Translations under genes and position numbers: made by a program
The notes under the pieces: generated by a model
What the model was told of the DNA's origin: nothing
The model's database searches: none
What the model saw: the letters and a program-made list of their open reading frames with translations, nothing else
Shown: piece by piece, positions 1 to 64,000 of the stretch
How the letters are laid out: each line of letters begins with the position of its first letter
Numbering within the stretch: the stretch's first letter is position 1
Origin: Candidatus Micrarchaeota archaeon
GTDB lineage: Archaea; B1Sed10-29
DNA: 64,000 nucleotides
Direction of reading: 5' to 3'
NCBI GenBank assembly: GCA_964579265.1
Contig: CAZOFO010000001.1
Coordinates: 46,115 to 110,114, forward strand

Positions 1-1
1 G

Positions 2-2044
2 GAAAAGCTCAGAGAAGTTGGTGAAGAAATAAGAGGAATGATAAAAGAAGGTGAAATACCTGAAGAAGTAAAAAAAGAAATAGAAAAACAGCACTCTAAA
101 CTCAAAGATAAACTAGGAAGAGAACCTGAGGTAGCAGTAAGATCAAGTGCCACATCCGAAGATCTAAAAGGAGCGAGTTTTGCAGGTCAACAAGAAACCT
201 ATCTTAATGTAAAAGGAATAAAAAATGTCTTAGAAAAAATTAAAGAATGTTTTGCTTCTCTTTACACTGATAGAGCAATATACTACAGAGAAAGAAAAGG
301 ATTTGACCATCTAGATGCTGCTCTATCCGCAGCAATACAAAAAATGGTTCATTCCGAATCATCAGGAGTAGCCTTTACCCTGGACCTTAGAGACGGGGAC
401 AATGATACAATAACAATAGAAGGGTCCTGGGGACTAGGCGAATACATAGTAGGAGGGAAAGTAACACCCGACACGTACTTCATAGACAAAGAAAAACTTG
501 AGATAAAAGAAAGGAAAATAGCAACGAAGAAGAAAAAATTAGTTAACAAGCCCGAAGGCGGTACAGTAGAAGAAAAAGTACCTGAAGAAGAACAAGAAAA
601 ACAGATATTACCTGATGAAAAGATAAAGAAACTAGCTAGATATACAAAAGAAATAGAAGAACACTATAACTTCCCACAGGATATAGAATGGGGTTTTGAC
701 AAAAAACAGGAAAAAATCTATATATTACAATCCAGACCCGAAACAGCTTGGTCCGAGAAAGATATAAAGACCAAGAAAAGATCAAAGGGAGAAGTAATAC
801 TGGAGGGAATGTCAGCAAGCCCAGGAATAGAACACGGAAAAGCAAAAATAGTACACAATGTTGAAGAACTAGATAAAGTAGAAAAAGGAGATATCTTGGT
901 AACCGAGATGACCAATCCTGATATGGTTCCAGCAATGAGAAGAGCAAGCGCAATAACAACAGATGAAGGAGGACTAACCAGTCACGCTGCAATAATATCA
1001 AGAGAACTAGGAATACCTTGTGTAGTGGGTACAGGAGAAGCTACAGAAAAAATAGAAAATGGAAAAATAATAAGCGTGGACGGAACCCACGGAGAAGTGT
1101 TTAAAGGAGTAGTAGAATCAGAAAAACACGAAGAAGAAAAGAAACCCGTTCCAGAAACAGAAACAAACATCTACGTGAATCTAGGAGTTCCAGAAATAGC
1201 TGAAGAAGTATCTAAAAAACCTGTAGATGGAGTGGGATTGATGAGAGAAGAATTCATACTATCAACACACGTCAAAGAACACCCACTGTCACTCATAGAA
1301 AAAGGAGAAGAGGAAAAATTTATAGAAAAACTATCGGGAGGAATACTGGAAGTAGCGGAAGCATTCGACCCTAGACCAGTCGTACTCAGACTCAGCGACT
1401 TCAAAACCAATGAATACAGAAACCTAAAAGGAGGAGAAAAACACGAACCACACGAAAGCAATCCAATGATAGGATGGAGAGGATGCTCCAGATACATATC
1501 AGACAAATACCAACCAGCATTCGAACTAGAACTAAAAGCCATAAAAAAGGCCCGTGAAAAACAGGATAACATCCATCTAATGATACCGTTCGTAAGAACA
1601 ATAGAAGAAATAAAAGAAACAGAAAAACTAATGGAAAAACACGGATTAAAAAGAGGAGAAAATCTAAAAATATGGATGATGGCAGAAGTACCATCAAACG
1701 TTCTACTAACCGAAGAATTCGCCGAATACTGCAGCGGCTTCTCAATAGGAACAAACGACCTCACCCAACTAGTTCTAGGAGCAGACAGAGACTCCGAGAT
1801 ACTGGCGGAGCTAGGTGCATTCGACCAGAGAAACGAAGCAGTAAAAAAATCAATAAAAAAGATAATAGAAAAAGCACACAAAAAAGGAAACACCGTAAGC
1901 ATATGCGGACAACTTCCAAGCATATACCCGGAATTCTGCGAATTCCTAGTGGAACAAGGAATAGACTCCATCTCAGTAAATCCAGACACCATTGAAAAAG
2001 TCAAAAGAATTGTTGCCAAAGCAGAAGAAAAACACAAAAACTGA
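2..2044 (+). CDS. ppsA: phosphoenolpyruvate synthase (pyruvate, water dikinase), 5'-truncated at window edge
   Basis: Reading frame is open from the first base of the window. PEP-utilising mobile domain with phospho-His motif GGLTSHAAIISRELGIPCVVG, followed by C-terminal PEP/pyruvate-binding TIM-barrel motifs (RLSDFKTNEY, GTNDLTQ). The 668 aa visible is the C-terminal ~85% of a ~780-aa PpsA. Confidence 0.75.
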   Translation, partial: EKLREVGEEIRGMIKEGEIPEEVKKEIEKQHSKLKDKLGREPEVAVRSSATSEDLKGASFAGQQETYLNVKGIKNVLEKIKECFASLYTDRAIYYRERKGFDHLDAALSAAIQKMVHSESSGVAFTLDLRDGDNDTITIEGSWGLGEYIVGGKVTPDTYFIDKEKLEIKERKIATKKKKLVNKPEGGTVEEKVPEEEQEKQILPDEKIKKLARYTKEIEEHYNFPQDIEWGFDKKQEKIYILQSRPETAWSEKDIKTKKRSKGEVILEGMSASPGIEHGKAKIVHNVEELDKVEKGDILVTEMTNPDMVPAMRRASAITTDEGGLTSHAAIISRELGIPCVVGTGEATEKIENGKIISVDGTHGEVFKGVVESEKHEEEKKPVPETETNIYVNLGVPEIAEEVSKKPVDGVGLMREEFILSTHVKEHPLSLIEKGEEEKFIEKLSGGILEVAEAFDPRPVVLRLSDFKTNEYRNLKGGEKHEPHESNPMIGWRGCSRYISDKYQPAFELELKAIKKAREKQDNIHLMIPFVRTIEEIKETEKLMEKHGLKRGENLKIWMMAEVPSNVLLTEEFAEYCSGFSIGTNDLTQLVLGADRDSEILAELGAFDQRNEAVKKSIKKIIEKAHKKGNTVSICGQLPSIYPEFCEFLVEQGIDSISVNPDTIEKVKRIVAKAEEKHKN

Positions 2045-2048
2045 TAAA

Positions 2049-3266
2049 ATGAAAAAATTAACAGGACCAAGAAATCTTTCAAAAAGAACAGAACAAATAG
2101 AAAAATCACCAATAAGAAGAATAACACGTCTACTTGAAGAAGCAGGAAAAAAAGAATCAGTAATAAGCTTTGGAGGAGGAGCACCAAGCCTTGCACCACC
2201 ACAAGACTCAGTAAACCACGTAGCTGAAAAAATGAAAAAAGAACCACAGAAATCAATTTCATACGGTTCTACACCTGGATTACTTGAAACAAGGGAAAAA
2301 ATAACAAAAATGCTGAAAAAAGAAGAAAATATAGACATAGATCCAGAAAAAGAAATAACAATGACCCATGGTGGAACCCAAGGACTATTTGCCACTCTAC
2401 AAACTTTGATAAACCCAGGACAAGAAGTAATGATACCCAACCCCGAATATTTAGGCTACCCACAAGCTATAAAAATAGCAGGAGGAAAGATAAACTGGGT
2501 AAAAACAACCTGGAAAGAAGATTTTCAAATAACTCCGGAAAAAGTCAAAGAAAACCTAACAGAAGATACCGAGCTAATAATGCTCATCTCCCCTGATAAC
2601 CCGACCGGCAGGATGCTCACCGATGAAAATCTAAAAGGGATAGTCGAAATAGTTGAAGACGAAGATCTATGGCTTCTTACGGATGATATCTACAAAAACA
2701 TAATCTACGGAGAAAAGGAATTCACTAACTCCAGGGAATTCGGAGCCAGAGAAAAAACCATAACATGCAACAGTTTCTCAAAAACAGGATCCATACCTGG
2801 AATGAGAATCGGCTACACCTACGGACCAGAAGACTTCATCTCAAATATGACTAAACTACTTCAATATGAATCACTGTGCATGGCAAAACCACCACAAATA
2901 TTCATAAACCATTTCCTAAGAGAAAAAGGAAAATACAAAAGAAAATACATAAATGAAACAGTACTACCAACCTACAAAAAAAGAAAAGACGTAATGAAAG
3001 AATCTCTTGAAAAATACCTGCCCAAAGCAAACTTCACAGAACCAGCAGGAGCATTCTACTTCTTCGTGGATATGAAAAATTACTTAAAAAACTTCAAAGA
3101 CGAGGAAGAATTTTCCAAAAAACTATACGAAGAAAAAGAAGTAGTAGTAATACCTGGCAGGTACTTCGGAAACGAAGGAAAAGAACACGTTAGATTTACT
3201 TTTGTTTCAGAACCTCAAAAAAAGATAAAAGAAGGTATAAAAAGAATATCAGAATTCTTAGAATAA
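2049..3266 (+). CDS. class I pyridoxal-phosphate aminotransferase (aspartate/aromatic aminotransferase-like)
   Basis: NPxNPTG-type motif (ISPDNPTGRM) and PLP-lysine motif SFSKTGSIPGMRIGY. Start placed at ATG 2049 (MKKLTGP) immediately after the ppsA stop; the 1992 start in the ORF track overlaps ppsA by 53 nt. Confidence 0.7.
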   Translation: MKKLTGPRNLSKRTEQIEKSPIRRITRLLEEAGKKESVISFGGGAPSLAPPQDSVNHVAEKMKKEPQKSISYGSTPGLLETREKITKMLKKEENIDIDPEKEITMTHGGTQGLFATLQTLINPGQEVMIPNPEYLGYPQAIKIAGGKINWVKTTWKEDFQITPEKVKENLTEDTELIMLISPDNPTGRMLTDENLKGIVEIVEDEDLWLLTDDIYKNIIYGEKEFTNSREFGAREKTITCNSFSKTGSIPGMRIGYTYGPEDFISNMTKLLQYESLCMAKPPQIFINHFLREKGKYKRKYINETVLPTYKKRKDVMKESLEKYLPKANFTEPAGAFYFFVDMKNYLKNFKDEEEFSKKLYEEKEVVVIPGRYFGNEGKEHVRFTFVSEPQKKIKEGIKRISEFLE

Positions 3267-3287
3267 ATAAAATAATAACTTTAAAAC

Positions 3288-3405
3288 AGCCCCGTGGTGT
3301 AGCGGTCAAGTCCTATACCATAAAAATCAATAAAAAGGTAAGGGCTACGTAAAAGCATAGCAGGCCCTGGACCTGCTGACAGCGGTTCGAATCCGCTCGG
3401 GGCTA
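3288..3405 (+). tRNA. tRNA-Gln (anticodon CUG) with a ~45-nt intron at a non-canonical position (D-arm / position 26 region)
   Basis: Acceptor AGCCCCG/CGGGGCU with A1-U72 as in archaeal tRNA-Gln. T-arm AGCGG-TTCGAAT-CCGCT. Anticodon arm GCAGG-CCCTGGA-CCTGC gives anticodon CTG. The 5' exon (GTGTAGCGGTCAAG, D-arm) is separated from the anticodon arm by an AT-rich insert (TCCTATACCATAAAAATCAATAAAAAGGTAAGGGCTACGTAAAAG). Exact exon/intron junctions are not resolved. Position 33 reads C rather than the near-universal U. Confidence 0.6.
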
Positions 3406-3406
3406 T

Positions 3407-3805
3407 CTAATTTATCTCCAAATCAAACTTTTTTAATCTGCTCAAACTCGGTCTAAGAGGATAAGTATCTCCATCAATCAATAAAACCATCTCTTCCAAA
3501 CTCTTATTAATAACTAAAGTATACTCTGAATCATCTTCTTCTCCCATAAATACCTTCTCATGCAGCTCCCCATCATGCTCTAATCCACCGTACAAAGCAG
3601 CTCTCAATATCTCACTAGCTCTATATTCATCAATAAAGATATTAAACTCTTCATCCGGAGATCTCTTACTTCCGTGTCTATTCCCCAGTCTTTCTTCCAG
3701 TATATTCTTATACCTCTTTACACCTTCTCCCGCAGGATGCGTTGTAGCTATAAATACATCCGAGTTCGAACTTCTTCCCTTTGATCTATTTTCTCCTACT
3801 ATCAT
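3407..3805 (-). CDS. hypothetical protein (132 aa)
   Basis: ORF with plausible coding composition, ending 2 nt from the tRNA-Gln 3' end. No motif recognised with confidence. Confidence 0.4.
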   Translation of the reverse strand: MIVGENRSKGRSSNSDVFIATTHPAGEGVKRYKNILEERLGNRHGSKRSPDEEFNIFIDEYRASEILRAALYGGLEHDGELHEKVFMGEEDDSEYTLVINKSLEEMVLLIDGDTYPLRPSLSRLKKFDLEIN

Positions 3806-4068
3806 CTAATCGCCCTTGGGGTGAGCCTGATTATCAAACTTCTTTAAGCCTTCAAAACTACTTAATTAAGCCGTCCTTTAAATAACTAACGAAACTATTG
3901 TAAAAAATCTACATAAATAAATAGAGTATAGATGGAAAAAATGAACAATATGTAGATAAACACCTTTTTTATAACGAAATCCGTAATTTAATAGTCACTG
4001 TAAATACATCTAACAATATTAAATAACTACAAAAATAAAGAAAAACAAAATTATTCTAGAAAATAGAA

Positions 4069-4141
4069 GGGTCCGTGGTCTAGTGGCTATGACGTCGCCT
4101 TCACGAGGCGAAGTGCAGGAGTTCGAATCTCCTCGGACCCA
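4069..4141 (+). tRNA. tRNA-Val (anticodon CAC)
   Basis: Cloverleaf: acceptor GGGTCCG/CGGACCC; anticodon arm TCGCC-TTCACGA-GGCGA (U33, anticodon CAC); T-arm AGGAG-TTCGAAT-CTCCT; discriminator A. Confidence 0.8.
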
Positions 4142-4331
4142 TCAAAAACCAATTCAATTTTAAAAAATCATGATCCCCGAACGTTTCCGAATTGATAAAA
4201 TCCACATCAAAACACGTAAAAATTACCTATATACTCTATCCTAAATTAAAAAAATCACTAAATGTTCAAAAATCGACTTAAAAACCCAAAGTTTTAAATA
4301 GTTCCCCCCTCTCAAACTAAATAATTAAATC

Positions 4332-4393
4332 CCCAGCATGAACTGCTCCCCAAAGGGCAGGTAAATGCTGGGCTCTCCCTTCCCTTTTTTTTT
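4332..4393 (+). other. extended GC-rich hairpin followed by an oligo-T run (candidate small RNA 3' end or intrinsic terminator)
   Basis: CCCAGCAT...ATGCTGGG is an 8-bp outer stem enclosing an inner 6-bp stem (CTGCTC/GGGCAG) with loop CCCAAA, followed by CTCTCCCTTCCCTTTTTTTTT. It sits in a 370-nt intergenic region with no ORF on either strand. Confidence 0.3.
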
Positions 4394-4514
4394 CCACTAA
4401 TTTTCAAAAACTAGTCCTTCTTCCCCAATCTAAAAAGTAAGTCTGAAAAGTTCTAGAGCATCTATCGCAAGTTTTTTAAAGTTCAAAAGCCAAACATAAA
4501 CAGGGTGAAGAGGA

Positions 4515-5147
4515 GTGACTCGAGCTATAATATATATAGACGGAAACAATTTCTACCATAATACCCAAAAAGAAGGGCTGAACCCCAACAAAATAGATTT
4601 CAGAAAACTAAGCAAACATGTCGCTCAATCATTTGATTGCTCCTGGGAAGAGACCTATTACTACAACTCCATACCCAGCATAGATACGAATAAAGAAAAA
4701 TACCATTCCCATCTAGGATTCCTCAATAGCTTGAGATACCTACCTAAATTTACGGTTAGAACCAAAAAACTTCAAAAACCGTCGGAAGAAGAGATTCAAA
4801 GGAAGAAAAAGGATTTACTGGAAAGGACCGATATCTGCTATGACTGCAGAACCGCGATAAAAGAAAAATACCAGAAACATTTAGAAGATCTCTCCAAAAA
4901 AGAAAAAGGAATAGACGTAGTGATAACCACAGATATGATCAAAGAAGCATTGAAAAACAGGTATGATACCGCGATACTGATCACAGGAGACTCACAATTT
5001 ATACCTGCACTAGAACTTATTGAAGAAGAAAATAAAAAACCAGCAACATCATTCGTTTTCCAAGGATACGCAAATGAACTCAGAGATAAATTCGACTACC
5101 ATGTACTAAAGAAAGAAGAATTAAAAGACTGCTACTACGAAGAATAA
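4515..5147 (+). CDS. NYN-domain (LabA/DUF88-like, PIN-like fold) predicted ribonuclease
   Basis: N-terminal IYIDGNNFY, central KGIDVVITTDM and AILITGDSQFIPAL match the NYN/LabA Asp-containing motifs. An insert carries a CYDC pair. GTG start. Confidence 0.6.
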   Translation: MTRAIIYIDGNNFYHNTQKEGLNPNKIDFRKLSKHVAQSFDCSWEETYYYNSIPSIDTNKEKYHSHLGFLNSLRYLPKFTVRTKKLQKPSEEEIQRKKKDLLERTDICYDCRTAIKEKYQKHLEDLSKKEKGIDVVITTDMIKEALKNRYDTAILITGDSQFIPALELIEEENKKPATSFVFQGYANELRDKFDYHVLKKEELKDCYYEE

Positions 5148-5172
5148 TGATGTTTAAAAAAATAATCCAAAT

Positions 5173-5292
5173 GCTCCGATAGTCTAGTGGCCAAGGATTC
5201 GAGCCTCTCGTAAACTTTTAGAAAAAGTTTAATCAAAAAATTCTAAAGTCTAGGGATAGCTCGAGACCCGGGTTCAAATCCCGGTCGGAGCA
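5173..5292 (+). tRNA. tRNA-Glu (anticodon CUC) with canonical 47-nt intron (5211-5257) after position 37
   Basis: Acceptor GCTCCGA/TCGGAGC. Anticodon stem CGAGC/GCTCG with loop CTCTCG[intron]A gives anticodon CTC. T-arm CCGGG-TTCAAAT-CCCGG. The intron contains its own hairpin (AAACTTTT..AAAAGTTT). Confidence 0.75.
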
Positions 5293-5416
5293 TCTTGATC
5301 TTTTATCTCAATATCCTGAAAAATATTAATTTTAATTACAAAAATTCCCAATTCTGATGCTAATCAAAAACAGATTCAGTAAATTTTAAATACTTCGAGT
5401 ACTTACTTTTACAGGC

Positions 5417-5878
5417 ATGTACCCCAGAAAAGAAATAGATGAAAAAGACATAGAAATAATAAAAGAACTCCGGCAAGAAGGCAGAGCTAGTTACAGGGAA
5501 ATAGCTGAAAAACTAGATGTTTCCCCCGGAACAGTAAGAAACAGAATAAACGAACTCGAAGAAGAAGGAATAATAAAAGGATACCACGCAGTAGTGGACT
5601 GGGATAAACTAGGTTATGAAGTAGCTGCAATAATAGGTATAGAGATAAAATCACGTTCTCTTGACCAATTAACAGAAAAACTAAAATCCATCCCAAACGT
5701 TTACGCGGTTTACACTACCACCGGACAGTACGACTTATTCATAGGATTCAAATGCAAGTCAATGCAGGAACTAGATGAATTCGTAAAGAACGAATTAGCC
5801 CATCCCTCAATAGCTAAAACAACTACATTCATAATACTCGACGAAGAAAAAGAAGCCAGAACATTCCTCGAAGATTGA
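5417..5878 (+). CDS. Lrp/AsnC-family transcriptional regulator
   Basis: N-terminal HTH (DIEIIKELRQEGRASYREIAEKLDVSPGTVRNRINELEEEGII) plus a C-terminal RAM-domain-like region; 153 aa. Confidence 0.75.
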   Translation: MYPRKEIDEKDIEIIKELRQEGRASYREIAEKLDVSPGTVRNRINELEEEGIIKGYHAVVDWDKLGYEVAAIIGIEIKSRSLDQLTEKLKSIPNVYAVYTTTGQYDLFIGFKCKSMQELDEFVKNELAHPSIAKTTTFIILDEEKEARTFLED

Positions 5879-5994
5879 AAAATCTACAAAAAATAATCCT
5901 CTACCTACAAACACTAGTTCTTTTAAAAGATAAGTTCTTTCTATTTCTAAAGGAAAATCTTGTACTCAATAAAAAGCAGTGAGAAAAAGATAAA

Positions 5995-7464
5995 ATGATC
6001 AAAATAAAATTCGAAGACGTCAAAGTAATATTCAGAGACCTCGGAGAAGTAATGATGTACTTCTCCTCAGCCTTTCTCCTTCCAATAATAGTTTCACTTA
6101 TCTACAGAGAAGGATCAAATGAACTAATCTACTATCTAGCCCCTGCTATACTTACTTTCACTTTCGGTCTACTACTAAACAGAGTTTTCCACACAAATAA
6201 AGATACCGAGAAGACCCACGCCTTCAGCATGGTTGTCATAGCCTGGTTCATCCTACCTCTTTCAGGAGCAGTACCCTACATGCTCTACGGAGTACCTTCT
6301 GGAAGCGCTTACTTCGATTCCGTTTCAGCATTCACTACTACAGGGTTAACACCACTTAGAGAACAAGGAGCTTATCCCGCTAGCTTAATGTTCTGGAGAA
6401 GCACACAAGCCTGGATAGGAGGAGCAGGAATAATAGTTCTAGCACTAGTAGGAATATTCGCATATATAAAATCCTACCAGCTATACAAAGCAGAAGGAAG
6501 AGAAGAAAGGCTAAGACCCAGTATTAAAGGAACTGTGAAAAGGATATGGTGGATATATATAGTTCTAACTTCAATAGGAGTATTATTGCTACTAATATCA
6601 GGATTAACTCCTTTCCAGTCAGTAAATTATTCAATGAGCGCTATAAGCACCAATGGAATGGATATGGCGTGGATGCAACTTGAAGAGATGAATAACTTAG
6701 GGGCTGAAATATCAATAGCTATCATAATGCTTCTAGGATCATTCTCATTCTACATACACTACCAGTTCCTGAAGAAAAAATGGAGGTCCTACCTCGGAGA
6801 TATACAGGTTAAACTAACCATAATACTCCTCCTATTAGGAGCAATGGTTACCCTACCTCAATTCATGTCCATGTACGGATCCGCAGACGGAGTAAGGTAC
6901 TCACTATTCCACTCAACTTCAGCGATAACTGCAGGAGGATTCCATTCGGTTTCAGGAGTTGAATGGACGGAAGGCATCAAGATCACTCTTGGCCTACTCA
7001 TGGTGGTAGGAGGATCGGCCGGATCGACCGCAGGAGGACTTAAAATAATAAGGTTCTGGATATTCCTCAAATCCATATACTGGAAGATAAAAGAATACGC
7101 TTTGCCTGAAAGAGCACACTTCTCAAGGAAAATAGAAGGAAGAGAAACCTCAGACAAACAATTAAGAACTACATATCTATTTATATTGCTCTATATATTA
7201 TTCATAGTTCTCGGTGGACTAGTAATAACGCTTTCAGAGCCAGGGGTATCTTCAGGAGATGCTCTAGTAGCCACCTCCTCATCACAAGGTAACGCGGGTC
7301 TCATGATAGGAGTAGTGGAACCGGGAATGAGAAATGTAACCAAGGCGGTACTAGTCTTCAACATGGTGGTGGGCAGAATAGAAATAATACCAGTGCTACA
7401 CGCAATAGGGTTCCTGCTCAGATATAAAAAGACCCCTTCCCTAAAAAAATCAAGAAAGATTTGA
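5995..7464 (+). CDS. trkH: TrkH/KtrB-family K+ uptake transporter membrane subunit
   Basis: Multi-pass membrane protein with repeated selectivity-filter-like motifs (FTTTGLTP, ISTNGMD, ITAGGFHS, SSQGNAGL). Confidence 0.7.
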   Translation: MIKIKFEDVKVIFRDLGEVMMYFSSAFLLPIIVSLIYREGSNELIYYLAPAILTFTFGLLLNRVFHTNKDTEKTHAFSMVVIAWFILPLSGAVPYMLYGVPSGSAYFDSVSAFTTTGLTPLREQGAYPASLMFWRSTQAWIGGAGIIVLALVGIFAYIKSYQLYKAEGREERLRPSIKGTVKRIWWIYIVLTSIGVLLLLISGLTPFQSVNYSMSAISTNGMDMAWMQLEEMNNLGAEISIAIIMLLGSFSFYIHYQFLKKKWRSYLGDIQVKLTIILLLLGAMVTLPQFMSMYGSADGVRYSLFHSTSAITAGGFHSVSGVEWTEGIKITLGLLMVVGGSAGSTAGGLKIIRFWIFLKSIYWKIKEYALPERAHFSRKIEGRETSDKQLRTTYLFILLYILFIVLGGLVITLSEPGVSSGDALVATSSSQGNAGLMIGVVEPGMRNVTKAVLVFNMVVGRIEIIPVLHAIGFLLRYKKTPSLKKSRKI

Positions 7465-7515
7465 ATAAAATCAACTGAATAAAAAACTTTAGAATAACAT
7501 TAAAAAGGTGATTAA

Positions 7516-8166
7516 ATGTACATCGTTGTAATAGGTGCAGGAAAAATAGGAAGACATCTCACAAGAATATTGATAGAAGAAGGACACGACGTAGTAGTAG
7601 TGGACCGAGATGGAGACGTATGTCATGAAGTAGCATCCGAATACGAAGCACTAACAATAAGAGGAAATGCAACAAGACCAAACGTACTAGAAGACGCAGG
7701 TATAGGAGAAGCTGACTCTGTAATATCTTTAACAGGAACTGACGAAACCAATCTAGTAGTCGGAATGATAGCCAAACAAATGGGAGCAAAAGAAGTAGGA
7801 ATAAGACTAGGAGCAACACACTACGACGAAGAAGTTCTCCATAGATTAGGGATAGACAGAGCTATTTATCCAGAAGCTAACGCTGCAGGATACATATCTC
7901 AAATTATTACAAAGCCAGAAGTAGTAAGTTTATCATTCCTAGAAAAAGGAGAAGCAGTAATACTTGAACTAGAACCTACAGAAGGATCAGAGATAGCAAA
8001 TGAAAAGGTAAAAAAAGCAGAAAAGCCAGAAGAAGCTTCAGTAGTAGCTATATATGAAGACGATAAACTAGTGATACCAACACCTGAAACAGAAATAAAA
8101 CCAGGACAAAAAGTACTAATGCTAACAAGAAAAGAAAAAACAAGCGAAGTTGAAAAACTGGCTTGA
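7516..8166 (+). CDS. trkA: TrkA-type K+ transport NAD-binding regulatory subunit (TrkA-N + TrkA-C)
   Basis: Rossmann motif VVIGAGKIGRHLTRIL..DVVVVD. Adjacent to trkH on the same strand. Confidence 0.7.
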   Translation: MYIVVIGAGKIGRHLTRILIEEGHDVVVVDRDGDVCHEVASEYEALTIRGNATRPNVLEDAGIGEADSVISLTGTDETNLVVGMIAKQMGAKEVGIRLGATHYDEEVLHRLGIDRAIYPEANAAGYISQIITKPEVVSLSFLEKGEAVILELEPTEGSEIANEKVKKAEKPEEASVVAIYEDDKLVIPTPETEIKPGQKVLMLTRKEKTSEVEKLA

Positions 8167-8235
8167 AAAAACTTCTGGAAAAGACCAAGCTCTAAAAATA
8201 TCGATAGAAACAATCAAAAGAAGAGGCGATAAAAT

Positions 8236-8718
8236 ATGACCGAAGATACACTAGTTAATGAAGGAGACGAAATCAAGTTTCACGGAAAGATAGGAGACTG
8301 GGTATGCGTTAAAAAAGGAAAATTCAAAGAAGACACCGATCCAATGGAAGTAGCTAAACTTCTTGCCAGTGTATACGACTCTTTCAAAAGAAAAATATGG
8401 GACTATGTTGGAACAGGGATAGATCTAGAAGAACTCGATCAAATCGCCTACGATATCACAGGAGCAGAGTACGATGAAGATGAAGATGAATACAGAATAA
8501 AAGGAAGAATAAGCAATGACCAGATAACTCAAGCACTTCAAGATCTGAAAAATAAAGTTCCAAGAAGAATAGATATAGAAAACAGCGAATTAAGAGAAGT
8601 AGCAAAGACTTACGTCACCAGAAAAACACTGGAATTGCTAAAAATAAGAATAGAGCCCGACCCAGATAACTTCGAAGACTACCTTGAAAAAAAGAGAAAA
8701 GGAATGATTCAAGAGTAA
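8236..8718 (+). CDS. hypothetical acidic protein (160 aa)
   Basis: ORF only; no recognised motif. Confidence 0.35.
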   Translation: MTEDTLVNEGDEIKFHGKIGDWVCVKKGKFKEDTDPMEVAKLLASVYDSFKRKIWDYVGTGIDLEELDQIAYDITGAEYDEDEDEYRIKGRISNDQITQALQDLKNKVPRRIDIENSELREVAKTYVTRKTLELLKIRIEPDPDNFEDYLEKKRKGMIQE

Positions 8719-8792
8719 CCGGTAAATAACTGGAAAAAACAAAGAAGATATAACTCTCTCTGACAAAAATAGTTACACGATTCAAAGGTAAA

Positions 8793-8865
8793 GGGGTCAT
8801 AGGGTAGCCTGGTATCCTACCGGCTTTGGGTGCCGGTGACCTGAGTTCAAATCTCAGTGACCCCA
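8793..8865 (+). tRNA. tRNA-Pro (anticodon UGG)
   Basis: Acceptor GGGGTCA/TGACCCC; anticodon arm CCGGC-TTTGGGT-GCCGG (anticodon TGG); T-arm CTGAG-TTCAAAT-CTCAG; D-arm GGGT/ATCC. One extra nucleotide between the D and anticodon stems, or a 6-bp anticodon stem. Confidence 0.7.
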
Positions 8866-8901
8866 TTTCAATTTGAAAAATTAAGCTTTATTTCAGTATT
8901 T

Positions 8902-8987
8902 GCAGGGGTGGCGGAGCCCGGTCAAACGCGTGGGACTTAAGATCCCATGGCTTAGTGCCTTCAAGGGTTCGAATCCCTTTCCCTGCA
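8902..8987 (+). tRNA. tRNA-Leu (anticodon UAA), class II with long variable arm
   Basis: Acceptor GCAGGGG/TCCCTGC (one G-U pair); anticodon arm TGGGA-CTTAAGA-TCCCA (anticodon TAA); variable arm GGC-TTAG-GCC; T-arm AAGGG-TTCGAAT-CCCTT. Confidence 0.75.
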
Positions 8988-9019
8988 TATAATATACTGC
9001 AGAGGATCTTCTAAGGTAT

Positions 9020-9436
9020 TCATTCCCAACATACTATTAGTTTAGAACTAGTTTCAATTTCCCCTGGATCTCTAACTTCTATATTAAATTCCCATGCTTC
9101 TCCTGAAGAATTCAAAGGAGTCATAGCTTTATCTAAATCCACATCACAGTCTTCAGGTTCTGCTTCATCCCAATCAACATCTAATTCTATCCCCCTGGTT
9201 CTGCTTGATTTCTCCATTCTTTCAAACGATTTTTCAAATCTGGTGGTGTTATAGGGATCTGTCTTCACTAGGCTTATCATCTCTTTTTCAACGTTTTTTC
9301 TTACGGTTGTGGTGGGATTTGTTTCTATGTAATCGGATTTTCTCTCTAGTTCGAGGTGAGGAACAAAGGAAAGTATTCCTGATAGAGCAAATCCTATCAT
9401 TACTACAGTTATTATGAATAGCTGTCCTTTTTTCAT
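9020..9436 (-). CDS. small pilin-like protein with archaeal class III (type IV prepilin-like) signal peptide
   Basis: N-terminus MKKG|QLFIITVVMIGFAL is a short basic leader, Gly at -1 and a hydrophobic stretch. Overlaps the next gene in the pilus operon. Confidence 0.5.
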   Translation of the reverse strand: MKKGQLFIITVVMIGFALSGILSFVPHLELERKSDYIETNPTTTVRKNVEKEMISLVKTDPYNTTRFEKSFERMEKSSRTRGIELDVDWDEAEPEDCDVDLDKAMTPLNSSGEAWEFNIEVRDPGEIETSSKLIVCWE

Positions 9437-10191
9437 TTATTCCACACTCCTACTACTACTTTTTTCGGATCGTAGTTAGGTTTTACTCTGGTAATGTTTA
9501 GTTCGACTTTGTTGTAGGAAGTTTCTACATCGGGACCTAGAGTTACTTTGTATTCGTTTTCAGCGTCTGGCAGGTAGTCAGTTATATTTAATGTTTTCTC
9601 TTCTGATTCCTCTTCTGAAAAACTCAGTGTACCTGCTTCTATTTTTTCAGTTTCATTTTCCACTAGAATCGATGTTTCTCCTTCTCCAGTCTGTGTGGCT
9701 TCTACAATCAGGATATTTTTCTTTCCTCTTTCATTTTTATCTACATCGAATTTTACTTCTTCCTCTTCCCCCTCTGATAGTAATAAGTTCTCTATACCTG
9801 TTTTTACTGTATTTATATCTTCTTGAGTATGTGTATTTACTATGCAGCTGCTGGTGGCCACTGTTTTTTCCTCAGGAAATTCTCCGGATTTTCCAACTAA
9901 ATTTTGAAGATAGCTTCCGTTATATATTTTTACATTTGACCCTAAGCCTTTTGGAGTCAATCCTTCTATCTCCGGGACTTCCCCTTCCTCAACCAGGCTC
10001 TCTCTTATTAGGTTATTGTTACATAGTGATAGTGATATGCTTTCTGATTGTCTTTTTAACCTTGGTGTGTTGTAGGGGTCTGTATAGCTTGGTGTTGATG
10101 TGATTTGCACTGATGCTAGAAAAAGTGTCAATAGGTGTATTGCTAGAAATGCTTCTATTGTTCTTATTAATCCTTTTTTCATTTTTTTCAC
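9433..10191 (-). CDS. pilin-like protein with class III signal peptide (252 aa)
   Basis: N-terminus MKKMKKG|LIRTIEAFLAIHLLTLFL. Multiple N-x-S/T sequons. Lies in the pilus operon. Confidence 0.45.
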   Translation of the reverse strand: MKKMKKGLIRTIEAFLAIHLLTLFLASVQITSTPSYTDPYNTPRLKRQSESISLSLCNNNLIRESLVEEGEVPEIEGLTPKGLGSNVKIYNGSYLQNLVGKSGEFPEEKTVATSSCIVNTHTQEDINTVKTGIENLLLSEGEEEEVKFDVDKNERGKKNILIVEATQTGEGETSILVENETEKIEAGTLSFSEEESEEKTLNITDYLPDAENEYKVTLGPDVETSYNKVELNITRVKPNYDPKKVVVGVWNK

Positions 10192-10194
10192 CTA

Positions 10195-10680
10195 TTACCA
10201 TGTTTGAATTTCTATTTCAGATTCTCTATATTCTTCTCCTGTCCATATATAGCTTCTTGTTCTTTTTGTTCTTGCTCCTGCTGTTTCATTTGCTTGGCAT
10301 TTATATGTTTTATCGCTTTCTATTTCGCTTACTTTGATCTTTAAAGAAGTTTCTACAGGTATTTTTTCCTCTAGTTCACTGCATCTTGTCTGATTTATCT
10401 CTTCTAATTTTTGAAGGTCCAGGATATGTGGATTGTTCCCTTCTTCGTAGTACGTTAGTCCTAGTTCCTGAACTTGGTTTATGCTGCTCCAGTTTCTAGG
10501 TTTTCCAGGGTTTTGGGTAATTGTTTGAGATATTAATATATTTTCAATCTGGTCTGGATCTCTTTGAGTTCTTAAAGTATCTAAAGGATATGCTGAAGCT
10601 CGCATGGCTATTATATATCCTGTTATAAATATCATTACAGCTATTATGAAGTCATAGGTCATTATTCCTTTTTCATTCAT
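10195..10680 (-). CDS. pilin-like protein with class III signal peptide (161 aa)
   Basis: N-terminus MNEKG|IMTYDFIIAVMIFITGYIIA. In operon. Confidence 0.45.
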   Translation of the reverse strand: MNEKGIMTYDFIIAVMIFITGYIIAMRASAYPLDTLRTQRDPDQIENILISQTITQNPGKPRNWSSINQVQELGLTYYEEGNNPHILDLQKLEEINQTRCSELEEKIPVETSLKIKVSEIESDKTYKCQANETAGARTKRTRSYIWTGEEYRESEIEIQTW

Positions 10681-10716
10681 CTCTTGGTTTCCCCTCCTTC
10701 CTTAGATTTATTTTAT

Positions 10717-11958
10717 TTATCCTACAGGAGAACCAGCTGCCTGAGCATCTGGTGATTCTCCGATTATTATCTGATATTGGTTTTCCGGCATTGCTTTTAC
10801 TCTTGCTCCCACTGAAGAACTTTCTCTTACTTCTATTTTTTCTGCAGTAACGTCTAATTTGTTCTCTCTACAGGGTTCACAATTCATTTGCACGAAGATA
10901 ATATCTTCACTTTCTATATTTCTTAAGGGATCTATATCTTCTTCTGCTGCTATCTCTCTAACTTTTTCTGCTATTTCTTCGGTGGTTACGTCTTCTCCTA
11001 TTGTGTATACTGCTTGTCCTGATTCTTCGTCTACTGCTCCTGGAGCTATTACTGTTATTTCTTCTGATATTGATCTGGTGAATGGTGGTGGGGCTAGGAA
11101 GAATTGGAAAAGTATTGTGGTTATTATTACTAGTATGACGGAGTGTTTGACTCCTGAGAGTATTGATCCTTCTCCCATTTGACCTGCTATTAGTCCTGCG
11201 AAGAATCCTTGCACTAGTGATAAGTGGAAGAAGTAGGTTTGGAAGTCTTGTGGTGATAAGTCGGTGGGTGTACCTCCTACTACTTCTGCAGCCTGGTTGA
11301 GGTCTGGTGTTGCTGGTATAAAGGATACTGTAAGGGCTGCTATTATTCCTAGGAATAGGAAGAATATTAGGTATATTGATATGGTGTATACTCTTAATTT
11401 GCTTTCTCTCTGTTTTTTCATTCTTTCTATCGATTTTATGTCTCCTGCGACTGTTTTCAGGGCTTTTGCTATGTCTCCTCCTGATCTGTGGCTTTCTATT
11501 ATAACGGTTATTGCTTTTTTAGCTAGGTAGCTATCGTTTCTTTCTATGAATTTTTCCATGGCTTCTTCAAATGGTACTCCCCAGCTTATTTGGTTTGCTG
11601 TTTTTTCCATCTCTTCGGATAGTGCTCCGTAGCTTCCTTTTGTAGATGTTTCCAGAGCTTTTGGTAGAGTTAAGCCTGAGTTGATTGCTTCTGAAACGTC
11701 TCTTAGGTAGTCGGGGAGGTATTTTTCTATCTGTCTTATTCTTCTGTATTTCCAGTACCTGTAAAAAGTGTAGGGAAGTCCAATTAGCATTATTGAGAGT
11801 ATTGTTATTGTTTGGAAGTATTCTGTACCTGCTAGAGTTACTACTGACAATATTAGGGCTATCATTCCGATTATTGTTATAAGAATAGTTATTTTTTCAG
11901 TCCTCTCAAGGTCTTTTATTTCTCTTTTTAAAGATTTTTTAAATTCCATTTTTGACAC
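10717..11958 (-). CDS. type II secretion system F-domain membrane protein (TadC/FlaJ-like pilus assembly platform)
   Basis: Polytopic membrane protein with a T2SSF-like cytoplasmic domain (SYLAKKAITVIIESHRSGGDIAKAL). Confidence 0.6.
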   Translation of the reverse strand: MSKMEFKKSLKREIKDLERTEKITILITIIGMIALILSVVTLAGTEYFQTITILSIMLIGLPYTFYRYWKYRRIRQIEKYLPDYLRDVSEAINSGLTLPKALETSTKGSYGALSEEMEKTANQISWGVPFEEAMEKFIERNDSYLAKKAITVIIESHRSGGDIAKALKTVAGDIKSIERMKKQRESKLRVYTISIYLIFFLFLGIIAALTVSFIPATPDLNQAAEVVGGTPTDLSPQDFQTYFFHLSLVQGFFAGLIAGQMGEGSILSGVKHSVILVIITTILFQFFLAPPPFTRSISEEITVIAPGAVDEESGQAVYTIGEDVTTEEIAEKVREIAAEEDIDPLRNIESEDIIFVQMNCEPCRENKLDVTAEKIEVRESSSVGARVKAMPENQYQIIIGESPDAQAAGSPVG

Positions 11959-11967
11959 TTATTTTTA

Positions 11968-12864
11968 CTATGCTCCTGTTTCCGGTTTGCTTCCTTTTAA
12001 CATTATTATGAATAGTATTGATAGTATTGGGAGTAGAATATAGATTAATAAAGTAAATAGGTCTCTTAGAGGTATTGGTAGTCCTCCCATGGTTCCCATT
12101 ATAGTAATCATTATTACTGCGAGTACTGGTCCCGCTACGAATACGGTTGTGTATACTTCAGCCATTATTTCCAATGAATCTATGTATTCTCTTTGTTTAT
12201 CTTTGTGTTCTTCCATGTACTGGGTTGATTTTTCAAATAAGTAGTCTCTAGTGTTTCCTCCTGTTCTTTCTATTGATACTAGTCCCCATAACATATCTTT
12301 AAATTTCGGGGAAGGTGTTTGTCTTGCTGCTTCTGCTATTGCTGTGACTGTATCGTATCCGAATACTTCTATATTTCTTGATATTCTTTTGCATTCTTCT
12401 GATAGTTTTCCATATTCTTCGAATTCTCCTACTGTTTTGAAGACTTGGTATAGAGGTATTCCTGCTCCGGCTGTAGTTGCCATGTGTCCGGCAGCGTACG
12501 GGATGTGTTTTTCGATCTCTTCTCTTATCCTATCCAGACGGTACGAGGGGTATATAACGAAAGCTATGAACACTCCGGCTATATAGAGCATGGAAAGAGT
12601 TATTGTAAGTAGGGCTAGGATTATTCCTGTCATCTCCAGTATTTGTGTTAATAGAAAATAGAAGAAGGTTATTGCTAGGGGGGTGGTTATCATTATGGTG
12701 AATATTGCTGTTGATATGTATTCTTCTATTGTTACGTATATCCTGGCTCTTTGTAGTGTTGGTTTTAATGGTTTCATTGTGTCTTTGAGCCATTCTATAT
12801 CTAGTACTCCTATTTTTTTCATTATCTTATAGGCTAGGATCCTGTACTGTTTTGGAAGGAACAT
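11968..12864 (-). CDS. type II secretion system F-domain membrane protein (TadB/FlaJ-like)
   Basis: T2SSF-like region (IPLYQVFKTVGEFEEYGKLSEECKRISRNIEVFGYDTVTAI) flanked by TM helices. Confidence 0.6.
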   Translation of the reverse strand: MFLPKQYRILAYKIMKKIGVLDIEWLKDTMKPLKPTLQRARIYVTIEEYISTAIFTIMITTPLAITFFYFLLTQILEMTGIILALLTITLSMLYIAGVFIAFVIYPSYRLDRIREEIEKHIPYAAGHMATTAGAGIPLYQVFKTVGEFEEYGKLSEECKRISRNIEVFGYDTVTAIAEAARQTPSPKFKDMLWGLVSIERTGGNTRDYLFEKSTQYMEEHKDKQREYIDSLEIMAEVYTTVFVAGPVLAVIMITIMGTMGGLPIPLRDLFTLLIYILLPILSILFIIMLKGSKPETGA

Positions 12865-12865
12865 T

Positions 12866-14842
12866 TTATGTTTTCACTTCCTCTTCTTTTATTTTTTCCA
12901 TTAGTTTTTCAGGATTGCTCTGGTACTGTGCTATTACTTCTCCTACTTCTTCAAATCCTGTTATGTTGTTTTCCTGCATCCATTTTAGTATTGTAGCTCT
13001 TCTCTGCAGTTCTCTCCACATTTCTTCTTTTGATATTCCTTTTTCATCGGATATTTCTTTTAGTATATGGCTTTCTTCTGATACGAATTCGAAGTAATCG
13101 TCCGAGGGTACGTAAGTGAATAGTTCATTGGTTATTGGTTGTCCTGTGTCCATATCTACATCTACTACTTCTACCAGTGATTTTACTCTTCTTGCATCTA
13201 TTTTTTCTACTTTGGAAAATCCCAGTATTATTATCACATCGAGGTGTTGAAGCAGTCCAGGAGAGAGATTTATTGGTTCTGTTTTTAATCTGTTTATTAC
13301 TGCTTGTATGGAGTCTGCGTGCATTGTTGCGAATCCAGGGTGTCCTGTTGCCATTCCCTGGAACAGGTTGTATGCTTCTTCTCCTCTAACTTCTCCCACT
13401 ATTATATGGTCTGGTCTTTCTCTTAATCCTGCTTTTACTAGATCGAACATTGTTACTTCTCCTTGTTCTGTTTTTCCTTTTTTTCCTGTTTTTGTAGCTA
13501 TTTTGTTTATCCAGTGTTCGTGGGGAAGTCTAATTTCAGGTGTGTCTTCTATTGACACTATTTTACGGTCTCTTGGTATGAACATGCTTAGAGAGTTCAG
13601 CATTGATGTTTTTCCTGTTGCTGTTCCTCCGGATACTAGTACTGAGTTTTGATATTCTACTGCTACCCATATGTATGCTCCTATTATTGCTGGGACTGTT
13701 CCAAAGTTCAGTTGATCTATTATTGTGAGTGGTTCTTCTGTGAATTTTCTTATTGTAAATGTTGATCCTTTCATCGCAATTTCTTTTCCTGCTGAGTAGG
13801 TTGCTTGTAATCTGGATCCGTCTGGTAGTGCTCCTTGTAGTAATGGTTCCGATACTGATATGTGTTTCCCTGTTCTTTGAGCTAGTTTTGTAACGAATCT
13901 ATCTAGTTCATTACTGTCTTCATAGGTTACGTTTGTTTTTAGAGATCCATATCTTTTGTGGTATATGTATATTGGTATATTTTCTCCGTCGCATGAGATA
14001 TCTTCGATTGATTTATCGTGCATTAAAGGTTCTATTTTTTCTAGTCCTAAGAAGTCTCTGTATATGTAGTATAGAAGTTTATTGTATTGGTCTTGCGTTA
14101 TCTCTATTTCGTAATTCTTTATTATCCCGCTGAGTTTATCTTTTAGATATTCTCTCATTTCTTGTCTTTCTGTTGCTTCCATTAGGTTTACATCTAGTAG
14201 TTCTTTTAGAAGTCCTTTTATCTTCTCTAGTTTTTCTTTTTCTTCCTCAGTTAGTGGTGGTTCCAGTACGTCGTAGAGCAGTCTTTCTTCATCTTCGTTC
14301 CAGTGCAGTCTTGCGTATGCCCAGGGTTCTATTAATTCGTATCTTTCATCTACTTCTTCTAGTTTTGGTGGTTGCCAGGAAGGATTTATTTTTTCTGCTT
14401 TTACTTTTTCAGGTATGCTGAATAGTTCAGGTCCTCCTCTAACTTCTTGTATTGGTTTTACTCCTTCTTTTAGTCTTATTTTTCTAGTGACTTGTGGGAA
14501 TTCCCATACTTCTGGTTTTTGGAATTTTTTCTGTTCTTTTTCTTCTTCCTTTTTCTCTTTTGCAAAACCTCCTTTTATTTCTTTCTCTTTTAGTTTTTCT
14601 AATCTGGGTGATGTTCTCGTTTCAGGAGGTTCTCTTTTCTTAGTGGCTAGTTCTTCTTCTTTTGTTTCTTCTTTCATTCTTTCTCTTCTTTGGAATATGT
14701 TTTCTCTTTTCGGAGGTATTTCGGTTGGTTTTCTTTCTTTTCTTTCTTTGTTTTTTTCTTGTATTTTTTCAGCTGCTTTCTCGTGTTCTTCTTTTTCTTC
14801 TAATTTTTCTCCTGTTTTCTTTATTATGTCTTTAAGAGCCAC
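12866..14842 (-). CDS. type II/IV secretion-system ATPase (FlaI/TadA/VirB11 family) with ~170-aa K/E-rich N-terminal extension
   Basis: Walker A VSGGTATGKTSMLNSL, Asp box IVSIEDTPEI, Walker B/His box GEVRGEEAYNLFQGMATGHPGFATMHADS. The N-terminal third is low-complexity K/E/R repeats. Confidence 0.8.
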   Translation of the reverse strand: MALKDIIKKTGEKLEEKEEHEKAAEKIQEKNKERKERKPTEIPPKRENIFQRRERMKEETKEEELATKKREPPETRTSPRLEKLKEKEIKGGFAKEKKEEEKEQKKFQKPEVWEFPQVTRKIRLKEGVKPIQEVRGGPELFSIPEKVKAEKINPSWQPPKLEEVDERYELIEPWAYARLHWNEDEERLLYDVLEPPLTEEEKEKLEKIKGLLKELLDVNLMEATERQEMREYLKDKLSGIIKNYEIEITQDQYNKLLYYIYRDFLGLEKIEPLMHDKSIEDISCDGENIPIYIYHKRYGSLKTNVTYEDSNELDRFVTKLAQRTGKHISVSEPLLQGALPDGSRLQATYSAGKEIAMKGSTFTIRKFTEEPLTIIDQLNFGTVPAIIGAYIWVAVEYQNSVLVSGGTATGKTSMLNSLSMFIPRDRKIVSIEDTPEIRLPHEHWINKIATKTGKKGKTEQGEVTMFDLVKAGLRERPDHIIVGEVRGEEAYNLFQGMATGHPGFATMHADSIQAVINRLKTEPINLSPGLLQHLDVIIILGFSKVEKIDARRVKSLVEVVDVDMDTGQPITNELFTYVPSDDYFEFVSEESHILKEISDEKGISKEEMWRELQRRATILKWMQENNITGFEEVGEVIAQYQSNPEKLMEKIKEEEVKT

Positions 14843-15275
14843 AGTGATTCACCATCTCTATCTTTGTTTCTTCTGATCCTTCCTTGAATATTAAACATCT
14901 TTCACCTGGTGATACTTCTCCTGAAATATTTTTTTCACTGCATTTTATGTTTGTAGTTTCTATATTGTTTTCTGCGGGCATGTGAGTTTCCGTGTTTATC
15001 GTTATTTTTCCTTCTTGGCATTCTAATGAGGATGCGTATCCTGTTTCTATTCTTGGGAGGTTTAATTTTATTTCAGTGGTTTGATTAGTGTTTTCCATGG
15101 TTGATACTCCGTAATGTAGTTTTTTATTTATGTATTGATTTATTTCTTCTACTTTCTCTCTTATTCTTTGGTCTCTGGCATTTTGGGTTTGAGAGTGAAC
15201 TGTGAAGTAGGCTGTTATTAGTATTGTTCCCATTATCGCGTATCTTAGTGTTATTGTGGCTCCTAACGGTGGCAT
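14832..15275 (-). CDS. small protein with hydrophobic N-terminus (possible pilus accessory/minor pilin)
   Basis: 147-aa ORF overlapping the ATPase start by 11 nt. N-terminal hydrophobic segment; Cys pairs in the C-terminal half. Confidence 0.35.
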   Translation of the reverse strand: MPPLGATITLRYAIMGTILITAYFTVHSQTQNARDQRIREKVEEINQYINKKLHYGVSTMENTNQTTEIKLNLPRIETGYASSLECQEGKITINTETHMPAENNIETTNIKCSEKNISGEVSPGERCLIFKEGSEETKIEMVNHCGS

Positions 15276-15409
15276 CTTTATCCTTTTTTTGATTTTTTAT
15301 TTTCTTTTTCAAGTGTTTATTAATAATTAAATCAATAAATAAGTTTCCTTTAAATATTTCCTGTGTTTTTTCTTGAGTGTCTTGGAAATTTCTCTAGTTA
15401 TTATTTTCT

Positions 15410-17209
15410 CTAGCAGAAGTCAACGGATATTACTGGTTCGCCTTCTTCAGTTATTTCTTTCTTTTCGAGTACTACGGTCACTCTAGGACCGCTTCTTCCT
15501 TTTATACAGTTTCCTTCCCAGGTTAGGTTTGCATTTGGGTAACATAGTGTTACTTGTGCGGTTCCTGGAGCTCCTGCTGCTCCTGTGTATACTCGGGAAT
15601 GTTTTCCTATCTTTCTGTTTAGTAGTTCTTCTCTTTCGTTTCGTATGTATGTGGTTTCTTCTGTACATGTTTCCAGTATTTGTTCGACTTCATCTGGATT
15701 TTCAACTTCTAGTGTCATTGATTTTAGTACTGGTGTATTCCCTTGTTCTTCTGAGTCTAGCTTTATATCTAGTTGATATTGTTCGTGTTCTCTTTCCCAT
15801 GTCAGGTTGTATTCTTCTTCTCCATCGAGTTCCTGTGTATTGTTTTCTTCTCTTTCAGTTCCTGGTGATCCTGTGATATTTACTATTATATCTTCATCGT
15901 TTAATTCGTAATCTAGATCTACAAGGTTTGGTTGGGAACTTGCCATTGTTCTTGAATCCAGTTCAAGGTGTCCTGGGCTTTGTATCCCTGTATCTACTTC
16001 TAATTTCACTTCATCTATTTCTGGATAGTCTCCATTTACTAGTTTTGTTTCGAATTCCCATTCATATCCTTCGACTCTGTTTCCTTCTTCATCCACGAAT
16101 TCTGATCCGGATATAGTTTCTCCGGGACTCGTGGCGTTCACCCATACTGATTCCCACCACTCGTCATTTTCATCCTCTCTCCCTCTTACTCTATACTGTA
16201 TCTCTGTTTCCTCTGGAAGTTCTCCTTCCCACTCCAGTAACCCTATTCTAGGTTCTATGTCTAGATCAGTTTCGAATACTTCTGAATTGTAAGTTCCGCT
16301 ATCCGAGATATTCATGAATGTGTGGTTCATCCAATCTATTTCTACTCTGGCTTCGTGTCCTTCTTCCCTTTTTTCAGAATAATATTGGAAAATTATTTCT
16401 ACTTCTTCTCTTTCACTTACGTTTATTTGATCGGACCATGTTTCCCAATCCTCTTCTTCATCAGATTCATCTTCATGAATTTGTTTTCCATCTACAATAA
16501 CTCTTACTTCAGCATCTCTATAGAAAGGACCACCACTTCCTATTAATTTATATCTATATCCTAAAGTAATTTCTTCGAGGAATCTCACGCTTCTTGTTTC
16601 ATTGTAAAAAGTTTCCCATTCATCTGGTTCTCCTTCAGAAGGAGGTATTGAATCATTATGATGGACTGCTTCTTCAGAGAGGAGAGTTAATGTTTCGTTC
16701 TCAACTTCTGTGTAGTTGAATGTTCCGTTTTTCCATTCTTCTTCGCTTTCCACTATGAATTCGTCAAATTCTCTTTCCAGGGAGACTTCTCCGTCTCTTA
16801 TTGAGATATTCTGTTTTTCAGTATAGTTTTCCCAGTCTCCTTGGGTTTCCCAGGTTAACCTTGGTTTCCCTATCTCTTCCGGTGGAGAAATATGACCTAC
16901 AGTTGCTACGTCCTGCCGGAAAGAAAGTACTATCTTATTATTTTCTTCATCCAGTCTGATGTTCCCTTCAGGTAGATGCAGGGGAAATGTATTTCTAGCT
17001 CCTACTTCACTATTCAATATCCTTCTAAGTTCATAATCAAAACTTTCCATTTGATTAACGAGATTAATGTTTTTTGGACCGTCACCTAGTCTCTCTACAT
17101 GAGGGTAGGCCCAGAAATATGCTGCGGAAGTAGTTACGACTACGATCGCTATTAACATCACGTAAGATATTACAGGGGTTATTCCCTTTTTCATTTGCAA
17201 TTTAGACAC
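15410..17209 (-). CDS. large pilin-like / adhesin protein with archaeal class III signal peptide (599 aa)
   Basis: N-terminus MKKG|ITPVISYVMLIAIVVVTTSAAYF matches the archaeal pilin/archaellin leader (KG|I.PVI..V.LIAI). It is followed by a large acidic domain with many N-x-S/T sequons (NYT, NGT, NET, NIS, NHT, NAT, NLT). Confidence 0.6.
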   Translation of the reverse strand: MSKLQMKKGITPVISYVMLIAIVVVTTSAAYFWAYPHVERLGDGPKNINLVNQMESFDYELRRILNSEVGARNTFPLHLPEGNIRLDEENNKIVLSFRQDVATVGHISPPEEIGKPRLTWETQGDWENYTEKQNISIRDGEVSLEREFDEFIVESEEEWKNGTFNYTEVENETLTLLSEEAVHHNDSIPPSEGEPDEWETFYNETRSVRFLEEITLGYRYKLIGSGGPFYRDAEVRVIVDGKQIHEDESDEEEDWETWSDQINVSEREEVEIIFQYYSEKREEGHEARVEIDWMNHTFMNISDSGTYNSEVFETDLDIEPRIGLLEWEGELPEETEIQYRVRGREDENDEWWESVWVNATSPGETISGSEFVDEEGNRVEGYEWEFETKLVNGDYPEIDEVKLEVDTGIQSPGHLELDSRTMASSQPNLVDLDYELNDEDIIVNITGSPGTEREENNTQELDGEEEYNLTWEREHEQYQLDIKLDSEEQGNTPVLKSMTLEVENPDEVEQILETCTEETTYIRNEREELLNRKIGKHSRVYTGAAGAPGTAQVTLCYPNANLTWEGNCIKGRSGPRVTVVLEKKEITEEGEPVISVDFC

Positions 17210-17360
17210 CTTATTTAGGTTTGCATCTTCTGAAAATTTATATTTTATAACCTTCAGAATTATAAGTAACTAGATAAATAAAAGGGTTTAGTGGATAAAT
17301 AATTGGAAATTCATTTATACTGGAAGTTTTTTAAGTTTATCCAAGTGAACAGGATCAGAT

Positions 17361-18080
17361 ATGAGTGGACATAAGAATTCGATGATAGATAAAAGAAAAT
17401 CAGAAGGGAAAAAACTAAAGTCGATAGGCATAATACCTGACGGGAATAGAAGGTATGCTGAAAAAAATAATATCTCCTACAAGAAATCTTACCAGAAAGG
17501 GTTTGAAAAAGGTAAAGATGTTCTTAGATGGTGTAGAAAGCATCCTACGATAGAGAATGCAGTTATATATGCTCTTAGCACTGAAAATCTTTCTAGATCA
17601 GATGAAGAGCTAGAAGTCCTTATAGATCTTTATAAAGAAAATTTAGAAGATCTAGCTGAATCGGAAGAGATACATGATCACGAGATTAATGTTAAGATAA
17701 TAGGAAGAGAAGAACTGATTAAACCTATAGAAGAACAAGTTAAAAAAGTTGAAAAGGCAACTGAAGAATACCAGAACCATAAATTAAGAATAGCTATTGG
17801 ATACGGTAGTAGGTCTGAATTGATAGATGCTGTGTCCAGATTGAAACAGAAAGATAAAGAGATAAATGAATCGAATATTGAATCAGAACTCTACTCGGAT
17901 CTTAATCTTGATATGGTTATTAGAACAGGAGGATATCAGAGACTAAGTAACTTTCAACTATGGCAAGCTGCTTACGCTGAGTTATACTTTACTGATAAAT
18001 TATGGCCCGAATTTGATAAAGAAGAGTTTGAAAATTCGGTAAATTTCTACGAGGATACTAAGAGAAAGTTCGGCAGGTAA
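17361..18080 (+). CDS. uppS: cis-prenyltransferase (undecaprenyl/dehydrodolichyl diphosphate synthase family)
   Basis: Hallmark motifs IIPDGNRRYA and GGYQRLSNFQLWQAAYAELYF. Confidence 0.8.
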   Translation: MSGHKNSMIDKRKSEGKKLKSIGIIPDGNRRYAEKNNISYKKSYQKGFEKGKDVLRWCRKHPTIENAVIYALSTENLSRSDEELEVLIDLYKENLEDLAESEEIHDHEINVKIIGREELIKPIEEQVKKVEKATEEYQNHKLRIAIGYGSRSELIDAVSRLKQKDKEINESNIESELYSDLNLDMVIRTGGYQRLSNFQLWQAAYAELYFTDKLWPEFDKEEFENSVNFYEDTKRKFGR

Positions 18081-18092
18081 TATATCTATAAA

Positions 18093-18902
18093 TTATTCCT
18101 TTAGTCTAACTATCTTTTCTCTACCTTTCTTGGATCTGTCTATTTTTTCCTTTTTCTCTAGCTTGGTCAGTAATTCACTTGTTTTTGATGCGGAGAAACC
18201 TATTTTTTCCCTTATTTCAGATTGGTATGCTTCCCCTTCCATCTCTTTTAAGACTTCTAATACTTCTTCTTCATCGCTCTTAATTCTTTTCTCAGACTTA
18301 TCTCCTTCATCTTCTTTTGGACTTGAAGTGTAATCCTCTCCTTTTGCAGCTTCACTTCTTTTCTTTAGGAAATAAGTTAGAGAAATCATAACTGCAAGTA
18401 CCAGTATAGATAGATATATCACCAGGTCGCTGACTTCTTCCTCTCCAATTATTGGATCGTAATCTTCGTCTTCTTCTGGATCCGTAACGTTCTCTTCAGT
18501 CACATTATCCTCGATCAAGTAATCCTCAGGTGGGAGTATCTCCCCGTATTCGTCGTATTCAGGCAGAGGCTCTACAGGAAATATCTGTTCGGGATCAGGT
18601 GTCAATGCAAAGTCTATTGTTCTGGAATCGTTTTCAGCTAGAACCAGGTTTTCTGAAGCAGTTAAGTTATTGTAATGAACTTTAAATGTGTATTCTCCTT
18701 CTTCTAATTCTATAGAGTATCTTCCTGTTTCATTAAGAACCTCCTGGTGAGTTACTTCTTCTCCATTCACTTGTTCAGTCACTTGTATAATTGCAGGAAC
18801 TGTTTCCAGATCACTCCATCTATAAACCGTTCCACTAACTTCGGCTCCTATGCCAGTACCAATCAGGAGAGTTAAGATTAAAACTAAACTTATTTTTTTC
18901 AT
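18093..18902 (-). CDS. membrane-anchored winged-helix (HTH) protein: signal peptide + extracellular beta-rich domain + TM + cytoplasmic wHTH
   Basis: Signal peptide MKKISLVLILTLLIGTGIGA. CarboxypepD-regulatory-like segment (GRYSIELEEGEYTFKV). Acidic linker, then TM VIYLSILVLAVMISLTYFL. C-terminal AYQSEIREKIGFSASKTSELLTKLEKKEKIDRSKKGREKIVRL resembles MarR/TrmB-type wHTH. Confidence 0.5.
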   Translation of the reverse strand: MKKISLVLILTLLIGTGIGAEVSGTVYRWSDLETVPAIIQVTEQVNGEEVTHQEVLNETGRYSIELEEGEYTFKVHYNNLTASENLVLAENDSRTIDFALTPDPEQIFPVEPLPEYDEYGEILPPEDYLIEDNVTEENVTDPEEDEDYDPIIGEEEVSDLVIYLSILVLAVMISLTYFLKKRSEAAKGEDYTSSPKEDEGDKSEKRIKSDEEEVLEVLKEMEGEAYQSEIREKIGFSASKTSELLTKLEKKEKIDRSKKGREKIVRLKE

Positions 18903-19176
18903 CTTCTCAGTACCTCTCTACACCTGTTTTTATTTTGTACTTTATTTTATTTAAAAATATATAAATCCTTTTCCCTTATCTCCGAAAGGTTTTTAAATAC
19001 CTAAACCAACATTTGAAAAATAAAAAACTCTCTAAGAGTTTTATTCAGTTATATGAAGATTTATGAATATTTAAGAACTATTATGAAACTTTAGAAATCT
19101 TCATGAACTTAAATAAACAACGAAAGGAATATAAAGATCAAAAACACTAATATCCATGAATAGGATATCATAGGAG

Positions 19177-20499
19177 GTGTCCAACATGAATTTGAGTTCC
19201 GGAAAAATGTTTGCCATAGCAATCTCTTTAGTGCTGGCAGTATCGATGATCTCAGCTACAGCAGTACTAGCGCAAGGCCCACCATCAAATAGAGAAAATG
19301 ATGAAGAAGTACCAGGCCCGGGTAATGGAGAAGAAAATGAAACCAATGGAGAAGGAATGCCAGAGATAGGTCCTCCAGAAGATATTGAAAACGTAGGGAG
19401 AGGCAAAGGAATAGGAGAAAGAGTAAGAGAAATAGTAGGAGAAAAAGTAGAAGAAATACATGAAGCGATAAAAGGAGAAAACGTATCTGGAGGAGAAATT
19501 GCGGGCATAGCTCAAGAAATAGGAGTAGAAGTAGAAGACGTTGTAAGAGTAGAAGTAAGAAACATAAAAAATGAAACAAGAAACAGAATCGACCAGGAAG
19601 AAGATCAAGGAGAAAGAATGAGAATGCAGGTACAGCAAGCTAGAGCAGGTAGATACGACTACGCATACGATAGATTTGCTACAGAAGCAAGAGAAAAAAT
19701 AAATGAATTAGAACAAAGAGGAAAAGAAACCGAAGAACTAGGAGAAATACTAAATGAAATATCAGTTGCCTACATGGAAGCACACAGAGCTGAAGACCCT
19801 GAAGAAAGAGCTCAAGAAATGAAAGAAAAAGCACAACAATTCAGAAATAAATTTGAAGAATCTGCAGGAGATGAAGCAGAAGAAATAAGAAACAAATCAA
19901 GAGAAAGAGCTCAAGAAGCAGAAGAACATATGGAAGCAGTGAGAAAAGAAGCATGGGGAAACGCTAGAAATGCAGCTCTTAATGTATTCCAAAACAGGAT
20001 AGAAGCAGCAGAAAACAAAATAGAAGCATACCAACAAGCAGGATTTAATACAGAAGAAATGGAAAGCTCTCTAGAAGATCTAAGAAATATGGAGACTGAA
20101 TTAGAACAAGCATACGAAGGAGGAGACAGAGAAGAACTTCGAGAAGTAAAAGAATCCATAAGAGAAGAATGGAAAAGCATAATGAGAGCACAACCGGAAG
20201 AAAGAGCACAAGAATATGAGGAAACAATAGAAAAACTGAACCGAACACTCAGAGATAGCGAAGGAATAATCGAAGCCGCTCAAGAAAGAGGAATAGATGT
20301 AGCTGAAGCAGTAGCATCACAGGAAGGAATAGAAAACGGTATAGAAAGAGCTAAAGAAGCTATGGAAGAAGGAAACTATGAAGAAGCCAAACAAGAAATA
20401 GAAAACCTAAGAGAAGATTTCAAGGAATACAGGGAAAAAGCAGCAGGGATTGCACAAGAACTTAGAGGAGAAATGCAAGAAGGAGTCCCAGGAGGTTGA
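19177..20499 (+). CDS. secreted E/R/K-rich alpha-helical repeat (coiled-coil) protein
   Basis: Signal peptide (MNLSSGKMFAIAISLVLAVSMISATAVLAQG). The rest is highly charged with a recurring PEERAQE / RERAQE motif (x3); ends in GG. Confidence 0.5.
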   Translation: MSNMNLSSGKMFAIAISLVLAVSMISATAVLAQGPPSNRENDEEVPGPGNGEENETNGEGMPEIGPPEDIENVGRGKGIGERVREIVGEKVEEIHEAIKGENVSGGEIAGIAQEIGVEVEDVVRVEVRNIKNETRNRIDQEEDQGERMRMQVQQARAGRYDYAYDRFATEAREKINELEQRGKETEELGEILNEISVAYMEAHRAEDPEERAQEMKEKAQQFRNKFEESAGDEAEEIRNKSRERAQEAEEHMEAVRKEAWGNARNAALNVFQNRIEAAENKIEAYQQAGFNTEEMESSLEDLRNMETELEQAYEGGDREELREVKESIREEWKSIMRAQPEERAQEYEETIEKLNRTLRDSEGIIEAAQERGIDVAEAVASQEGIENGIERAKEAMEEGNYEEAKQEIENLREDFKEYREKAAGIAQELRGEMQEGVPGG

Positions 20500-20504
20500 T
20501 AAGG

Positions 20505-20759
20505 ATGGAAATCAGTAAAATAATCCCAATCCTGTTAATAGGAATACTATTAATAGGAATAGGCTGCATCGGTCCTTTTGCAGAGGAAGAACCTGAAGAA
20601 GAAGTTGAAGATCCGGAAGAAACGGAAGAAACCATTGATGAAGAAAGACTAAGTGAAATGGAAGAAAGTTTGGAATCAATGGAAAGAACTCTGGACTCCG
20701 TGTTGATGGAGCTCGAGGATCTGGATCTAGAAAACTTCACAGTGGAAGATGAACTGTAA
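20505..20759 (+). CDS. small acidic secreted/lipobox-like protein sharing the leader of the 37100 gene
   Basis: MEISKIIPILLIGILLIGIGCIGPFAEEEPEEE is near-identical to the N-terminus of the protein at 37100 (LVIGIGCIGPFAEDEPEDE). Start placed at ATG 20505; the track start at 20496 is TTG. Confidence 0.45.
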   Translation: MEISKIIPILLIGILLIGIGCIGPFAEEEPEEEVEDPEETEETIDEERLSEMEESLESMERTLDSVLMELEDLDLENFTVEDEL

Positions 20760-20786
20760 AATCTCTTCCTCTTAAACCTTTTTTTA

Positions 20787-21878
20787 TTATTTAAAATTCT
20801 TAAAAAAGTATTTTATACCCATTGGCCAGAATCTTGGTCTTTTCAGAATCTCTTTTTTGAGTTTTCCAGGGTGGTCCATGTCTCCATGTTCTTCTATCAA
20901 TCTATCGATGTTATATCTTTTTATTTTCTTTATCAGTTTTTCTTTGTCCGTCCTATTGAGGAATTTCCTGATTTTCAAATGAGTCTTCAAATCTTTGTTT
21001 ATCTCACGCTGTTTCGATGTGTAAAGTCCAGGTTCTCCTTTTTTGATCGCTTTAGCTAGATTTTCTGCGGATTTACATCCCATTACAACTCCTCCTCCTG
21101 TAGTTGCTTTTACTTGACCTGCTGCGTCTCCTACTAAAGCCCATTTATTACCAATTATTTCTTTATCTGGATTAAATATTGGTATTGGTGCTGATCCTGT
21201 TCTTTTTATTTCTGATTCGTTTATTTTTATGTTTTCTTTTTTTATAAATTGTTCTAGAGCTTTTTCTAGGTTTCTATTTCTTGTTCCTATCCCTATCTTT
21301 GCTTTGTTTTCACTTAGAGGTATTCTCCAAGCGAAGAAATCTGGAGTGTATTCTCCCATGTATATTTCCGTGTAATCAGGGTTTATCTCAGTTTCTGTGA
21401 TCACTTGGTAGGTGTAATAGAATTCGTTGAGTTTGCTTTTCTCTCTGGCTACTGAGGAGATGGCTCCGTCTGCTCCTACTAGAAATTCCTCTTTATCTTT
21501 TCTTTTTGCTCTTTCTCTTGACTTCCACTTTCTGCCTTTTTTTATTTTCACGCCTTCTTTTTTTGCTTCTTCTCTGAGTTTCTTTTTGAGTTTCTTCATA
21601 TCTAGGACATGTGCTTGGGTTTCTTCTCTTTCCACTGTGAGTTCTTCATCATCTGCTTTTACTTTGCATCCTTTCACGCTGTTCAGGATCGCTTCTTGGT
21701 ACGGTAGATCCAAGCTGTTTAGACCTGTTTTGGAGATGAGGCCTCCGCAGGTTTTCCTTTGTAGTTCTTCATTCTTTTCCCATGACTCTGTTTCCACTTT
21801 GTCTATTTCACCTAGCTTTTTCCCTAGGTAGCTACCTACTATTCCTCCTCCTATTATTTTCACTTGCATTTTTTCCAA
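20787..21878 (-). CDS. geranylgeranyl reductase-family FAD-dependent oxidoreductase (archaeal lipid saturation) with K-rich insertion
   Basis: N-terminal FAD motif IIGGGIVGSYLG, TCGG, C-terminal GDAAGQVKATTGGG. A ~60-aa K/R/E-rich insertion (KKLKKKLREEAKKEGVKIKKGRKWKSRERAKRKDKEE). Confidence 0.75.
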   Translation of the reverse strand: MEKMQVKIIGGGIVGSYLGKKLGEIDKVETESWEKNEELQRKTCGGLISKTGLNSLDLPYQEAILNSVKGCKVKADDEELTVEREETQAHVLDMKKLKKKLREEAKKEGVKIKKGRKWKSRERAKRKDKEEFLVGADGAISSVAREKSKLNEFYYTYQVITETEINPDYTEIYMGEYTPDFFAWRIPLSENKAKIGIGTRNRNLEKALEQFIKKENIKINESEIKRTGSAPIPIFNPDKEIIGNKWALVGDAAGQVKATTGGGVVMGCKSAENLAKAIKKGEPGLYTSKQREINKDLKTHLKIRKFLNRTDKEKLIKKIKRYNIDRLIEEHGDMDHPGKLKKEILKRPRFWPMGIKYFFKNFK

Positions 21879-21971
21879 CCTGTTTTTTAATTATCTTCTG
21901 TATATATAGGGTTTTGTGAAGAACATGTTAAAGAGTAACTTTTATTAATGAGGGTGTTTAGAAGTATTATT

Positions 21972-22089
21972 GCTTGGCGGCCACAGCGGAGGGGTAATAC
22001 CCGGACTCATTCCGAACCCGGCAGTCAAGTCCTCCAGCGACCTTCTGAGTACTGCTCTTTAGTGGGAAAGGTGGTACGCTGCCAAGCAC
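21972..22089 (+). rRNA. rrf: 5S ribosomal RNA (standalone)
   Basis: TGCTTGGCGGCCACAGCGG...CCCGGACTCATTCCGAACCCGGCAGTCAAG...GCTGCCAAGCA. Terminal helix is complementary (GCTTGGCGG/CTGCCAAGC). Loop C (CCGAACCCGG) and AGU.AAG motifs are conserved with archaeal 5S. GC-rich island; TATA-like TTTTATTAAT about 30 nt upstream. Confidence 0.85.
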
Positions 22090-22165
22090 TCTTTGTACTC
22101 ATTTTTTCTATTTATTAAGGTTCTTTTTTCATAAAGAATTATTAATCTGGAGTATCTTATTTTTC

Positions 22166-22244
22166 GTGGCGCCGTGATGAGGACACCAGGCTGTTTGATT
22201 TCATTAGATGAAATCGACTTTGAGTACCGAGCGGCGTCTCTGTC
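22166..22244 (+). ncRNA. candidate small structured RNA with C/D-box-like elements (possible box C/D sRNA)
   Basis: GC-rich island in an intergenic spacer. Terminal stem GGCGCCG/CGGCGTC (7 bp, one G-U). GTGATGA (C-box consensus RUGAUGA) lies immediately 3' of the 5' stem. Internal CTGT (degenerate D') and AGATGA (C'-like). CCGA (degenerate D) lies immediately 5' of the 3' stem. Followed by TTTTTT; AT-rich TATA-like element ~30 nt upstream. Confidence 0.3.
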
Positions 22245-22248
22245 TTTT

Positions 22249-22464
22249 TTAATTACTTTTATTACTAATAAAATCTTTAATTACTTTTATAAAGAGTCCT
22301 AAGAATAGAATGTATATTGGCCACCACATTTCTTCGCTGCTTGAATATATGTGACCCCATAATATTCCTAATACAAATATCGTTAGAGTATATAGTATTA
22401 TGAAGGATATTGAGTCCTCTATAGATTCAAATATATCGTCAGCTATGGTTTTGGCTAAGCCCAT
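22249..22464 (-). CDS. possible small membrane protein (71 aa)
   Basis: Short ORF with two hydrophobic segments; weak evidence. Confidence 0.2.
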   Translation of the reverse strand: MGLAKTIADDIFESIEDSISFIILYTLTIFVLGILWGHIYSSSEEMWWPIYILFLGLFIKVIKDFISNKSN

Positions 22465-22515
22465 GTTTTTCTTCTGTTCTTTGTGTAATAAAATACTTTA
22501 TCCTAAGTATTTTCT

Positions 22516-22935
22516 TTATATCTCTATTTTTTGTTTTGTAGGTGTTTCTATTTCTTCTATCTCTGTTTCTTCTCTATTCATTTCTTTAGCTTTTTCCAAT
22601 ACGTGGGTTTTATCTTGAAGTCTTTCTAAGGCTTCGTTTGCTTTTTCCAACGACTTACAAAGTTTTTCTATTTCATCTTTTGTTTTTATTACTTCTTCAT
22701 TTGTTCCGTTTTCTCTTATTCTTTCTTTCGAGTCAAAACTTTCTTCAGATTCTCTATTGTTGTCTTGAGTAGCTTGGTTTTCTTCTTTGTTTTTATAAGG
22801 GTCGTGTAGTACCTTTGCTTGGTCTTCACCATCGTATTGTTTTTTTCTCATTTCTTTCTTTTTTTGTTGGGCTTCCATTATCTTTTCTTGGGCTTCTTGT
22901 TCGTATTTTTTCATTATTTTGTTCATCAGCGGCAT
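22516..22935 (-). CDS. hypothetical K/E-rich coiled-coil protein (139 aa)
   Basis: ORF; low-complexity charged sequence. Confidence 0.35.
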   Translation of the reverse strand: MPLMNKIMKKYEQEAQEKIMEAQQKKKEMRKKQYDGEDQAKVLHDPYKNKEENQATQDNNRESEESFDSKERIRENGTNEEVIKTKDEIEKLCKSLEKANEALERLQDKTHVLEKAKEMNREETEIEEIETPTKQKIEI

Positions 22936-23147
22936 TTTTTTCTCACCTGCGTCACCGTTTTTTCTCCTGTGTTGACAGGAGATTTTTAGATATATAGGAT
23001 AAGGGAAAAATCATTTATAAAACTTTTGTTCAATTAGGTTTAACTTTTTCAGGTTGATCGATGGTCATCGTGTTGTTTTTGAATCTCTTTTGTTTATAGG
23101 AGGTGTATTTTAATGTTTTTTCTCTGCAGAGTTTCTTTTTATTTTTT

Positions 23148-23831
23148 TTATTCTTCTAGTTCTCTTTTTATTTCTTTGAAAGTGTTTATAAATGTGTATG
23201 CTTCTTTTTTTTCCATATAGGATTTGTTTAATGTTCTCTTGAATATTTTTTTAGTTTCTTCAGTTTTTTTGATTTCTTCTAGTTCTTCTATTACTTCTTC
23301 TATGTATTTGAACAGTGTTTGTTTTTCTTTGGATATATCTGAAGATTTTGATTCTTTTTCTGCGTTTCTGAGTTCGTATAGAAATATGGTGGCTGCATGG
23401 GTTATGTTCATAACTGGATATTCTTTACTTGTTGGTATGTGGGCTACTACATCGCATTTTTTTAGTTCTTCGTTGTTTAGTCCTTTTCCTTCTCTTCCTA
23501 GTATTAATGCGTTTTCTCCTTCTCCTTTTTCTATATTTTTTCTTAGTTTTTTCGGGGTTAGGTAGGTTCTTTCCCATTTGTAGTTATCTGGTATTTGTCC
23601 AGTAGTGCCTATCAAGTTTTCAACTTCTTCTTTAACTTCTTCTAGGTTTTTTAGTCTTCTAGCGTTTTTGATTGTTTCGTAGGCGTGTTTTGCTCTTGCT
23701 TTTACTTCTCCGTTTTCAACTTCGCATTGGGGATTGATTAGAATTAGTTCTTTTTCTCCAAAATTATTCATTGCTCTTGCAAGTGCTCCGATGTTTCCGG
23801 AGGTCTCTGGCTCCACGAATACTACTTTCAT
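23148..23831 (-). CDS. SPOUT-class RNA 2'-O-methyltransferase, TrmJ-like (tRNA Cm32/Um32-type)
   Basis: N-terminus VVFVEPETSGNIGALARAMNNFG resembles TrmJ VLVE.SH.GN.G..ARAMK..G. Trefoil-knot region ALILGREGKGLNNEELKKCDVVAHIPT..PVMNITHAATIFLYEL. K/E-rich C-terminal tail. Confidence 0.65.
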   Translation of the reverse strand: MKVVFVEPETSGNIGALARAMNNFGEKELILINPQCEVENGEVKARAKHAYETIKNARRLKNLEEVKEEVENLIGTTGQIPDNYKWERTYLTPKKLRKNIEKGEGENALILGREGKGLNNEELKKCDVVAHIPTSKEYPVMNITHAATIFLYELRNAEKESKSSDISKEKQTLFKYIEEVIEELEEIKKTEETKKIFKRTLNKSYMEKKEAYTFINTFKEIKRELEE

Positions 23832-24112
23832 ATCTTTCTCCTGCTTTTCTTTGTTTTCTGTTTTTTGCTCTTTTCTTCTTTTTCCTTTAATCTCTTTTCT
23901 ATTTCTTCAATTTTTTTCTTTTTCTTCTTTGTTCTTTCTTTTCTTTTTAGTTCTCTTATTTTTTCATTTGTTCTTGATATTTTTGAACCTAGTCTGTTTA
24001 CTTTTTTTACATTTCCATTTCTTCTTGCTTTAGCGTGTTTTTTCTCTAATTTTCCAAGTCTTCTTTTATTCCAGGATAATCTGAGTTTTGTTAAAAAGCC
24101 CATTTTGTTCAC
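23828..24112 (-). CDS. small highly basic protein (94 aa, K/R-rich)
   Basis: ORF overlapping the TrmJ-like start by 4 nt; composition suggests a nucleic-acid-binding protein. Confidence 0.35.
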   Translation of the reverse strand: MNKMGFLTKLRLSWNKRRLGKLEKKHAKARRNGNVKKVNRLGSKISRTNEKIRELKRKERTKKKKKKIEEIEKRLKEKEEKSKKQKTKKSRRKI

Positions 24113-24125
24113 CTCTAGTATATTT

Positions 24126-24806
24126 TTATCTTTTACCTTCTATTAAGTGCAGGTAGTCCTTTATTTCTTTGTTTTTTATCCCGCATCCTGCGAATTTTGC
24201 TGCATATAGACTTCCTTCTAGTATTTCTCTGTTTTTTTCCGGGAAGTAGTTTTCTTCATAAGCTATTGCTATTATCTCTGAACTTCTCATCACGTTTATT
24301 TCTTTTGTTTCTTCTCTTATTTTTTTCTTTTTCTGATCATTTATCTCTATGTCTATCTTGGATTCTGATTGTATGTATTCTTTCAGTTGATTTATGTTTT
24401 CTACTAGTAATCTAGTTGTTCTTTCATCTATCAGTAAGTTGTGGGTGTTTAATTCTTTTAAAAGTGCTATGGTTCTTGCTTCTCCTTCGTGGACTATTTC
24501 TATCGGTTTTTTATTCTTTTGGTTTATTAATAATTGATTGCTATCTTTTTTTATTTGTTCAGATTTCTTTTTTGCTTTTTCTGTTTTTTCTACTTCTATT
24601 ATACCTTTATCTATTAGTTCTCGAAACTTTATTGCTTTTAATTTAAATTCTTTAGTTTTCATTGGTTTGTTTACTATTTCCTCTTTAACTGAATGAGGGA
24701 CTATGAATTCGGTATTGTGTTTTTCTTTTAGATAAGGAAGTATTCCTAGGGCACATATGTTTCCAAGTGATATTAGGCTACTTGAATCGCAGATTAATTT
24801 ACTCAT
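24126..24806 (-). CDS. PIN-like domain protein (predicted nuclease) with K-rich insertion
   Basis: N-terminus LICDSSSLISLGNICALGILPYL resembles the first acidic motif of PIN domains; later GEARTIALLKELNTHNLLIDER. Assignment tentative. Confidence 0.35.
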   Translation of the reverse strand: MSKLICDSSSLISLGNICALGILPYLKEKHNTEFIVPHSVKEEIVNKPMKTKEFKLKAIKFRELIDKGIIEVEKTEKAKKKSEQIKKDSNQLLINQKNKKPIEIVHEGEARTIALLKELNTHNLLIDERTTRLLVENINQLKEYIQSESKIDIEINDQKKKKIREETKEINVMRSSEIIAIAYEENYFPEKNREILEGSLYAAKFAGCGIKNKEIKDYLHLIEGKR

Positions 24807-25459
24807 TTTTCTCTCCTTTTTTCTTTTATTATGTTTTTTGACTTTTGATACCTTTTTTCTATTGGTATGGTTAATGTGTGTTCTTTTTCAGGTATTCTGG
24901 TTGCTCCTAGATAGGGTAAGAGTTTTTCTTGACTGGTCCCTGTTATTTCTACTGAGGATTTTAGAGATAATCCTAGTGAGTATAGTCTACTAGCTTGTTT
25001 TTTCCTACCGTGGTCTATTACTCCTTCGATGTAGTTTCCGGCTTCTTCGTTGAATTCTTTAATTATTTTCTTTATATTTTCTAGCATTTCTCTTTTCTTT
25101 TTTGTATTCTCTTCTAATTCTTTCTGTATCTTTTCTTTGAATTCGTTCCATCCTGGTTCTTCTCTGTAGTGTGGTTTTCTCAGGATCTTTGATAGGGCGT
25201 AAGCGATTATTGACATTTCTATTAATTCTTTTTCTCTTGTTATCATTGCTTTTTCTGTTATTTGATTGCTAATTTTTCTTAATTTTCTTGGATTGTCTTT
25301 TTTGAATGCTTTTTCTATGGATTTTAATTTTTTTTCTTTTTTCATTATGTCTTCGCTTTTTATTTCTTTCAGTATTTCTTTTTTTTCTTTCTTTTTTCCA
25401 AAGTTCTTTATTTTTTTCATTATTTTCTTCATGTTTTTCTCTCCTTTAGAATTTTTCAA
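24803..25459 (-). CDS. hypothetical protein (218 aa), K-rich N-terminus
   Basis: ORF overlapping neighbours on both sides (operon member); no confident motif. Confidence 0.35.
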   Translation of the reverse strand: MKNSKGEKNMKKIMKKIKNFGKKKEKKEILKEIKSEDIMKKEKKLKSIEKAFKKDNPRKLRKISNQITEKAMITREKELIEMSIIAYALSKILRKPHYREEPGWNEFKEKIQKELEENTKKKREMLENIKKIIKEFNEEAGNYIEGVIDHGRKKQASRLYSLGLSLKSSVEITGTSQEKLLPYLGATRIPEKEHTLTIPIEKRYQKSKNIIKEKRREK

Positions 25460-26468
25460 GATGGGTTTGTTGAGTCTCTTCTTTCATTTTTTTATTTATT
25501 TTCTCCACTACTTTTTCTACTCTTTCTTTGCTGAAGTCGTGTTTTTCCACTAGTAGTTCTTCTATTTCTTTTTTGTTTGGTTCTCCCCATTCTAGTTTGT
25601 ATTTGTCAGTTATTTTGGGTTCTTTGAATATTTTCCTTATTTTATCCAAATCTATCTCTGGTTCTTGGTTTTTTTCTTCATAGGCTTGTTCTGCTTTTTT
25701 TCCTTTTTTAACTTTTTTCAATGCTTTTTTTGGTCCTATCCCTTTTATTCCTTTGTTGTAGTCTGTTCCTGTCATTATTGCTATTTCTATTAGTTTTTCC
25801 TGGTCTATACCTAGTTCTTGAAGTGTTTCTTTTAGTTTTATCTGTTCTGGTTTTATCTCTTTGTATTTGTCCTTGTTCGGTATTTTCCTTTTTCCTGTTA
25901 TTGTAAGATTTCTCACTAGTATTGGCGTGCCGTAGATAAGTGAATCGTAGTCTTGACTGCTAGATGCCCATACGTCTCCTTTTTTACATATGTAAGATGC
26001 TTGGGCTTCTCCTTCTCCAGGGGCTTGTACTATAGGTATATTCATTGCTTCTAGAAGTTTTTTTGCTGAATCCACCATTTCTTTTTTCAGTTTCACTGAT
26101 CCTTGAGCGTGTTTCCTTGCTTCTTTTTTCTTTCCTTTTTTTAGAGCTTCTTCGTATTTTTTTCTAGCTTCTTCTCTCTTTTTTTCTCTTTCATTTATCT
26201 CTTTTTCTTTTGGTTTTGGTGGTTCGCCGTCGAATACGTATACTGGTTTAATATCTTTTTCTATTAGTTTTCCTGTCCTGTACAGAAGTCCTGACAAGTG
26301 ACTGGTTATTCTGCCCTGGGAGTCTTTTAGAGGTTTACCGTTTCTTTGCCTTATTATTGATAGAAATTGATAGAGGGTGTTGTATGCGTCTATAGAGATT
26401 TTTCTACCTTTGAAGCTCTTTATCTCTTTTTCTTCCTTGGGTACTATGTCGCCGATTCCTACTCCCAT
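25446..26468 (-). CDS. fen: flap endonuclease 1
   Basis: N-terminus MGVGIGDIVPKEEKEIKSFKGRKISIDAYNTLYQFLS and VYVFDGEPP match the FEN-1/XPG-N domain; H3TH region GIGPKKALKKVKK. K/E-rich insertion after the N domain. Confidence 0.85.
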   Translation of the reverse strand: MGVGIGDIVPKEEKEIKSFKGRKISIDAYNTLYQFLSIIRQRNGKPLKDSQGRITSHLSGLLYRTGKLIEKDIKPVYVFDGEPPKPKEKEINEREKKREEARKKYEEALKKGKKKEARKHAQGSVKLKKEMVDSAKKLLEAMNIPIVQAPGEGEAQASYICKKGDVWASSSQDYDSLIYGTPILVRNLTITGKRKIPNKDKYKEIKPEQIKLKETLQELGIDQEKLIEIAIMTGTDYNKGIKGIGPKKALKKVKKGKKAEQAYEEKNQEPEIDLDKIRKIFKEPKITDKYKLEWGEPNKKEIEELLVEKHDFSKERVEKVVEKINKKMKEETQQTHLEKF

Positions 26469-26609
26469 AAGGATCCCTATTATACTTCAGTGGTTTAATA
26501 GTAATAAGTCTTTTTCCAAATTTATTATTTGAATATCTCTACATTATTATGAGGTTTATGGAATGTAGGTTTAAATAAGTCTGAATCATTATTTTAATAA
26601 GGAGGAGTT

Positions 26610-26873
26610 ATGATGGGTAAATCGTCTAAGAGAAAGAAAAATAAGAAAAAAACAGATAGTAAGAAAAAAGGACTTGAGATGGTTTTTGATTATGTTAGAA
26701 GAGTTGATTATAATCTGAAGGAGCAGGTAAAGTATATAATGGCTTCTGATGAGTCAAAGGTTCAGAAAATTAATAAAGTGGATCGTTTATTGAATGAAGC
26801 TACTATCCCGGATAAGAAAAGAGAAAAGATTCTTGAAGATGTTAAGGAAAAACTTGAAAAAGAGAAGTATTGA
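26610..26873 (+). CDS. hypothetical small basic protein (87 aa)
   Basis: ORF only. Confidence 0.3.
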   Translation: MMGKSSKRKKNKKKTDSKKKGLEMVFDYVRRVDYNLKEQVKYIMASDESKVQKINKVDRLLNEATIPDKKREKILEDVKEKLEKEKY

Positions 26874-26899
26874 TTTATTTTCATTCTTGTGGTGGTGAC

Positions 26900-26980
26900 G
26901 CGGGGACCGGGATTCGAACCCGGGAGACCGTAAGGTCACTGGTTTAGCAAACCAGCGCACTACCACTATGCGACCCCCGC
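26900..26980 (-). tRNA. tRNA-Ser (anticodon GCU), class II
   Basis: Reverse complement reads GCGGGGG-T-CGCA-TAGTGGTAG-TGCG-CTGGT-TTGCTAA-ACCAG-[GACC-TTAC-GGTC]-CCGGG-TTCGAAT-CCCGG-TCCCCGC. Anticodon GCT; long variable arm. Confidence 0.75.
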
Positions 26981-27036
26981 TTATTAGATTTCTTTTACTT
27001 CGTTTTTATCTTTATATGTCTTATTTGTTTTTATAC

Positions 27037-27744
27037 TTATTCTTTCATTACTTCGAATGCTTCTTCCAGGTTGTTAACACATGTGACTTCTATTCCTGGG
27101 GTTTCCTGGTATTCTTCACACTGGCTTGCTGGAATTAATACTTCTTCTATGTTTTTTTCTTTAGCTACTTCTATCTTTTCGTCTAGTAGTGAAACTTTTC
27201 TTACGGATCCTCTAGATGTAAGTACTCCTGTTGCTGCTTTGTTATCCTCTAGTTCTTCTCTTGTTATTATCTGTTTTAGAGCTATCCCGAGGGACAGAGA
27301 TCCGCTTGATCCTTTTATTGATCCTTCTGAAGACACGTGTATTAGTAGGTTTGTTCTGTTCAGTATTTTACCTGTTTCTTCTTCCACTGCGTCTTTCACA
27401 TCTCTTGTTGATAACTGGAATGATGAATCGTAATGGTTATTGTTTGTTTTTATGAATATATCTCCTCTTCCAGGGGTTGTAGATACTGTGAAGTTTATCA
27501 TTTTCCCAGTCTCGTTGTCTGGGTGTATCCCTATTCCTTTTACACTTGTTTGTTCTTCTCGTAGCAATAAGTCTTCTGTATCTGTTCCCCATGGTTCCCT
27601 GATTACTCTTTCTTTTGTTATGTATTCTATTTCTTTTTCAGGGGTTTGTCTGATCTGCTGGAACATTATTCCTCCTAAAAAAGTTATCTCTGCAAGCACT
27701 ATTATCGCTATTATCTTCCATACTTCGCTCCATGTTAGTTTCAT
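27037..27744 (-). CDS. membrane-anchored Lon-like (S16) serine protease domain protein, no AAA+ module
   Basis: N-terminal TM (IIAIIVLAEITFLGGIMF). Lon proteolytic-domain motifs SIKGSSGSLSLGIALKQ (catalytic Ser region) and GSVRKVSLLDEKIEVAKEKNIEEVLIP (catalytic Lys region; compare Lon GGLKEK...VLIP). Confidence 0.6.
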   Translation of the reverse strand: MKLTWSEVWKIIAIIVLAEITFLGGIMFQQIRQTPEKEIEYITKERVIREPWGTDTEDLLLREEQTSVKGIGIHPDNETGKMINFTVSTTPGRGDIFIKTNNNHYDSSFQLSTRDVKDAVEEETGKILNRTNLLIHVSSEGSIKGSSGSLSLGIALKQIITREELEDNKAATGVLTSRGSVRKVSLLDEKIEVAKEKNIEEVLIPASQCEEYQETPGIEVTCVNNLEEAFEVMKE

Positions 27745-27775
27745 TTTTTCCCTTTTTTTTCCTTATTAGTTTTAA

Positions 27776-28058
27776 GTGGTGGACGTGCCCAGAGGTTGCT
27801 GGATCCTCATCGTAGTCGGCTACCCAACATACACCTCATCTCTGCGACCTTCTAGACACCCTGGATGTATGTTAGGGCTGCTCCCGCCAGGGCCTGACCC
27901 GGTTCCATACACCTAGAGTCCTAGAAGACAGAGAGTCGACGGTGTATGATGGACCGCTACGTTTATTAGATCCAGCTTCCGCTGGAACTCGCCTCTCCGT
28001 ATCGGGGTTTTGAGATTAATAGGAGACCCCTAACCTCCCGGCTCCAGTCCACCGTATT
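27776..28058 (-). ncRNA. ffs: signal recognition particle RNA (7S/SRP RNA)
   Basis: GC-rich ~283-nt non-coding island. On the minus strand it reads ...GGAACCGGGUCAGGCCCUGGCGGGAGCAGCC..., matching the conserved helix-8 motif (GGUCAGGUCC-GGAA-GGAAGCAGCC). Complementary termini (ACGGTGGAC.../...GTCCACC). 5' region has GGGG / CCCC loop pairs typical of the Alu domain. Ends are approximate. Confidence 0.75.
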
Positions 28059-28279
28059 AATTTTTTCGCTCCGGGTAGTTAAATCCTTTTTCTTTTTTAT
28101 GTTTTTCCAAAAAGTACTGCAATTATTTTACAAGCTGTTTTGGGTTAGTTAGGGGTCCTTTTCTCAGTCTGTAATTTGGAATTCTCTTTTTTAGACTGGC
28201 TTTTACCGAATCTTTTCCATGTTTAAACATAAGTAATAAAAAGTAGTTTAACCCAAATTTAATATGAGGTGACGCCATA

Positions 28280-29365
28280 GTGGAATCAATGGTAGAAAGA
28301 GCAGATGATGCTCATGAAGAAAAGAAAGAACAACAGGCCGAATTGATTGAAGGGCCCAACATACAAGTGATCGGAGCAGGAGGAGCAGGAAACAATACAG
28401 TTAACCGATTAGCTAGAATTGGTATTGAAGGAGCAGAAATGATTGCAGTAAATACTGACAAACAGCATTTAGGATTAGTACATGACTCGGTTAAGAAAAT
28501 ACTTGTTGGACAAAGTGTTACTCAAGGACTAGGAGCTGGTGGAGAACCTACAGTAGGAGCAAAAGCCGCTGAAGTTTCTCGAGGCACTCTAGCAGATGCT
28601 ATGGAAGGAGTAGACATGTTGTTCCTTACCGCCGGAATGGGTGGTGGAACAGGTACAGGAGCCGCTCCAATAATAGCTGACGTTGCAAAGGAACAAGGAG
28701 CAATAGTAATATCAATGGTAACATACCCATTCAAACTAGAAAAAGCTAGACTAGATAAAGCGGACGAAGGAATAAAGAAACTGAGAAATGCAGCTGACAC
28801 TGTAATTGTAATAGATAATAACCGACTAGTAGAGTTAGTACCAAACCTTCCAATGGAACAAGCTTTCTCAGTAGCTGATGAGGTAATTGCAAGAGCAGTA
28901 AAAGGAATAACTGAAACAATAACAACACCTTCTCTAATCAACTTAGACTACGCTGACGTTAGAGCAATAATGCAAGAAGCAGGAGTGTCAGTAATATCAG
29001 TAGGGGAAGCTAAAGGACACAGTAGAACTGAAGAAGCGGTTGAAGATACTCTAAAGAACAGCTTGCTCGATGTTGACTACGCTGGAGCACAGGGATGCTT
29101 GATACATATAACAGGCGGACCGGACATGACTCTAGGTGAAGCTAACGAGATAGGTGAAGAAGTAACAGAAGCAGTTGACCCAAGTGCAACAGTTATCTGG
29201 GGAGCTAGAGTAACACCTGAATACGAAGGAAAAGTGGAAGTAATATCCATAATGACAGGTGTACAATCACCCAATATTAGAGGACCGATGGGTGAAGGAA
29301 TGGAGTCTTCTTCAGAGAAACAAGTAGTTAAAGAAGGAGAACTAGGAATAGATTACCTGAAGTAG
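28280..29365 (+). CDS. ftsZ: cell division GTPase FtsZ
   Basis: [12 protein letters not shown], tubulin signature [11 protein letters not shown]7-loop region NNRL..VPNL..FSVADEV. Start is either GTG 28280 or ATG 28289. Confidence 0.9.
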
Positions 29366-29410
29366 GTTTTATTAGAAGAAAACCGGAAAAAGTAGTAGAA
29401 GGATTCAGGG

Positions 29411-29456
29411 ACCTGCTGAAACAGGTTTTCCTGGTATCTTTATTTTTATCTTTTTT
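29411..29456 (+). terminator. hairpin + T-rich tract downstream of ftsZ
   Basis: ACCTG-CTGAAA-CAGGT stem-loop followed by TTTTCCTGGTATCTTTATTTTTATCTTTTTT. Confidence 0.3.
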
Positions 29457-29483
29457 ATCCAATTCTTAGTTTTTGCATTAGTT

Positions 29484-30770
29484 CTAGAAGAAGTAAGGAA
29501 GTACATTTATTATTAGCATGATAGTGACTATTACCGTTAATATTAACGATACAATTTTACCTGTTTTCTCTGAATCTATCCCTGCTTTTTCACCGTAGAA
29601 ACCAGCTATGTCTTCTGTTATCCTTGCTCCATCAAATATAGCGAAGGGAAGGTAGTTTATAACTCCTATTAAAAAGTTAAGAAGAACTATCCAGGTAAAT
29701 ATCTCTATTATATGGTTTTTTATGAAGTACCCTGGTCCTAATATTCCTTTTTCCTCTTGTCTAACTGATATGCCTAGACTGCCGTACATATCCGTTTTTC
29801 CATCTATCTCTCCTTTATCTGTTTCTAGAGTTATCTCTTGTCCTGGTTCTTCTAATTCGTATATCTCTTCAATATTGTATATCTTTGTACCTGTTTCTAG
29901 TTCTCCATGGAAAGGAGACTCTTCAGGAACTTCAGTTACTTCCCAGTACTCTATATTTTCTATTGCTTGTTGTTGTAGTCCTGGGGCTATGAAAAGTTGT
30001 AGTGGAAGTAAGAAGACTAATCCTATTGCAAATGCGGTGATGAAATTATTCATGGATCCTATTGAATAGACTCTTGTTCTTTTCTTTTTAGATGTTTCCT
30101 CTAATTCTTCTTCATCTGGTTCGGTAAATGCTCCTATTGGAATTATACCTAGTGTTAACAGTCCCACTGATTTTACTGCTATTCCTTCTACCCTTGCTAC
30201 TATGCCGTGTCCCCATTCGTGGACTATTAGTAGTATTACCAATCCTATTAGAGCTGATATTGGCACTTGTAGGGGCACACCTGGAACTTCTACTCCTGGT
30301 ATGACAGGAGCTACTCCTGGCATAGCTGCTTCTCCTGCTAAGAGGTCACTTATTATCATTCCAGATTGGTGTAAGAGAGCTAGAAATGCAAATCCTCCTA
30401 TACCTGTGATTACAGTTACTATCCCTGAGACACTTGTACCTATTGCTCCTGATGGGATTATTATGAATGCTATGGATGATATCAAAAATACTATGTAGTA
30501 TAGAATTATTTTTCCTGCTTTTTTCTTTTGTTGGTAGAGGAGAAATATGGCTGAGATTAATCCAAATGAAAAAACTATCCCTAGATCAGCTATTGTTCTC
30601 CATAGTTTTTCTTTTTCTGATAGTTTTTCAATGATCCCTAGGCTTTTTTTAGTCTTCCATAGGCACAGAGGTCCGTGTATCTCTGCATTTGTTTTCTTTT
30701 TAAATATTAGAGCTGGTACTGTGGCTAATATAGCTATTACTATTAGTATTATCGCTGTTGATGAAATCAT
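29484..30770 (-). CDS. site-2 protease (M50 family intramembrane zinc metalloprotease) with PDZ-like insert
   Basis: HExxH in TM (LLIVHEWGHGIVARVEGI) and the second zinc-ligand motif (NYLPFAIFDGARI); multi-TM. Confidence 0.75.
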   Translation of the reverse strand: MISSTAIILIVIAILATVPALIFKKKTNAEIHGPLCLWKTKKSLGIIEKLSEKEKLWRTIADLGIVFSFGLISAIFLLYQQKKKAGKIILYYIVFLISSIAFIIIPSGAIGTSVSGIVTVITGIGGFAFLALLHQSGMIISDLLAGEAAMPGVAPVIPGVEVPGVPLQVPISALIGLVILLIVHEWGHGIVARVEGIAVKSVGLLTLGIIPIGAFTEPDEEELEETSKKKRTRVYSIGSMNNFITAFAIGLVFLLPLQLFIAPGLQQQAIENIEYWEVTEVPEESPFHGELETGTKIYNIEEIYELEEPGQEITLETDKGEIDGKTDMYGSLGISVRQEEKGILGPGYFIKNHIIEIFTWIVLLNFLIGVINYLPFAIFDGARITEDIAGFYGEKAGIDSEKTGKIVSLILTVIVTIMLIINVLPYFF

Positions 30771-30794
30771 TGTTTTTCTCTTTTTTTATATTTT

Positions 30795-31262
30795 TTAACT
30801 TTCTTTTATCTCTATTACGTCTCCTATTGTAGCTTTCTTCTTTTTTTTCTTCTTTTTCTTGTAATCTTTTGAGCTGGAGATCTTTCTGTATAATTCTATA
30901 TCCAATTCTTTTTTTATTTTCTTTATTGTTTTTTCCAATGGCTTTATTTTTTGGCTTTCTATTTTCTTGATGGTCGATTCTTTTTCGTTTATCCTGTTGG
31001 AGAGTTCTTCTTGAGTTATTCCTATTTTTTCTCTTTCTTTTTTTATTTTTTTTCCGTATTTTGGGATTAGTTCTTTCTCTGGCTTTTCTTTTCTACTTTT
31101 GTTTTTCTCTTTTTTCTTCTTTTTCTTCTTTTTTTCCTTTTTCTCTTTTCTTATTTCTTTTCCATGGTCTCTACAGTTTTTACATACTTTTAATTTTGAA
31201 TTACCTACTTTAGTTATCCATCTTTGTTTTGTTTCTTTTCCACAGATTTCGCAGTCTTTCAT
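30795..31262 (-). CDS. archaeal multiprotein-bridging factor 1 (aMBF1): N-terminal zinc ribbon + XRE-type HTH
   Basis: CEICG...CKNC zinc ribbon, poly-K linker, then HTH (REKIGITQEELSNRINEKESTIKKIE). Confidence 0.7.
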   Translation of the reverse strand: MKDCEICGKETKQRWITKVGNSKLKVCKNCRDHGKEIRKEKKEKKKKKKKKEKNKSRKEKPEKELIPKYGKKIKKEREKIGITQEELSNRINEKESTIKKIESQKIKPLEKTIKKIKKELDIELYRKISSSKDYKKKKKKKKKATIGDVIEIKES

Positions 31263-31275
31263 CTGGGATCATTTT

Positions 31276-31779
31276 TTATTTTTCAATTGTTTCTTTATTT
31301 TCAGAATCTTGTTTTTCTTTTTCTATTTTTACTTCTAGGATATTGTTCTTGTAGTTTTTTTCCTTTATCTCCTTTATTATCCCTGCTATTGGACATTCTT
31401 TATACCTTTCAGGTGTTTTTATTACTAATTTGTTATTCTCTATTTTTGTTTCTATTTCATCTTTTTCTAGTTCTTCTTTTATCTCCATGAGTACGCTTAC
31501 TTTGTCTCCTTTGTCTATCACGTCCAGCATTTCTGAGGTTTCTTTTGGTTTTCTTTGTTGTGTTAGGCTGGATCTTATTTCAACGGGTTTTTCTCCAGTT
31601 TTTTCCATAGAGAAGTTCACTTCTATGTTTTTAGGGTTTCTTATTTCCCCTTTTTCTTTCCTGAGGTTTTCTTCGAAGGTTGAGTCCATCATTTCGTCCA
31701 TTTTCCTCTGCATTTCCTCAAAGATTTCTTCTATTGGGGTTCTTTCTTTTCTTTCATTTCCTTCGTTTTCCGATTCCAT
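31276..31779 (-). CDS. small heat-shock protein (Hsp20/alpha-crystallin)-like
   Basis: Alpha-crystallin-domain-like segment (LDVIDKGDKVSVLMEIKEELEKDEIETKIENNKLVIKT...KNYKNNILEVKIEKE). More diverged than the Hsp20 at 34934. Confidence 0.45.
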   Translation of the reverse strand: MESENEGNERKERTPIEEIFEEMQRKMDEMMDSTFEENLRKEKGEIRNPKNIEVNFSMEKTGEKPVEIRSSLTQQRKPKETSEMLDVIDKGDKVSVLMEIKEELEKDEIETKIENNKLVIKTPERYKECPIAGIIKEIKEKNYKNNILEVKIEKEKQDSENKETIEK

Positions 31780-31884
31780 CTTAATCTCCTCTTGATGTGT
31801 AGATATTTAAAGATTTTGTGGTTTAAAACTCTTTCTCTGCCTTACTTTTTCATTTTTTTGCATTTTTTTCCTTTTTATAGTTTT

Positions 31885-33000
31885 TTATTGTTTCAGGTTT
31901 TTAGATAGTTTTTTAAGAGCTTTTCTCTTCTCTTTTTTGTTTATTTCGGATTGTTCTATGGTTTTTTCCAGTGTCTTTGTTGTTTCGTTGTATCTTTTTT
32001 TGTTTACTGGGTACGGGTATCCGTCTTTTCCTCCGTGTGCAAATGAGTATGTTGCTGGATCTTCGAAACTTGGTTTTTCATTGTATATCAGATCTGATAT
32101 TAGTGCCAGTGCTCTTAGTGTTTTTTTACCTATCCCTTCTATTTGCACTAGTTCTTTATAGTCTTTTGGTTGTATTTCTTCTGCTTTATTAAGTGCTTTT
32201 TTTATTTGAGGACTCATTTTTACTTCGTGTCTTGGTGATAGGGTTTTTTCTTTTTTTGTTTGTTCTATTAGGTTCGGAGGTTGTTCTTTATTTAGTGTTT
32301 TTTGTCCTTTTGGTCTGAAGTATTTTTCTATTTGTTCTCCGTCTTTTACTAAATCTACACTGATTTTTCTTGTTTTTTTACTTTTTTTAGATGTCAGGTC
32401 CAGTGTTTTTGTTTTTTCTTGAGTTGATATTCCTTCGTGCGGTTCTTCTATTGTATTTTCTGGGGAGTACCAGTGGTATCTTCTTGCGTATCCTTTTTTA
32501 TCTTGTTCTTTCATTCCTTGTTGTATCACTGTCCATTCTCCTTTTTCTGTGAAGAAGAAGGTATGGTGATAAAGAGTATGTTGGTCTTGTAGACAGTTTG
32601 AATCTATTTTAGCGCTTAATCTACTTTTCAATTTTAGTTCTTCTGCTTTGCTTGGTTTTACTTCTAGTTTTTTGGCTTTTTCTATTATTTGTTGTGGTGT
32701 TTTTCTGGAGGTTTTTCCTTTTCCTCCGCATACGGCTATTCCTTTGTTTTGTTCGTTTAGAGATTCTCTTAGGGCTGCTGTTGTTACTGTAGTTACTCCT
32801 GAACTATGCCAGTCATAACCTAATGCGCAGGAGAGAGATTGGAACCATGTTGGATCGCTTAATTTTCTTAAAAATTCTTCTTGTCCTTTTTCTTCTATTA
32901 TTGTAGCTGTTATTGGTTTGGCTAGTTTTTTCATTTTGCCGTATAGCCACTTTGGACATTTTCCTCCGTGTAGAGGTAGATTAATCGTTTTTCTTTCCAA
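31885..33000 (-). CDS. conserved hypothetical protein (371 aa), possibly DUF763-like
   Basis: ORF with globular N-terminal half (WHSSGVTTVTTAALRESL..., RYHWYSPEN) and K-rich C-terminal half. Domain assignment uncertain. Confidence 0.35.
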   Translation of the reverse strand: MERKTINLPLHGGKCPKWLYGKMKKLAKPITATIIEEKGQEEFLRKLSDPTWFQSLSCALGYDWHSSGVTTVTTAALRESLNEQNKGIAVCGGKGKTSRKTPQQIIEKAKKLEVKPSKAEELKLKSRLSAKIDSNCLQDQHTLYHHTFFFTEKGEWTVIQQGMKEQDKKGYARRYHWYSPENTIEEPHEGISTQEKTKTLDLTSKKSKKTRKISVDLVKDGEQIEKYFRPKGQKTLNKEQPPNLIEQTKKEKTLSPRHEVKMSPQIKKALNKAEEIQPKDYKELVQIEGIGKKTLRALALISDLIYNEKPSFEDPATYSFAHGGKDGYPYPVNKKRYNETTKTLEKTIEQSEINKKEKRKALKKLSKNLKQ

Positions 33001-33045
33001 TTTTTATTCCTTTTTAATGTTTTTTTAATGGTTTTAAATTTTTAT

Positions 33046-33942
33046 CTATGAATAGTAGTCTTTTATTCTTTCTTTAAGCATTATTAAGTCATCTTTTTCT
33101 TTTATTTCTTCTTTGTGTTTTTTAATATTCGGTTTGACGTCTATTTTAAATAATTTGTTTTCTTCTCCTCCTATCTCTGTTTCATGTTCCATTTCTCCGG
33201 TTGGTAGGCTAAATTTCATTTTGGTTTCTCCACTGGTTTCTTTTACTTTTTTCACGTGGTATAGTAGTTCTTTGTCTTCCGATTCTATGCAGAAGCTTGA
33301 TCCTTCTCTTGCATATTCTATTTCCGGCATTATCTCTTTCTCTATCTCTTTACCCATTTCTTCTAGGTTCATTGGTCTTTGTGATAGATATTTCTTTTTA
33401 AATCCTTTATTCTTGATTTTTACTATTATCTCTTCTTCTCCTTCCAGTATCTTTTGTTTTTCTAGTTCTAGTTTTTGATCTTCCAATATTTCTTTTAGTG
33501 TTTTCTTTTTTTCTTTTTCTTTTAAGAATCCTTTATAAGTTGCTTTGAGAGGATATATATAGTCTATAGGTAGGATAAGTATTATTTTACCGTTCTTTTT
33601 TACTTTTTTAGTTGTTTCTTCCAGTTTTTGTATTTGGTTTGGTCTTTCGTCTACTATTGTTTTGTATTTTTTATCTTCTTTTTTTATTTTTCCTATTCTG
33701 TATGTTGTGTAGGGTATTCCTTCTTTTTTATCTTCTTTTTTACCTTGTCTCATTGCTTCTTCTTCAGTTTTTATAGAGGAGTCTTGAGGTATTATTGCTC
33801 TTGATTTTATTTCCTTTCCTTTTTTCTTCAGTTTACCTGCAGTATAGAGAGCTCTAGATAGAGATTTTTCTCCTAGGAAGAGTGCTTTTTCGTTTTCCTC
33901 TATGTGTTTTTTTATTTCTTTGTAGATTATTTTTTCTTTCAT
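33046..33942 (-). CDS. hypothetical K/E-rich protein (298 aa)
   Basis: ORF only. Confidence 0.35.
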   Translation of the reverse strand: MKEKIIYKEIKKHIEENEKALFLGEKSLSRALYTAGKLKKKGKEIKSRAIIPQDSSIKTEEEAMRQGKKEDKKEGIPYTTYRIGKIKKEDKKYKTIVDERPNQIQKLEETTKKVKKNGKIILILPIDYIYPLKATYKGFLKEKEKKKTLKEILEDQKLELEKQKILEGEEEIIVKIKNKGFKKKYLSQRPMNLEEMGKEIEKEIMPEIEYAREGSSFCIESEDKELLYHVKKVKETSGETKMKFSLPTGEMEHETEIGGEENKLFKIDVKPNIKKHKEEIKEKDDLIMLKERIKDYYS

Positions 33943-34025
33943 TTTTATCGTTTGTTTCCTGGTTAGATTTTTTGTTCAGTAATGTTTTTAAACCTGGAGT
34001 TATTTAGATTTAGTGGTGAAGAAAA

Positions 34026-34262
34026 ATGGCTATAGAGATATCTAAGGTTTACGGTAAAAAAATTTATGATACAGAAGGAAAACAAATTGGAGAAGCTAAT
34101 GACCTTATCTTGGATGCTGAAGAAGGTAAGGCAGTAAGAATAACTACTAAGGAACTTAGTAATCTTTCAAATAAAAGAGAACTTTCTCAAACACTTAAAG
34201 AAAACAGTGTTCTTTACGAGAGAGTTGAATCTGTTTCTGATATAATCTTAGTTAACAAATAG
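34026..34262 (+). CDS. PRC-barrel domain protein (78 aa)
   Basis: VYGKKIYDTEGKQIGEANDLILDAEEGKAV matches the PRC-barrel pattern (V.G..V.d..G..iG.v.D..id...g.i). Confidence 0.5.
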   Translation: MAIEISKVYGKKIYDTEGKQIGEANDLILDAEEGKAVRITTKELSNLSNKRELSQTLKENSVLYERVESVSDIILVNK

Positions 34263-34283
34263 GTCTTATAACCGGATCTATTT

Positions 34284-34856
34284 CTATTTATTCTCTTTTT
34301 TCTGATTTGTTTTATTTCTTTGTTTTTTATTTTCTTCCGGTACTTTTTCTATTATTCCTTTTTCTTTTAATCTCTGTATTATTTCTTCGCTGGTTATTAA
34401 TCCTTCTTCTATTGCTTGTTGAAATGCTTTTTTCCCTGTTTCTGGTGTCATTTTGAATTCTTTACCTTCTTTTGAGGAAATCATTTCAGCTTTTCTTTCT
34501 ATTTCTTTTCCTAGTGGTCCTAGTTCTTTTTCAATTTCTTCTTTTATTTTTTCGATCTCTTCTTGATTTCTTTTTGCTGCTTCTACGCTTATTCCTTTTT
34601 CTTTTGCTTGTTCAAGTATTTTTCCAGTTTTTTCTTTTCCTTTTTTCTTTATTATTTCTTCGATTTTTTTGGGGTTTACTTTTCCTTCTAGTTCTTTGTT
34701 TTTAATGAGTTTTAGTGCCTCTTCTTTTCTTTTTTTATTGAGTTGTTCTTTGAACTTTTCTATGGCTTCTTTTGATTTGTCTACTTGTTCCTTTGGCACT
34801 ATCTTTCCTTTTTTCCTTTTTTTGAGTTTTTTACTTTTTTCTTGTTTATTTATCAT
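34284..34856 (-). CDS. hypothetical K/E-rich protein (190 aa)
   Basis: ORF; low-complexity charged sequence. Confidence 0.3.
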   Translation of the reverse strand: MINKQEKSKKLKKRKKGKIVPKEQVDKSKEAIEKFKEQLNKKRKEEALKLIKNKELEGKVNPKKIEEIIKKKGKEKTGKILEQAKEKGISVEAAKRNQEEIEKIKEEIEKELGPLGKEIERKAEMISSKEGKEFKMTPETGKKAFQQAIEEGLITSEEIIQRLKEKGIIEKVPEENKKQRNKTNQKKENK

Positions 34857-34933
34857 TGTATATTCTATTTTCTCTATCCATTTATTTTTTTGTATATTGG
34901 GTTTATAAGAAAGAGAAATAGAGAAATAGGGTT

Positions 34934-35353
34934 TTAGTTTATTGGTACGTTTGTTCCTTCTTCTTCTACGTGTTTTTTAGGTAATTCTATTTCTAGTATT
35001 CCGTTTTTGTAGTTTGCTTCTGCTTTTTCTGGTTTTACTTCTGCTGGTAGGTCCACGTATCTTTTGTAAGATTTGTTGCTTCTTTCTCTGTAGTAGTATC
35101 CTCTTTCTCCCTCTTCTTCCGTTTTTCCTTTTTTTATTTCTGCCTTTATTTCTACTGAGGTTGGTTCTGCGTTTATTTCTATGTCTTCTTTGTTTACTCC
35201 TGGTAGTTCTGTTATTACTGTGATTTTTTCTGCTTTGTCTACTACGTCTACTTCTGGTCTTTGGAATTCTGATACTGAGAAGTCTTCAAATCCACCTAAT
35301 AGCCTGTTCATTCTTTTTCTCATTTCTTCGAAGTCTTTGATTGGGTCTTTCAT
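34934..35353 (-). CDS. small heat-shock protein, Hsp20/alpha-crystallin family
   Basis: VDVVDKAEKITVITELPGVNKEDIEINAEPTSVEIKAE...YKRYVDLPAEVKPEKAEANYKNGILEIELPKK is a canonical alpha-crystallin domain. Confidence 0.8.
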   Translation of the reverse strand: MKDPIKDFEEMRKRMNRLLGGFEDFSVSEFQRPEVDVVDKAEKITVITELPGVNKEDIEINAEPTSVEIKAEIKKGKTEEEGERGYYYRERSNKSYKRYVDLPAEVKPEKAEANYKNGILEIELPKKHVEEEGTNVPIN

Positions 35354-35355
35354 TT

Positions 35356-35631
35356 TCAGTCACCTCCTTCTTTTTTTCTTTTCTGCATCTGTTTTTTCTT
35401 TTGTAGGGCTCGTTTCTTTTCTTTCTTTTGGATATTTTTAAATTTTTTCATGTATTCTTTCCATTCTGGTTCTTCCACTTCTTCCTCTTCTTCAAGTTCT
35501 TTTAGTTCTTCTATTAGTTTTTTGGTGTCTTCGTGCCACTCTTTTATGTGTACTCTTTTCACTTGCATATCGTATAGTGCTGCTTCTATTATATTTTTCT
35601 TTCTCTCTATTTCTTCTTCCATTACATCCAT
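35356..35631 (-). CDS. hypothetical charged protein (91 aa)
   Basis: ORF only; 3-nt gap to hsp20. Confidence 0.3.
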   Translation of the reverse strand: MDVMEEEIERKKNIIEAALYDMQVKRVHIKEWHEDTKKLIEELKELEEEEEVEEPEWKEYMKKFKNIQKKEKKRALQKKKQMQKRKKEGGD

Positions 35632-35639
35632 TTTAATCT

Positions 35640-36959
35640 CTATTTTATCTTTTTTACCAGTTCATTTATTTCTTTCTCTATACCTGGTTTTGTTTTTTCT
35701 TCTAGTTCGTAGGTCACTCTAACTGCTGGTTTATCTATATCTAGTATTCTTTTCAAGTTTATTGGAGTCCCTATTACAGCTGCCTCTGCTGGTGAATCGT
35801 TTATTGTTTTTTCCAGTTCTTTTATCTGTTTTTCCGAGTACCCCATTGCCGGTAGGACTTTCCCAACATCGTGTTTTCTATAAGTTTGTTTTATTGATCC
35901 CATTGCATATTTTCCAGGATCTATTAATTCTGCATTGTTTCTTTTTGCTGCTATTGCTCCTGCTCCTTCTTTCAGTTCTCCGTGGGTTAGTGTTGGTCCG
36001 TCTTCCACTACAATTACTTTCTTATTTTTTATTAGGTCTGGTTTATCTACATCTATCTTTGATGCTGCTTTTATTATTCTTGCTTCAGGGTTATTTTTCT
36101 TTATATTTTGTTCTACTTGTTTCACGTTTTCTTTTTCAGCTGTTTCTACTTTGTTTATTACTGCGGTATCGCACATGTGCATGTTTATCTCTCCAGGGTA
36201 ATAATTGATCTCGTGTCCTGGCCTGTGAGGGTCAAATATAGTTATCCATTGGTCTGGTTTGTAGAATGGAGGGTCATTGTTTCCTCCGTCCCATATTATC
36301 ACTTCATTATCTTTCTCAGCTTTTTCAAGTATTTCATGGTAGTCCACTCCTGCGTATACTGTTGCTCCTTTTTCTATATGAGGTTCGTATTCTTCTCTTT
36401 CTTCTATAGTGCATTCTTCTTTATCCAGGTCTTCGTAATCTTCGAAGATCTGTGTTCTCTGCTTTTTTAGATCTCCATAAGGCATAGGGTGTCTAACTAC
36501 TGCAGCATCAATTTCTTCTTCTCTAAGTTTTTCTAATACTTTTCTAGATGTCTGGCTCTTTCCAGCTCCTGTTCTCACTGCAGTAACTGCTACAACAGGT
36601 ATATTTGATTCTAACATGGTGTTATGAGGAGCTACTAATCTAAAATCTGCTCCTGCAGAGTTTACTCTAGCTGATTTCCTCATCACATCTACATAGTTCA
36701 AGTCAGAATAGGATAGAATAACTTCGTCTATTTTCTCTTCTTTTATTATCTTCTCTAGGTTAGCTTCTTTTCTTATCGGTATTCCTTCAGGGTAGTTTTC
36801 TCCTGCTAGCTCTGCAGGGTATTCTCTGTTGGTTATGTCCGGTATCTGAGCGGCAGTGAAACACACTACCTCTACATCTTTTCTCTCTCTGTAGAGACAG
36901 TTGAAGTTGTGGAAGTCTCTTCCTGCTGCACCCATTATAAGTACTCTTTTTTTATTCAT
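35640..36959 (-). CDS. P-loop NTPase-domain protein (cyclic 2,3-diphosphoglycerate synthetase-like / DUF1611-like; tentative)
   Basis: N-terminal Rossmann-like start (VLIMGAAGRDFHNF) and P-loop-like VVAVTAVRTGAGKSQTSRKV; 439 aa. Family name is from memory and unverified. Confidence 0.35.
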   Translation of the reverse strand: MNKKRVLIMGAAGRDFHNFNCLYRERKDVEVVCFTAAQIPDITNREYPAELAGENYPEGIPIRKEANLEKIIKEEKIDEVILSYSDLNYVDVMRKSARVNSAGADFRLVAPHNTMLESNIPVVAVTAVRTGAGKSQTSRKVLEKLREEEIDAAVVRHPMPYGDLKKQRTQIFEDYEDLDKEECTIEEREEYEPHIEKGATVYAGVDYHEILEKAEKDNEVIIWDGGNNDPPFYKPDQWITIFDPHRPGHEINYYPGEINMHMCDTAVINKVETAEKENVKQVEQNIKKNNPEARIIKAASKIDVDKPDLIKNKKVIVVEDGPTLTHGELKEGAGAIAAKRNNAELIDPGKYAMGSIKQTYRKHDVGKVLPAMGYSEKQIKELEKTINDSPAEAAVIGTPINLKRILDIDKPAVRVTYELEEKTKPGIEKEINELVKKIK

Positions 36960-37010
36960 TTTCCACCTCTTTTTCTTAAGATTTTTTAAGTTTTATCGAG
37001 CTTTTCGTAT

Positions 37011-37090
37011 AATGTAAATGTTCCTACATTTATATTATTTATCCTCATTCCATAGACATTTATATACTTCAAATGTTTATCTGTAAATGT
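37011..37090 (+). promoter_or_regulatory. cluster of AAATGT / ACATTT hexamers (inverted and direct repeats) upstream of the 37100 gene
   Basis: AAATGT at 37016, 37071 and 37085; ACATTT at 37026 and 37056. They form AAATGT-tcct-ACATTT and ACATTT-n9-AAATGT palindromic pairs within 80 nt of the ATG. Confidence 0.3.
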
Positions 37091-37099
37091 GATCAAAAG

Positions 37100-37942
37100 A
37101 TGAATCGGAAGATAATACCGCTGATATTAGTAGGATTACTCGTAATTGGGATCGGCTGCATCGGTCCTTTTGCTGAAGACGAACCTGAAGACGAAGAAAG
37201 AGAAAACGGAGTACCGGAAAACGAAACGGACGAAGAAGAAATTGATATAGATGTTCTCGGAGAAACAATAACGGAAAGTATGGAGAAAGAGGAAGAAATA
37301 GGCACCTATAAATCTGAAGGTGAAGTTTATTTAGAAGTTGCTGATGAGAACATTGGAGAAGAAGATATATCAGGGGAATTTACTAGAAAAAGATCTGGAG
37401 AAAAACAAAGACTAGATATGTTATTAAAAGCTCCTGAACCAGAATCAGAAGACTTAGAATTATCTATCTTAAGCTTACCCGAAGAAACCATCCTATGTAC
37501 AAGAGAAAGACTTGGTTGGGATTGCATGGATGCAGAGATGAATCCAGATACAATGTTTATAGACTTTATGATCCCTGAAAAAGAAATGTTAAATACCCTT
37601 GTAGAACAAAGAGCAGTTAATCCCACAAGAAAAGAACAAAAAACAATCATGGAAAGAAATTGTGACTTAGTAGGGATCGAAACTGAATTAAGAGATTTAA
37701 TAGGTATAATAGGAGAAATAGAAGAAGAACCAATAGAAGACGTGGATCTACAATTAGAAGTAGAACAATGCTACGATGAAGGAACAGGGGTAGCTCTAGA
37801 AACAATGATGGATTTATATATAGAAGAAGAACTTGGAAGTGTCTCGGTTTACCTTGAAAAAGAAACTGAAGAACTGGAAACAGGTCTAGAGATACCTGAA
37901 GAAGAATTCGAACCACCAGCGGAACCTGAAAATTCTTATTAA
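37100..37942 (+). CDS. secreted acidic Cys-containing protein, lipobox-like leader; paralogue of the 45237-46118 protein
   Basis: Leader MNRKIIPLILVGLLVIGIGCIGPFAEDEPEDE. C-terminal half aligns with the 45237 protein (GEKQRLD/GEKQRTD; EQCYDEGTGVALE / NQCYDKETGVPLL; IPEEEFEPPAEPE / IPEEIFELPADP). Confidence 0.5.
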   Translation: MNRKIIPLILVGLLVIGIGCIGPFAEDEPEDEERENGVPENETDEEEIDIDVLGETITESMEKEEEIGTYKSEGEVYLEVADENIGEEDISGEFTRKRSGEKQRLDMLLKAPEPESEDLELSILSLPEETILCTRERLGWDCMDAEMNPDTMFIDFMIPEKEMLNTLVEQRAVNPTRKEQKTIMERNCDLVGIETELRDLIGIIGEIEEEPIEDVDLQLEVEQCYDEGTGVALETMMDLYIEEELGSVSVYLEKETEELETGLEIPEEEFEPPAEPENSY

Positions 37943-38036
37943 CTTATTTATTTTTTTATAATTGTTTTCAAGGTAAAATGAACATCAAATTAAGAGTAAT
38001 TAGAGAGGATAGAGATTATTGTTTTTTAATATATCC

Positions 38037-39011
38037 TCATCTTCCTCCTAGAAGTTCATCGTATTTTCTTCTTGCTTCTTCCACAGATTCAACACCTTTA
38101 ACTATTGCTTTGCCGCTGCTATAGACACTTATCCTTACATTATCTTTATTTAGAATAGCTATTTTATCTCCGTATGTTTCTACTTCTGGATTTATTTCCT
38201 TTACTTTTTCAGGTTCCGTTATCCTAGGGTATATTTGAACGGAATCTTCACTACAAAGAGTTCTTGCTTCTTTTATCCTACTTAGTTCCTTGTATTTCCC
38301 GTTACAGGTGCTGCAGTCTTTTTTATTTTTAGTTTTTAGCTTATCAAAGCTCATTTTTTCTAAATTAATATTTAGTAGATTCTTCATTGGTCTTCCTTTA
38401 ACTATTTTCTCAATCTGCTTTACCTGTAGTGCTGAAATTATCTCAGCTATCCCTGGAGAAACTCCTAGTTGATCACATGTGTCTTCACTTGCTGGTTCTT
38501 CCCCTAGAACACATCTTAGACAAGGACCACCTTTTTCTACTGTCATTGTCATTCCTTTAGCTCCTCCTATCATTCCGATTATTAGAGGAACATTTTCTTT
38601 TACAGAGTAGTCATTTAGGAGAAGTCGAGTTCTAAGATTATCTGTGGAATCTATGATTACATCAGTATTCTTTACCTCTCTTTCAATATTATTTGAATTT
38701 AGATCTATTGGAGAACAGCTTATATCTTGGTTTTTATCTTTTGATATTTTCTCTATTTTTTCTTTCATTATTTCAGCTTTCAGGTTTCCTACTTCGTCTT
38801 TTGAATAGTTCTGATTATCTAAATTTCGAGACTCTAAGAAGTCTCTATCTATCAAGTTTAAATCACAACCTATCTTACCCAGTGTTTCAGAAGTTTTGGA
38901 TCCTAAGGTACCTAAACCTATTACTGTGCAATGTAGATCTCTTAGTTTATCGTAATCAGAATCTAGATAATTCTCTATCCTCGTTTTTTCACGGTTTTTT
39001 TCTCTCCGCAT
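38037..39011 (-). CDS. E1-like ThiF/MoeB/UbaA-family adenylyltransferase with ~80-aa C-terminal extension
   Basis: Nucleotide-binding motif VIGLGTLGSKTSETL and DRDFLESRNLDNQ; CxxC pairs (CLRC, CSTC). The C-terminal extension (beta-rich, ISVYSSGKAIVKG) ends in ...LLGGR. Confidence 0.65.
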   Translation of the reverse strand: MRREKNREKTRIENYLDSDYDKLRDLHCTVIGLGTLGSKTSETLGKIGCDLNLIDRDFLESRNLDNQNYSKDEVGNLKAEIMKEKIEKISKDKNQDISCSPIDLNSNNIEREVKNTDVIIDSTDNLRTRLLLNDYSVKENVPLIIGMIGGAKGMTMTVEKGGPCLRCVLGEEPASEDTCDQLGVSPGIAEIISALQVKQIEKIVKGRPMKNLLNINLEKMSFDKLKTKNKKDCSTCNGKYKELSRIKEARTLCSEDSVQIYPRITEPEKVKEINPEVETYGDKIAILNKDNVRISVYSSGKAIVKGVESVEEARRKYDELLGGR

Positions 39012-39125
39012 TTAAATCATTTCTTAGTTTTTTTCCAGAAAATTCATTAAATACTTCTTGTATACCAACCTTAAATAAGGAAAGATTCTTTATATATTAA
39101 GGGATGAAATAAGTTTTTTGATAAG

Positions 39126-39338
39126 GTGTTTGAAATGAAGATTAAGTTCAAGGGTAAAGAGGAAAAAGAATTAAAGGAAATCGAAACAGAGGCTCGAAAT
39201 ATTAAGGAATTATTAGAAAGGAAGGATATTAATCCTGTTACTCACGTAGTTTCCTTGAACGGGGAGATAGTTACTGAAGATGAAGAATTAAGCGAGGGAG
39301 ATGAAGTAAAGATCCAAAAAGTGGTTAGTGGAGGATAA
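39126..39338 (+). CDS. ThiS/MoaD/SAMP-like small ubiquitin-fold protein ending in Gly-Gly
   Basis: 70-aa ORF with C-terminal ...VKIQKVVSGG-stop, the beta-grasp sulfur-carrier/SAMP hallmark. Divergently adjacent to the E1-like gene. Confidence 0.55.
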   Translation: MFEMKIKFKGKEEKELKEIETEARNIKELLERKDINPVTHVVSLNGEIVTEDEELSEGDEVKIQKVVSGG

Positions 39339-39353
39339 TAAAAGGAGATAAAG

Positions 39354-41546
39354 ATGTCAGAGCAGGAAAGAGGATCAAGGAAGTTCGGAGCATTTACAGG
39401 AGTATTCATCCCTACCTTTCTGAGTATAGTGGGAGTTATACTGTTTTTAAGATTGGGTTTTGTAGTGGGTGGCGCAGGTTTCTGGGGAGCTATAGCTATA
39501 ATAATATTAGCGGTTTCAGTAACAATCGCAACAGGTCTTTCTCTAAGTTCAATAGCCAGTAATATAAGGATAGGTGCTGGTGGAGCTTACTCTATAATAA
39601 ATAAGACTCTCGGACTGGAGATAGGTGGGAGTATAGGCATACCTCTTTATTTGGCTCAGGCATTCTCAGTGATTCTATATATATTCGGATTCGCCGAAGC
39701 ATGGGGATACATTTTTCCCCAGCACAGTGTATTGTTAGTTTCTCTAGCTGCATTCTTGATTTTGTTTTTACTAACTTATTTGAGCACTAGCGCAGCTGTA
39801 AAAGTTCAAGTAGGAGTATTCATACTTATTTGTCTCGCTCTTATAGTTGTTTTTGCAGGAGGATTTCAAGCAGAACTAACACCTTCAGTAGGAACAGTTG
39901 AAGGTGCTCCTGGTTTCTGGATTCTCTTTGCTATATTCTTCCCTGCAGTAACAGGGTTGATGTCTGGTATAGGTATGTCAGGAGAACTTACAGATCCAAA
40001 ATCCCAAATACCTAAAGGAGTTATGTATGGTCTAGGAGTGACTGCAGTTATATATATAGCCACTGCTCTTTTACTATCTTTATCAGCTACTAGAGCTGAA
40101 TTACTCACTGAAACATTGATCCTGGCTGAAATAGCTCTAATATCTGAATTTGTTATTATAGGTATACTCGCTGCAACCTTTTCAAGCGCTCTTACAATGA
40201 TGATAGCTGCTCCAAGAGTACTTGAAGCTCTTGGAGAAAATTCTATAATCCCAAAGAGCAACTACTTCAAACAGATGTCTCCTGAAGGAGAACCTAGAAA
40301 CGCAGTAGTATTCACAGGTCTAATACTAATACCTATTATCTTAATAGGAAGTTTAGATTCGATTGCACAGGTCCTAACGATGCTTTTCTTAATAACATAT
40401 GCTATGATAAATATATCTGTATTCTTAGAACAACAACTAGGATTAAGAAGCTTTAGACCAACCTTCAAGGTTTCAAAATACATCCCATTATACGGTGCAC
40501 TTGTATCACTCATATTGATGTTCCTTGTAAATCCATACGCCAGCATAATAGCAATAATAATTATAATTTCAGTTTACATCTGGTTAGCGAAAAAAACTTT
40601 AGATCAAGAAAGCGGAGATGTAAGATCAGGATTATTCAGAGCAATATCCCAATGGTCAGCAGAAAAAACACGTTCACTACCTGAATCATCAGCACATATA
40701 TGGAAACCTAACATGATAGTACCCGTACAAAGCACTAAAACACTACGAGGGAACTTCCCACTAATAAAATCAATAGCCTACCCAAACGGAAGCATGACCG
40801 TACTAGGATTCAAACCCAAAGAAATCTCCAAGGAAAAAGACACACCAGAAGAAAACCTAACCGAAGAAGAAAGAAAGAAAGAACTCGAAATGCTACCTGA
40901 ACTAGTGGATAAATTTTCCGACGAAGAAATATTCACCTCCTACTCAACAGTAAACTTCGAAAACTACATAAATTCCCTTACAGTATCAATAGAAGCAATA
41001 GACAGCCAGGTATTCTCACCCAATATGCTATTCCTACCCTATAACCCAAACGAACTTCCTCCAAAAGACCTAAGACAAATAATAAAATCATCCAAAGAAC
41101 AAAGATGCGGTGTAGTACTATTCGACAAAGACGATGAAATAGGCCTGGGAACCGAAGAAGATATCCACGTATGGATAGATCCAAGATCACTTGAAGAAGA
41201 TTTATTCGAACAGAGATACTACGATTTATCCCTCCTAATAGCTTACAGTATAAAAAAGAACTGGGATGGAAAAATAAACATATGGATGTGCGTAGAAGAA
41301 GAAAAAGAAAAGAAAGCAAAGAGATACCTCTCAAAATTAATATACGAAGCTAGATTACCCTATTCAACTGAAATAAATGTAGTTACAGATGAATTCCAAA
41401 AAACCTTTGAAGAAGCACCCGAAGGAGACATACACATACTTCCATTCGAAGAAAAAGATATAGAAGGAGTATCAGAGACAGCAGAAACCGAAAGAAGATC
41501 CATACTATTCGTGCTGGATTCAACAAGAGAAAGCATACTAGCATAA
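39354..41546 (+). CDS. cation-chloride cotransporter (SLC12/CCC-family, APC superfamily) homologue with cytoplasmic C-terminal domain
   Basis: N-terminus KFGAFTGVFIPTFLSIVGVILFLRLGFVVGGAG matches the SLC12 TM1 signature (KFGW..GV..P..LNI.GV.LFLRL.W.VG.AG). 12 TM helices; ~280-aa hydrophilic C-terminal domain. Confidence 0.6.
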   Translation: MSEQERGSRKFGAFTGVFIPTFLSIVGVILFLRLGFVVGGAGFWGAIAIIILAVSVTIATGLSLSSIASNIRIGAGGAYSIINKTLGLEIGGSIGIPLYLAQAFSVILYIFGFAEAWGYIFPQHSVLLVSLAAFLILFLLTYLSTSAAVKVQVGVFILICLALIVVFAGGFQAELTPSVGTVEGAPGFWILFAIFFPAVTGLMSGIGMSGELTDPKSQIPKGVMYGLGVTAVIYIATALLLSLSATRAELLTETLILAEIALISEFVIIGILAATFSSALTMMIAAPRVLEALGENSIIPKSNYFKQMSPEGEPRNAVVFTGLILIPIILIGSLDSIAQVLTMLFLITYAMINISVFLEQQLGLRSFRPTFKVSKYIPLYGALVSLILMFLVNPYASIIAIIIIISVYIWLAKKTLDQESGDVRSGLFRAISQWSAEKTRSLPESSAHIWKPNMIVPVQSTKTLRGNFPLIKSIAYPNGSMTVLGFKPKEISKEKDTPEENLTEEERKKELEMLPELVDKFSDEEIFTSYSTVNFENYINSLTVSIEAIDSQVFSPNMLFLPYNPNELPPKDLRQIIKSSKEQRCGVVLFDKDDEIGLGTEEDIHVWIDPRSLEEDLFEQRYYDLSLLIAYSIKKNWDGKINIWMCVEEEKEKKAKRYLSKLIYEARLPYSTEINVVTDEFQKTFEEAPEGDIHILPFEEKDIEGVSETAETERRSILFVLDSTRESILA

Positions 41547-41605
41547 AGTAACAATCAAATAAATAAAAAAGAAAATAAATAAATTAAATACCCACAGACT
41601 CAGAG

Positions 41606-42916
41606 ATGAAAAAAATGTTTGAAAAAATAAAGAAGGCTCTCTCACCCTCTAGCCAAGAAGAAAGAATAGAAAAAATAGAAACAAGTATAGAAGATTTACG
41701 TTCAAGATTGAAAGAAGAAAAAAAAGAATACATAAATAGAAAGGAAAAAGAAGCAGAAAAAAAGCTTCAAGAACTTGAAAGACTAAGAAGAAATACTTCA
41801 GAAAAAATAGATAAACTAAAAAAAGAAAAATTCACAAAAAAAGACGATGACGAAGATAAAAAAAGAAAGAAAAAGAAATCAGCAAAAACACTAGAAGACC
41901 TTAAAAGAAACTACTGTGAAAAGGCAGAAAAAGCCTTAGAAGATATAAAAAGATCAAAATTCAATTCTACATACAGAAAAACAAAAAAAGCTTTTAAAGA
42001 ACACACTCAGTTACTAAAAGAACTGAAATCAATTTCTTACAAACAAGCAGCAGCACTTTCAAAATTCCAAACTCAAAGAAAAGCAAAAAAATCTATCAAA
42101 AAACTGGAAAGAAAAACAAAAGAGCTTGAAAAATTCCTGAAAAAAGACTACAAGATAAAGAAAATACTTATAGAAATAAAAGAAACTGAGAAAAAACTCG
42201 ATCAAAAACAAAGAAAAATCACTGAATTCAATGAAAAAATAGATAAAAAGAGAAAGGAACTGAAAGAGAACAAAAAACAGCTAAAAGAAGCAGAAGAACA
42301 ACTTGAAGAATACAAAGATGATGAAAAACATGAAAAAATCAAAAAACTAAAAGAAAAAAAGAAAAAAGAACAAAAAGAAAAAGAAAAATCCGAGAAAAAA
42401 ATCAAGAAAAAAATAAAAAGACTCAGAAGAGTGCTCAAAAAATTCAAACACCAAGAAGCAGGTAAACCCGCTGAACTATCCAGTAGATTACTAGAAAAAC
42501 CTCTAAAAACATACTTGGAGTTAGATAAAGAAGAAATAGAAAAACTGCTCGAGCAAATTCAAAAAGCAATAAATGAAAAAAGAGTAAAAGTTGATAACAA
42601 AATAGAGAAAAGAGTAGAAAAAACAAAAAAGAAACTCCAAGAACTTGAAAAACACAGAAAAAACATAGAAGAAAAGAAAGAGAAGATAAAAGAGATAAAA
42701 GAAGAAATCAAAGGGTACTCGAACTTCAAAGAAAAAGGAAAACACCTGAGAAAAGAACTAGAACAAGCAAAACAAAGGAAAGAAAGAACTGAAAGAGAGA
42801 TAAAGAAATTTACAAAAAACAGAGAAAAAGCCAAGAAAAAGATCAATAACCTAAAAGAGAAAATAGTGAACAAGATAAACAGCCAAATAGAAGGAATAGA
42901 AGTTGAATTGGAATAA
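41606..42916 (+). CDS. hypothetical K/E-rich coiled-coil protein (436 aa)
   Basis: ORF; extremely lysine/glutamate-rich heptad-like sequence. Confidence 0.4.
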   Translation: MKKMFEKIKKALSPSSQEERIEKIETSIEDLRSRLKEEKKEYINRKEKEAEKKLQELERLRRNTSEKIDKLKKEKFTKKDDDEDKKRKKKKSAKTLEDLKRNYCEKAEKALEDIKRSKFNSTYRKTKKAFKEHTQLLKELKSISYKQAAALSKFQTQRKAKKSIKKLERKTKELEKFLKKDYKIKKILIEIKETEKKLDQKQRKITEFNEKIDKKRKELKENKKQLKEAEEQLEEYKDDEKHEKIKKLKEKKKKEQKEKEKSEKKIKKKIKRLRRVLKKFKHQEAGKPAELSSRLLEKPLKTYLELDKEEIEKLLEQIQKAINEKRVKVDNKIEKRVEKTKKKLQELEKHRKNIEEKKEKIKEIKEEIKGYSNFKEKGKHLRKELEQAKQRKERTEREIKKFTKNREKAKKKINNLKEKIVNKINSQIEGIEVELE

Positions 42917-42937
42917 ATACTTCAAAAAAAGATAAAT

Positions 42938-43372
42938 ATGACTGATATAAACTTAAAAATACTAGATGCTAAAGAGATAAAAGAAGAAAGAATGGAAGGA
43001 CTAAGTAAAATAGGTAGAAAAAGGAAAGAACCTATAAAAGGAGAAAAAATAGTTGTTGCTGAGAAAAAAGGAGAAGTAGTAGGATACGCATCACTTATAA
43101 ATAGCCCTAGATCAAATGAAGCATATATAGATAATATAAAAGTTAAAGAAAAGGAAAGAAAGAAAGGAATAGGTAAAAAACTTGAGAAAAAAATAGAAGA
43201 AACAGCTGAAAAAAATAACCTGAAAAAAATACGCTCCGATCTAATCAACCCCGAATCAAAAAAATTCTGGAAATCACAAGGATACAAAACAAAAGAAAAA
43301 GGCATGACCAACAGCATAAATAAAAGAATAAAACAGGAAAAGAAAAAAAGAAATCAAAGAAAAAGAAAATAA
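42938..43372 (+). CDS. GNAT-family N-acetyltransferase
   Basis: Acetyl-CoA-binding motif region (GEVVGYASL..., KERKKGIGKKLEKKIEETAEKNNLKKI). Confidence 0.55.
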   Translation: MTDINLKILDAKEIKEERMEGLSKIGRKRKEPIKGEKIVVAEKKGEVVGYASLINSPRSNEAYIDNIKVKEKERKKGIGKKLEKKIEETAEKNNLKKIRSDLINPESKKFWKSQGYKTKEKGMTNSINKRIKQEKKKRNQRKRK

Positions 43373-43385
43373 AAAAGGTTTCAGG

Positions 43386-44393
43386 ATGAAAAAAGCCAAA
43401 TACTACTTAAAAAAAGATAATAAAGTAATATGTTATCTTTGCCCACACACATGTAGCTTAAAAGAAGAGGAAAGAGGCAAATGCAAAGTTAGAAAAAATG
43501 TAAAAGGAGAACTATTCTCTACTGTATATGGAAAACCAACATCCGAAGGTATAGACCCAATAGAAAAGAAACCATTATACCACTTTCTTCCCGGAGAAAA
43601 AGCATTTTCAATCGGAACTGCTGGATGTAACCAAAGCTGTCTATTCTGTTGTAACTGGCAGATAAGCCAATCAACCGAAAAAGAAATAAGGACAATGGAC
43701 TTGTCCCCGGAAGAAGCTGTCAAAAAAGCCGAATCACGGAACTCAAAGATAATAGCATACACCTACAATGAACCAACAGTCTTTATAGAATATATGCAGG
43801 AAACAGCTGAGATAGCAAGGGAAAAAAATCTTAAAAATATAGCAGTAACCTGTGGTTTAGTAAATGAAAAACCATTAAGAGACATTTCCAAATTCCTTGA
43901 TGCCGCCAATATAGATCTAAAATACTTCTCCGATCAGAAATATAAAGAAGTATCCGGAGGAAGATTAGAACCGGTCCTAAATACAATAAAAACTCTAAAA
44001 GAGGAAGGAGTATGGATAGAGATCACTAACCTAATCATACCAGGACTAAACGATGACGAAGAAACTATAAGAAAAATGTGTAAATGGATAATCGACAATA
44101 TTGGAGATGAAACACCGCTACACTTCTCAAGATTCTACCCTACCTACAAAATGAATAAAAAACCACCTACCCCTATAGAAACTGTTAAAAAAGCCGAAAA
44201 AATAGCCAAAGAAGAAGGAATAAAATATGTATACATAGGTAACATCCCAGAAGAAACTCCAAATACCAACTGCAGCAACTGTGACGCAACTATAATAGAA
44301 AGAAAAGGATTCAAATCAAAAATAAAAAAACTTGACCAGGAAAAAGGAGAATGCATAGAATGCGGAGAAAAAATCCCTGGAATATGGAAATGA
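43386..44393 (+). CDS. amrS: AmmeMemoRadiSam-system radical SAM enzyme (AmrS-like)
   Basis: N-terminal Cys-rich segment CYLCPHTCSLKEEERGKCKVRKN characteristic of AmrS, then radical-SAM CxxxCxxC (GCNQSCLFCCNW). Followed by a Memo-like gene. Confidence 0.65.
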   Translation: MKKAKYYLKKDNKVICYLCPHTCSLKEEERGKCKVRKNVKGELFSTVYGKPTSEGIDPIEKKPLYHFLPGEKAFSIGTAGCNQSCLFCCNWQISQSTEKEIRTMDLSPEEAVKKAESRNSKIIAYTYNEPTVFIEYMQETAEIAREKNLKNIAVTCGLVNEKPLRDISKFLDAANIDLKYFSDQKYKEVSGGRLEPVLNTIKTLKEEGVWIEITNLIIPGLNDDEETIRKMCKWIIDNIGDETPLHFSRFYPTYKMNKKPPTPIETVKKAEKIAKEEGIKYVYIGNIPEETPNTNCSNCDATIIERKGFKSKIKKLDQEKGECIECGEKIPGIWK

Positions 44394-44408
44394 AAAAATA
44401 AAGATAAC

Positions 44409-45245
44409 ATGGATAAGAATCAACAAAAAACCAGAAAACCAGTTGCAAGAGGATTCTACCCCTTAAATAAAGAAGAACTAGAGAAAAAAATAGATAAATT
44501 ACTCAAATCTGTACCTGAAAGAAATATAAATCCAAAAGGAATAATAGTGCCTCATGCAGGATACGAATACTCAGGTAAAACCGCTGCACACGCGTATAAA
44601 TCTCTTAAAGATAGAAAAATAGAAAATGCAGTCATCCTAGGATTTAACCACTCAGGAATAGGTGAAAAAGCAGCACTATCAACTCTACCCTGGGAAACTC
44701 CACTAGGGAAAACAGAAGTGAATAGAGAAATAAAGGAAAAAATCCTAGAAAATGAAGTTATAAAAGCGGACGAATCCGCTCATTCCCAGGAACACAGCAT
44801 AGAAGTACAACTACCATTCCTACAGTTCTTAAATCCTGAAATAGAGATAACTCCAATCTCTCTCTCGAACAAAATAAGTATAGAAGAAATTAAAAAAATA
44901 TCGGAAACTCTAAAAAAGATAGATTATAAGAAAAACATATTGATAGCTTCTTCGGATTTACTACACGTAGGTTACAGATTCAACTTAGTACCTGAAGAAG
45001 ACAATCTAGAATACCTCAATAAAAAAGATGAAGAATTTATAAACAGTATAAAAGATCTCAAAATCCAGGAGATAATTGAAAAAGGAAGAAAATCCACAGT
45101 ATGCGGATTCATACCTATAGCTGTAGTATTAGATACATTAAAAGATCAAATTAAAGAGATAAAAGTTCTAGAAAGATCTAATTCTTACGAGGTAACTGGG
45201 GATAAGTCTTCAGTCGTAGGTTACGCTAGCATAGCATTAACCTAA
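44409..45245 (+). CDS. amrB: MEMO1-family protein (AmmeMemoRadiSam system protein B, AmrB)
   Basis: GIIVPHAGYEYSG motif of Memo/AmrB; several His (HSQEHSIE) consistent with the extradiol-dioxygenase-like fold. Confidence 0.7.
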   Translation: MDKNQQKTRKPVARGFYPLNKEELEKKIDKLLKSVPERNINPKGIIVPHAGYEYSGKTAAHAYKSLKDRKIENAVILGFNHSGIGEKAALSTLPWETPLGKTEVNREIKEKILENEVIKADESAHSQEHSIEVQLPFLQFLNPEIEITPISLSNKISIEEIKKISETLKKIDYKKNILIASSDLLHVGYRFNLVPEEDNLEYLNKKDEEFINSIKDLKIQEIIEKGRKSTVCGFIPIAVVLDTLKDQIKEIKVLERSNSYEVTGDKSSVVGYASIALT

Positions 45246-46118
45246 GTCATTATAATGACCAATAGGATCTGCAGGTAGTTCAAAAATCTCTTCAGGTATA
45301 TCCGCTTCCATTTCCAATGATTCAATCTCCATCTCCATTAGGAATGAGTCTTCAGGAGATTCCATCTTCATTTCTTCCAGTAGAGGCACTCCTGTTTCCT
45401 TATCGTAACATTGATTCATCTCCATGGTTACTCCTCCCGTGCCCGGTATTTCACCCATATGTTCTTCTATCACTTCAGTATCAAGTTCCATCTCTACGTA
45501 GTTACATTCTCTTCCAGATACTCTCATTTTTTCAGCATGACGTTGCGTGAAATTGATTTCTTCTTCCTCTATCATTTCTTCCAGTTCTTCTTTATCTAGA
45601 GTCATACCTGTTTCTATATCTTCTCCTTCTTCACATATCCATCCATCTATCTCATCGTAGAAATCTTCCAGTCCTTTCATACAAGAAAATGTACCTTCTG
45701 GGAGAATGAAAGTAGATGTTGTTATTTCTCCTGCTGTACCGTGCTGTATTCCTTGATTAACTCCTCCGTAATCATCTAATTGGAAAGATATATCGGTTCT
45801 CTGTTTTTCCCCGTCACTTGATCTATAGGTCACAAATACTCCGTTCATCTCTTCTTCTTGACCCATCTCCTCCATAGTGATATCTATTTCTCCTTCTGCT
45901 ATGTATGAGGGAGCTTCCTCTCTTTTCTCTATGCTTTCTAGAACTGCGTCTTCAGGGCTTGTGCCTGTGGTTCTGTAAAAAATTATTAATGAAGTTATTA
46001 ATCCTATTACGAATACTGCTCCCACGAGAGCAATAAAGAATGTTTTGTTTTTCTCCATTATTTTCACCGTTAGATTTACCAGAGCTTTAAAGCATCTCTG
46101 TTGTTTTTTTAATCTCAA
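45237..46118 (-). CDS. membrane-anchored acidic Cys-containing protein, paralogue of the 37100-37942 protein
   Basis: N-terminal TM (FFIALVGAVFVIGLITSLIIF). Conserved blocks shared with the 37100 protein, including four aligned Cys. Confidence 0.5.
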   Translation of the reverse strand: MRLKKQQRCFKALVNLTVKIMEKNKTFFIALVGAVFVIGLITSLIIFYRTTGTSPEDAVLESIEKREEAPSYIAEGEIDITMEEMGQEEEMNGVFVTYRSSDGEKQRTDISFQLDDYGGVNQGIQHGTAGEITTSTFILPEGTFSCMKGLEDFYDEIDGWICEEGEDIETGMTLDKEELEEMIEEEEINFTQRHAEKMRVSGRECNYVEMELDTEVIEEHMGEIPGTGGVTMEMNQCYDKETGVPLLEEMKMESPEDSFLMEMEIESLEMEADIPEEIFELPADPIGHYNDLG

Positions 46119-46127
46119 GAGTTTATA

Positions 46128-46925
46128 TTACTTTTCATTTTCTAATCTTGATAACGATCTCAATATTACCCATGAAGCCAGGTAACTGGTTCTGTTATTG
46201 ATCTCCTTTGAAGAAACTTCGCATATATCCATTCCAATTACTTTGTTTTGAAATACTTCATCGAGAATTTCATCTACTTGGCGAGGGTTCTTTCCAAGAG
46301 GTTCCGGGTAGGCAACGTCTGGGGCGTAGGAGGGATCGAAGATATCTATGTCCACTGTGAGGTAAACTGGTTCTTCAATTTTTTCAGTTTCTTCAGGTTT
46401 TTCTCTTTCTGTGCACTGTCGAGTTCCAATTTGAACCAGGTTTATATCTGGTTTACTTTCTTTTATTCTCTTTGCCCAGGTGTTGTGAGTGTATTTATTA
46501 CTGTTTAGTTCTTCATCTAAATCTTTATGAGCGTCTAGTTGTACTATCGTTTTTGGTTTTATTGATTCTGCTATAGGTAGGGTTATTGTATGTTCTCCTC
46601 CCAGTAGAACTAAAAATGCTTCTTTATTTACTTCTTTTATCTCTTTTATTGTTTCTTTTATCCTTTTTCCTGTTTCTTTGAATTTACCAGGAACTATATC
46701 TATTTCTCCAGCATCATGTATCTTCATTTCTTTTAAAGGATTTTTATCCAGGTCTGGTTGATAGCTTGATCTGTATTTAAGTGCTTTTTTTATTGTTGTT
46801 GGCCCGTATCTTTGGTTTCCTTCTGAATAAGCTGTTGAGTCGAACGGTATGCCTAGAAAAACCACGTCGGCTTTTTCTAAAGGATAATCACTGGTGAATG
46901 ATTTCGAGGTGTAGAGCATTTTCAT
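46128..46925 (-). CDS. speB: ureohydrolase (agmatinase/arginase family)
   Basis: Mn-binding motifs GGEHTIT, LDAHKD, DIDIFDPSYAPDV..PEPLG, GMDICEV. Confidence 0.7.
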   Translation of the reverse strand: MKMLYTSKSFTSDYPLEKADVVFLGIPFDSTAYSEGNQRYGPTTIKKALKYRSSYQPDLDKNPLKEMKIHDAGEIDIVPGKFKETGKRIKETIKEIKEVNKEAFLVLLGGEHTITLPIAESIKPKTIVQLDAHKDLDEELNSNKYTHNTWAKRIKESKPDINLVQIGTRQCTEREKPEETEKIEEPVYLTVDIDIFDPSYAPDVAYPEPLGKNPRQVDEILDEVFQNKVIGMDICEVSSKEINNRTSYLASWVILRSLSRLENEK

Positions 46926-46931
46926 CGTTTT

Positions 46932-48020
46932 TTATTCTGTTTCACTCTTTTTTATCTTTTTACTTTGCACGGTTTTTTGAGCTAGTTTTTTTGTTTCGTA
47001 ATCTACTGCAAATAGACTGCCTATAAATATTGGTATCCAGTACTGTATTATCCTGTATATACTTACAGCTAGTACTGTTAATCCTAACGGAGCAATTGTA
47101 GATACTAACACTACTGAGGATATTTCAAAAGCTCCGATCTCCCCTGGCATGAATGAAAATAAACCTATTAATCTTGCGATAATAAAGAACAGTAATATTG
47201 AGGGTATGGGTGCGTCTATACCTACTCCTAGTACCGAAAATAGGAATATACCTGCTGTTAGTAGATGATGTAAAAACATGTATAGGCTTGATACTGTTAA
47301 TCTTTTCTTCTCTTTTAGGTAGGGGGTTACTAGTTTATCGAATGAATCAAATTCTTTCATTGCTCTATCTATTAGTTCTTCTTTGGACCATTCCTTGAAA
47401 AAACGGAGCTTTTTACCTATTTTTACTCCTAGCAAGGCGAAGTACTTGAATATTCCTCTTGCTTTTTCTGTATGGAGTATGAAATAAAATAGTAGTCCTA
47501 CTAGTGACAGGAAAAATGTTAGGAGGATAATTAGGAGAATGAAGATATAAGTATCTATCTGGATAGCTAGTATAGACCATATAAATGCTATTACGGTTAG
47601 GAAAAGGAATCCTATGGACCAGGTGAACATTTGTGCAGTGACTGAAGCCATGGATGAATCTAGATCTGTAACTCCTTTCTTATTTGCCATGTACCCCATT
47701 GTCAGTTCTCCTGTCGGTAACAGATGAGGTAAGATTCTTTCAGCAAGAAAACCTATCATGATGGAGCTGAATAAAGGCTTTATCGATATATCTTCATTGA
47801 AAAATCTTAGCAGGATTACCCAGCTTAGCAGGTGAGCTATTATGGATCCAAGGAGACAGATTAAAGCTATCGAGATAAGTAAGATATTTGATTCAAACAG
47901 TTTCGATATGTTCAATCCAACAAAATTCAGCACTATTACCAGAATTGATATCCATATGATAAAGGTGAGTATTACTTGTTTCAAATGGCTTTCCTGCTTT
48001 GAGAACATACTGATCAACAT
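46932..48020 (-). CDS. polytopic membrane protein, UPF0104 / MprF-flippase-like family (tentative)
   Basis: ~8 TM helices; 362 aa; family assignment by overall pattern only. Confidence 0.35.
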   Translation of the reverse strand: MLISMFSKQESHLKQVILTFIIWISILVIVLNFVGLNISKLFESNILLISIALICLLGSIIAHLLSWVILLRFFNEDISIKPLFSSIMIGFLAERILPHLLPTGELTMGYMANKKGVTDLDSSMASVTAQMFTWSIGFLFLTVIAFIWSILAIQIDTYIFILLIILLTFFLSLVGLLFYFILHTEKARGIFKYFALLGVKIGKKLRFFKEWSKEELIDRAMKEFDSFDKLVTPYLKEKKRLTVSSLYMFLHHLLTAGIFLFSVLGVGIDAPIPSILLFFIIARLIGLFSFMPGEIGAFEISSVVLVSTIAPLGLTVLAVSIYRIIQYWIPIFIGSLFAVDYETKKLAQKTVQSKKIKKSETE

Positions 48021-48104
48021 CCTTGTTTTATGAAAGATTCCTCTTTATAAAAAGGAAACACATTTAATTTAGGAGGAATAATACTTAGATAAAGGTGTTT
48101 TGCT

Positions 48105-49007
48105 ATGAAACTTAAATTATTTTGGGCTATGATGATCACTTTCCTCATAATGGGAGGTTTTTTAGCAGCTGTATTTTGGATAGCTTTACAGATATTCGGT
48201 ATAACAGGATTACCAATGATTATTGGAATTGTAGGGTTTGTAGGAGTAATGATATTGCTACAGTGGGCAATATCCCCGGCTATGATAAAAAGAATGGCTA
48301 AATTAAAAGAATGTGAAGATCCTAAAATAAAGAAGATGGTTCACGATCTAGCAGAAGAAGCTGGAATACCAAAACCAAAAGTCTATATCGCGCCTAAGAA
48401 AACCCCAAATGCCTTTGCATTCGGAAGAACCAGAAAATCAAGTGCGGTGGCTCTTCATAAAGGTTTGATAGAAAAACTGGATAAAGAAGAATTGAAGGGA
48501 GTAATCGCGCATGAAGTTGGACACATAAAACATAGAGACACTTCAGTTATGACTCTGGCTAGCGCATTACCTATGATACTTTTCTACGTGGTTTTCTTTG
48601 GTTCTATGATGGCTGGAGGCAAAAGAGGTAGAGGCACCGGATTCTTAGGAGCCTGGATAGGAGGGATGATAGCTCAGTTTGTAGGTTCTCTTGTGGTTAT
48701 GTATCTATCTAGAGTAAGAGAATACTACGCGGACACTCGTTCGGCTTATCTTACAGGTAATCCAGAAGGTCTTGCCAGCGCTTTGGATAAGATAACTTCT
48801 TATGAGCCTGATAAAAAACCTGTTCCAGCTAAAGCAAGATCCGGAGGAAATAAACAAAATGAAAAGATGATGAAAAGTTTCTATATAGCGGAGAATGGTA
48901 GGAGAAAGGCTTCTGGTAAAAAAGCAAAAAGCTCTATTGCGGAGGTTTTCATGAGTCATCCTCTGCCCGAGAAGAGGATAAGAAGATTGAAGGAATTTAA
49001 AAATTAG
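48105..49007 (+). CDS. htpX: HtpX-like M48-family zinc metalloprotease
   Basis: Two N-terminal TM helices, HExxH (IAHEVGHIKHRD), additional TM pair. Confidence 0.75.
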   Translation: MKLKLFWAMMITFLIMGGFLAAVFWIALQIFGITGLPMIIGIVGFVGVMILLQWAISPAMIKRMAKLKECEDPKIKKMVHDLAEEAGIPKPKVYIAPKKTPNAFAFGRTRKSSAVALHKGLIEKLDKEELKGVIAHEVGHIKHRDTSVMTLASALPMILFYVVFFGSMMAGGKRGRGTGFLGAWIGGMIAQFVGSLVVMYLSRVREYYADTRSAYLTGNPEGLASALDKITSYEPDKKPVPAKARSGGNKQNEKMMKSFYIAENGRRKASGKKAKSSIAEVFMSHPLPEKRIRRLKEFKN

Positions 49008-49017
49008 TTTTGATCTG

Positions 49018-50325
49018 TTAAATATTTTTCTCTAATCCTTTTTTCAATGACTCTAGTGCTTCTTTTTGTGCTACTGGGTTCTTTTTTTCCTTGTTTTCTT
49101 TATAAATCTCTTCTTTGAATAAGTTCTTTATCTCGATCCCTAGTTCTTCTCCAGCTTTTTTCACTGCTTTCCAGGACTCCGAGTCCGGTTTGAAGTACGC
49201 TAGAATTTTTTCGTACTTCTGGTTTTTGATATATCTTCTTACTCTTTCTTTATTCACTTCGATATATTCTTTTTTTATTTCCTGTGTTTCTTCCCATTCC
49301 GGCCAGTCGTAGTCTGTGAAAGGGTAGTTATCGCATTTATCTACAGGTATTACTCCTGGACTTGACACTACCACTCTATGTATCTCTTCTTCATCTACCT
49401 TAGATTCTTTTATAGTTTTTTGTATGTTTTTATGTGTTTTTGATTCGTAGTAAGGTTTTCTATAGCTACATGGGAGCAATAAAAGAATTTTCTTTCCTTC
49501 TGGTCTTTGGTAGAGTCTTTGGAAGTAATCCTGCCATACCTGGTAGTGTGGGTGATTTATCAGTTCTCTGGAGCATCCTTTGAGTTCTTTCCTGTTTTTT
49601 TCTTCTTCTGGGAATTTTGGGATGAAGTAGTAGTTCTCGAACTCTGTCTCTACTTGAGGGTGGTCTTTCCATTCTTCAACTTCTTTTAGGAATTCTTCTT
49701 TGTTCAGTGGTTTCCATTCTCCTTTTATCCAGTCCTTGAATAGCTCTGACTGGTTGTGGGGGAAGGTGTTGATTAGAATTACTTTGTCTCCTTCTTTGGA
49801 TTTTTTCAGTACGTGTTCCACTGATTTTTCTAGCGTATCTTCCTTTTCAAACGGCATGTTGACCATTAGATATGTCTTTACTTTTCCTCCTTTTTCATGT
49901 GTTTTTTCCACTGCTTCATCGTAGTTCTCCACTTTGAATGGCTTCCCGTATTTTTCCAGGACTTCGTTGTCCGCTGTTTCCAGTCCTATCGCTATTGTGA
50001 AGTCTAGTTCCGATTTTTCGAATGGTTCAAGTTTTTCTTCAGTTATGAAATTAGCTACAGATTCAAAAACTATTTCTCTAACTTTTTTCTCTTCTAAGTA
50101 GTCTAGGATCCATTTTCTGAATTTTTTAGGAAATTGTTCGTTATCTAGGAATGATCCTGATTCGTATACTTTTAATTTATCTATATTTTCAAGGTTCAAT
50201 TGCTTTACCTGTTTTTTTAGTCTCTCTGTATCTACTGGGTATTTTTTCTGGCCCCATCCGCATGCGTAGCATGAGTTGAAGCGGCATTGTCCGGAGTTGA
50301 GGATAACTGTTTCTGTCTTATTCAT
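49018..50325 (-). CDS. radical-SAM-like protein with CX4CX2C cluster motif fused to a C-terminal Cys-containing domain (possibly archaeosine-pathway RaSEA/TIGR01210-like; tentative)
   Basis: N-terminus NSGQCRFNSCYACGW (C-x4-C-x2-C); central TIM-barrel-like region. The C-terminal ~180 aa (LLLLPCSYRKPYY..VVVSSPGVIPVDKCDNY) is a separate conserved module. The family assignment is from memory and unverified. Confidence 0.4.
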   Translation of the reverse strand: MNKTETVILNSGQCRFNSCYACGWGQKKYPVDTERLKKQVKQLNLENIDKLKVYESGSFLDNEQFPKKFRKWILDYLEEKKVREIVFESVANFITEEKLEPFEKSELDFTIAIGLETADNEVLEKYGKPFKVENYDEAVEKTHEKGGKVKTYLMVNMPFEKEDTLEKSVEHVLKKSKEGDKVILINTFPHNQSELFKDWIKGEWKPLNKEEFLKEVEEWKDHPQVETEFENYYFIPKFPEEEKNRKELKGCSRELINHPHYQVWQDYFQRLYQRPEGKKILLLLPCSYRKPYYESKTHKNIQKTIKESKVDEEEIHRVVVSSPGVIPVDKCDNYPFTDYDWPEWEETQEIKKEYIEVNKERVRRYIKNQKYEKILAYFKPDSESWKAVKKAGEELGIEIKNLFKEEIYKENKEKKNPVAQKEALESLKKGLEKNI

Positions 50326-50474
50326 TTTTTATCACTGGCATTGCCTTTTGGTTCTTCCTTAATTAAATCTTTTTGAGAATTTTAGGCACTACATAATGAT
50401 ATATTTAAATCCTGGTTTCATATAAGCTTGATCTAGAATATCTAAAAATTTGCAAGCCTCAGATACTTTAAATC

Positions 50475-51242
50475 CTACATCTTGCTTTTGATTTCTCCGT
50501 AAACCTCTTCCAGTTCTTCCAGGGAGAGATCCTTTACTTTTCTATCGTCCTGCATATCTATGTCGAATCCGTGTTCTACTGCGTTGTGGAGATTTTTGTT
50601 TCTGTATCTGAAGATTTCTCGTATGAATTCGTCGTACTTTTCGTCTCTTTCTTTTTCTTTTGGTTCCAGTATCATTACTGCGGCGTCGACTTCTGGTTTT
50701 GGATAGAACCTGGTTTTAGGTATGACTTCCCTTAGTTTGACGTCAAAATAGGTTTGTGCCATTACACTTAGTCTTCCGTAGTTGCTGTCTCCTGGTTCCG
50801 CAGTCATCTTTTCTCCCACTTCCTTCTGGTATACCAGTACTGCTTTTTCAAAATCGTAGTCCAGTAGTTTGAATGTGAAAGGGGTGGATATGCTAAAGGG
50901 TAGGCTGGATACTGTTTTGTCGAATTCAGGGTAATCTACTTCTAGACAGTCTTCCCATATGTATTCAATGTTTTCATGGTTCTCCAATGTTTCTTTTAGA
51001 ATTGGTTTTAGTTCTTCGTCTTTTTCTATTGCTATAACCTTTTCTGCTTTTTTAGCTATTTCTCTGGTTAGGAATCCTGGTCCTGGTCCTATCTCTAGAA
51101 CTGTTTCATCTGGTTTTATCCTGCCGTGTCTTACTATTCTCTGTATTGTACTTTGGTCTTTCAAGAAGTATTGGTCCATTACTGGATTTGCTCTGAATCC
51201 GTGTTTCCTTTCTAGTTTCTTTATTTCTTTTTTCGTGTTCAT
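50475..51242 (-). CDS. ksgA: 16S rRNA (adenine1518/1519-N6)-dimethyltransferase KsgA/Dim1
   Basis: SAM-binding VLEIGPGPGFLTREI and the conserved Dim1 C-terminal domain. Sits in the conserved L21e-RpoF-DUF655-KsgA archaeal cluster. Confidence 0.8.
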   Translation of the reverse strand: MNTKKEIKKLERKHGFRANPVMDQYFLKDQSTIQRIVRHGRIKPDETVLEIGPGPGFLTREIAKKAEKVIAIEKDEELKPILKETLENHENIEYIWEDCLEVDYPEFDKTVSSLPFSISTPFTFKLLDYDFEKAVLVYQKEVGEKMTAEPGDSNYGRLSVMAQTYFDVKLREVIPKTRFYPKPEVDAAVMILEPKEKERDEKYDEFIREIFRYRNKNLHNAVEHGFDIDMQDDRKVKDLSLEELEEVYGEIKSKM

Positions 51243-51254
51243 GGGCTATTCCTT

Positions 51255-51827
51255 TTACCTTCTTTTCTTTTTTCTGCTGCTTTTGCTTTTTTTCTTTGTA
51301 AATAGGTTGTATTTTGTATTTCCTTTTATCTCTTCGAGTAGTCTTTCTGCTAGAGGTTCTTTTGGATCTGGCATTAGGTCTATTCTTTCCTCTATGTCTT
51401 TGTAGGATTTGAATTCTTCTTTTTCTCTTTCATCCAGGATTTTCTTCATATGTTTTTTTCCTATTCCTGGGATGAGTTCTAGGCTGTGTTCTTTTATTGT
51501 TATGGCGCCTGTTTTGTTGAAGAATTTGACAAATTTATCTTCTTTTTCTTTTACTAGTGTCTTTGCTACTTCTTCTAATTCATTTTTAGCAGCGTTAGAT
51601 AGGTCTTTGTACTCTAAGGTTGATTTTATGTAGTCTATTTTTTCTCTTTCGTCTTTCCCTACGTATATTTTTTCTCCTAGTGATATTTTTACGTCTTTTT
51701 TTGGAACTAGTTCTAGGAGTGTGAAGTGATCCGTGCCTATAGCTTGGACTATCGGCTTGTTTTTGTAGTCCTTTTTGTAACCTTTTTTCAGGTATTCTAA
51801 CACTATTGCATGTTCTTCTTTCTTCAT
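51255..51827 (-). CDS. DUF655-family protein (predicted RNA-binding, S1-like + HhH)
   Basis: EHAIVLEYLKKGY...PIVQAIG and LIPGIGKKHMKKILDER (HhH). Its position between rpoF and ksgA is the canonical archaeal context. Confidence 0.65.
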   Translation of the reverse strand: MKKEEHAIVLEYLKKGYKKDYKNKPIVQAIGTDHFTLLELVPKKDVKISLGEKIYVGKDEREKIDYIKSTLEYKDLSNAAKNELEEVAKTLVKEKEDKFVKFFNKTGAITIKEHSLELIPGIGKKHMKKILDEREKEEFKSYKDIEERIDLMPDPKEPLAERLLEEIKGNTKYNLFTKKKSKSSRKKKRR

Positions 51828-51856
51828 TTTGGATCTTCCTCTCGGGATTTATTTTT

Positions 51857-52216
51857 TTATTCTGATTTTTCTTCACGTAGATCATCTATTATTTTTAGTA
51901 CTTTTTCTGTTTCTTCTTCATCTATATCGAATCTTTCTTTTTCGAACACTAGGTTGACTTGGTCTTTGTTGAAGGGCATTAGGTTAACTAGTCTTACTGC
52001 TAGCTTTTCATCTACCCCTAGGTCTTTTATTTCTTCTACTGCTTTTTCTTCTCTTTCTGAATCTGCTTTCCCAAACTTTTGAGCGTATTGTAGGGTTGTT
52101 TTTTGCTCGTAGGATAGTTCTTCTTCGTCTTCTAGTTGTTCTTTTCTTTCTTCTAATTTTTCTCGTACTTTTGCGATTGTTATTGGTTTTTTCTCTTTGA
52201 CTTCTTTTCCTATCAT
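51857..52216 (-). CDS. rpoF: DNA-directed RNA polymerase subunit Rpo4 (RpoF)
   Basis: MIGKE...ITIAKVREKLEER...LSYEQKTTLQYAQKFGK...LAVRLVNLMPFNKDQVNLVFEKERF matches the Rpo4/F pattern; conserved gene context. Confidence 0.7.
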   Translation of the reverse strand: MIGKEVKEKKPITIAKVREKLEERKEQLEDEEELSYEQKTTLQYAQKFGKADSEREEKAVEEIKDLGVDEKLAVRLVNLMPFNKDQVNLVFEKERFDIDEEETEKVLKIIDDLREEKSE

Positions 52217-52359
52217 GTTTATACACCTGGCTAGATGTTTTTTATTTTCCTTTTTCTAACTGTTGTTTGTTTTTGTTTTTCTTGGTTTATATTTATAAGT
52301 CGCTTTTTCGCTTATTTGCCAATTTCTTTTAGATTTTCTCAAAATCTTTTACAATTATT

Positions 52360-52662
52360 CTATTCTTTTTCTTGCTTTTTTAGATGGGCTGGGTGTATTA
52401 TTTGTTCTTTGTAGCTATCTTGATCTTTTAGTTTTACTTTGTAGCATTTTCCTTGCTTTCCGGTTATTTCTCCGGTTTTTCCAAAGAATCTTCTGTAGGG
52501 TAGTCCTGAGGTTATTGACGGATCAGGCTTCACGTGTACTTTTTCTCCTTCTTCGAATTCTTTTAGTAGGTCATTGACATTGGGCATTCCTTTCTCTCTT
52601 GTTGATTTTGTTAATTGGTCTCTAGTTTTGGCTCTTGTTCCTTTTTTCTTGAATTTAACCAT
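52360..52662 (-). CDS. rpl21e: 50S ribosomal protein L21e
   Basis: MVKFKKKGTRAKTRDQLTK...GEKVHVKPDPS...GLPYRRFFGKTGEITGKQGKCYKVKL...HPAHL matches L21e consensus. Confidence 0.85.
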   Translation of the reverse strand: MVKFKKKGTRAKTRDQLTKSTREKGMPNVNDLLKEFEEGEKVHVKPDPSITSGLPYRRFFGKTGEITGKQGKCYKVKLKDQDSYKEQIIHPAHLKKQEKE

Positions 52663-52835
52663 TTTTGCTCACCTTTTTTGTTCTACTGTTTTTTCGATTG
52701 CCTTAAGTTGCTTTTTTGGCGTGTATTTATTTTTACAGCGGACTTATTTATAAATTGTTTTTTTTAACCTGTTTTTATGCAAAATTTATAAACCTCGGAA
52801 TGCATAAATATTTCAAAGATTAATGAAATGGTTAA

Positions 52836-53183
52836 TTGGAGGTGTTTGAGATGGGTGATGATGATGACGGATACACATTAGAAGAATGGGGAACTGGCTT
52901 CGTAGTGATGTTCTTTGTCATATTCATAGTTTTTGAACACTCCTTTCCTAATTCAGAAGTTTATATAATTTCTTTTTCCTTAGTTTCTCTTTTAGCTGTT
53001 TTTCTAATAATTAAGGGTGTCTGGGATATAGTTATGAAGAAAGATGGAACAACTTTCTTATTTGGAGTGGCTGTTTCAATGGTTCTGATACTTTTCTTCG
53101 ATGGTATGGGGTCTATAGTAGCTGCATTTAATTTAGTATTCTTAGTGGTAGAGGAACTGTTAGGGATAGTTGCAGGGCTGTAG
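52836..53183 (+). CDS. small membrane protein (115 aa)
   Basis: Three predicted TM helices; no motif. Confidence 0.35.
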   Translation: MEVFEMGDDDDGYTLEEWGTGFVVMFFVIFIVFEHSFPNSEVYIISFSLVSLLAVFLIIKGVWDIVMKKDGTTFLFGVAVSMVLILFFDGMGSIVAAFNLVFLVVEELLGIVAGL

Positions 53184-53185
53184 CT

Positions 53186-53857
53186 TTACTTTATTTCATC
53201 AACATCTATTCCTTCTTTCTTTATTTCTCCTAGTTCTTCCTCTTCTTCAGGTTCTTCTTCCTGTTTTTCTTCTTTTTCTTCTTCTTTTATTGCTTTTAAA
53301 ACTTCATTTACATTTTCTAGGATAAAAGAAACTTCTAAGATCGTTGAAAGTTTAGTGGGGTTGTTCGTTTTTTCCGTTGATGATTTTAATTCTTTCTTGA
53401 ATTTTTTTGTCACTCCTTTTCCCTCGTAGGTTGATAGTTTTTCTTCTATCATCTCTTTGATTTGTTCCGGGTCTCTGAGGTTTGGAAGATCCGGCAGATT
53501 CTGTACGCAGAACTGTGCTAATTGGTTTATCTCTGCTTTTTCTGTCTCTGTGGTCCATCCTTTTGGAACTTTAAATCCTTGTGAGTAAAGATCCTTGTCG
53601 GGGGATTGTCCGAATATCCTTCTTGAGATTCCTTTTATCTGCATTGCTTTTCTGTTGAAATAGTTTTTTTCAAGGGATTTTCCTTCTTTCATCATCTCTT
53701 CGGCGTGATCCATATACATCTCTGCTAGGTAACCCAAGGAGAAGTATAGAAGGAGCTTTTTGTCTGGACTTTTATCTAGAAGTAGTTTTTTAAGGTCTTT
53801 TGGCTTTGTTTTTAGTTCTTTCATTATTTCTCTAGGATCGGTTTCTATTTCAACCAT
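53186..53857 (-). CDS. hypothetical protein (223 aa) with acidic C-terminal tail
   Basis: ORF only. Confidence 0.35.
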   Translation of the reverse strand: MVEIETDPREIMKELKTKPKDLKKLLLDKSPDKKLLLYFSLGYLAEMYMDHAEEMMKEGKSLEKNYFNRKAMQIKGISRRIFGQSPDKDLYSQGFKVPKGWTTETEKAEINQLAQFCVQNLPDLPNLRDPEQIKEMIEEKLSTYEGKGVTKKFKKELKSSTEKTNNPTKLSTILEVSFILENVNEVLKAIKEEEKEEKQEEEPEEEEELGEIKKEGIDVDEIK

Positions 53858-53889
53858 TTTTACACTCTTTATATTTTTTATTTTTCTTC

Positions 53890-54093
53890 TTATCTTTGGT
53901 CTTCTATGAATTTTTCAAATGATCTGTCGTATGTTTTTTCTGCTTCCTTTGAAAATGCGCATGCAGGTAATTCGTTCTTCTCCACGTGATGTTCTACACA
54001 CTCACAGCATTTGCCTTTTCTCGGGCACCCTGGGTAGGTGCATGGGCATTTTTCCAGGTTTTTTTCTATATTAGGACATTCTGATCTTTCCAT
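53890..54093 (-). CDS. small Cys-rich (putative metal-binding) protein, 67 aa
   Basis: Nine Cys plus HH in 45 residues: ECPNIEKNLEKCPCTYPGCPRKGKCCECVEHH...CAF. Confidence 0.4.
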   Translation of the reverse strand: MERSECPNIEKNLEKCPCTYPGCPRKGKCCECVEHHVEKNELPACAFSKEAEKTYDRSFEKFIEDQR

Positions 54094-54323
54094 TTTATTT
54101 TCTCCTATTATTTTTTCATTGTTTTTCTCTTGTATATAGAAGGTTTTTTTCTTTTATAAGAGTTATACTATTATTTTCTCTTGAATTTTTTTATTGGAAG
54201 AAAATCAAAAAAGATTAAAAAACAGGGTAACTAATATTAGCCGCAGAATTGATTTCAAGATTGATTTCCTATTGCTATAAGAATATCTGAAAAAGGAAAA
54301 GAGACGGATAGAAGGTTCTTTAA

Positions 54324-54947
54324 ATGGGAAAGAGTATAATTCAGGCTTGGGAAAAGAGATTTAGAGAAGAGCCGGAGCATCAAGAATTTCCAGAGATGCT
54401 TGAAGAGAGATTGGATAAATTCTTGAAAGAGCTTCCTGAAGGAGCTAAAGTACTCGATCTAGGTTGTGGTAATGGAGATAAATCTAAATATATCCATGAT
54501 AAGGGGTTTAGAGTACTTGGTGTTGATTCTTCAGAATCTGCTATACAGTATGCAAGGCAGAACTATAGTGAGGATGGGTTGGAGTTTCGGAATGAGGATG
54601 TTTTGAATTTAGATATAAAACAAGATTTTAATGGTATAGTTTCGATAGCTTTTCATCACTGTCTACCTAAGAAATCAAGGAAAAGGGTTAATGAAAAGAT
54701 TGAAAGTTTATTGAGGGAAGGAGGATGTTTTTTTATTCTGGATCTCTCTTCAAAAGATAAAACTTTAAAGAAAAATAATGATTCAGGTAAAAGGAGCTTT
54801 GAAAAATCAGGTATGTACTTTCATCTCTTTACAAGAGAGGAACTGATCCGGGAATTTGATTTTCTTGATCCTTTAATTCTTCAAGAGCATGTAAGAGATC
54901 TTAAAGAGAAAAAGAACTCGGTTTTTACAGGGATTTTCCGAAAATAG
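54324..54947 (+). CDS. class I SAM-dependent methyltransferase
   Basis: Motif I VLDLGCGNGDKS, motif II/III region (FRVLGVDSSE..., FDF..). Confidence 0.65.
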   Translation: MGKSIIQAWEKRFREEPEHQEFPEMLEERLDKFLKELPEGAKVLDLGCGNGDKSKYIHDKGFRVLGVDSSESAIQYARQNYSEDGLEFRNEDVLNLDIKQDFNGIVSIAFHHCLPKKSRKRVNEKIESLLREGGCFFILDLSSKDKTLKKNNDSGKRSFEKSGMYFHLFTREELIREFDFLDPLILQEHVRDLKEKKNSVFTGIFRK

Positions 54948-54971
54948 ATATATGGGTCTAGAATTATATCT

Positions 54972-55433
54972 TTACATATCCATGTCTAATGGAGAATCTT
55001 CGGTTCTTCCGTACCAGAATAGTATCTCTTTGTCCTCTTCGATTTTTATGTCTTCAGCTCCTTTTTCAGAACTTCTCCATTCTTCTTCTCCTTCTTCTCT
55101 TATTCCTATTAACCAGAATTCGTTCGTTTCTTCGTTGTTCTCCACTCCGTTTATAGATATGATCATTTCACCCATTCCTGGAAATGTTTCAGTTCTTACT
55201 GTGGCTTCTCTTCTCAATGCTTCTAGAGCTGTTGCTCCTTGAGTAAGTTTAACTGTAGAATTAACCTGTTCTGTCCCGTTATTGATTACTATTTCCGTTT
55301 CAACTACTCTTCCTTCTATCTCTTCGAATCTTCCCTGCATTTGAAGTATTTCTGCTCCTAGATAGAGTGTTCCCACTCCTAATAGGATTATCAATAAAAG
55401 ATTTAGTTTGTTATACTTGTCCATTGTTTTCAT
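54972..55433 (-). CDS. DUF4430-domain secreted protein (often cobalamin/ECF-transporter associated)
   Basis: Signal/TM N-terminus, then VVETEIVINNGTEQVNSTVKLTQGATALEALRREATVRTETFPGMGEMIISINGVEN fits DUF4430. 4-nt overlap with the upstream membrane protein. Confidence 0.45.
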   Translation of the reverse strand: MKTMDKYNKLNLLLIILLGVGTLYLGAEILQMQGRFEEIEGRVVETEIVINNGTEQVNSTVKLTQGATALEALRREATVRTETFPGMGEMIISINGVENNEETNEFWLIGIREEGEEEWRSSEKGAEDIKIEEDKEILFWYGRTEDSPLDMDM

Positions 55434-56098
55434 CTCCTGTTTCCTATTTTTGCTTTAAGATTATTGGCTAATATGTTCTTGATTGGTTCGGAGGTCTCTG
55501 CTTTCACTGTTGTCAATGCTTTTCCAAGAACTATTAGTGCCGGTACGAATATTAGTGAGCTGAGGTGGTATAGAGTGAAAGGTATCTGCGCTATGTATAC
55601 GTTTACTAGTGAATTTGTTGTTATTGATCCCCAGAGTAACCAGGTTCCAAATGCGGTTATTACATCGTATAGAAGTATTAGAATCGCAGTTGTAAAAGTA
55701 GCTTCTATAGTGGTTTTGGAGAATTTATCCGTGAATGATAGTTTTTTTCTGCTGGCCAGGAACCATATTAGAGTGAATGAAGGCCAGGTAAACAGATATA
55801 TTGCTTGAAATCCCCATATTAATAGATCGAAGATGAATAAGGTTGATAATGCTGCTATTCCTATGTATTTAGTTGTCTTAGCTTCGTTTTCATCTGCTCT
55901 GAAAGGCATTTTGAAAGCTCCTATAACTACTAAAGCAGGTATTACAATTGAAAAGTTAGGTATAGTTATCCCGATGATATATAGGATCTTTCCAGTTATT
56001 ACAAGTGCTGCACATATGCTTAAAAATATTTTGAAGTTCTTTGAGGATTTTTTTATTTCTTCTTTGGTTTTCATTGTTCTTTCTCTCAGCCGAAACAT
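55430..56098 (-). CDS. small polytopic membrane protein, ECF-transporter S-component-like (tentative)
   Basis: ~6 TM helices in 222 aa, co-operonic with the DUF4430 gene. Confidence 0.35.
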   Translation of the reverse strand: MFRLRERTMKTKEEIKKSSKNFKIFLSICAALVITGKILYIIGITIPNFSIVIPALVVIGAFKMPFRADENEAKTTKYIGIAALSTLFIFDLLIWGFQAIYLFTWPSFTLIWFLASRKKLSFTDKFSKTTIEATFTTAILILLYDVITAFGTWLLWGSITTNSLVNVYIAQIPFTLYHLSSLIFVPALIVLGKALTTVKAETSEPIKNILANNLKAKIGNRR

Positions 56099-56192
56099 GT
56101 GAATCCTGTTTCTTATTTAATCTTTCTTTACTTTATAATTTTATGGTTTTCGCTAAATCAAGCTTTAAATAAAATAACATATTTTTAATTAA

Positions 56193-56573
56193 ATGGTGTT
56201 AGATATGGCTGGAAAACTTGATTTTTGGAAGAAGGAAGATTCTTATGATTTATTTAGAGTCTTTGTGACTTTTATCTTGTTTTTTTTAGCAATTGGTTTT
56301 CTAATAGGTTTAATTTTTCCTTATCAAAGAACTATGTGCACTGAAATGGGTTGTAGCTGTGTTGAACAAGGAACAGGAGAGCCCGATGAAGATGGTGTTT
56401 GGAACTGTAATAGCTGTACAGAAAAAGACACGGTGTTTAGAACCTGGGTATTCAATGTGGTTAGAGAGAGGGAAGGCACTGAGATTATCGAATGTGGAGA
56501 TGGAGAAATACGGATGGATACTAGATATGTAGAATGGGATGATGACTGGAGCTATAGAATTGGTTTCGGTTAG
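56193..56573 (+). CDS. hypothetical membrane-anchored Cys-containing protein (126 aa)
   Basis: One TM helix, then CTEMGCSC...CNSC Cys cluster. Confidence 0.35.
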   Translation: MVLDMAGKLDFWKKEDSYDLFRVFVTFILFFLAIGFLIGLIFPYQRTMCTEMGCSCVEQGTGEPDEDGVWNCNSCTEKDTVFRTWVFNVVREREGTEIIECGDGEIRMDTRYVEWDDDWSYRIGFG

Positions 56574-56588
56574 TTCTCAACTTTATAA

Positions 56589-57401
56589 TTAATCAAACAC
56601 TTTTTTCTTTATTTTATCAATTTTCTCTTCATTCAGACCTATTAGAGGAGTGTAAATTGGCTTCACATGTTTTTCATGATCTTCTATGGCATTTTCTATA
56701 TTTTTTGTTCCTGTTACTGTTCCTTGTGGCTCGGTTGGTTTTTTCTCAGTTAGATTCCATTTTTCAAGAGTTTTATCCAGTTTTTTATTCTTTTTTTCTT
56801 TGACTGGTTCTATCATGCATCCTCTTTTCATCATCATCCAGGCGGCTAAGAGGTCTTCTTCGGTTTCTAACTTTGATTTTAATGTTCCGGCTACCCCTAG
56901 CGGTATGCCTCCTGGTCCTTTTATTTTTTCGGTGAAAAGATGTGATTTCTCTCCGTATACTTCTATATAGAGGATATGATCGGGGTTATCCAGGTCTACT
57001 TTTAGTCCTGTTTCTTTCTCCACGGTTCTTCCTATTTCTTCTTCTAGATCTTTGCTTGTGAAATCATGGTCCTTTGTTATTCTCTGCGCTCTGATAGCGA
57101 AAGTTCCTTTTTTCCAGTTTTTTACTTTTTCTTTTGCTTTTTCTCTTATTTTCTCCTTATTTGTCTCGGTTTCAACTGCTTTTGAGATAGATACTACTCC
57201 GAATATCTTTTTCAGAGTATTTAGAGCTTTTTCTCCCTGTTTTTCAGGGTAAATGTATAGTCTCAGTCTTTTTTCTTTTACTTCAGCGTTGATTCCATTT
57301 TTCTTTAGAGCTGTCCTCATGTTGTTTCCTAACTGGGATAGGAATCTTTTTTTCACTGGTTTTGACTTGAGGAATATTTCCCCGAATCTAGCTATTATCA
57401 T
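56589..57401 (-). CDS. ThiI-like THUMP-domain protein lacking the PP-loop ATP pyrophosphatase motif
   Basis: N-terminus MIIARFGEIFLKSKPVKKRF and THUMP region (NPDHILYIEVYGEKSHLFTEKIKGPGGIPLG) match ThiI. Where ThiI has SGGxDSPVAAxLMMKRG this protein has KLETEEDLLAAWMMMKRG. The protein ends after ~70 more residues (IYTPLIGLNEEKI). Confidence 0.55.
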   Translation of the reverse strand: MIIARFGEIFLKSKPVKKRFLSQLGNNMRTALKKNGINAEVKEKRLRLYIYPEKQGEKALNTLKKIFGVVSISKAVETETNKEKIREKAKEKVKNWKKGTFAIRAQRITKDHDFTSKDLEEEIGRTVEKETGLKVDLDNPDHILYIEVYGEKSHLFTEKIKGPGGIPLGVAGTLKSKLETEEDLLAAWMMMKRGCMIEPVKEKKNKKLDKTLEKWNLTEKKPTEPQGTVTGTKNIENAIEDHEKHVKPIYTPLIGLNEEKIDKIKKKVFD

Positions 57402-57467
57402 TTTTTATTACCTGTCTCTAGTAGTTTTTTGTTGCTTTGATTACTTAGAAGTTTGGGGAATAAAAGA

Positions 57468-57537
57468 GAAAACTTCGGAGGGGTTTTACCCCCTCTTTCT
57501 TTTTATCTTGAAGTGGAAACATAGCCGTTTGAAACGG
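57468..57537 (-). terminator. two tandem hairpins + T-rich tract downstream of the histone gene
   Basis: GAGGGG-TTTTA-CCCCTC, and a 13-bp-stem hairpin GGAAACATAGCCGTTT-GAA-ACGGCTTATGTTCC. On the minus strand these are followed by a T-rich run. Confidence 0.3.
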
Positions 57538-57588
57538 CTTATGTTCCATTTTGGGTTTTTATACAGACCTCTTAGAATTTAAAAAATC

Positions 57589-57795
57589 TTAAAGTTGTCT
57601 GGATGCTAGTCTGACGTCTTCTGCGGTTACTGTTTTTCTTCCTGCATGTCTTGCTAGTCTCATTGCTTGTGTGGATACTTCTGTTCCGACGTCTTCCAGT
57701 AGGTCTGCTAGTGCTTCTGCAGCATCTTCGGAAACTCTTTCTGCTCCAGCTTTTCTAATTATTCTGTCAACCGGTGCAACTGGTAGTTCAGCCAT
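57589..57795 (-). CDS. archaeal histone (HMf/HTa-like histone fold)
   Basis: MAELPVAPVDRIIRKAGAERVSEDAAEALADLLEDVGTEVSTQAMRLARHAGRKTVTAEDVRLASRQL closely matches archaeal histone consensus (ELPIAP..RIIK.AGAERVS.DA...L...LEE.G.EI...A..LA.HAGRKT..AEDI.LA). Confidence 0.85.
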   Translation of the reverse strand: MAELPVAPVDRIIRKAGAERVSEDAAEALADLLEDVGTEVSTQAMRLARHAGRKTVTAEDVRLASRQL

Positions 57796-57866
57796 TTGTA
57801 TTCACCCCTACCATTAATAGAGAGGAAGTTATATAAATACTTAAGGGTTTAAACCAGCTGAAAACC

Positions 57867-59480
57867 GTGTCAAATGATATGAAAGGATATATAGATAAAG
57901 AATTCATCAAAGAAGGAGAGATCGAGGATAGAGAGTACCAAAAAAACCTCGCTGAATCAGTAGTGGAAAATGGATCTTCTCTAATAGTAGCTCCAACTGC
58001 TTTAGGTAAGACGATAGTAGCTGCCCTTGTAATAGCTGAAAGACTTAAAGAGAACCCCAATGAGAAAATAGTATTTTTAGCACCCACTAAGCCTCTAGCG
58101 GAACAACATAAAGAAACCTTAGAAAGAGTAATGGATTTAGATAAAGATAAATTCATCACTCTTACAGGGAAAATCAAACCAAACCAGAGATACAAAGAGT
58201 GGAAAGAAAAACAGATTATAACAGCCACTCCTCAGACTACTAGAAACGATATACTTGAAGAAAAAGTTCCTTTAGAAGATATATCTCTAATGATATTCGA
58301 TGAATCCCATAGAGCGGTTAAAGACTACGCCTACGTGTTAGTCTCAGACGAATACCAAAATAATAGAGAAAATCCTTTTATCCTAGCTCTTACAGCCTCA
58401 CCAGGATCCAAGAAAAGTAAGATAGAAAGAGTATGTAGAAACCTAGGAATAGAAAATATAGAGATAAGGACTAAAGACGACGAAGATGTAAAACCCTATG
58501 TCCAAGACAAGGAATTCAACTGGATAAAAGTAGAATTTCCTGATGAACTCAAAGAAATTAAAAAAATACTTCAAAACTACATGGGAAAACTCTACTCCGA
58601 GATGAAAGAATACGGATTCATAAACAGCTACAATGTGAACAAAACCAGAAAGAAAAAGCTTTTAAACCTTAGAAAAAAACTCATGAACATGGATAACAAA
58701 GGACACAAAACCTATAAAGCACTCAGCAATGTCGCTGGCTTAATGAAAGTTCACCACGCGATAGAACTACTGGAAACCCAGGGAGTAGATTCAACCTTCA
58801 ACTACTTGAAAAAAATAAAGAACAAGAGCAAAAAAGAAAAAACAAAAGCAGGAGAAAGACTCATAAAAGATCCAAAAATACAAAGAGCAATAGTAAAACT
58901 ACAGGAACTAAGAGAAAAAGGAAAAGAACACCCAAAACTACCTAAAACAATAGAAAAAACCAAAGAAAAGATAAAAGAAGACAAAAAAGTATTAATATTT
59001 ACTCAGTATAGAGGAACAGTGGAAAAATTAGTCAAAGAATTGAGAAAAGAAAACATAGAAGCACAGAAATTCATAGGACAGACCAACAAAAAGAACGATG
59101 AAGGAATGAGTCAAAAACAACAGAAAAAAACTTTGGAAGAATTCAGAAAAAAAGAAAAAGCAGTATTAGTAGCAACGCAAATAGCGGAAGAAGGTCTTGA
59201 TATCCCGTCAATGGACACCGTGATATTCTACGAACCAATACCTTCCGAGATAAGGCACATACAGAGAAAAGGAAGAGCAGGAAGAAGAAAAAAAGGAGAA
59301 GTAATCATAATGATAACCAAGAATACTAGAGACGAAGCTTATTACTGGTCCAGCAAAAATAAAGAAAAGAAAATGAAGAAAATGCTTAAAAACTGGAGAG
59401 ATAATAATAAAGACCCTAAATCAAAACACGATCCGGATATAAATGAAAAGCAGAAAAAACTATCACAGTACGATAACTAA
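57867..59480 (+). CDS. hef: Hef/FANCM-type SF2 helicase (helicase moiety only)
   Basis: Motif I APTALGKT, motif II MIFDESHRAV, TASPG, and C-terminal RecA2 motifs (VLIFTQYRGTV, VATQIAEEGLDIP, QRKGRAGRR). Terminates at TAA 59478-59480. Confidence 0.75.
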   Translation: MSNDMKGYIDKEFIKEGEIEDREYQKNLAESVVENGSSLIVAPTALGKTIVAALVIAERLKENPNEKIVFLAPTKPLAEQHKETLERVMDLDKDKFITLTGKIKPNQRYKEWKEKQIITATPQTTRNDILEEKVPLEDISLMIFDESHRAVKDYAYVLVSDEYQNNRENPFILALTASPGSKKSKIERVCRNLGIENIEIRTKDDEDVKPYVQDKEFNWIKVEFPDELKEIKKILQNYMGKLYSEMKEYGFINSYNVNKTRKKKLLNLRKKLMNMDNKGHKTYKALSNVAGLMKVHHAIELLETQGVDSTFNYLKKIKNKSKKEKTKAGERLIKDPKIQRAIVKLQELREKGKEHPKLPKTIEKTKEKIKEDKKVLIFTQYRGTVEKLVKELRKENIEAQKFIGQTNKKNDEGMSQKQQKKTLEEFRKKEKAVLVATQIAEEGLDIPSMDTVIFYEPIPSEIRHIQRKGRAGRRKKGEVIIMITKNTRDEAYYWSSKNKEKKMKKMLKNWRDNNKDPKSKHDPDINEKQKKLSQYDN

Positions 59481-59498
59481 AAAAGTAGGAAAGATAAA

Positions 59499-60188
59499 AT
59501 GCAGGAAAAACTACAAACAGAAAATTTAAAAGATAGAGAAAATCCCTTAATCTATGTAGATCAAAGAGAATTCAGCTCAGGCATAGATAAAAAACTGGAA
59601 GAACTCAACGCAGAGGTAAGAAAAAAACAACTAGAAGTAGGGGACTACGTAGCTTCAAATAGAACTGCAATTGAAAGAAAAACCAAAAAAGACTTCATAA
59701 ATTCAATAATAGACAAAAGATTATTCGAACAAGCAGAAAACCTTAAGAAAAGCTTTACTCATCCTATAATCATAATAGAAGGAAATAATAATCATCTTAA
59801 GAACAGAAGAATACATCCCAACGCACTTAGAGGAGCACTAGCCTCTATCGCACTAGAATACGAAATACCTATACTTCACACTGATAACAAAAACGAAACT
59901 GCTTCTTTAATATACAGAATAGCTTACAGAGAACAGATAAAGGAAAAAAGAAACGTCAGAGTAAAAGGGAAAAAGACACCAAAAATGATTCCGGAGCAAC
60001 AACTCAACCTCGTACAGTCAATCCCAGGTATAGGTCCGGAACTAGCTGAATCTCTACTAGAAGAATTCAAGACAATAGAAGAAATTGTAAAAGCTAGCAA
60101 AACACAACTGAAAAAAGTAGAGGGAGTAGGGGAAAAGAAAGCAAAAGAGATAAGAAAATTATTGACTGAAGAGTGGAAAGATCAGTAA
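59499..60188 (+). CDS. ERCC4/XPF-type nuclease domain + tandem HhH (Hef nuclease moiety)
   Basis: ERCC4 signature region LIYVDQREFSSG...GDYVASNRTAIERKTKKDF and HhH2 (IPGIGPELAESLLEEF...VEGVGEKKAKEI). In the same reading frame as the helicase ORF, 18 nt after its stop. Confidence 0.7.
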   Translation: MQEKLQTENLKDRENPLIYVDQREFSSGIDKKLEELNAEVRKKQLEVGDYVASNRTAIERKTKKDFINSIIDKRLFEQAENLKKSFTHPIIIIEGNNNHLKNRRIHPNALRGALASIALEYEIPILHTDNKNETASLIYRIAYREQIKEKRNVRVKGKKTPKMIPEQQLNLVQSIPGIGPELAESLLEEFKTIEEIVKASKTQLKKVEGVGEKKAKEIRKLLTEEWKDQ

Positions 60189-60202
60189 AAGAAAGTTTTG
60201 CA

Positions 60203-60284
60203 CGCCGGGGAAGGGATTCGAACCCTTGAGGCCGTGAGGCCACCGGTCCTCGAAACCGGCGCATTTCCGCTCTGCCACCCCGGC
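60203..60284 (-). tRNA. tRNA-Ser (anticodon CGA), class II
   Basis: Reverse complement: GCCGGGG-TG-GCA-GAGCGGAAA-TGC-G-CCGGT-TTCGAGG-ACCGG-[GGCC-TCAC-GGCC]-TC-AAGGG-TTCGAAT-CCCTT-CCCCGGC-G. Anticodon CGA. Confidence 0.75.
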
Positions 60285-60305
60285 CTATATCTATTTTAAT
60301 TATCT

Positions 60306-60800
60306 TCATATAAATTTTAGATAATTAGCAATCATAAAAGCAAATACGAGGGGGATTCCATATTTTTCTACTATTCCGCCTGTTTTAATAGGTCCTTTGA
60401 GGTGTATTCCTCCTTCTTTTCCCAGCCATCTAATACCTTGAGGGTTCATGGAGTCTATTAAGAGATGGCTGAAGTAACCTATTATTGCTCCCATCAGGAT
60501 AGGAGAGAATACTGCTCTGCCAAGATAATTCAAAAATGTAGCTATTATTACTACCCAGGCTACCAAACCGTATACAGTATGAGTTATCCCTCTATGGCTG
60601 GTTGCTGAGGATATACCTGTAGATATCATCTTGTTGAAGGCATTCCAATCACTTATAAAGCTTTTTGGATGATCTATATCTGGTATAAGGCTAGATATAG
60701 CTGTTACTATTATCCCTGCAGCTGTTATTGGAGTGCCTATAATAGGGCTTAGTATTAGGAATAGTCCTGTTCCTATCATGAGATGCGATGCATGTAACAT
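60306..60800 (-). CDS. membrane-bound metal-dependent hydrolase (DUF457/YdjM-like)
   Basis: His-rich TM protein (HLMIGTGL..., IPDIDHP, GITHTV, FSHLLIDSMNPQGI). Confidence 0.55.
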   Translation of the reverse strand: MLHASHLMIGTGLFLILSPIIGTPITAAGIIVTAISSLIPDIDHPKSFISDWNAFNKMISTGISSATSHRGITHTVYGLVAWVVIIATFLNYLGRAVFSPILMGAIIGYFSHLLIDSMNPQGIRWLGKEGGIHLKGPIKTGGIVEKYGIPLVFAFMIANYLKFI

Positions 60801-60843
60801 GCTTAGATAAAACTATCTCTAGATTTATAAATGGTTTGTTTTT

Positions 60844-61512
60844 TCAGCTTCTCTTTATAGACTGTATCATGTGTCCTAGTCCGCTCAGTATAAAGGCTCC
60901 TCCGACCCAGTACTGTATCAAGGCCGGGTACATTATGACCAATATCCCTGTGGACACGAGTATTAGGCCTATGAAGGCTGCGGTGATTTTCTTGGTCTTC
61001 GACATTTTATTTTCCACCTCATTTAACACATTTATCATCCCTAGTAGATTCCAGGGACCGTGATCAAGATTGTGTTTCTTCGCGAATTTCTTGATCTCTG
61101 AACTGACTTCTTTCCAGAAATCTGCGAAGAATATGAAGTTGAGCATTAACAGAGCTATTATCATAACTATTGTGTAAGTTATCCCTGCCCAGTAATCTGC
61201 GAAGTGAGTCAATAGTAGTCCTATTTCATCGAAGAATATTCCAAGACCTGCACCGTATAGTATTGCGGATATTCTTTCTAGTTTTCTGTTTTTGTGAACT
61301 ATTGAGATCCATCCTGCGATTATTATTAGTGCGAGGCCGTAGTAGAAGTGGTGTATCATGTATGTTTCGAATGGGAATAAGTCTCTACCCGTCCATCCTG
61401 GCACTAAAAAGAATACGTATAGTCTGGCGATTAGAAAGGAGATTAGAAAAGATATGAATATTAGAAAAGGCATCTCCTTATTTTTTTTCTTTAGAAAGTT
61501 TTTTATAGGCAT
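60844..61512 (-). CDS. polytopic membrane protein (222 aa), unknown function
   Basis: Six hydrophobic segments; no motif. Confidence 0.35.
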   Translation of the reverse strand: MPIKNFLKKKNKEMPFLIFISFLISFLIARLYVFFLVPGWTGRDLFPFETYMIHHFYYGLALIIIAGWISIVHKNRKLERISAILYGAGLGIFFDEIGLLLTHFADYWAGITYTIVMIIALLMLNFIFFADFWKEVSSEIKKFAKKHNLDHGPWNLLGMINVLNEVENKMSKTKKITAAFIGLILVSTGILVIMYPALIQYWVGGAFILSGLGHMIQSIKRS

Positions 61513-61569
61513 TTTTTATCCTTTTTTATTGTTTTTTCTGAGTTTCTTTCAAGGTATTAAATCTATTTT

Positions 61570-62496
61570 TTATATTAAAATAGTTGATATTAAGAATCCA
61601 AGTACGGCTCCTGCTGTTACTGGTGGTAGTGCTGGTATTGCTATTCCTGGTCTCTTTAATAGATAGCTGAATAGCAGCACTAGTGCTATTAGTGATCCTA
61701 TTGCTGCTGCTAGAGCTTGTATTGGACCTATTCTAAGTAGTGATACTGTGAATACTAGAGGTATTGCTAGATCTCCTCCTCCTAACTGAAATGTTTTGCT
61801 GTATTTCCTTAATCCTTTTTTATTTTCATTTTTTGTTTTAGATTTTTCTTTATTGGTTCTTGTTCTTTTTTTAGTTAGTTTCTCCACGTGTTTCTCTTTT
61901 CCTCTTGTTTGTGTTGGTAATGCTGCTGTGAAGGCTCTTGGTTTTTCTGTGATTGCTTTTGCCATGTACACCATGTGTTTTGTGTAGAATACTGAGATGA
62001 AGTCATATATTCCTAGTGCCAGCATGAATATTAGTACGGGTACTACTCCTAAGGATGCTCCTAAAACTGCTCCTGCTCCTGCCACTGCTATTGTGAGCGC
62101 TAGATTTTGAGTTAGGTGGGATCTTTTATGTAGGTGTATTGCTGTGAGTCCTATTGCTAGTATTAGGCTGATTGGTATTATGATTCCCTGTATTCTTATT
62201 GCTGGTATTAAAAGATCAAATACTATTAATGATGCGAAGAATATTGCTAGTGCTTCAAATCCTGTTAGTATTTCTTTTTTGAATTTTATTACTAGTATCA
62301 TGATTGCTGTTATGACCATTAAATATGCAAAAAGAAGTATTGAGGACATTGGGCTTGCTGGGTCTCCTAATGCTGGTTCTACTTCTCCTATTGACATTAA
62401 ATGTAGGTATCTGTAACCTGTTGCTATTCCTAAGATTTGTACGGTGACGAACATTATTATAAGAAGGACTATGACTTGTATTTTGTTTAGTTCCAT
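61570..62496 (-). CDS. presenilin/signal-peptide-peptidase-family intramembrane aspartyl protease homologue (PSH)
   Basis: YD motif in TM (LALGIYDFISVFYTKHMV), GxGD motif (FQLGGGDLAIPLVF) and PAL motif (PALPPVTAG), in the expected order with ~9 TM helices. Confidence 0.55.
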   Translation of the reverse strand: MELNKIQVIVLLIIMFVTVQILGIATGYRYLHLMSIGEVEPALGDPASPMSSILLFAYLMVITAIMILVIKFKKEILTGFEALAIFFASLIVFDLLIPAIRIQGIIIPISLILAIGLTAIHLHKRSHLTQNLALTIAVAGAGAVLGASLGVVPVLIFMLALGIYDFISVFYTKHMVYMAKAITEKPRAFTAALPTQTRGKEKHVEKLTKKRTRTNKEKSKTKNENKKGLRKYSKTFQLGGGDLAIPLVFTVSLLRIGPIQALAAAIGSLIALVLLFSYLLKRPGIAIPALPPVTAGAVLGFLISTILI

Positions 62497-62523
62497 TTTT
62501 TACCTCTTATTCAGGAGATTTGG

Positions 62524-64000
62524 TTATGCAGGTTTGTATACGTTGTGTGCTGGGGTGTAGACATCTCCGTTTTTCTTGAGTTTTTTAAGAACGTCTGTTA
62601 ATTCTTCTTCATCTATTCCTTCTTCTTTTGCTCTGTCTTTTATCGCGTCGTAGGGTGCTTCATCGTATTCTTTGTTTATTTTTTTTACTATCTTCAGGAT
62701 TTTCTTCATTTTGTCCATTTGGCTTTTGCTTGATCCTGTTGCTATTATGTCTATGTCGAATTGTCCGGTTTCCGGATCCATTCCTATTTTTCTTAACCAT
62801 GTTTTTTGTAGTCTTATTGCTCTTTCAGCGTCTTCTAGTTGTACTTTTTCCGATAGTCTTCCTTTTGCGCTTGCTTCTGCTAATCTTATTACTGCTTCAA
62901 GTTGTCTTGCTGTTATTGGTACTGCTTCTTGTTGTTCTCCTATTTTTCTCATTTCTATGTAGAATTCTTGTATTCTTTCTTTTGCTTCGTCTGTTAGTAT
63001 TGGGTGTATATTTTTTCTGGCGTATGCTATGTATTTTCTAAGGAGTTCCGGATCTACGTCGGGTGTTACTTCTTTTGTTTCTTCTTCTATGTTTAATTCT
63101 CTTTCTTTTATTCTTTCTCCCGCTGCTCTATGGGTTTTTAGTATGTGGTCCGCCATTTTTTTGTCATCGTCTTCTTTTGGTTCGTCTCTTATTGGGAACA
63201 TTATGTCGAATCGGCTCATTAGTGTTGATGAAAGAGCGAATTGTTCTGCTGGTAGTTCGTGTGGGTCGAATCTTCCGTATTTTGGGTTTGCTGCTGCTAG
63301 TATTGATGCATTTGCTTTGAATGTGCTGACCATACCTGCTTTTGCTACTCTTATTTTTTGAGATTCCATTGCTTGGTGTAGGCTTGCTCTGTCTTCTTTT
63401 CCTATTTTGTCAAGTTCGTCTACTAGTGCCATTCCTCCTGCTGCTAGAACTAGGGCTCCTGCTTTGAGTGTCCATCCTTCGTCTCCAAATTCGTCTTTTT
63501 CGGCTGATGCTGATAGTCCTGCTGATGTTGATGATTCTCCTCCTACGTATATTCCTTTTGGAGTTAGTTTCTCCACGTATTGTAATAATTGTGATTTAGC
63601 TGTTCCTGGGTCTCCTATTAGAAGTATGTGTATGTCTGATCTCATGGTCATTCCGTCTGGTTTTCTCTTTCCTTTTGTCCCTCCGAATAGTTGTAGTGTT
63701 ATAGCTTCTTTTATGTCTTCATATCCCCATATACTTGGTGCTATGGAGTTCACTATTTTTTCGTAGACTAATGGGTCGTTTGATAGTTCTTTTATTCTTT
63801 CTTCGTCTTCTTGTGTTAGTTTTAGTTCCTCAAACTCTGTTTCTTTTTTATCTATGTAGTTTACATCTACGTATTTGTTGTATATGCTTCTTTTTTTCTT
63901 TGGTTTGTTCAGTCTTAGTATTCCTGTTGCTTCTATGTTGTCTCCTGGCTGTATTTTATTTGTGAGGTCTTCTTGTATCCATCCGGATATTGGGCTTGGT
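62524..64000 (-). CDS. mcm: MCM replicative helicase (N-terminal part beyond window end)
   Basis: IAPSIWGYEDIK, Walker A DIHILLIGDPGTAKSQLL, Walker B/arginine finger region (ALVLAAGGMALVDELDKI, SRFD), C-terminal winged helix. Upstream frame stays open through GTG 63753 to the window edge (..PGDNIEATGILRL.. OB-fold hairpin), so the gene is 5'-truncated by the window. Confidence 0.85.
   Translation of the reverse strand, partial: PSPISGWIQEDLTNKIQPGDNIEATGILRLNKPKKKRSIYNKYVDVNYIDKKETEFEELKLTQEDEERIKELSNDPLVYEKIVNSIAPSIWGYEDIKEAITLQLFGGTKGKRKPDGMTMRSDIHILLIGDPGTAKSQLLQYVEKLTPKGIYVGGESSTSAGLSASAEKDEFGDEGWTLKAGALVLAAGGMALVDELDKIGKEDRASLHQAMESQKIRVAKAGMVSTFKANASILAAANPKYGRFDPHELPAEQFALSSTLMSRFDIMFPIRDEPKEDDDKKMADHILKTHRAAGERIKERELNIEEETKEVTPDVDPELLRKYIAYARKNIHPILTDEAKERIQEFYIEMRKIGEQQEAVPITARQLEAVIRLAEASAKGRLSEKVQLEDAERAIRLQKTWLRKIGMDPETGQFDIDIIATGSSKSQMDKMKKILKIVKKINKEYDEAPYDAIKDRAKEEGIDEEELTDVLKKLKKNGDVYTPAHNVYKPA

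Follow-up and report, generated by a model that had tools for sequence, protein, structure and literature searches.

A probable functional tRNA-Gln(CUG) gene of a DPANN archaeon with a near-canonical intron in the D-loop and a conserved cytidine at position 33

Non-canonical bulge-helix-bulge (BHB) introns, including those of the D-loop, are well documented in archaeal tRNA genes. Examples are pre-tRNA-Glu(UUC) of Methanopyrus kandleri, whose intron is in the D-loop, numerous tRNAs of Thermoproteales, and the disrupted tRNAs of DPANN archaea and Hadesarchaea; in the latter two groups such introns are frequent, and the splicing endonuclease (EndA) has an additional loop (PMC5829648, PMC4033280). 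Because U33 makes the anticodon U-turn, it counts among the handful of bases regarded as invariant in elongator tRNAs. Exceptions named in the literature searched are eukaryotic initiator tRNA (C33), Candida tRNA-Ser(CAG) (G33) and Sulfolobales tRNA-Cys(GCA) (C33) (PMC5041475, PMC7668247). In yeast, a U33C substitution in tRNA-Gln(CUG) gives a pseudohyphal phenotype that was ascribed by its authors to poor CAG decoding (PMC3664417). Here we analyse a 64,000-nt stretch of DNA (hereafter the window) with a locus that we take, at a probability of roughly 85%, for a functional tRNA-Gln(CUG) gene that contains an intron and belongs to a DPANN archaeon living in a hypersaline habitat. C33 is the unusual part of the finding, while the intron is ordinary for such archaea.

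The gene lies on the forward strand at 3288–3405 and specifies a 118-nt pre-tRNA without an encoded CCA (AGCCCCGUGGUGUAGCGGUC / AAGUCCUAUACCAUAAAAAUCAAUAAAAAGGUAAGGGCUACGUAA / AAGCAUAGCAGGCCCUGGACCUGCUGACAGCGGUUCGAAUCCGCUCGGGGCUA). The Rfam tRNA model RF00005 matches it end to end with 45.4 bits, against a gathering score of 29, and with E=1.9e-6 calculated over the whole window; all four arms are aligned around a 48-nt unaligned insert in the D-loop after ..AGCGGU, and the anticodon arm GCAGG-CCCUGGA-CCUGC is aligned without a break. Given the spliced sequence of 73 nt, ARAGORN reports tRNA-Gln(ctg) and draws a normal cloverleaf. The identity proposed in a first-pass annotation made from the letters, tRNA-Gln(CUG), is thus supported by both programs. 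Exon boundaries were placed by a search of BHB registers and by pair counts: the 5' exon (3288–3307) holds the 5' strand of the acceptor, U8 and G9, the 5' strand of the D-stem and the D-loop to C20a, and the 3' exon (3353–3405) holds A20b and A21, the 3' strand of the D-stem, the anticodon arm, a 4-nt variable region, the T-arm, the 3' strand of the acceptor and A73. The anticodon loop, C32 C33 C34 U35 G36 G37 A38 (3365–3371), has C33 at 3366 and the anticodon CUG at 3367–3369. The sequence gives A1 (3288):U72 (3404) as the first pair, next to A73, and the D-loop of the spliced tRNA, AGCGGUCAA, is standard. The gene therefore has the YUG anticodon, A1:U72 pair and standard D-loop of archaeal tRNA-Gln; A1:U72 and the D-loop are the GatDE identity elements on tRNA-Gln (PMC9499178). 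The window carries an archaeal SRP RNA and a 5S rRNA, which mark it as archaeal, and its G+C content is ∼35%. A weak HPnc0260 match on the reverse strand (3374–3510) was set aside as spurious, being the 3' half of the tRNA read on the opposite strand.

Run on the window in default mode, ARAGORN does not report this gene and also overlooks the window's second intron-containing tRNA. Its intron mode (-i) returns a tRNA-Phe(aaa) with a 31-nt intron, i.e. a canonical anticodon-loop intron in a tRNA of another identity. However, the anticodon arm of this call is made of AT-rich insert sequence, and the call passes over a perfect GCAGG/CCUGC arm, which Rfam aligns uninterrupted as the CUG arm; the acceptor with A1:U72 and A73 matches the other archaeal tRNA-Gln collected; and what is conserved among relatives is the CUG arm rather than the insert. 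We reject the tRNA-Phe(aaa) reading, which these comparative data refute and to which we give a negligible probability. Since default ARAGORN misses two intron-containing tRNAs and its intron mode mis-calls one of them as tRNA-Phe, DPANN tRNA sets will look incomplete.

The intron itself is a 45-nt insert (3308–3352, forward strand; equivalent registers up to 3311–3355) with 31% G+C, in agreement with the ∼45 nt of AT-rich sequence noticed at first sight. It follows gene nucleotide 20, at Sprinzl 20a/20b, and sequence-equivalent registers reach 22/23. The first-pass annotation had placed an intron outside the 37/38 site, either in the D-arm or in the 22–27 region. The uninterrupted anticodon loop CCCUGGA and a BHB at the D-arm junction bear out the placement outside 37/38; more precisely, the intron lies in the D-loop and not in the 22–27 stretch. 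The two outcomes that the annotation had named as contradicting its reading, an intron at 37/38 with U33 and the lack of a BHB at any D-arm junction, were both looked at, and neither was found.

We calibrated the geometry of the motif by hand on the window's own canonical tRNA-Glu(CUC) (5173–5292), which has a 47-nt intron after G37; exon positions 32–35 (CUCU) pair with AGGG of the intron, and the bulges are C36 G37/U and A U/A38 (slashes mark cuts). As calibrated, the motif comprises (i) an outer helix, (ii) a 4-position helix and (iii) a 3-nt bulge on each strand, cut after its second base. In the tRNA-Gln gene, AAG is present at both junctions, so that four splice registers give an identical mature RNA. 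An exhaustive search of all registers that leave a valid cloverleaf gives x=20/y=66 as the best, with cuts at 3307/3308 and 3352/3353, and only this one of the four equivalent registers fits a BHB.

In the chosen register, the central helix H has three of four positions paired, the inner helix h' has 6 bp and the outer helix h has 4 bp. Helix h is the D-stem (gene nucleotides 10–13 with 68–71; GUGU 3297–3300 with GCAU 3355–3358), and its pairs are invariant in the alignments. It is followed by an A·A mismatch (A14/A67) and then by H (gene nucleotides 15–18 with 60–63; GCGG 3302–3305 with ACGU 3347–3350), which consists of G:U, C:G, G:C and G·A. The 5' bulge UC/A (gene nucleotides 19–21; 3306–3308) and the 3' bulge AA/A (gene nucleotides 64–66; 3351–3353) contain the predicted cuts, and h' pairs gene nucleotides 22–27 with 54–59 (AGUCCU 3309–3314 with AGGGCU 3341–3346). 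All these elements are on the forward strand. The junction thus has the two 3-nt bulges on opposite strands and the 4-position helix that define a BHB, with three standard pairs plus G·A. It departs from a strict hBHBh', the substrate of narrow-specificity alpha4 or alpha'2 EndA, in the G·A, which is invariant in 6/6 clade genes, and in the A·A before the D-stem. The departure is small; for cleavage efficiency, the G·A at the fourth H position and the A·A beside the D-stem count against the best explanation.

The first-pass annotation had also held that such a position requires relaxed BHB recognition. This needs refining: the junction is not strongly relaxed, being an almost canonical hBHBh' with both bulges of 3 nt, and by itself it makes no demand for an EndA of the alpha2-beta2 or epsilon2 type. 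No tRNA_int_endo/EndA occurs among the genes with Pfam annotation on the parts of contigs covering the window. Like the described non-canonical archaeal introns, the tRNA-Gln intron is predicted to be protein-spliced, forms a BHB between exon and intron, and occupies the D-loop of a tRNA from a DPANN-type genome; unlike the M. kandleri D-loop intron, which is described as a relaxed HBh', it is an hBHBh' with one G·A. It shares with the 37/38 intron of the window's tRNA-Glu(CUC) the 4-position helix, the two 3-nt bulges and the cut after the second bulge base, and differs in lying in the D-loop rather than the anticodon loop and in having the D-stem rather than the anticodon stem as its outer helix. 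Presumably, one enzyme cuts both.

Other ways of folding or registering the gene were tried. The registers suggested by the Rfam alignment (cuts after gene nucleotide 22 or 23), laid out by hand, have no central helix in either case, and an alternative D-arm (GUGU...AUAC, intron at 25/26) was rejected because its D-loop would have 14 nt and it lacks a BHB. When the cloverleaf plus the BHB is imposed, the fold has -39.9 kcal/mol versus -42.4 kcal/mol for the unconstrained minimum, in which the intron pairs with the 5' strand of the D-stem and with the anticodon arm. The energy of the constrained fold speaks for the best explanation, and the preference for the alternative fold counts against it. 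The unconstrained fold was rejected as the functional structure, since the complementarity is not conserved in L024 or other relatives.

We then compared the locus with its relatives. Seven loci (L008, L024, L030, L043, L130, L164 and L165; hereafter the clade), with protein identities to the window of 68–85%, share with it the gene order PEP synthase, aminotransferase, tRNA-Gln, ..., Lrp, TrkH, TrkA and DUF2666. In all seven, a D-loop intron occupies the window's site and the anticodon loop is CCCUGGA. Among them the exons are near-invariant, C33 included, while the introns vary in sequence and in length (32–52 nt). The NCBI labels of these relatives are inconsistent (Micrarchaeota, Iainarchaeum or simply 'archaeon'). 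The habitat is probably hypersaline, judging from the high Glu and Lys content of the window's proteins, which include DUF7343, DUF2666 and TrkAH, and from the origin of one relative, a MAG from sediment with the label T1Sed10. The organism appears to be a Nanohaloarchaeota-related DPANN archaeon.

Pair counts were made on a set of eight sequences and on a set of six distinct clade genes, with the intron loops trimmed for a gap-free alignment and with L164 and L165 laid out by hand in the chosen register. Over the eight sequences, 92% of the cells are paired, a value reached by 0/500 column shuffles and compared with 35–64% for slid registers; five pairs have changed on both sides. Within the clade, the proportion is 91% (1/500 shuffles as high), with four pairs changed on both sides. 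One H pair has gone from C:G to U:A in L008 and L164, and compensatory changes affect four of the five h' pairs counted over the eight sequences and three of them within the clade. The register search likewise ranks this register first in L008 and in L030/L130. In L024, it scores second to the adjacent one, yet it alone of the two gives a normal D-loop.

We also looked, in one genome per species, for tRNA-Gln genes interrupted by an insert before the anticodon, and obtained 32 loci from DPANN groups, Hadarchaeota and others. An intron at this very site is present in an Iainarchaeota MAG (L015) and in Hadarchaeota (L006, L018 and L021). In these four genes the register of the window's gene again comes out best, and H has 4/4 standard pairs (GCGG:CCGC, GUGG:CCAC and so on), with G:C instead of G·A at the fourth position. 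The site is therefore common to several DPANN lineages and Hadarchaeota; our literature searches found no publication that describes it in tRNA-Gln. The paired cells and compensatory changes in homologues indicate that the intron is real and maintained as a BHB, in a nearly canonical form that is non-canonical only by position. That the insert might instead be retained, giving a mature tRNA with an enlarged D-arm, is extremely unlikely, because its length ranges over 32–52 nt within the clade, only its BHB-forming ends are conserved or co-varying, and a syntenic outgroup gene has no insert at all.

The intron seems to carry nothing else. Intron-borne box C/D guide RNAs occur in archaea (e.g. 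in Haloferax pre-tRNA-Trp), and neither box C (RUGAUGA) nor box D (CUGA) is found on reading 3308–3352. An ORF or a ribozyme core is likewise absent (45 nt is too short), and no Rfam intron family matches in the window.

We next consider the cytidine. The first-pass annotation had put C at the near-invariant position 33, adding that either the tRNA was atypical or the junction had been misassigned. In the Rfam alignment, position 33 is indeed the C at 3366, where a canonical elongator has U33, and it is kept in 7/7 clade relatives, which bears out the former alternative: the tRNA is atypical and C33 is conserved. The window comes from a metagenome assembly, and an error of sequencing or assembly could in principle have produced the C or the insert. 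However, the tRNA-Gln gene is identical in two other assemblies, i.e. an ENA contig that differs elsewhere from the window by 15 mismatches and 6 gaps over 18 kb (99.86% identity) and a Logan contig from run SRR9330141 that matches it at 100% over 3.4 kb. Samples that contain the organism are those of runs SRR9330141/143 and SRR16248206/216 and of assembly ERZ27266004. Identity in two further assemblies, one of them differing elsewhere, means that C33 is no assembly error, and the same loop and intron site recur in seven other species-level relatives. The probability left for an artefact is, like that of tRNA-Phe(aaa), negligible.

The nearest outgroup reached (L167; aminotransferase 50% identical, 43.5% G+C, partial synteny) has at the corresponding place a tRNA-Gln(CUG) without an intron and with the normal loop CUCUGGA (U33). 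Because this syntenic gene is intronless and has U33, the intron and C33 are both derived features of the clade.

Both features could also be regarded as neutral damage to a decaying or redundant copy, with CAG read by tRNA-Gln(UUG). The AT-rich genome prefers CAA (72% of Gln codons, against 28% CAG), the gene is missed by ARAGORN, and the yeast U33C phenotype was linked by its authors to poor CAG decoding (PMC3664417), all of which would be in line with a pseudogene. On the other side, the exons are near-invariant at 68–85% protein identity while the intron changes freely with its helices kept by compensation, the cloverleaf is intact, the syntenic position is constant across the clade, and CAG is still used 7.8 times per 1000 codons. 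We regard decay as most unlikely: C33 is an encoded, selected state of the clade's tRNA-Gln, not damage.

To see C33 beyond the clade, we scanned JGI metagenomes with the pattern C32-C33-YUG-G37-A38 followed by a tRNA-Gln-like T-arm and acceptor. At least 120 contigs matched; the pattern selects C33 by design, so these numbers have no denominator and give no frequency of C33. The scan yielded at least 47 distinct C33 tRNA-Gln, all intronless 73-mers. With the addition of five genes whose introns were spliced out, namely L069 and four members of the window's clade, they form a set of 52 distinct full-length C33 tRNA-Gln among the matches listed and the clade, of which 34 have CUG and 18 have UUG anticodons. 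Their stems are 98–100% paired, with many pair types per position and numerous compensatory changes, except for 13:22 (58% paired, often U·U) and 50:64 (87% paired), and pairwise identity is as low as 64%. All eight of the C33 loci sampled were called tRNA-Gln by ARAGORN. By taxon labels drawn from best hits, one abundant CUG type is on a Methanosarcinales/ANME-like contig (best protein match TgtA, 80% to 'Methanosarcinales archaeon') and one UUG type is on a Pacearchaeota-like contig (best protein match SRP54, 75–77%); other contigs with C33 tRNA-Gln are GC-rich. Following the TgtA synteny to cultured Methanosarcinales (Methanolobus and Methanoperedens) gave no conserved synteny and no tRNA-Gln in the loci. 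C33 thus appears to recur in the tRNA-Gln of several unrelated archaeal groups, i.e. the DPANN clade and Pacearchaeota-like and Methanosarcinales-like contigs.

Within these data, the cytidine is also isotype-specific. Among the matches listed, at least 107 tRNA-Gln genes have C33, and 40/41 non-Gln tRNAs on the same contigs have U33. The one that does not is a 96-nt tRNA-Cys call by ARAGORN on L006 with G33, which is dubious. No locus that carries a C33 tRNA-Gln has a second tRNA-Gln gene. Searches of a literature that left out most subscription papers found no published description of C33 in archaeal tRNA-Gln. As in eukaryotic initiator tRNA-Met and Sulfolobales tRNA-Cys(GCA), the C33 seen here sits in a normal 7-nt loop and is conserved within a lineage; unlike them, it belongs to an elongator tRNA-Gln, in both CUG and UUG isoacceptors and in several unrelated archaeal groups.

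Such specificity bears on the possibility that the encoded C33 is corrected after transcription, by a C-to-U deaminase or by a modification that restores U-like hydrogen bonding, and with it a normal U-turn. A dedicated enzyme that recognised tRNA-Gln would be expected to leave just this pattern, C33 confined to tRNA-Gln and recurrent in unrelated lineages. Archaea are known to edit tRNA from C to U at position 8 (CDAT8 in Methanopyrus), and trypanosomes and plants do so at position 32. We know of no case of tRNA editing at position 33, and none was found in our literature searches. Moreover, no candidate deaminase was identified, and C33 in eukaryotic initiator tRNAs and Sulfolobales tRNA-Cys is described with no mention of correction (PMC5041475, PMC7668247). 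Editing is accordingly unlikely in our view, if somewhat less so than decay.

On the reading that we prefer, a functional gene with an encoded C33, maturation may be pictured as follows. The 118-nt transcript would fold with the D-stem (h), the exon–intron helix H and the intron-internal helix h' stacked on one another and with the 3-nt bulges on opposite strands. EndA would cut after the second base of each bulge (3307/3308 and 3352/3353), an RtcB-type ligase would join the exons, and CCA would be added after splicing, since none is encoded. The tRNA-Gln would then be glutamylated by a non-discriminating GluRS, amidated by GatDE and used to read CAG. We infer cleavage, ligation, CCA addition, glutamylation and amidation from established pathways.

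As to the loop, a cytidine at the U-turn is presumably tolerated, by analogy with eukaryotic initiator tRNA and Sulfolobales tRNA-Cys. The SUP70 U33C mutant of yeast has the same substitution in the same isoacceptor (PMC3664417); unlike that laboratory mutation, C33 here is wild-type and conserved, and archaea, unlike yeast, charge tRNA-Gln through GluRS and GatDE rather than GlnRS. The yeast phenotype suggests that C33 may be mildly deleterious here and merely tolerated. C33 may keep a U-turn-like loop, and it would probably tune decoding rather than abolish it, with C-to-U editing at 33 or tolerance of a slightly worse tRNA as the alternatives to such modulation. More tentatively, C33 could be an adaptive, tRNA-Gln-specific tuning of decoding, a reading that we find possible and nonetheless doubtful; an example would be less near-cognate reading of UAG and UAA. 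In this genome TAG, TAA and TGA all serve as stops. C33 raises the question whether tRNA-Gln has been detuned on purpose, given that it is the main tRNA to read UAG and UAA as near-cognates. A conserved, isotype-specific C33 would also be a natural system for asking what the U-turn uridine contributes to decoding.

The comparison of loci also gave observations on LAGLIDADG genes. In L164, a 294-aa ORF with a double LAGLIDADG motif lies exactly between the aminotransferase and the tRNA-Gln and overlaps the tRNA by 10 nt; at the same place the window has a 21-nt spacer and no LAGLIDADG gene. An HMM built from this ORF and its homologues finds four members among all loci examined, and in 4/4 the gene runs, on the same strand, into the start of a tRNA that has a BHB intron in its D-arm: tRNA-Gln in L164 and L015 (intron after nucleotide 20 in both), tRNA-Gln in L014 (D-loop intron in an ambiguous register, nucleotides 15–17) and tRNA-Glu in L167 (intron after nucleotide 23). 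In loci of 8–13 kb, a LAGLIDADG gene within ∼30 nt of a tRNA start is very unlikely to be a fourfold coincidence; roughly estimated, the chance is well below 1% for each case. In a scan of viral contigs, the family had two weak relatives only (29% identity), with no tRNA on either locus.

A known arrangement of this kind is the collaborative homing of F-CphI and the ORF-less psbA group I intron of cyanophage S-PM2, in which the intron shields its gene from the neighbouring endonuclease (PMC6083498). As with F-CphI/psbA, a free-standing endonuclease gene adjoins a gene with an ORF-less intron, here in four independent cases; unlike it, the intron is a BHB intron in a tRNA, and the endonuclease is of the LAGLIDADG family, with putative cleavage activity and a putative target site. 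One could imagine that tRNA-Gln and tRNA-Glu genes with an uninterrupted D-arm are cut in that arm by the free-standing LAGLIDADG endonuclease, with the enzyme's putative target in intronless tRNA-Gln DNA expected around ..GTGTAGCGGTCAAGCAT.., that the BHB intron splits this target and so protects the host gene, and that endonuclease gene and intron spread together by gene conversion. If true, such a mobile pair would explain in concrete terms how DPANN archaea gain non-canonical tRNA introns and how these introns spread; the pairing of LAGLIDADG genes with D-arm introns, if real, bears on how such introns arise and move. By the same tentative and doubtful reading, independent of that for C33, the D-loop intron of the window would be the surviving half of a mobile pair, an orphan after loss of an endonuclease gene that is still at the same locus in L164.

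Four homologous ORFs with a double LAGLIDADG_3 motif (33–45% identical in tblastn comparisons) form a family that has no further members among all the loci collected, and each of them leads, on the same strand, directly into the start of a tRNA gene that is interrupted by a D-arm bulge-helix-bulge (BHB) intron. The tRNA partner is tRNA-Gln in three cases, i.e. loci L164 (ORF 4280–5164, tRNA at 5155), L015 (ORF 2772–3656, tRNA at 3658) and L014 (ORF 6844–6113 (-), tRNA at 6127 (-)), and tRNA-Glu in the fourth, L167 (ORF 10064–10690, tRNA at 10665). In L164, which belongs to the window's clade, the ORF occupies the place of the 21-nt spacer found in the window (3267–3287). These ORFs may be free-standing homing endonucleases that act together with the tRNA intron.

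L167 is the nearest outgroup found, with partial synteny and 43.5% G+C. Its counterpart of the window's tRNA-Gln(CUG) gene (8585–8657 (+)) is intronless and has U at position 33 (U33). The L167 tRNA-Glu(CUC) gene (10665–10768) contains a D-arm intron, whereas tRNA-Glu(CUC) of the window (5173–5292 (+); Rfam score 50.3 bits) has a canonical 37/38 intron of 47 nt (5211–5257) with a clean BHB (CUCU:AGGG). Default ARAGORN did not find the latter gene in the window, although Rfam matches it.

Two Hadarchaeota loci carry tRNA-Gln(UUG) and tRNA-Gln(CUG) in tandem (2101–2199 and 2690–2788 in L007; 3557–3435 (-) and about 3256 (-) in L003), and each of these genes has an intron after nt 15 (GTGTAG/A...CACAA/TGG). 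This site is a second D-loop hot spot, and the 123-nt copy in L003 appears to contain two D-loop introns. In Candidatus Nanohalalkaliarchaeum (L010, 5586–5462 (-)), an intronless tRNA-Gln(UUG) is preceded, 52 nt upstream, by an 18-nt copy of the tRNA-Gln 5' end, which may be the footprint of an insertion or integration.

JGI metagenome contigs (L040–L159; e.g. L050 7079–7154 (-), L084 and L099 2295–2367) add at least 47 distinct sequences to the tRNA-Gln genes that have C at position 33 (C33). Both the CUG and UUG isoacceptors are represented, the majority are intronless, and their cloverleaves are intact and co-varying. One C33 type is carried by a Methanosarcinales/ANME-like contig and another by a Pacearchaeota-like contig. 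Among the other tRNAs called by ARAGORN on the same contigs, 40 of 41 have U33, the sole exception being a dubious Cys call.

The window uses the standard genetic code, since TAA, TAG and TGA all serve as stops in its long ORFs (37, 14 and 13 times, respectively). Across all of these ORFs, 28% of Gln codons are CAG, about twice the share of G-ending codons for Glu (GAG, 13%) and Lys (AAG, 16%). Three tRNA-modification genes in the window might be relevant to the odd anticodon loop of tRNA-Gln: a radical-SAM + DUF5591 gene (49018–50325 (-)), whose domain pair is known from archaeosine-pathway enzymes, a THUMP/ThiI-like gene (56589–57401) and a SpoU methylase gene (23148–23831).

Rfam also gives a weak hit to HPnc0260, an antisense RNA of bacteria, at 3374–3510 (-) (32.7 bits against a gathering score of 59); this hit is spurious, being merely the tRNA 3' half on the opposite strand. 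Positions 1–18171 of the window are 99.86% identical to ENA contig ERZ27266004 k141_77129 (L001; 15 mismatches and 6 gaps), while short Logan contigs of SRR9330141/143 and SRR16248216 match the window at 100% identity; the data thus contain at least two closely related strains.

What the first reader, a model, noticed from the sequence alone, without database searches (positions are those of the whole stretch)
9020..17209. Complete archaeal type IV pilus (Tad/archaellum-like) operon with three small pilins and a 599-aa glycosylation-sequon-rich pilin-like adhesin
Eight minus-strand genes have overlapping boundaries. These are a FlaI/TadA ATPase (with a ~170-aa K/E-rich N-terminal extension), TadB- and TadC-like platform proteins, a 147-aa accessory protein, three small class III signal peptide proteins and one very large one (MKKG|ITPVISYVMLIAIVVV...). 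No FlaB archaellins, FlaC-H or chemotaxis genes are present, so this is an adhesion-type pilus rather than an archaellum. In host-dependent DPANN-like archaea such pili are candidates for cell-cell attachment. The giant pilin with dozens of N-x-S/T sequons is a candidate adhesin.
Basis: partly seen in the sequence, partly recalled or inferred. Interest (0 to 1): 0.5.

Follow-up and report, generated by a model that had tools for sequence, protein, structure and literature searches.

The report
DPANN pilus operon with virus-like pilin
This is a real type IV pilus gene cluster of a tiny DPANN archaeon, and its oversized first pilin is an ordinary short pilin that has taken up a cell-binding module also found on the tails of viruses that infect salt-loving archaea, which points to how the cell may grip a host.

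Summary
The eight minus-strand genes at 9020-17209 are real and form a type IV filament operon. It encodes a FlaI/GspE-type ATPase with a K/E-rich N-terminus, a platform protein split into two single-domain genes, a conserved 147-aa membrane protein, and four proteins with conserved class III signal motifs. The order is kept in five related DPANN loci. The window holds no archaellum genes, prepilin peptidase or AglB.

The new result concerns the 594-aa protein. Residues 1-107 and 500-594 belong to an unannotated DPANN pilin family of about 195 aa. This family occupies the same first position in sister operons, including one from the same metagenome. Residues 108-500 are a lineage-specific insertion. 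The insertion is collinear with a family of about 360-aa proteins encoded in the tail modules of Haloarcula tailed viruses (phrog_18503 E 6e-19; hhalign E 1.6e-22). Its two conserved ends are modelled with high confidence, and the model matches carbohydrate-binding and phage-tail jelly rolls. The insertion is under purifying selection.

I read it as a modular adhesin pilin, probably binding glycans on a haloarchaeal partner. That function is inferred. It has 15 sequons, not "dozens". This is a new variant of a known kind.

The parts
15410..17194 (-). g1: modular pilin, 594 aa (the ORF extends to a GTG at 17209; the ATG at 17194 gives MKKG|ITPVISYV...)
   Evidence: Class III motif KG|IT followed by a hydrophobic helix. 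Weak TIGR02537 archaellin/pilin N-terminal hit. Orthologues at 64-66% identity in L005 and L011. A TATA-like 'tataaaatataaat' lies about 45 nt upstream of the ATG.
16874..17194 (-). g1 residues 1-107: signal peptide and N-terminal half of the pilin core
   Evidence: Matches residues 1 to about 105 of a roughly 195-aa DPANN pilin family (P0004-P0007, P0010, P0016 and others).
15695..16873 (-). g1 residues 108-500: inserted module, collinear with halovirus tail-module LamG proteins
   Evidence: Absent from the short pilins of sister operons L013, L016 and L017. MAFFT with 69 full-length viral-type proteins aligns both ends, with W115/T117/W121 and the GSPGT block invariant. dN/dS is 0.12-0.29.
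16745..16873 (-). Insert N-terminal strands (residues 108-150) with the TWETxxDW motif
   Evidence: Invariant W, T and W across 73 sequences. AF2 pLDDT 89-96 for g1 residues about 114-144, falling to about 70 by 154.
15698..15985 (-). Insert C-terminal domain D4 (residues 404-499)
15413..15694 (-). g1 residues 501-594: C-terminal half of the pilin core with four conserved Cys
   Evidence: Matches the C-terminal half of the short pilin family. C114, C155, C167 and C196 (L016 numbering) are invariant or nearly so.
14832..15275 (-). g2: conserved 147-aa membrane-anchored accessory protein, no class III motif, four conserved Cys
   Evidence: A 147-152-aa orthologue sits immediately upstream of the ATPase in L011, L013, L014, L016 and L017. 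No Pfam or NCBIfam family. No significant relation to the pilin family.
12866..14842 (-). g3: assembly ATPase, 658 aa, with a K/E-rich N-terminal extension of about 160 aa and a PilB3_C tail
   Evidence: T2SSE E 1e-33, PilB3_C 33 bits. Best PDB match is AfGspE 2OAP at 412 bits. Walker A GGTATGKT at residue 405.
11968..12864 (-). g4: platform protein, N-terminal half (one T2SSF domain)
   Evidence: T2SSF E 8e-21. Aligns to positions 7-244 of the 555-position FlaJ model.
10717..11958 (-). g5: platform protein, C-terminal half (one T2SSF domain) with a C-terminal tail of about 120 aa
   Evidence: T2SSF E 5e-20. Aligns to positions 264-542 of the 555-position FlaJ model.
10195..10680 (-). g6: minor-pilin-like protein, 161 aa (MNEKG|IMTYDFIIA)
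   Evidence: Class III motif conserved in five of six orthologues; L017 lacks the K/R at -2.
9433..10191 (-). g7: minor-pilin-like protein, 249-252 aa (MKKG|LIRTIEAF)
   Evidence: Class III motif and Glu at +6 conserved in four orthologues.
9020..9436 (-). g8: minor-pilin-like protein, 138 aa (MKKG|QLFIIT)
   Evidence: Class III motif conserved in four orthologues.

Best explanation
The locus is a type IV filament (pilus) operon of a DPANN archaeon from a saline habitat.

Proposed mechanism, inferred from the known families:
- One hexameric FlaI/GspE-type ATPase (g3) works on a platform made of two half-size T2SSF proteins (g4 and g5).
- A prepilin peptidase encoded elsewhere removes the short K/R-G leader from the four class III proteins (g1, g6, g7, g8).
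- The pilins are then extracted from the membrane and polymerised through their hydrophobic N-terminal helices.

Shown by sequence: g1 is a modular pilin with nested domains. Its core belongs to a roughly 195-aa DPANN pilin family. A variable loop just before the first conserved cysteine holds an insert of about 390 aa. The two ends of the insert (residues 108-150 and 404-499) are conserved together across a large family of halovirus tail proteins.

Inferred from a partial model: those two ends fold together into one jelly roll like a carbohydrate-binding module, and the central 250 aa project from it.

Inferred function: the pilus displays this module, at its tip or along its shaft, so that the cell can bind surface glycans or S-layer glycoproteins of a haloarchaeal partner. 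Tailed haloviruses use the same class of module at their tail tips. The conserved N-glycosylation sequons would coat the exposed module.
For: Machinery:
- Pfam and NCBIfam hits for the ATPase and the two half-platform genes; PDB relatives.
- The eight-gene order is kept in L011 and L016, in L017 with a shorter g7, and in part in L005, L013 and L014.

Pilins:
- Conserved class III motifs.
- These four are the only such candidates in 64 kb.

Mosaic structure of g1:
- A profile search of 1.84 billion representatives splits the hits into short pilins matching 1-107 plus 500-594, and more than 120 acidic, signal-less proteins of about 360 aa matching 404-496 and often 100-160.
- phrog_18503 E 6e-19.
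- tblastn against 50,697 phage records hits only 11 Haloarcula tailed-virus records.
- The viral gene lies in the tail module. It follows the gp9/gp10-like baseplate gene in HVTV-2, and in HHTV-1 the module is fused into the gene that follows the tape measure.
- hhalign E 1.6e-22. End-to-end collinearity with invariant motif columns.

Fold:
- AF2 pLDDT 88-97 at both conserved ends.
- The top BFVD matches are the HVTV-1 and HHTV-1 proteins.
- The HFTV1 baseplate hub is proposed to bind S-layer glycans (bioRxiv 10.1101/2024.12.09.627619).

Selection and origin:
- dN/dS is 0.12-0.29 across the insert, and 8 sequons are conserved.
- Sister lineages carry the short pilin, including one from the same metagenome.

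Habitat:
- A close relative comes from hypersaline sediment.
- The pilus proteins have pI 4.3-4.9, apart from g2 at 5.6.
Against: - No experiment or expression data exist for this locus.
- No prepilin peptidase or AglB lies in the window, so processing and glycosylation are assumed.
- The central 250 aa of the insert, probably the specificity-determining part, has no recognisable family and was modelled at pLDDT below 50.
- The idea that the two ends form one jelly roll rests on alignment lengths, not on inspected coordinates.
- The shared module also occurs in giant cell-surface proteins and in a Tat-lipoprotein-like protein. It is therefore not virus-specific, and the direction of transfer is unknown.
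- The viral proteins themselves have no demonstrated receptor-binding role.
- The window's proteome is not strongly acidic (median pI 5.8). The organism is therefore not a classic salt-in nanohaloarchaeon, and its host is unknown.
- It is unresolved whether g1 is the major subunit or a tip pilin.
Confidence: 0.6

Rival explanations
1. General adhesion pilus. The filament and its modular pilin mediate attachment to mineral or mat surfaces, exopolysaccharide or biofilm matrix, not to a specific host cell. The jelly-roll module would be a generic carbohydrate-binding module.
For: The relatives come from sediment or mat samples. The fold matches many polysaccharide-binding CBMs. Archaeal pili such as Aap, Epd and PilA pili are mainly surface-adhesion organelles (PMC4371748; bioRxiv 10.64898/2026.04.22.720090).
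Against: By sequence, the conserved ends of the module are shared mainly with tail proteins of viruses that must bind haloarchaeal cells. DPANN archaea with small genomes are generally host-dependent. Sister populations in the same sample differ in exactly this gene, which fits partner specificity better than generic stickiness.
Confidence: 0.22
2. Uptake or scavenging filament. The system works like a competence pseudopilus or a bindosome, and the modular pilin acts as a substrate-capturing subunit for DNA, glycans or oligosaccharides, not as a cell-cell adhesin.
For: DPANN Tad-like clusters have been proposed to import DNA or nutrients (PMC9563170). Class III signal substrate-binding proteins that 'functionalise' type IV filament machines are proposed to be widespread in archaea (bioRxiv 10.64898/2026.04.22.720090). 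BasE and BasF models give weak hits (204 and 53 bits).
Against: The BasE and BasF scores are far below their cutoffs of 1000 and 1300. g1 has no solute-binding-protein domain. Its core is a small pilin shared with plain pilins in sister operons.
Confidence: 0.12
3. Archaellum: a swimming motility organelle with divergent archaellins.
For: The best NCBIfam hit of the ATPase is the FlaI equivalog model (413.7 bits), and JGI labels many homologues 'flagellar protein FlaI'.
Against: The score is below the FlaI cutoff of 550. There are no archaellin, FlaF/G, FlaH, FlaC/D/E/X or Che genes in the 64 kb. The platform is split, unlike FlaJ. The ATPase has N-terminal and C-terminal extensions that archaellum ATPases lack.
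Confidence: 0.02
4. The insertion in g1 is a neutral or decaying remnant of a virus or mobile-element integration, with no function.
For: It is lineage-specific and related to viral genes.
Against: The reading frame is intact in three species that differ at about 35% of residues. The insert is at least as conserved as the pilin core (57-73% against 52-81% identity), with dN/dS 0.12-0.29. GC and GC3 match the host gene.
Confidence: 0.03

Closest known systems
Archaeal type IV filament 'System 1' (Epd-like pili of Methanococcus maripaludis) and the DPANN variants of subsystem 4A (Makarova et al. 2016, PMC4858521; Sivabalasarma & Albers 2026, bioRxiv 10.64898/2026.04.22.720090)
   Same: A FlaI-family ATPase, a platform encoded by two genes, several class III signal pilins and accessory genes downstream of the platform. 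The preprint reports these systems in DPANN, often together with an adhesin.
   Different: No EppA-type peptidase lies in the locus, and no short Flp/EpdE-like pilin lacking a globular domain was seen. The ATPase has the extended N-terminus and PilB3_C tail that the preprint describes for System 2. The adhesin here is itself a pilin with an internal insert. arCOG and MacSyFinder assignment could not be run.
Haloferax volcanii PilB3/PilC3 adhesion pili (System 2)
   Same: The ATPase carries the PilB3-like C-terminal domain (PF23989, above its cutoff). Some close homologues also carry PilB3_N. Both are adhesion-type pili in saline habitats.
   Different: The platform is one gene in System 2 and two genes here. 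The pilins are not of the PilA/DUF1628 type; Pilin_N and TIGR02537 score below their cutoffs.
Bacterial modular pilins: Streptococcus sanguinis PilB (vWA) and PilC (concanavalin A-like lectin), and GspK with a domain inserted in the pilin sheet (Raynaud et al. 2021, PMC8179133)
   Same: A pilin module carries a bulky ligand-binding module for display on the filament. Lectin and LamG modules are common cargo. Relatives of g1 carry LamG_3 inserts (P0009, P0013).
   Different: This one is archaeal. The module is inserted into a loop in the middle of the pilin globular domain rather than appended to the C-terminus. The module itself appears nested (jelly roll with a central insert). It is shared with virus tail proteins.
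Baseplate-adjacent 'laminin G domain' proteins of Haloarcula tailed viruses (HVTV-1/2, HCTV-2/5, HHTV-1/2; phrog_18503)
   Same: The N-terminal TWETxxDW strands and the C-terminal domain of about 95 aa are homologous and occur in the same order. Overall length is similar (about 360 aa against an insert of about 390 aa).
   Different: The viral proteins have a LamG_3 centre, no signal peptide and an N-terminal 'IGDIA' segment. In g1 the centre is replaced by two unannotated beta-rich regions, and the whole module is embedded in a pilin. The function of the viral proteins has not been tested.
Bacterial Tad/Flp pili (CpaF/TadA, TadB, TadC)
   Same: One ATPase and two single-domain T2SSF platform proteins. 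Tad pili are thought to derive from archaeal Epd-like systems (stated in the preprint).
   Different: The ATPase scores 157 bits to CpaF against 412 bits to archaeal AfGspE. No Flp pilin, TadV, TadZ or secretin is present.

Membership tests
Type IV filament superfamily (archaeal T4P-like system) | Secretion ATPase of the GspE/FlaI/VirB11 family | tested here: met
   PF00437 E 1e-33. PDB 2OAP at 412 bits. Walker A present.
Type IV filament superfamily (archaeal T4P-like system) | Polytopic platform protein with T2SSF domains | tested here: met
   Two genes, each with one PF00482 domain (E 8e-21 and 5e-20), together covering a FlaJ model.
Type IV filament superfamily (archaeal T4P-like system) | Filament subunits with a class III signal peptide | tested here: met
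   A FlaFind-type motif plus hydrophobic helix in g1, g6, g7 and g8, conserved in orthologues. This is a regular-expression test, not the FlaFind program, and cleavage has not been shown.
Type IV filament superfamily (archaeal T4P-like system) | Class III signal peptidase (PibD/FlaK/EppA, Peptidase_A24) | tested here: not met
   Not among the precomputed Pfam hits for genes across most of the window. The first 2.9 kb and last 3.7 kb of the window and the rest of the genome could not be searched. The gene is commonly unlinked.
Archaellum | Archaellins plus FlaF/FlaG, FlaH and FlaC/D/E or FlaX next to FlaI/FlaJ | tested here: not met
   None of these families in the window. The FlaI equivalog scores 413.7, below its 550 cutoff.
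Epd pilus / System 1 | Platform split into two genes | tested here: met
   g4 is the N-terminal half and g5 the C-terminal half.
Epd pilus / System 1 | Dedicated EppA peptidase and short EpdE-type major pilin; ATPase in clade 1 (arCOG-based) | not testable with these tools
   No arCOG or MacSyFinder models and no reference sequences were available. No peptidase lies in the locus.
System 2 (Hfx. volcanii PilB3C3-like) | Single platform gene; ATPase with N-terminal and C-terminal extensions | tested here: not met
   The ATPase extensions are present (PilB3_C at 33.1 bits against a cutoff of 27; K/E-rich N-terminus), but the platform is two genes.
Ups, Aap and bindosome systems of Sulfolobales | UpsF, BasE and BasF equivalog scores; AapX Fe-S protein | tested here: not met
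   UpsF 77.7 against 400, BasE 204 against 1000, BasF 53 against 1300. No Fe-S protein in the operon.
Bacterial Tad pilus | CpaF/TadA-clade ATPase, Flp pilin, TadV, TadZ, secretin | tested here: not met
   TadA-family model 162 against 373. CpaF at 157 bits is well below AfGspE at 412 bits. No other Tad families detected.
Modular pilin (sensu Raynaud et al. 2021) | Pilin module with class III leader plus an additional module not specific to pilus biology | tested here: met
   The core is homologous to about 195-aa pilins. The insert is homologous to virus tail and surface-protein modules. The pilin fold of the core was not confirmed structurally, because the full-length model failed at pLDDT 31.
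phrog_18503 (halovirus tail LamG proteins) | Full-length match including the LamG_3 centre, encoded in a virus tail module | tested here: not met
   Only the ends match (profile positions 709-804 of 844, plus the WET motif). There is no LamG_3 hit, and the gene is cellular and embedded in a pilin. It shares a module with this family but is not a member.

The most novel reading that the evidence does not exclude
A host-dependent DPANN archaeon and the tailed viruses of haloarchaea use the same exchangeable receptor-binding scaffold. This is a jelly roll whose central loop carries a swappable specificity domain. The symbiont displays it on a type IV pilus, so it recognises its haloarchaeal host through the same S-layer glycan receptors that viruses use. 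Swapping the insert in the first-gene pilin (none, this module, or LamG arrays in sister lineages living side by side) would then set host range, much like tail-fibre switching in phages. Symbiont and virus might also compete for receptors.
Probability: 0.2. Interest if true: 0.8.

Novelty: new variant of a known kind. Interest (0 to 1): 0.55.

Why it matters
How DPANN archaea find and hold their hosts is largely unknown. Pilins in their 'Tad-like' clusters have mostly gone unannotated; PMC9563170, for example, reports no annotated pilins. This locus contributes three things.

1. It defines an unannotated DPANN pilin family of about 195 aa that sits first in a conserved eight-gene operon.
2. 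It shows that one loop of this pilin is a hotspot for acquiring binding modules.
3. It links one such module by clear sequence homology to tail proteins of viruses that infect haloarchaea.

That gives a concrete, testable candidate for a host-recognition determinant. It also offers a way to predict partner specificity from metagenomes. Modular pilins have so far been described mainly in bacteria, and this extends the concept to archaea with a nested-insertion architecture.

Tried and rejected
- AlphaFold2 of full-length g1 with its three orthologues failed (mean pLDDT 31).
- Composite alignments mixing short pilins with viral fragments were misaligned by MAFFT and were not used for modelling. 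Only the insert was modelled (A5), and its central 250 aa stayed unreliable.
- The word-indexed protein search found only 3 homologues of g1. The exhaustive profile search was needed.
- The single genome-contig scan found only one close relative, titled just 'archaeon', so the phylum-level lineage stays unresolved. It is DPANN by nearest named relatives only.
- Two contig look-ups with the first window ORFs failed, probably because of wrong start codons. The regions beyond the window were therefore not checked for PibD or AglB.
- The afdb50 library was unavailable.
- Profile comparisons of the g2 and g6 families with the short pilin family were not significant. No paralogy is claimed.
- PDB sequence searches with the pilin profiles gave only a marginal hit to the N-terminal helix of 8fk7 'Flagellin' (E 0.014).
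- A strongly acidic, nanohaloarchaeon-like proteome was expected but not found (median pI 5.8).

Full report
**Observation**

- Junctions are tight but mostly not overlapping. The values are -11 and -4 nt for two pairs, gaps of 1, 3, 9 and 36 nt for four pairs, and a 134-nt AT-rich spacer after the first gene.
- The spacer contains TTTAAA-type elements. A TATA-like box lies about 45 nt upstream of the ATG at 17194.
- The first gene may therefore be transcribed or regulated partly on its own. This is inference.
- Gene callers and orthologues start the large protein at MKKG, giving 594 aa.

**Machinery**

ATPase (g3):
- It matches T2SSE (E 1e-33) and the PilB3-like C-terminal domain.
- It scores highest on the FlaI equivalog model, but below its cutoff (413.7 against 550).
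- Among solved structures it is closest to Archaeoglobus GspE (412 bits). Sulfolobus FlaI scores 259 bits and bacterial CpaF 157 bits.
- Its first 162 residues are 51% K+E+R and lie outside the region homologous to FlaI and GspE.

Platform and accessory proteins:
- The two following genes (g4, g5) each carry one T2SSF domain. [quoted passage not shown]
- The 147-aa protein (g2) overlaps the ATPase start. It has a conserved N-terminal hydrophobic segment and four conserved cysteines but no K/R-G cleavage motif.

Class III signal proteins:
- g1, g6, g7 and g8 have a FlaFind-type motif followed by a hydrophobic helix.
- The motif is conserved in orthologues. These four are the only credible class III candidates in the whole window.

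What is absent: precomputed Pfam hits for the genes across most of the window show no archaellin, FlaC-H, chemotaxis, Peptidase_A24 or STT3 genes.

**Conservation and lineage**

Related loci:

| Locus | What is kept |
|---|---|
| L011 | All eight genes and their neighbours (UPP synthase on one side; DUF2666, TrkA and TrkH on the other); 46-72% amino-acid identity per gene |
| L005 | Part of the operon; hypersaline sediment MAG from Cuatro Cienegas |
| L013, L014, L016, L017 | The same architecture, complete in L016 and L017 and cut by the contig end in L013 and L014: pilin, 147-152 aa protein, ATPase, T2SSF, T2SSF, pilin-like genes |

- Named relatives of the ATPase and of the pilin are Micrarchaeota, Diapherotrites and 'DPANN group' MAGs.
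- The window's proteome is only mildly acidic (median pI 5.8). The pilus proteins are acidic (pI 4.3-4.9, apart from g2 at 5.6).
- I conclude that this is a DPANN archaeon from a saline habitat, and not a classic salt-in nanohaloarchaeon.

**The giant pilin is a mosaic**

A profile of g1 and its two orthologues was searched against 1.84 billion representatives. It returned two classes of hits.

Class 1: short pilins.
- These are proteins of about 185-206 aa with the same class III N-terminus ([KR]G|[VI]S[PE]V[IV]S[YF]V...).
- They match g1 residues 1-107 and 500-594.
- They have no Pfam family and only 'hypothetical protein' names.
- They sit in the first position of the sister operons L013, L016 and L017.
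- L016 comes from the same metagenome as the window, with the same flanking genes, and has the short 196-aa form.
- The break point in g1 falls in the variable loop just before the first of four conserved cysteines.
- Other members have different inserts at this point. P0009 and P0013 in L014 carry LamG_3, and P0011 carries a 140-aa insert.

Class 2: acidic proteins of about 360 aa.
- More than 120 representatives match g1 residues 404-496, and often residues 100-160 as well.
- They are very acidic (median pI 4.1), lack signal peptides and are mostly 330-420 aa long.
- They belong to phrog_18503. g1 itself hits that profile at E 6e-19.

Link to haloviruses:
- tblastn of g1 against 50,697 phage genomes hits only Haloarcula tailed viruses (11 records, E 1e-11 to 2e-8).
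- The viral gene is annotated as a laminin G domain protein.
- In HVTV-2 it lies directly after the T4 gp9/gp10-like baseplate gene. In HHTV-1 the module is fused into the 861-aa gene that follows the tape measure.
- Profile-profile comparison gives probability 99.5% and E 1.6e-22.
- Aligning the insert (residues 105-505) with 69 full-length viral-type proteins places the TWETxxDW motif and the GSPGT-containing domain in register. W, T and W of the motif and nine positions of the C-terminal domain are invariant across all 73 sequences.
- The centre differs. It is LamG_3 in the viral proteins. In g1 it is two unannotated beta-rich regions that resemble parts of giant surface proteins carrying InlB-B repeats and GLUG motifs.
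- The module also occurs in such giant proteins and behind a Tat/lipobox-like signal. The direction of transfer is therefore open.

**Structure**

- The full-length model failed (pLDDT 31).
- A model of the insert built on the 73-sequence alignment is confident only at the two conserved ends. pLDDT is 88-97 for g1 residues 114-144 and 404 to about 494, and below 50 for most of the centre.
- The best BFVD matches are the HVTV-1 and HHTV-1 proteins (E 1e-10 and 3e-8).
- These matches align 115-165 residues, more than the 95-residue C-terminal domain alone. I therefore infer that the N-terminal strands and the C-terminal domain form one jelly roll, with the variable centre as an excursion from it. 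I could not inspect coordinates.
- Foldseek against the PDB gave nothing at E <= 1e-3.

**Selection**

- Between the three orthologues every segment of g1 is under purifying selection. dN/dS is roughly 0.1-0.3, and dS is near saturation, so the values are approximate.
- The insert is at least as conserved as the pilin core.
- Eight N-x-S/T sequons are conserved in all three orthologues, and all lie in the insert.
- GC and GC3 of the insert match the rest of the gene.
- The insert is therefore old within this small lineage and functional.

**Interpretation**

- The operon builds a type IV pilus, not an archaellum.
- Its first gene is a modular pilin that displays a virus-tail-like, CBM-like module.
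- The most likely role is attachment to glycosylated surfaces of a partner cell, probably a haloarchaeon. Three points support this. The sequence relatives of the module sit on the tails of haloarchaeal viruses. The S-layer protein is the receptor reported for two archaeal tailed viruses, and the HFTV1 baseplate hub carries a proposed glycan-binding domain (bioRxiv 10.1101/2024.12.09.627619). The relatives come from hypersaline samples.
- All functional steps are inferred.
- Rivals are generic surface adhesion and an uptake or bindosome-like role. Both are possible. An archaellum and a neutral insertion are effectively excluded.

**Comparison with known systems**

- Split-platform type IV filament loci are already described in DPANN as System 1 or as a variant of subsystem 4A (bioRxiv 10.64898/2026.04.22.720090). 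'Tad-like' clusters are reported in Nanohaloarchaeota and Undinarchaeota, with no pilins annotated (PMC9563170).
- This locus mixes System-1-like features (two platform genes) with System-2-like features (extended ATPase, PilB3_C). I could not run arCOG-based classification.
- Modular pilins are established in bacteria (PMC8179133). That survey searched a bacterial pilin signature and does not mention archaea.
- What is new here is the unannotated DPANN pilin family, the internal insertion hotspot, and the homology of one insert to halovirus tail proteins.
- I rate it a new variant of a known kind. Interest is moderate. It would rise to high if the shared-receptor idea were confirmed.

Noticed in passing
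L016 1682-4963; L014 10001-13261 (homologues of window 12866-14842): The pilus ATPase of sister lineages carries a LAGLIDADG intein (Intein_splicing plus LAGLIDADG_3; 1086-1093 aa). The window's ATPase is intein-free. Several more intein-containing homologues appear in the hit list (P0201, P0252, P0254, P0261).
   Followed up: no
L014 3217-8854: In GCA_964388265.1 the first-gene pilin is split into a 353-aa ORF (class III N-terminal half plus LamG_3) and a 790-aa ORF (three LamG_3 domains plus the pilin C-terminal half). A PIN/MazE toxin-antitoxin pair and an AAA_14/DUF4143 gene sit between it and the rest of the operon. This may be a frameshift or a disrupted locus.
   Followed up: partly
L017 15701-18694: A second type IV filament-like block lies just downstream of the operon in a relative. 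It has a ferredoxin-domain-fused T2SSE ATPase (560 aa) and two short T2SSF proteins (187 and 259 aa).
   Followed up: no
window 10717-11100 (C-terminal part of the 413-aa platform protein): The C-terminal half-platform protein carries an acidic tail of about 120 aa after its last hydrophobic segment (residues about 295-413, two Cys). The tail matches no family. The orthologues (397-423 aa) are of similar overall length.
   Followed up: no
window 18093-18902 (-) and 19177-20499 (+): Two conserved neighbours of the operon. One is a 269-aa membrane protein with CarboxypepD_reg and DUF7343 (HTH-like) domains. The other is a 440-aa, extremely glutamate-rich, coiled-coil-like protein with an N-terminal hydrophobic segment. 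Both recur next to the operon in L011.
   Followed up: no
window 8793-8988 (+): tRNA-Pro(TGG) and tRNA-Leu(TAA) genes lie about 30 nt beyond the last pilin gene, convergent with the operon. In L011 a 323-aa gene sits at this position instead, so this end of the locus is variable.
   Followed up: no
whole window: The pI distribution is bimodal: median 5.8, with 38% of ORFs above pI 8 and (D+E)/(K+R) of 1.06. Close relatives nonetheless come from hypersaline samples, and the secreted pilus proteins are much more acidic (pI 4.3-4.9). This suggests a salt-out or moderate-salinity lifestyle with acidified surface proteins.
   Followed up: partly
P0031 (1131 aa), P0135 (417 aa), P0046/P0050/P0018 (1429-3867 aa): The jelly-roll module (WET..DW motif plus C-terminal domain) also occurs in three other contexts: another class III signal protein, a Tat/lipobox-type predicted lipoprotein, and giant surface proteins with InlB-B repeats, GLUG motifs and LamG. 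It appears to be a widely shuffled adhesion cassette in halophile communities.
   Followed up: partly

Follow-up and report, generated by a model that had tools for sequence, protein, structure and literature searches.

The window, by which we mean the whole 64,000-nucleotide stretch of DNA analyzed here, has a GC content of 35% and encodes a generally acidic proteome. It contains three genes that an initial annotation had grouped as carriers of parts of one uncharacterized module. All three open reading frames were confirmed (Table 1), although the end coordinate 46118 originally given for the minus-strand gene at 45237 marks a TTG upstream of its start, which is most likely the ATG at 46058 (MEKNK..., 273 aa), the form also found in public gene calls. 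For the gene at 37100 the true start is most likely the ATG at 37100 (MNRKIIPL...), since orthologous leaders elsewhere open alike, and the 870-nt open reading frame beginning with the ATG at 37073 is probably an over-extension. The small gene likely starts with the ATG at 20505 or, yielding 87 aa, with the TTG at 20496; its Cys codon lies at 20565–20567 and the protein ends in the conserved tail LDSVLMELEDLxLENFTVxDEL. A 92-aa antisense open reading frame across this gene (20462–20740, minus strand) was rejected as the Ser-rich mirror of a Glu-rich strand, and it is, like the Ser-rich frame at 37093–37305 (minus strand), an artefact of GAA-rich coding strands and not a gene.

Table 1. Genes and protein segments considered in this work, in window coordinates.
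Feature	Coordinates	Strand	Basis
Gene for LolA-like lipobox-type surface protein, 280 aa	37100..37942	+	
Signal peptide, residues 1–19: n-region MNRK and h-region IIPLILVGLLVIGIG	37100..37156	+	
Putative lipidated Cys20 (+1), followed by conserved I-G-P-F-A (+2 to +6)	37157..37174	+	
Polyacidic linker, E26 to about D53, predicted flexible tether	37175..37258	+	sequence
Predicted LolA-like domain with four conserved Cys (C133, C142, C188, C224)	37259..37939	+	
Paralogue, 273 aa, predicted LolA-like four-Cys domain, N-terminal Cys-free TM anchor	45237..46058	-	
84-aa leader-bearing protein, acidic linker, helix-like C-terminal tail	20505..20759	+	
440-aa acidic coiled-coil-like secreted protein, ordinary Cys-free signal peptide	19177..20499	+	

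The proteins encoded at 37100 and 20505 had been described as sharing a near-identical N-terminus, and their leaders do match at 22 of 30 positions, all mismatches being exchanges among I, L and V or between D and E, with IGIGCIGPFAE identical in both. On the DNA level the two genes share an identical 20-nt run, GGCTGCATCGGTCCTTTTGC. In six-frame translations of the 64-kb window the motif occurs in these two genes only. BLASTP returned no alignment between the two leaders, an effect of its composition correction, and they were compared by direct motif and DNA comparison instead; Pfam and NCBIfam contain no family for the leader or for the 84-aa protein. Including the copies from other genomes described below, the n-regions read MNRK, MNKK, MIKK or MKGK and the Cys stands at residue 20–23 in every copy, while linker length and sequence differ among the leader-bearing proteins.

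The 37100 and 45237 proteins are clear paralogues with 31% identity over about 245 aa (E 3e-14), so that the four-Cys alignment reported before, over some 200 aa, is confirmed and extended. The four closest members, two of them metagenomic homologues, all retain C133, C142, C188 and C224 (numbered as in the 37100 protein). An exhaustive profile search against 1.84 billion representatives returned only 69 clusters at E≤1e-3, all of which keep C133, C142 and C224, while the conservation of C188 reaches at least 90%. Pfam and NCBIfam yielded no match for either window protein, nor did PDB sequences for the family profile. Some relatives (11 of 69) match Pfam DUF6612 (PF20316) at E≤1, the best at 1.6e-8. 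DUF6612 is an uncharacterized lipoprotein family of similar length and lipoprotein character, but the window proteins and most family members score below any threshold, and the family is here a divergent branch defined by the four Cys.

Structure prediction of the domain, as proposed in the initial annotation, yielded a LolA-like half-barrel. The AlphaFold2 model of residues 54–280, built from a four-sequence alignment (pLDDT 77.6, pTM 0.76), combines a long antiparallel sheet with an N-terminal helix and a short helical insert, corresponding to the unclosed antiparallel β-barrel with N-terminal helix and helical insert of LolA-like proteins, and Foldseek matches it to LolA, LolA3, LprG, VioE and EPDR1. 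As judged from this model, the four-Cys domain has a LolA-like fold and belongs to no curated sequence family; the superfamily of LolA, LolB, LppX, LprG and RseB shares only 5–10% sequence identity with the window proteins, which match no LolA-type Pfam family. Classical LolA moreover lacks the two Cys pairs conserved here. By the strand boundaries of the model, C133 and C142 (model residues 80 and 89) face one another within a hairpin and C188 and C224 are in register on adjacent strands (model residues 135 and 171), an arrangement that fits two cross-strand disulfides. Since the archaeal host has neither an outer membrane nor a Lol pathway, ligand and role must differ from those of LolA. Going by the predicted fold, the domain would most likely act at the cell surface by binding a hydrophobic ligand, either a lipid or a molecule modified with one.

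How this domain is attached to the membrane varies across the family. A PROSITE-type lipobox is present in 43 of the 69 members, always with Gly at position -1 (LVSG↓CT, LLTG↓CLGG, FLSG↓CVGG; the arrow stands before the Cys), whereas 18 carry an N-terminal TM anchor and eight are fragments. Cys20 of the window protein falls into the lipobox Cys column of the family alignment, which is occupied by Cys in 45 of 69 sequences. The 45237 paralogue has a Cys-free anchor of the TM type, as had been noted before, and lies in a conserved gene order of arginase-family, LolA-like, Memo and radical SAM genes (43386–46925) that recurs in L009–L013 and L031; no functional link between the arginase, Memo and radical SAM neighbors and the LolA-like gene was found. 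Of the orthologues in this position, those in L010 and L012 have a TM anchor and that in L031 (P0013) has the canonical lipobox LLTG↓CLGGEG, and the Cys-bearing leader and the TM helix are thus interchangeable anchors for the LolA-like domain. This interchange is the strongest comparative argument for reading IGIG↓C as a lipobox.

The leader itself has the architecture of a lipoprotein signal. The charged MNRK is followed by the h-region IIPLILVGLLVIGIG, which contains no D, E, K or R and lies within the 7–22 residues typical of such signals, and the Cys is positioned within the expected ~15–35 residues and is present in every copy of the leader. With lipobox lipoproteins (PROSITE PS51257; the Haloferax substrates of AliA and AliB, PMC12462473) the leader has in common the basic n-region, the h-region without charges, the Gly and the aliphatic residue at -1 and -2, and an invariant Cys at about residue 20; like theirs, it lacks a twin arginine and is attached to typical surface proteins. 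Of the strict lipobox ([L/V/I] at -3, [A/S/T/V/I] at -2, [G/A/S] at -1, Cys at +1), the leader matches three positions with Gly at -1, Ile at -2 and Cys at +1. It departs from it at -3, where Gly stands (Thr in L004:1079), preceded by Ile at -4; the broader PS51257-type pattern accommodates it. It further differs from usual lipobox lipoproteins in being nearly invariant on unrelated cargos and in its fixed I/F-G-P-F-A at +2 to +6, after which a polyacidic run follows. Lipobox proteins are, by prediction, prevalent among DPANN archaea, in which AliA (arCOG02177) occurs (PMC12462473). Pfam and NCBIfam scans of the membrane proteins in the window, which covers a fraction of the genome, gave no AliA candidate.

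Other N- and C-terminal signals were considered. The leader n-regions contain no twin arginine, which excludes a Tat signal and points to Sec-type export. A class III (type IV pilin-like) signal was rejected for the two window leaders, in which no [K/R]-G/A precedes the h-region; one related leader opens with MKGK, and the pilin-like N-termini encoded in the window at 9020–17209 look different from the leader. The initial annotation had also drawn an analogy to archaeosortase signals. The leader and the PGF-CTERM tag are alike in being lineage-restricted tags on archaeal surface proteins, and in both a small P/G/F motif adjoins a TM helix flanked by basic residues on its cytoplasmic side. However, PGF-CTERM sits at the C-terminus, where a transpeptidase processes it and retains the N-terminal part of the protein, whereas the leader is N-terminal, has the order G-P-F and places it after a Cys, and the C-termini of the leader-bearing window proteins (..PAEPENSY, ..FTVEDEL) are hydrophilic. 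The two mechanisms are incompatible, and the analogy was dropped on grounds of topology, the tag being at the wrong terminus. Taken as a whole, the first interpretation is partly supported.

We favor, with a probability of roughly 0.68, the reading that the leader serves a haloalkaliphilic DPANN-type archaeon as a Sec-type lipoprotein signal peptide and that the cargo at 37100 and 45237 is a LolA-like, ligand-binding domain. Besides the departure at -3 and the lack of an AliA candidate in the scans of the window, what speaks against lipidation is the hydrophobic run of ~21 residues (I5–A25), which is long enough to cross the membrane as an uncleaved type II signal anchor. In such an anchor the conserved exoplasmic end G-x-G-C-x-G-P-F would dock onto a common membrane partner or oligomer, and the Cys would serve packing or an intermolecular disulfide. 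The conservation of the whole h-region (P7, G12, L14), which exceeds what a generic lipobox needs, would suit this idea, as would the plain TM anchors of the 45237 paralogue and several orthologues. We nevertheless consider it unlikely: the Cys stands exactly at the canonical lipobox position of family members with short h-regions, the anchors of the TM-anchored relatives are not conserved in sequence, and I, L, V and T replace one another freely in the h-region, whereas conservation peaks sharply at the Cys.

Beyond the window, one nearly invariant N-terminal tag is found on many unrelated surface proteins of a soda-lake archaeal lineage, and the check for the leader in other genomes that had been suggested thus returned several unrelated cargos. 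A homology search with the 37100 protein gave three matches confined to the leader in otherwise unrelated proteins (P0002, P0003, P0004), two of which (P0003 and P0004) carry InlB-B-repeat (Flg_new_2) domains. On one 37.5-kb contig (L001), three leader-bearing genes lie within 5 kb. One of them encodes a thioredoxin-like CPxC protein whose leader ends in CIGNDDDEE and lacks PFA; its orthologues in L005 and L006 keep PFA. A degenerate DNA scan for IGIGCIGPF retrieved one genome locus, in a soda-lake sediment MAG labelled Candidatus Iainarchaeum archaeon T1Sed10_39R1 (DPANN), and five metagenome loci, four of which are genuine, at least two of these from soda-lake sediment samples; the fifth (L007, GC 58%) was dismissed as a chance match. 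Through these loci the cargos come to include thioredoxin-like proteins as well as orphans of 132 and 149 aa; as the scan requires the exact motif, it misses variant leaders and overstates invariance. A generic-lipobox scan recovered a further variant, LLLTIG↓CFGPFAGEDG, with a quite different h-region on a prealbumin-like protein (L004:1079), and among the loci retrieved all acidic open reading frames that pass the lipobox rule have I-G-C-(I/F)-G. The two copies found without selection for the motif vary after the Cys, reading CIGNDDD and CFGPFAG, and indicate where the leader tolerates change. A profile search with the leader alignment gave one true match (P0008) and missed known carriers, and it is thus not a census. 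Viral contigs scanned for GCIGPFA as a chance baseline gave 13 matches, none in signal-peptide context. The leader is known from few soda-lake and other metagenome samples only.

The thioredoxin-like CPxC proteins or domains that carry the leader are encoded at L001:14317-14742, L005:1464-1904 and L006:3494-3646 and at the C-terminus of L001:14762-16147, with the motifs WGEGCPVC, WGDGCPVC and WGDGCPAC. This suggests a lipid-anchored extracytoplasmic thiol-disulfide oxidoreductase, which could oxidize cargos with Cys pairs.

The recurrence of one leader on different cargos may also be seen as a matter of history, in which an N-terminal cassette of 5' end, leader and linker was copied among surface-protein genes by duplication or gene conversion, e.g., for surface diversification, and serves only ordinary secretion, possibly with a signal peptidase I cut near G-I-G↓C or C-I-G↓. 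Copying has left traces. The window copies share six identical consecutive codons, several of which are rare in the genome (GGC 5%, ATC 10%, GGT 14%), and the genes for P0002 and P0003 (L034:1-141, L001:9990-10130) have in common 141 identical nt comprising 11 nt upstream, leader and linker. This repeat equals the assembler k-mer length (k=141) and bounds contig k141_115105 in inverted orientation, indicating that the leader breaks assemblies. The leader may thus be a recombination point between cargo genes. Beside a ThiF-like gene, moreover, the cargo differs between relatives, being the leader-bearing LolA-like protein in the window (37100–39011) and a TM-anchored Flg_new_2 protein in L010:7753-9759, which implies that surface-protein genes were replaced at that spot.

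Most copies, however, including the three in L001, differ at most synonymous sites and yet encode the same amino acids, which argues against copying as the whole explanation, since conversion alone homogenizes DNA and not protein. Nei-Gojobori counts over eight copies gave pS 0.74 and pN 0.00 for the core IGIGCIGPFA, compared with pS 0.73 and pN 0.26 for the h-region; the core value of zero is partly built in, as four of the eight copies were retrieved by a DNA pattern demanding IGIGCIGPF. The independently found copies (the window pair, L001, P0004 and P0008) still agree in the core. Its codons vary among copies (GGC/GGA/GGT, TGC/TGT, ATC/ATA, CCT/CCA/CCG, TTT/TTC, GCT/GCA/GCG), also among the three copies of the one genome represented by L001. 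Furthermore, the L004:1079 variant retains G-C-F-G-P-F-A behind a very different h-region, and processing by signal peptidase I would leave the invariant Cys unexplained. The leader is under selection at the amino acid level, and we hold copying with ordinary secretion alone to be improbable. Shared DNA runs together with synonymous divergence suggest that the leader spreads as a cassette and then stays constant at the protein level.

A different question is whether the residues after the Cys carry a message. In bacteria, one leader or post-Cys stretch common to unrelated or variable cargos is known from the YSIRK/GS signal peptides, the lipoprotein export signal of Bacteroidota and the prolipoprotein leaders of variable lipoproteins in Mycoplasma, and the Bacteroidota signal has acidic residues soon after the lipidated Cys, as has the leader here. 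The latter stems from another domain of life, differs in sequence and is known from sequence alone. It is conceivable, albeit at long odds, that the leader, together with I-G-P-F-A after the Cys and the acidic run, is a signal dedicated to the sorting or recognition of archaeal lipoproteins and read by lineage-specific machinery, for which an archaeal lipoprotein signal peptidase or a delivery system to the DPANN host-contact surface would be candidate readers. If true, this would be the first post-lipobox sorting code described in Archaea. The narrower version, in which IGPFA and the acidic run direct proteins to a destination such as a host-contact site or an outer layer, in analogy to bacterial +2 to +5 signals (Lol avoidance, Bacteroidota surface export), we regard as very improbable. 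It would account for the stronger conservation of +2 to +6 than of the h-region, for the acidic run in nearly all copies, and for the fact that the family outside this lineage has only G-C-(T/V/I/L) and no PFA, which makes the extension lineage-specific. On the other hand, no machinery was identified, a second membrane is not known in archaea of this kind, and PFA may be dispensable, given the thioredoxin-like copy with CIGNDDDEE whose L005 and L006 orthologues have PFA.

For the lipoprotein signal peptide that we favor, the following route can be proposed. The leader, with its short basic n-region, 15-residue h-region and lipobox ending in I-G-C, would be exported by Sec, and an AliA-type enzyme would attach archaeol to its Cys through a thioether, by analogy to the Haloferax lipoproteins, in which this is the anchor and for which the lipoprotein signal peptidase has still to be found (PMC12462473). 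By the same analogy, an archaeal lipoprotein signal peptidase would cleave before the Cys. The C-(I/F)-G-P-F-A extension may act as a recognition or interfacial-anchoring element, with I and F immersed in the membrane surface and G-P interrupting the helix, and the polyacidic tether would keep the cargo off the membrane. The LolA-like half-barrels of the 37100 and 45237 proteins would be stabilized by the two predicted cross-strand disulfides, and the thioredoxin-like lipoproteins with the same leader could supply the extracytoplasmic disulfide chemistry. New in comparison with the usual lipobox, as far as the sequences tell, are the near-invariance of the whole 25-residue leader across unrelated cargos and the C-(I/F)-G-P-F-A extension.

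AliA and AliB, reported in 2025, are the first archaeal enzymes of lipoprotein biogenesis, and the leader offers this field an unusually clean substrate motif that can be used in reporter fusions and in looking for co-evolving processing enzymes, and that could also sharpen the prediction of lipoproteins from DPANN genomes. With the cargo, the LolA-like superfamily gains an archaeal branch with four Cys. One may speculate that a lipid-binding fold tethered to the surface membrane of a host-dependent archaeon is a candidate for lipid handling. Should the leader be no more than a well-conserved lipobox signal, it is a useful annotation and not new biology, and the sequences of leader and LolA-like branch have so far pointed to no new mechanism.

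Several neighboring genes deserve mention. The 84-aa protein is conserved (orthologue P0008), and its gene forms with that of the 440-aa protein an abutting pair (19177–20759) also present in L014 (427 aa and 80 aa); the small lipoprotein might anchor the larger secreted protein. A geranylgeranyl-reductase-like gene (20787–21878, minus strand) adjoins the 84-aa gene, and a gene with an MprF-type flippase domain (46932–48020, minus strand) lies two genes from the TM-anchored LolA-like paralogue; both neighbors are lipid-related, and their proximity may be coincidental. The window encodes three membrane proteases, an archaeal presenilin/signal-peptide-peptidase homologue (61570–62496, minus strand; NCBIfam PSH, E 8e-33), an M50 site-2 protease (29484–30770, minus strand) and HtpX (48105–49007, plus strand). 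It is a speculation that the helix-breaking P and G of the leader make the released signal peptide suited to cleavage within the membrane. A 222-aa multi-TM protein, whose gene (60844–61512, minus strand) is flanked by those of a YdjM-like hydrolase and of the presenilin homologue, belongs to no Pfam family and has a weak, sub-threshold match to NCBIfam GdpS (21 bits against a cut-off of 400). Finally, the pilin-like cluster at 9020–17209 (minus strand), with class III-type N-termini and two T2SSF/TadC-like membrane proteins (10717–12864), is an archaeal type IV pilus-like locus.
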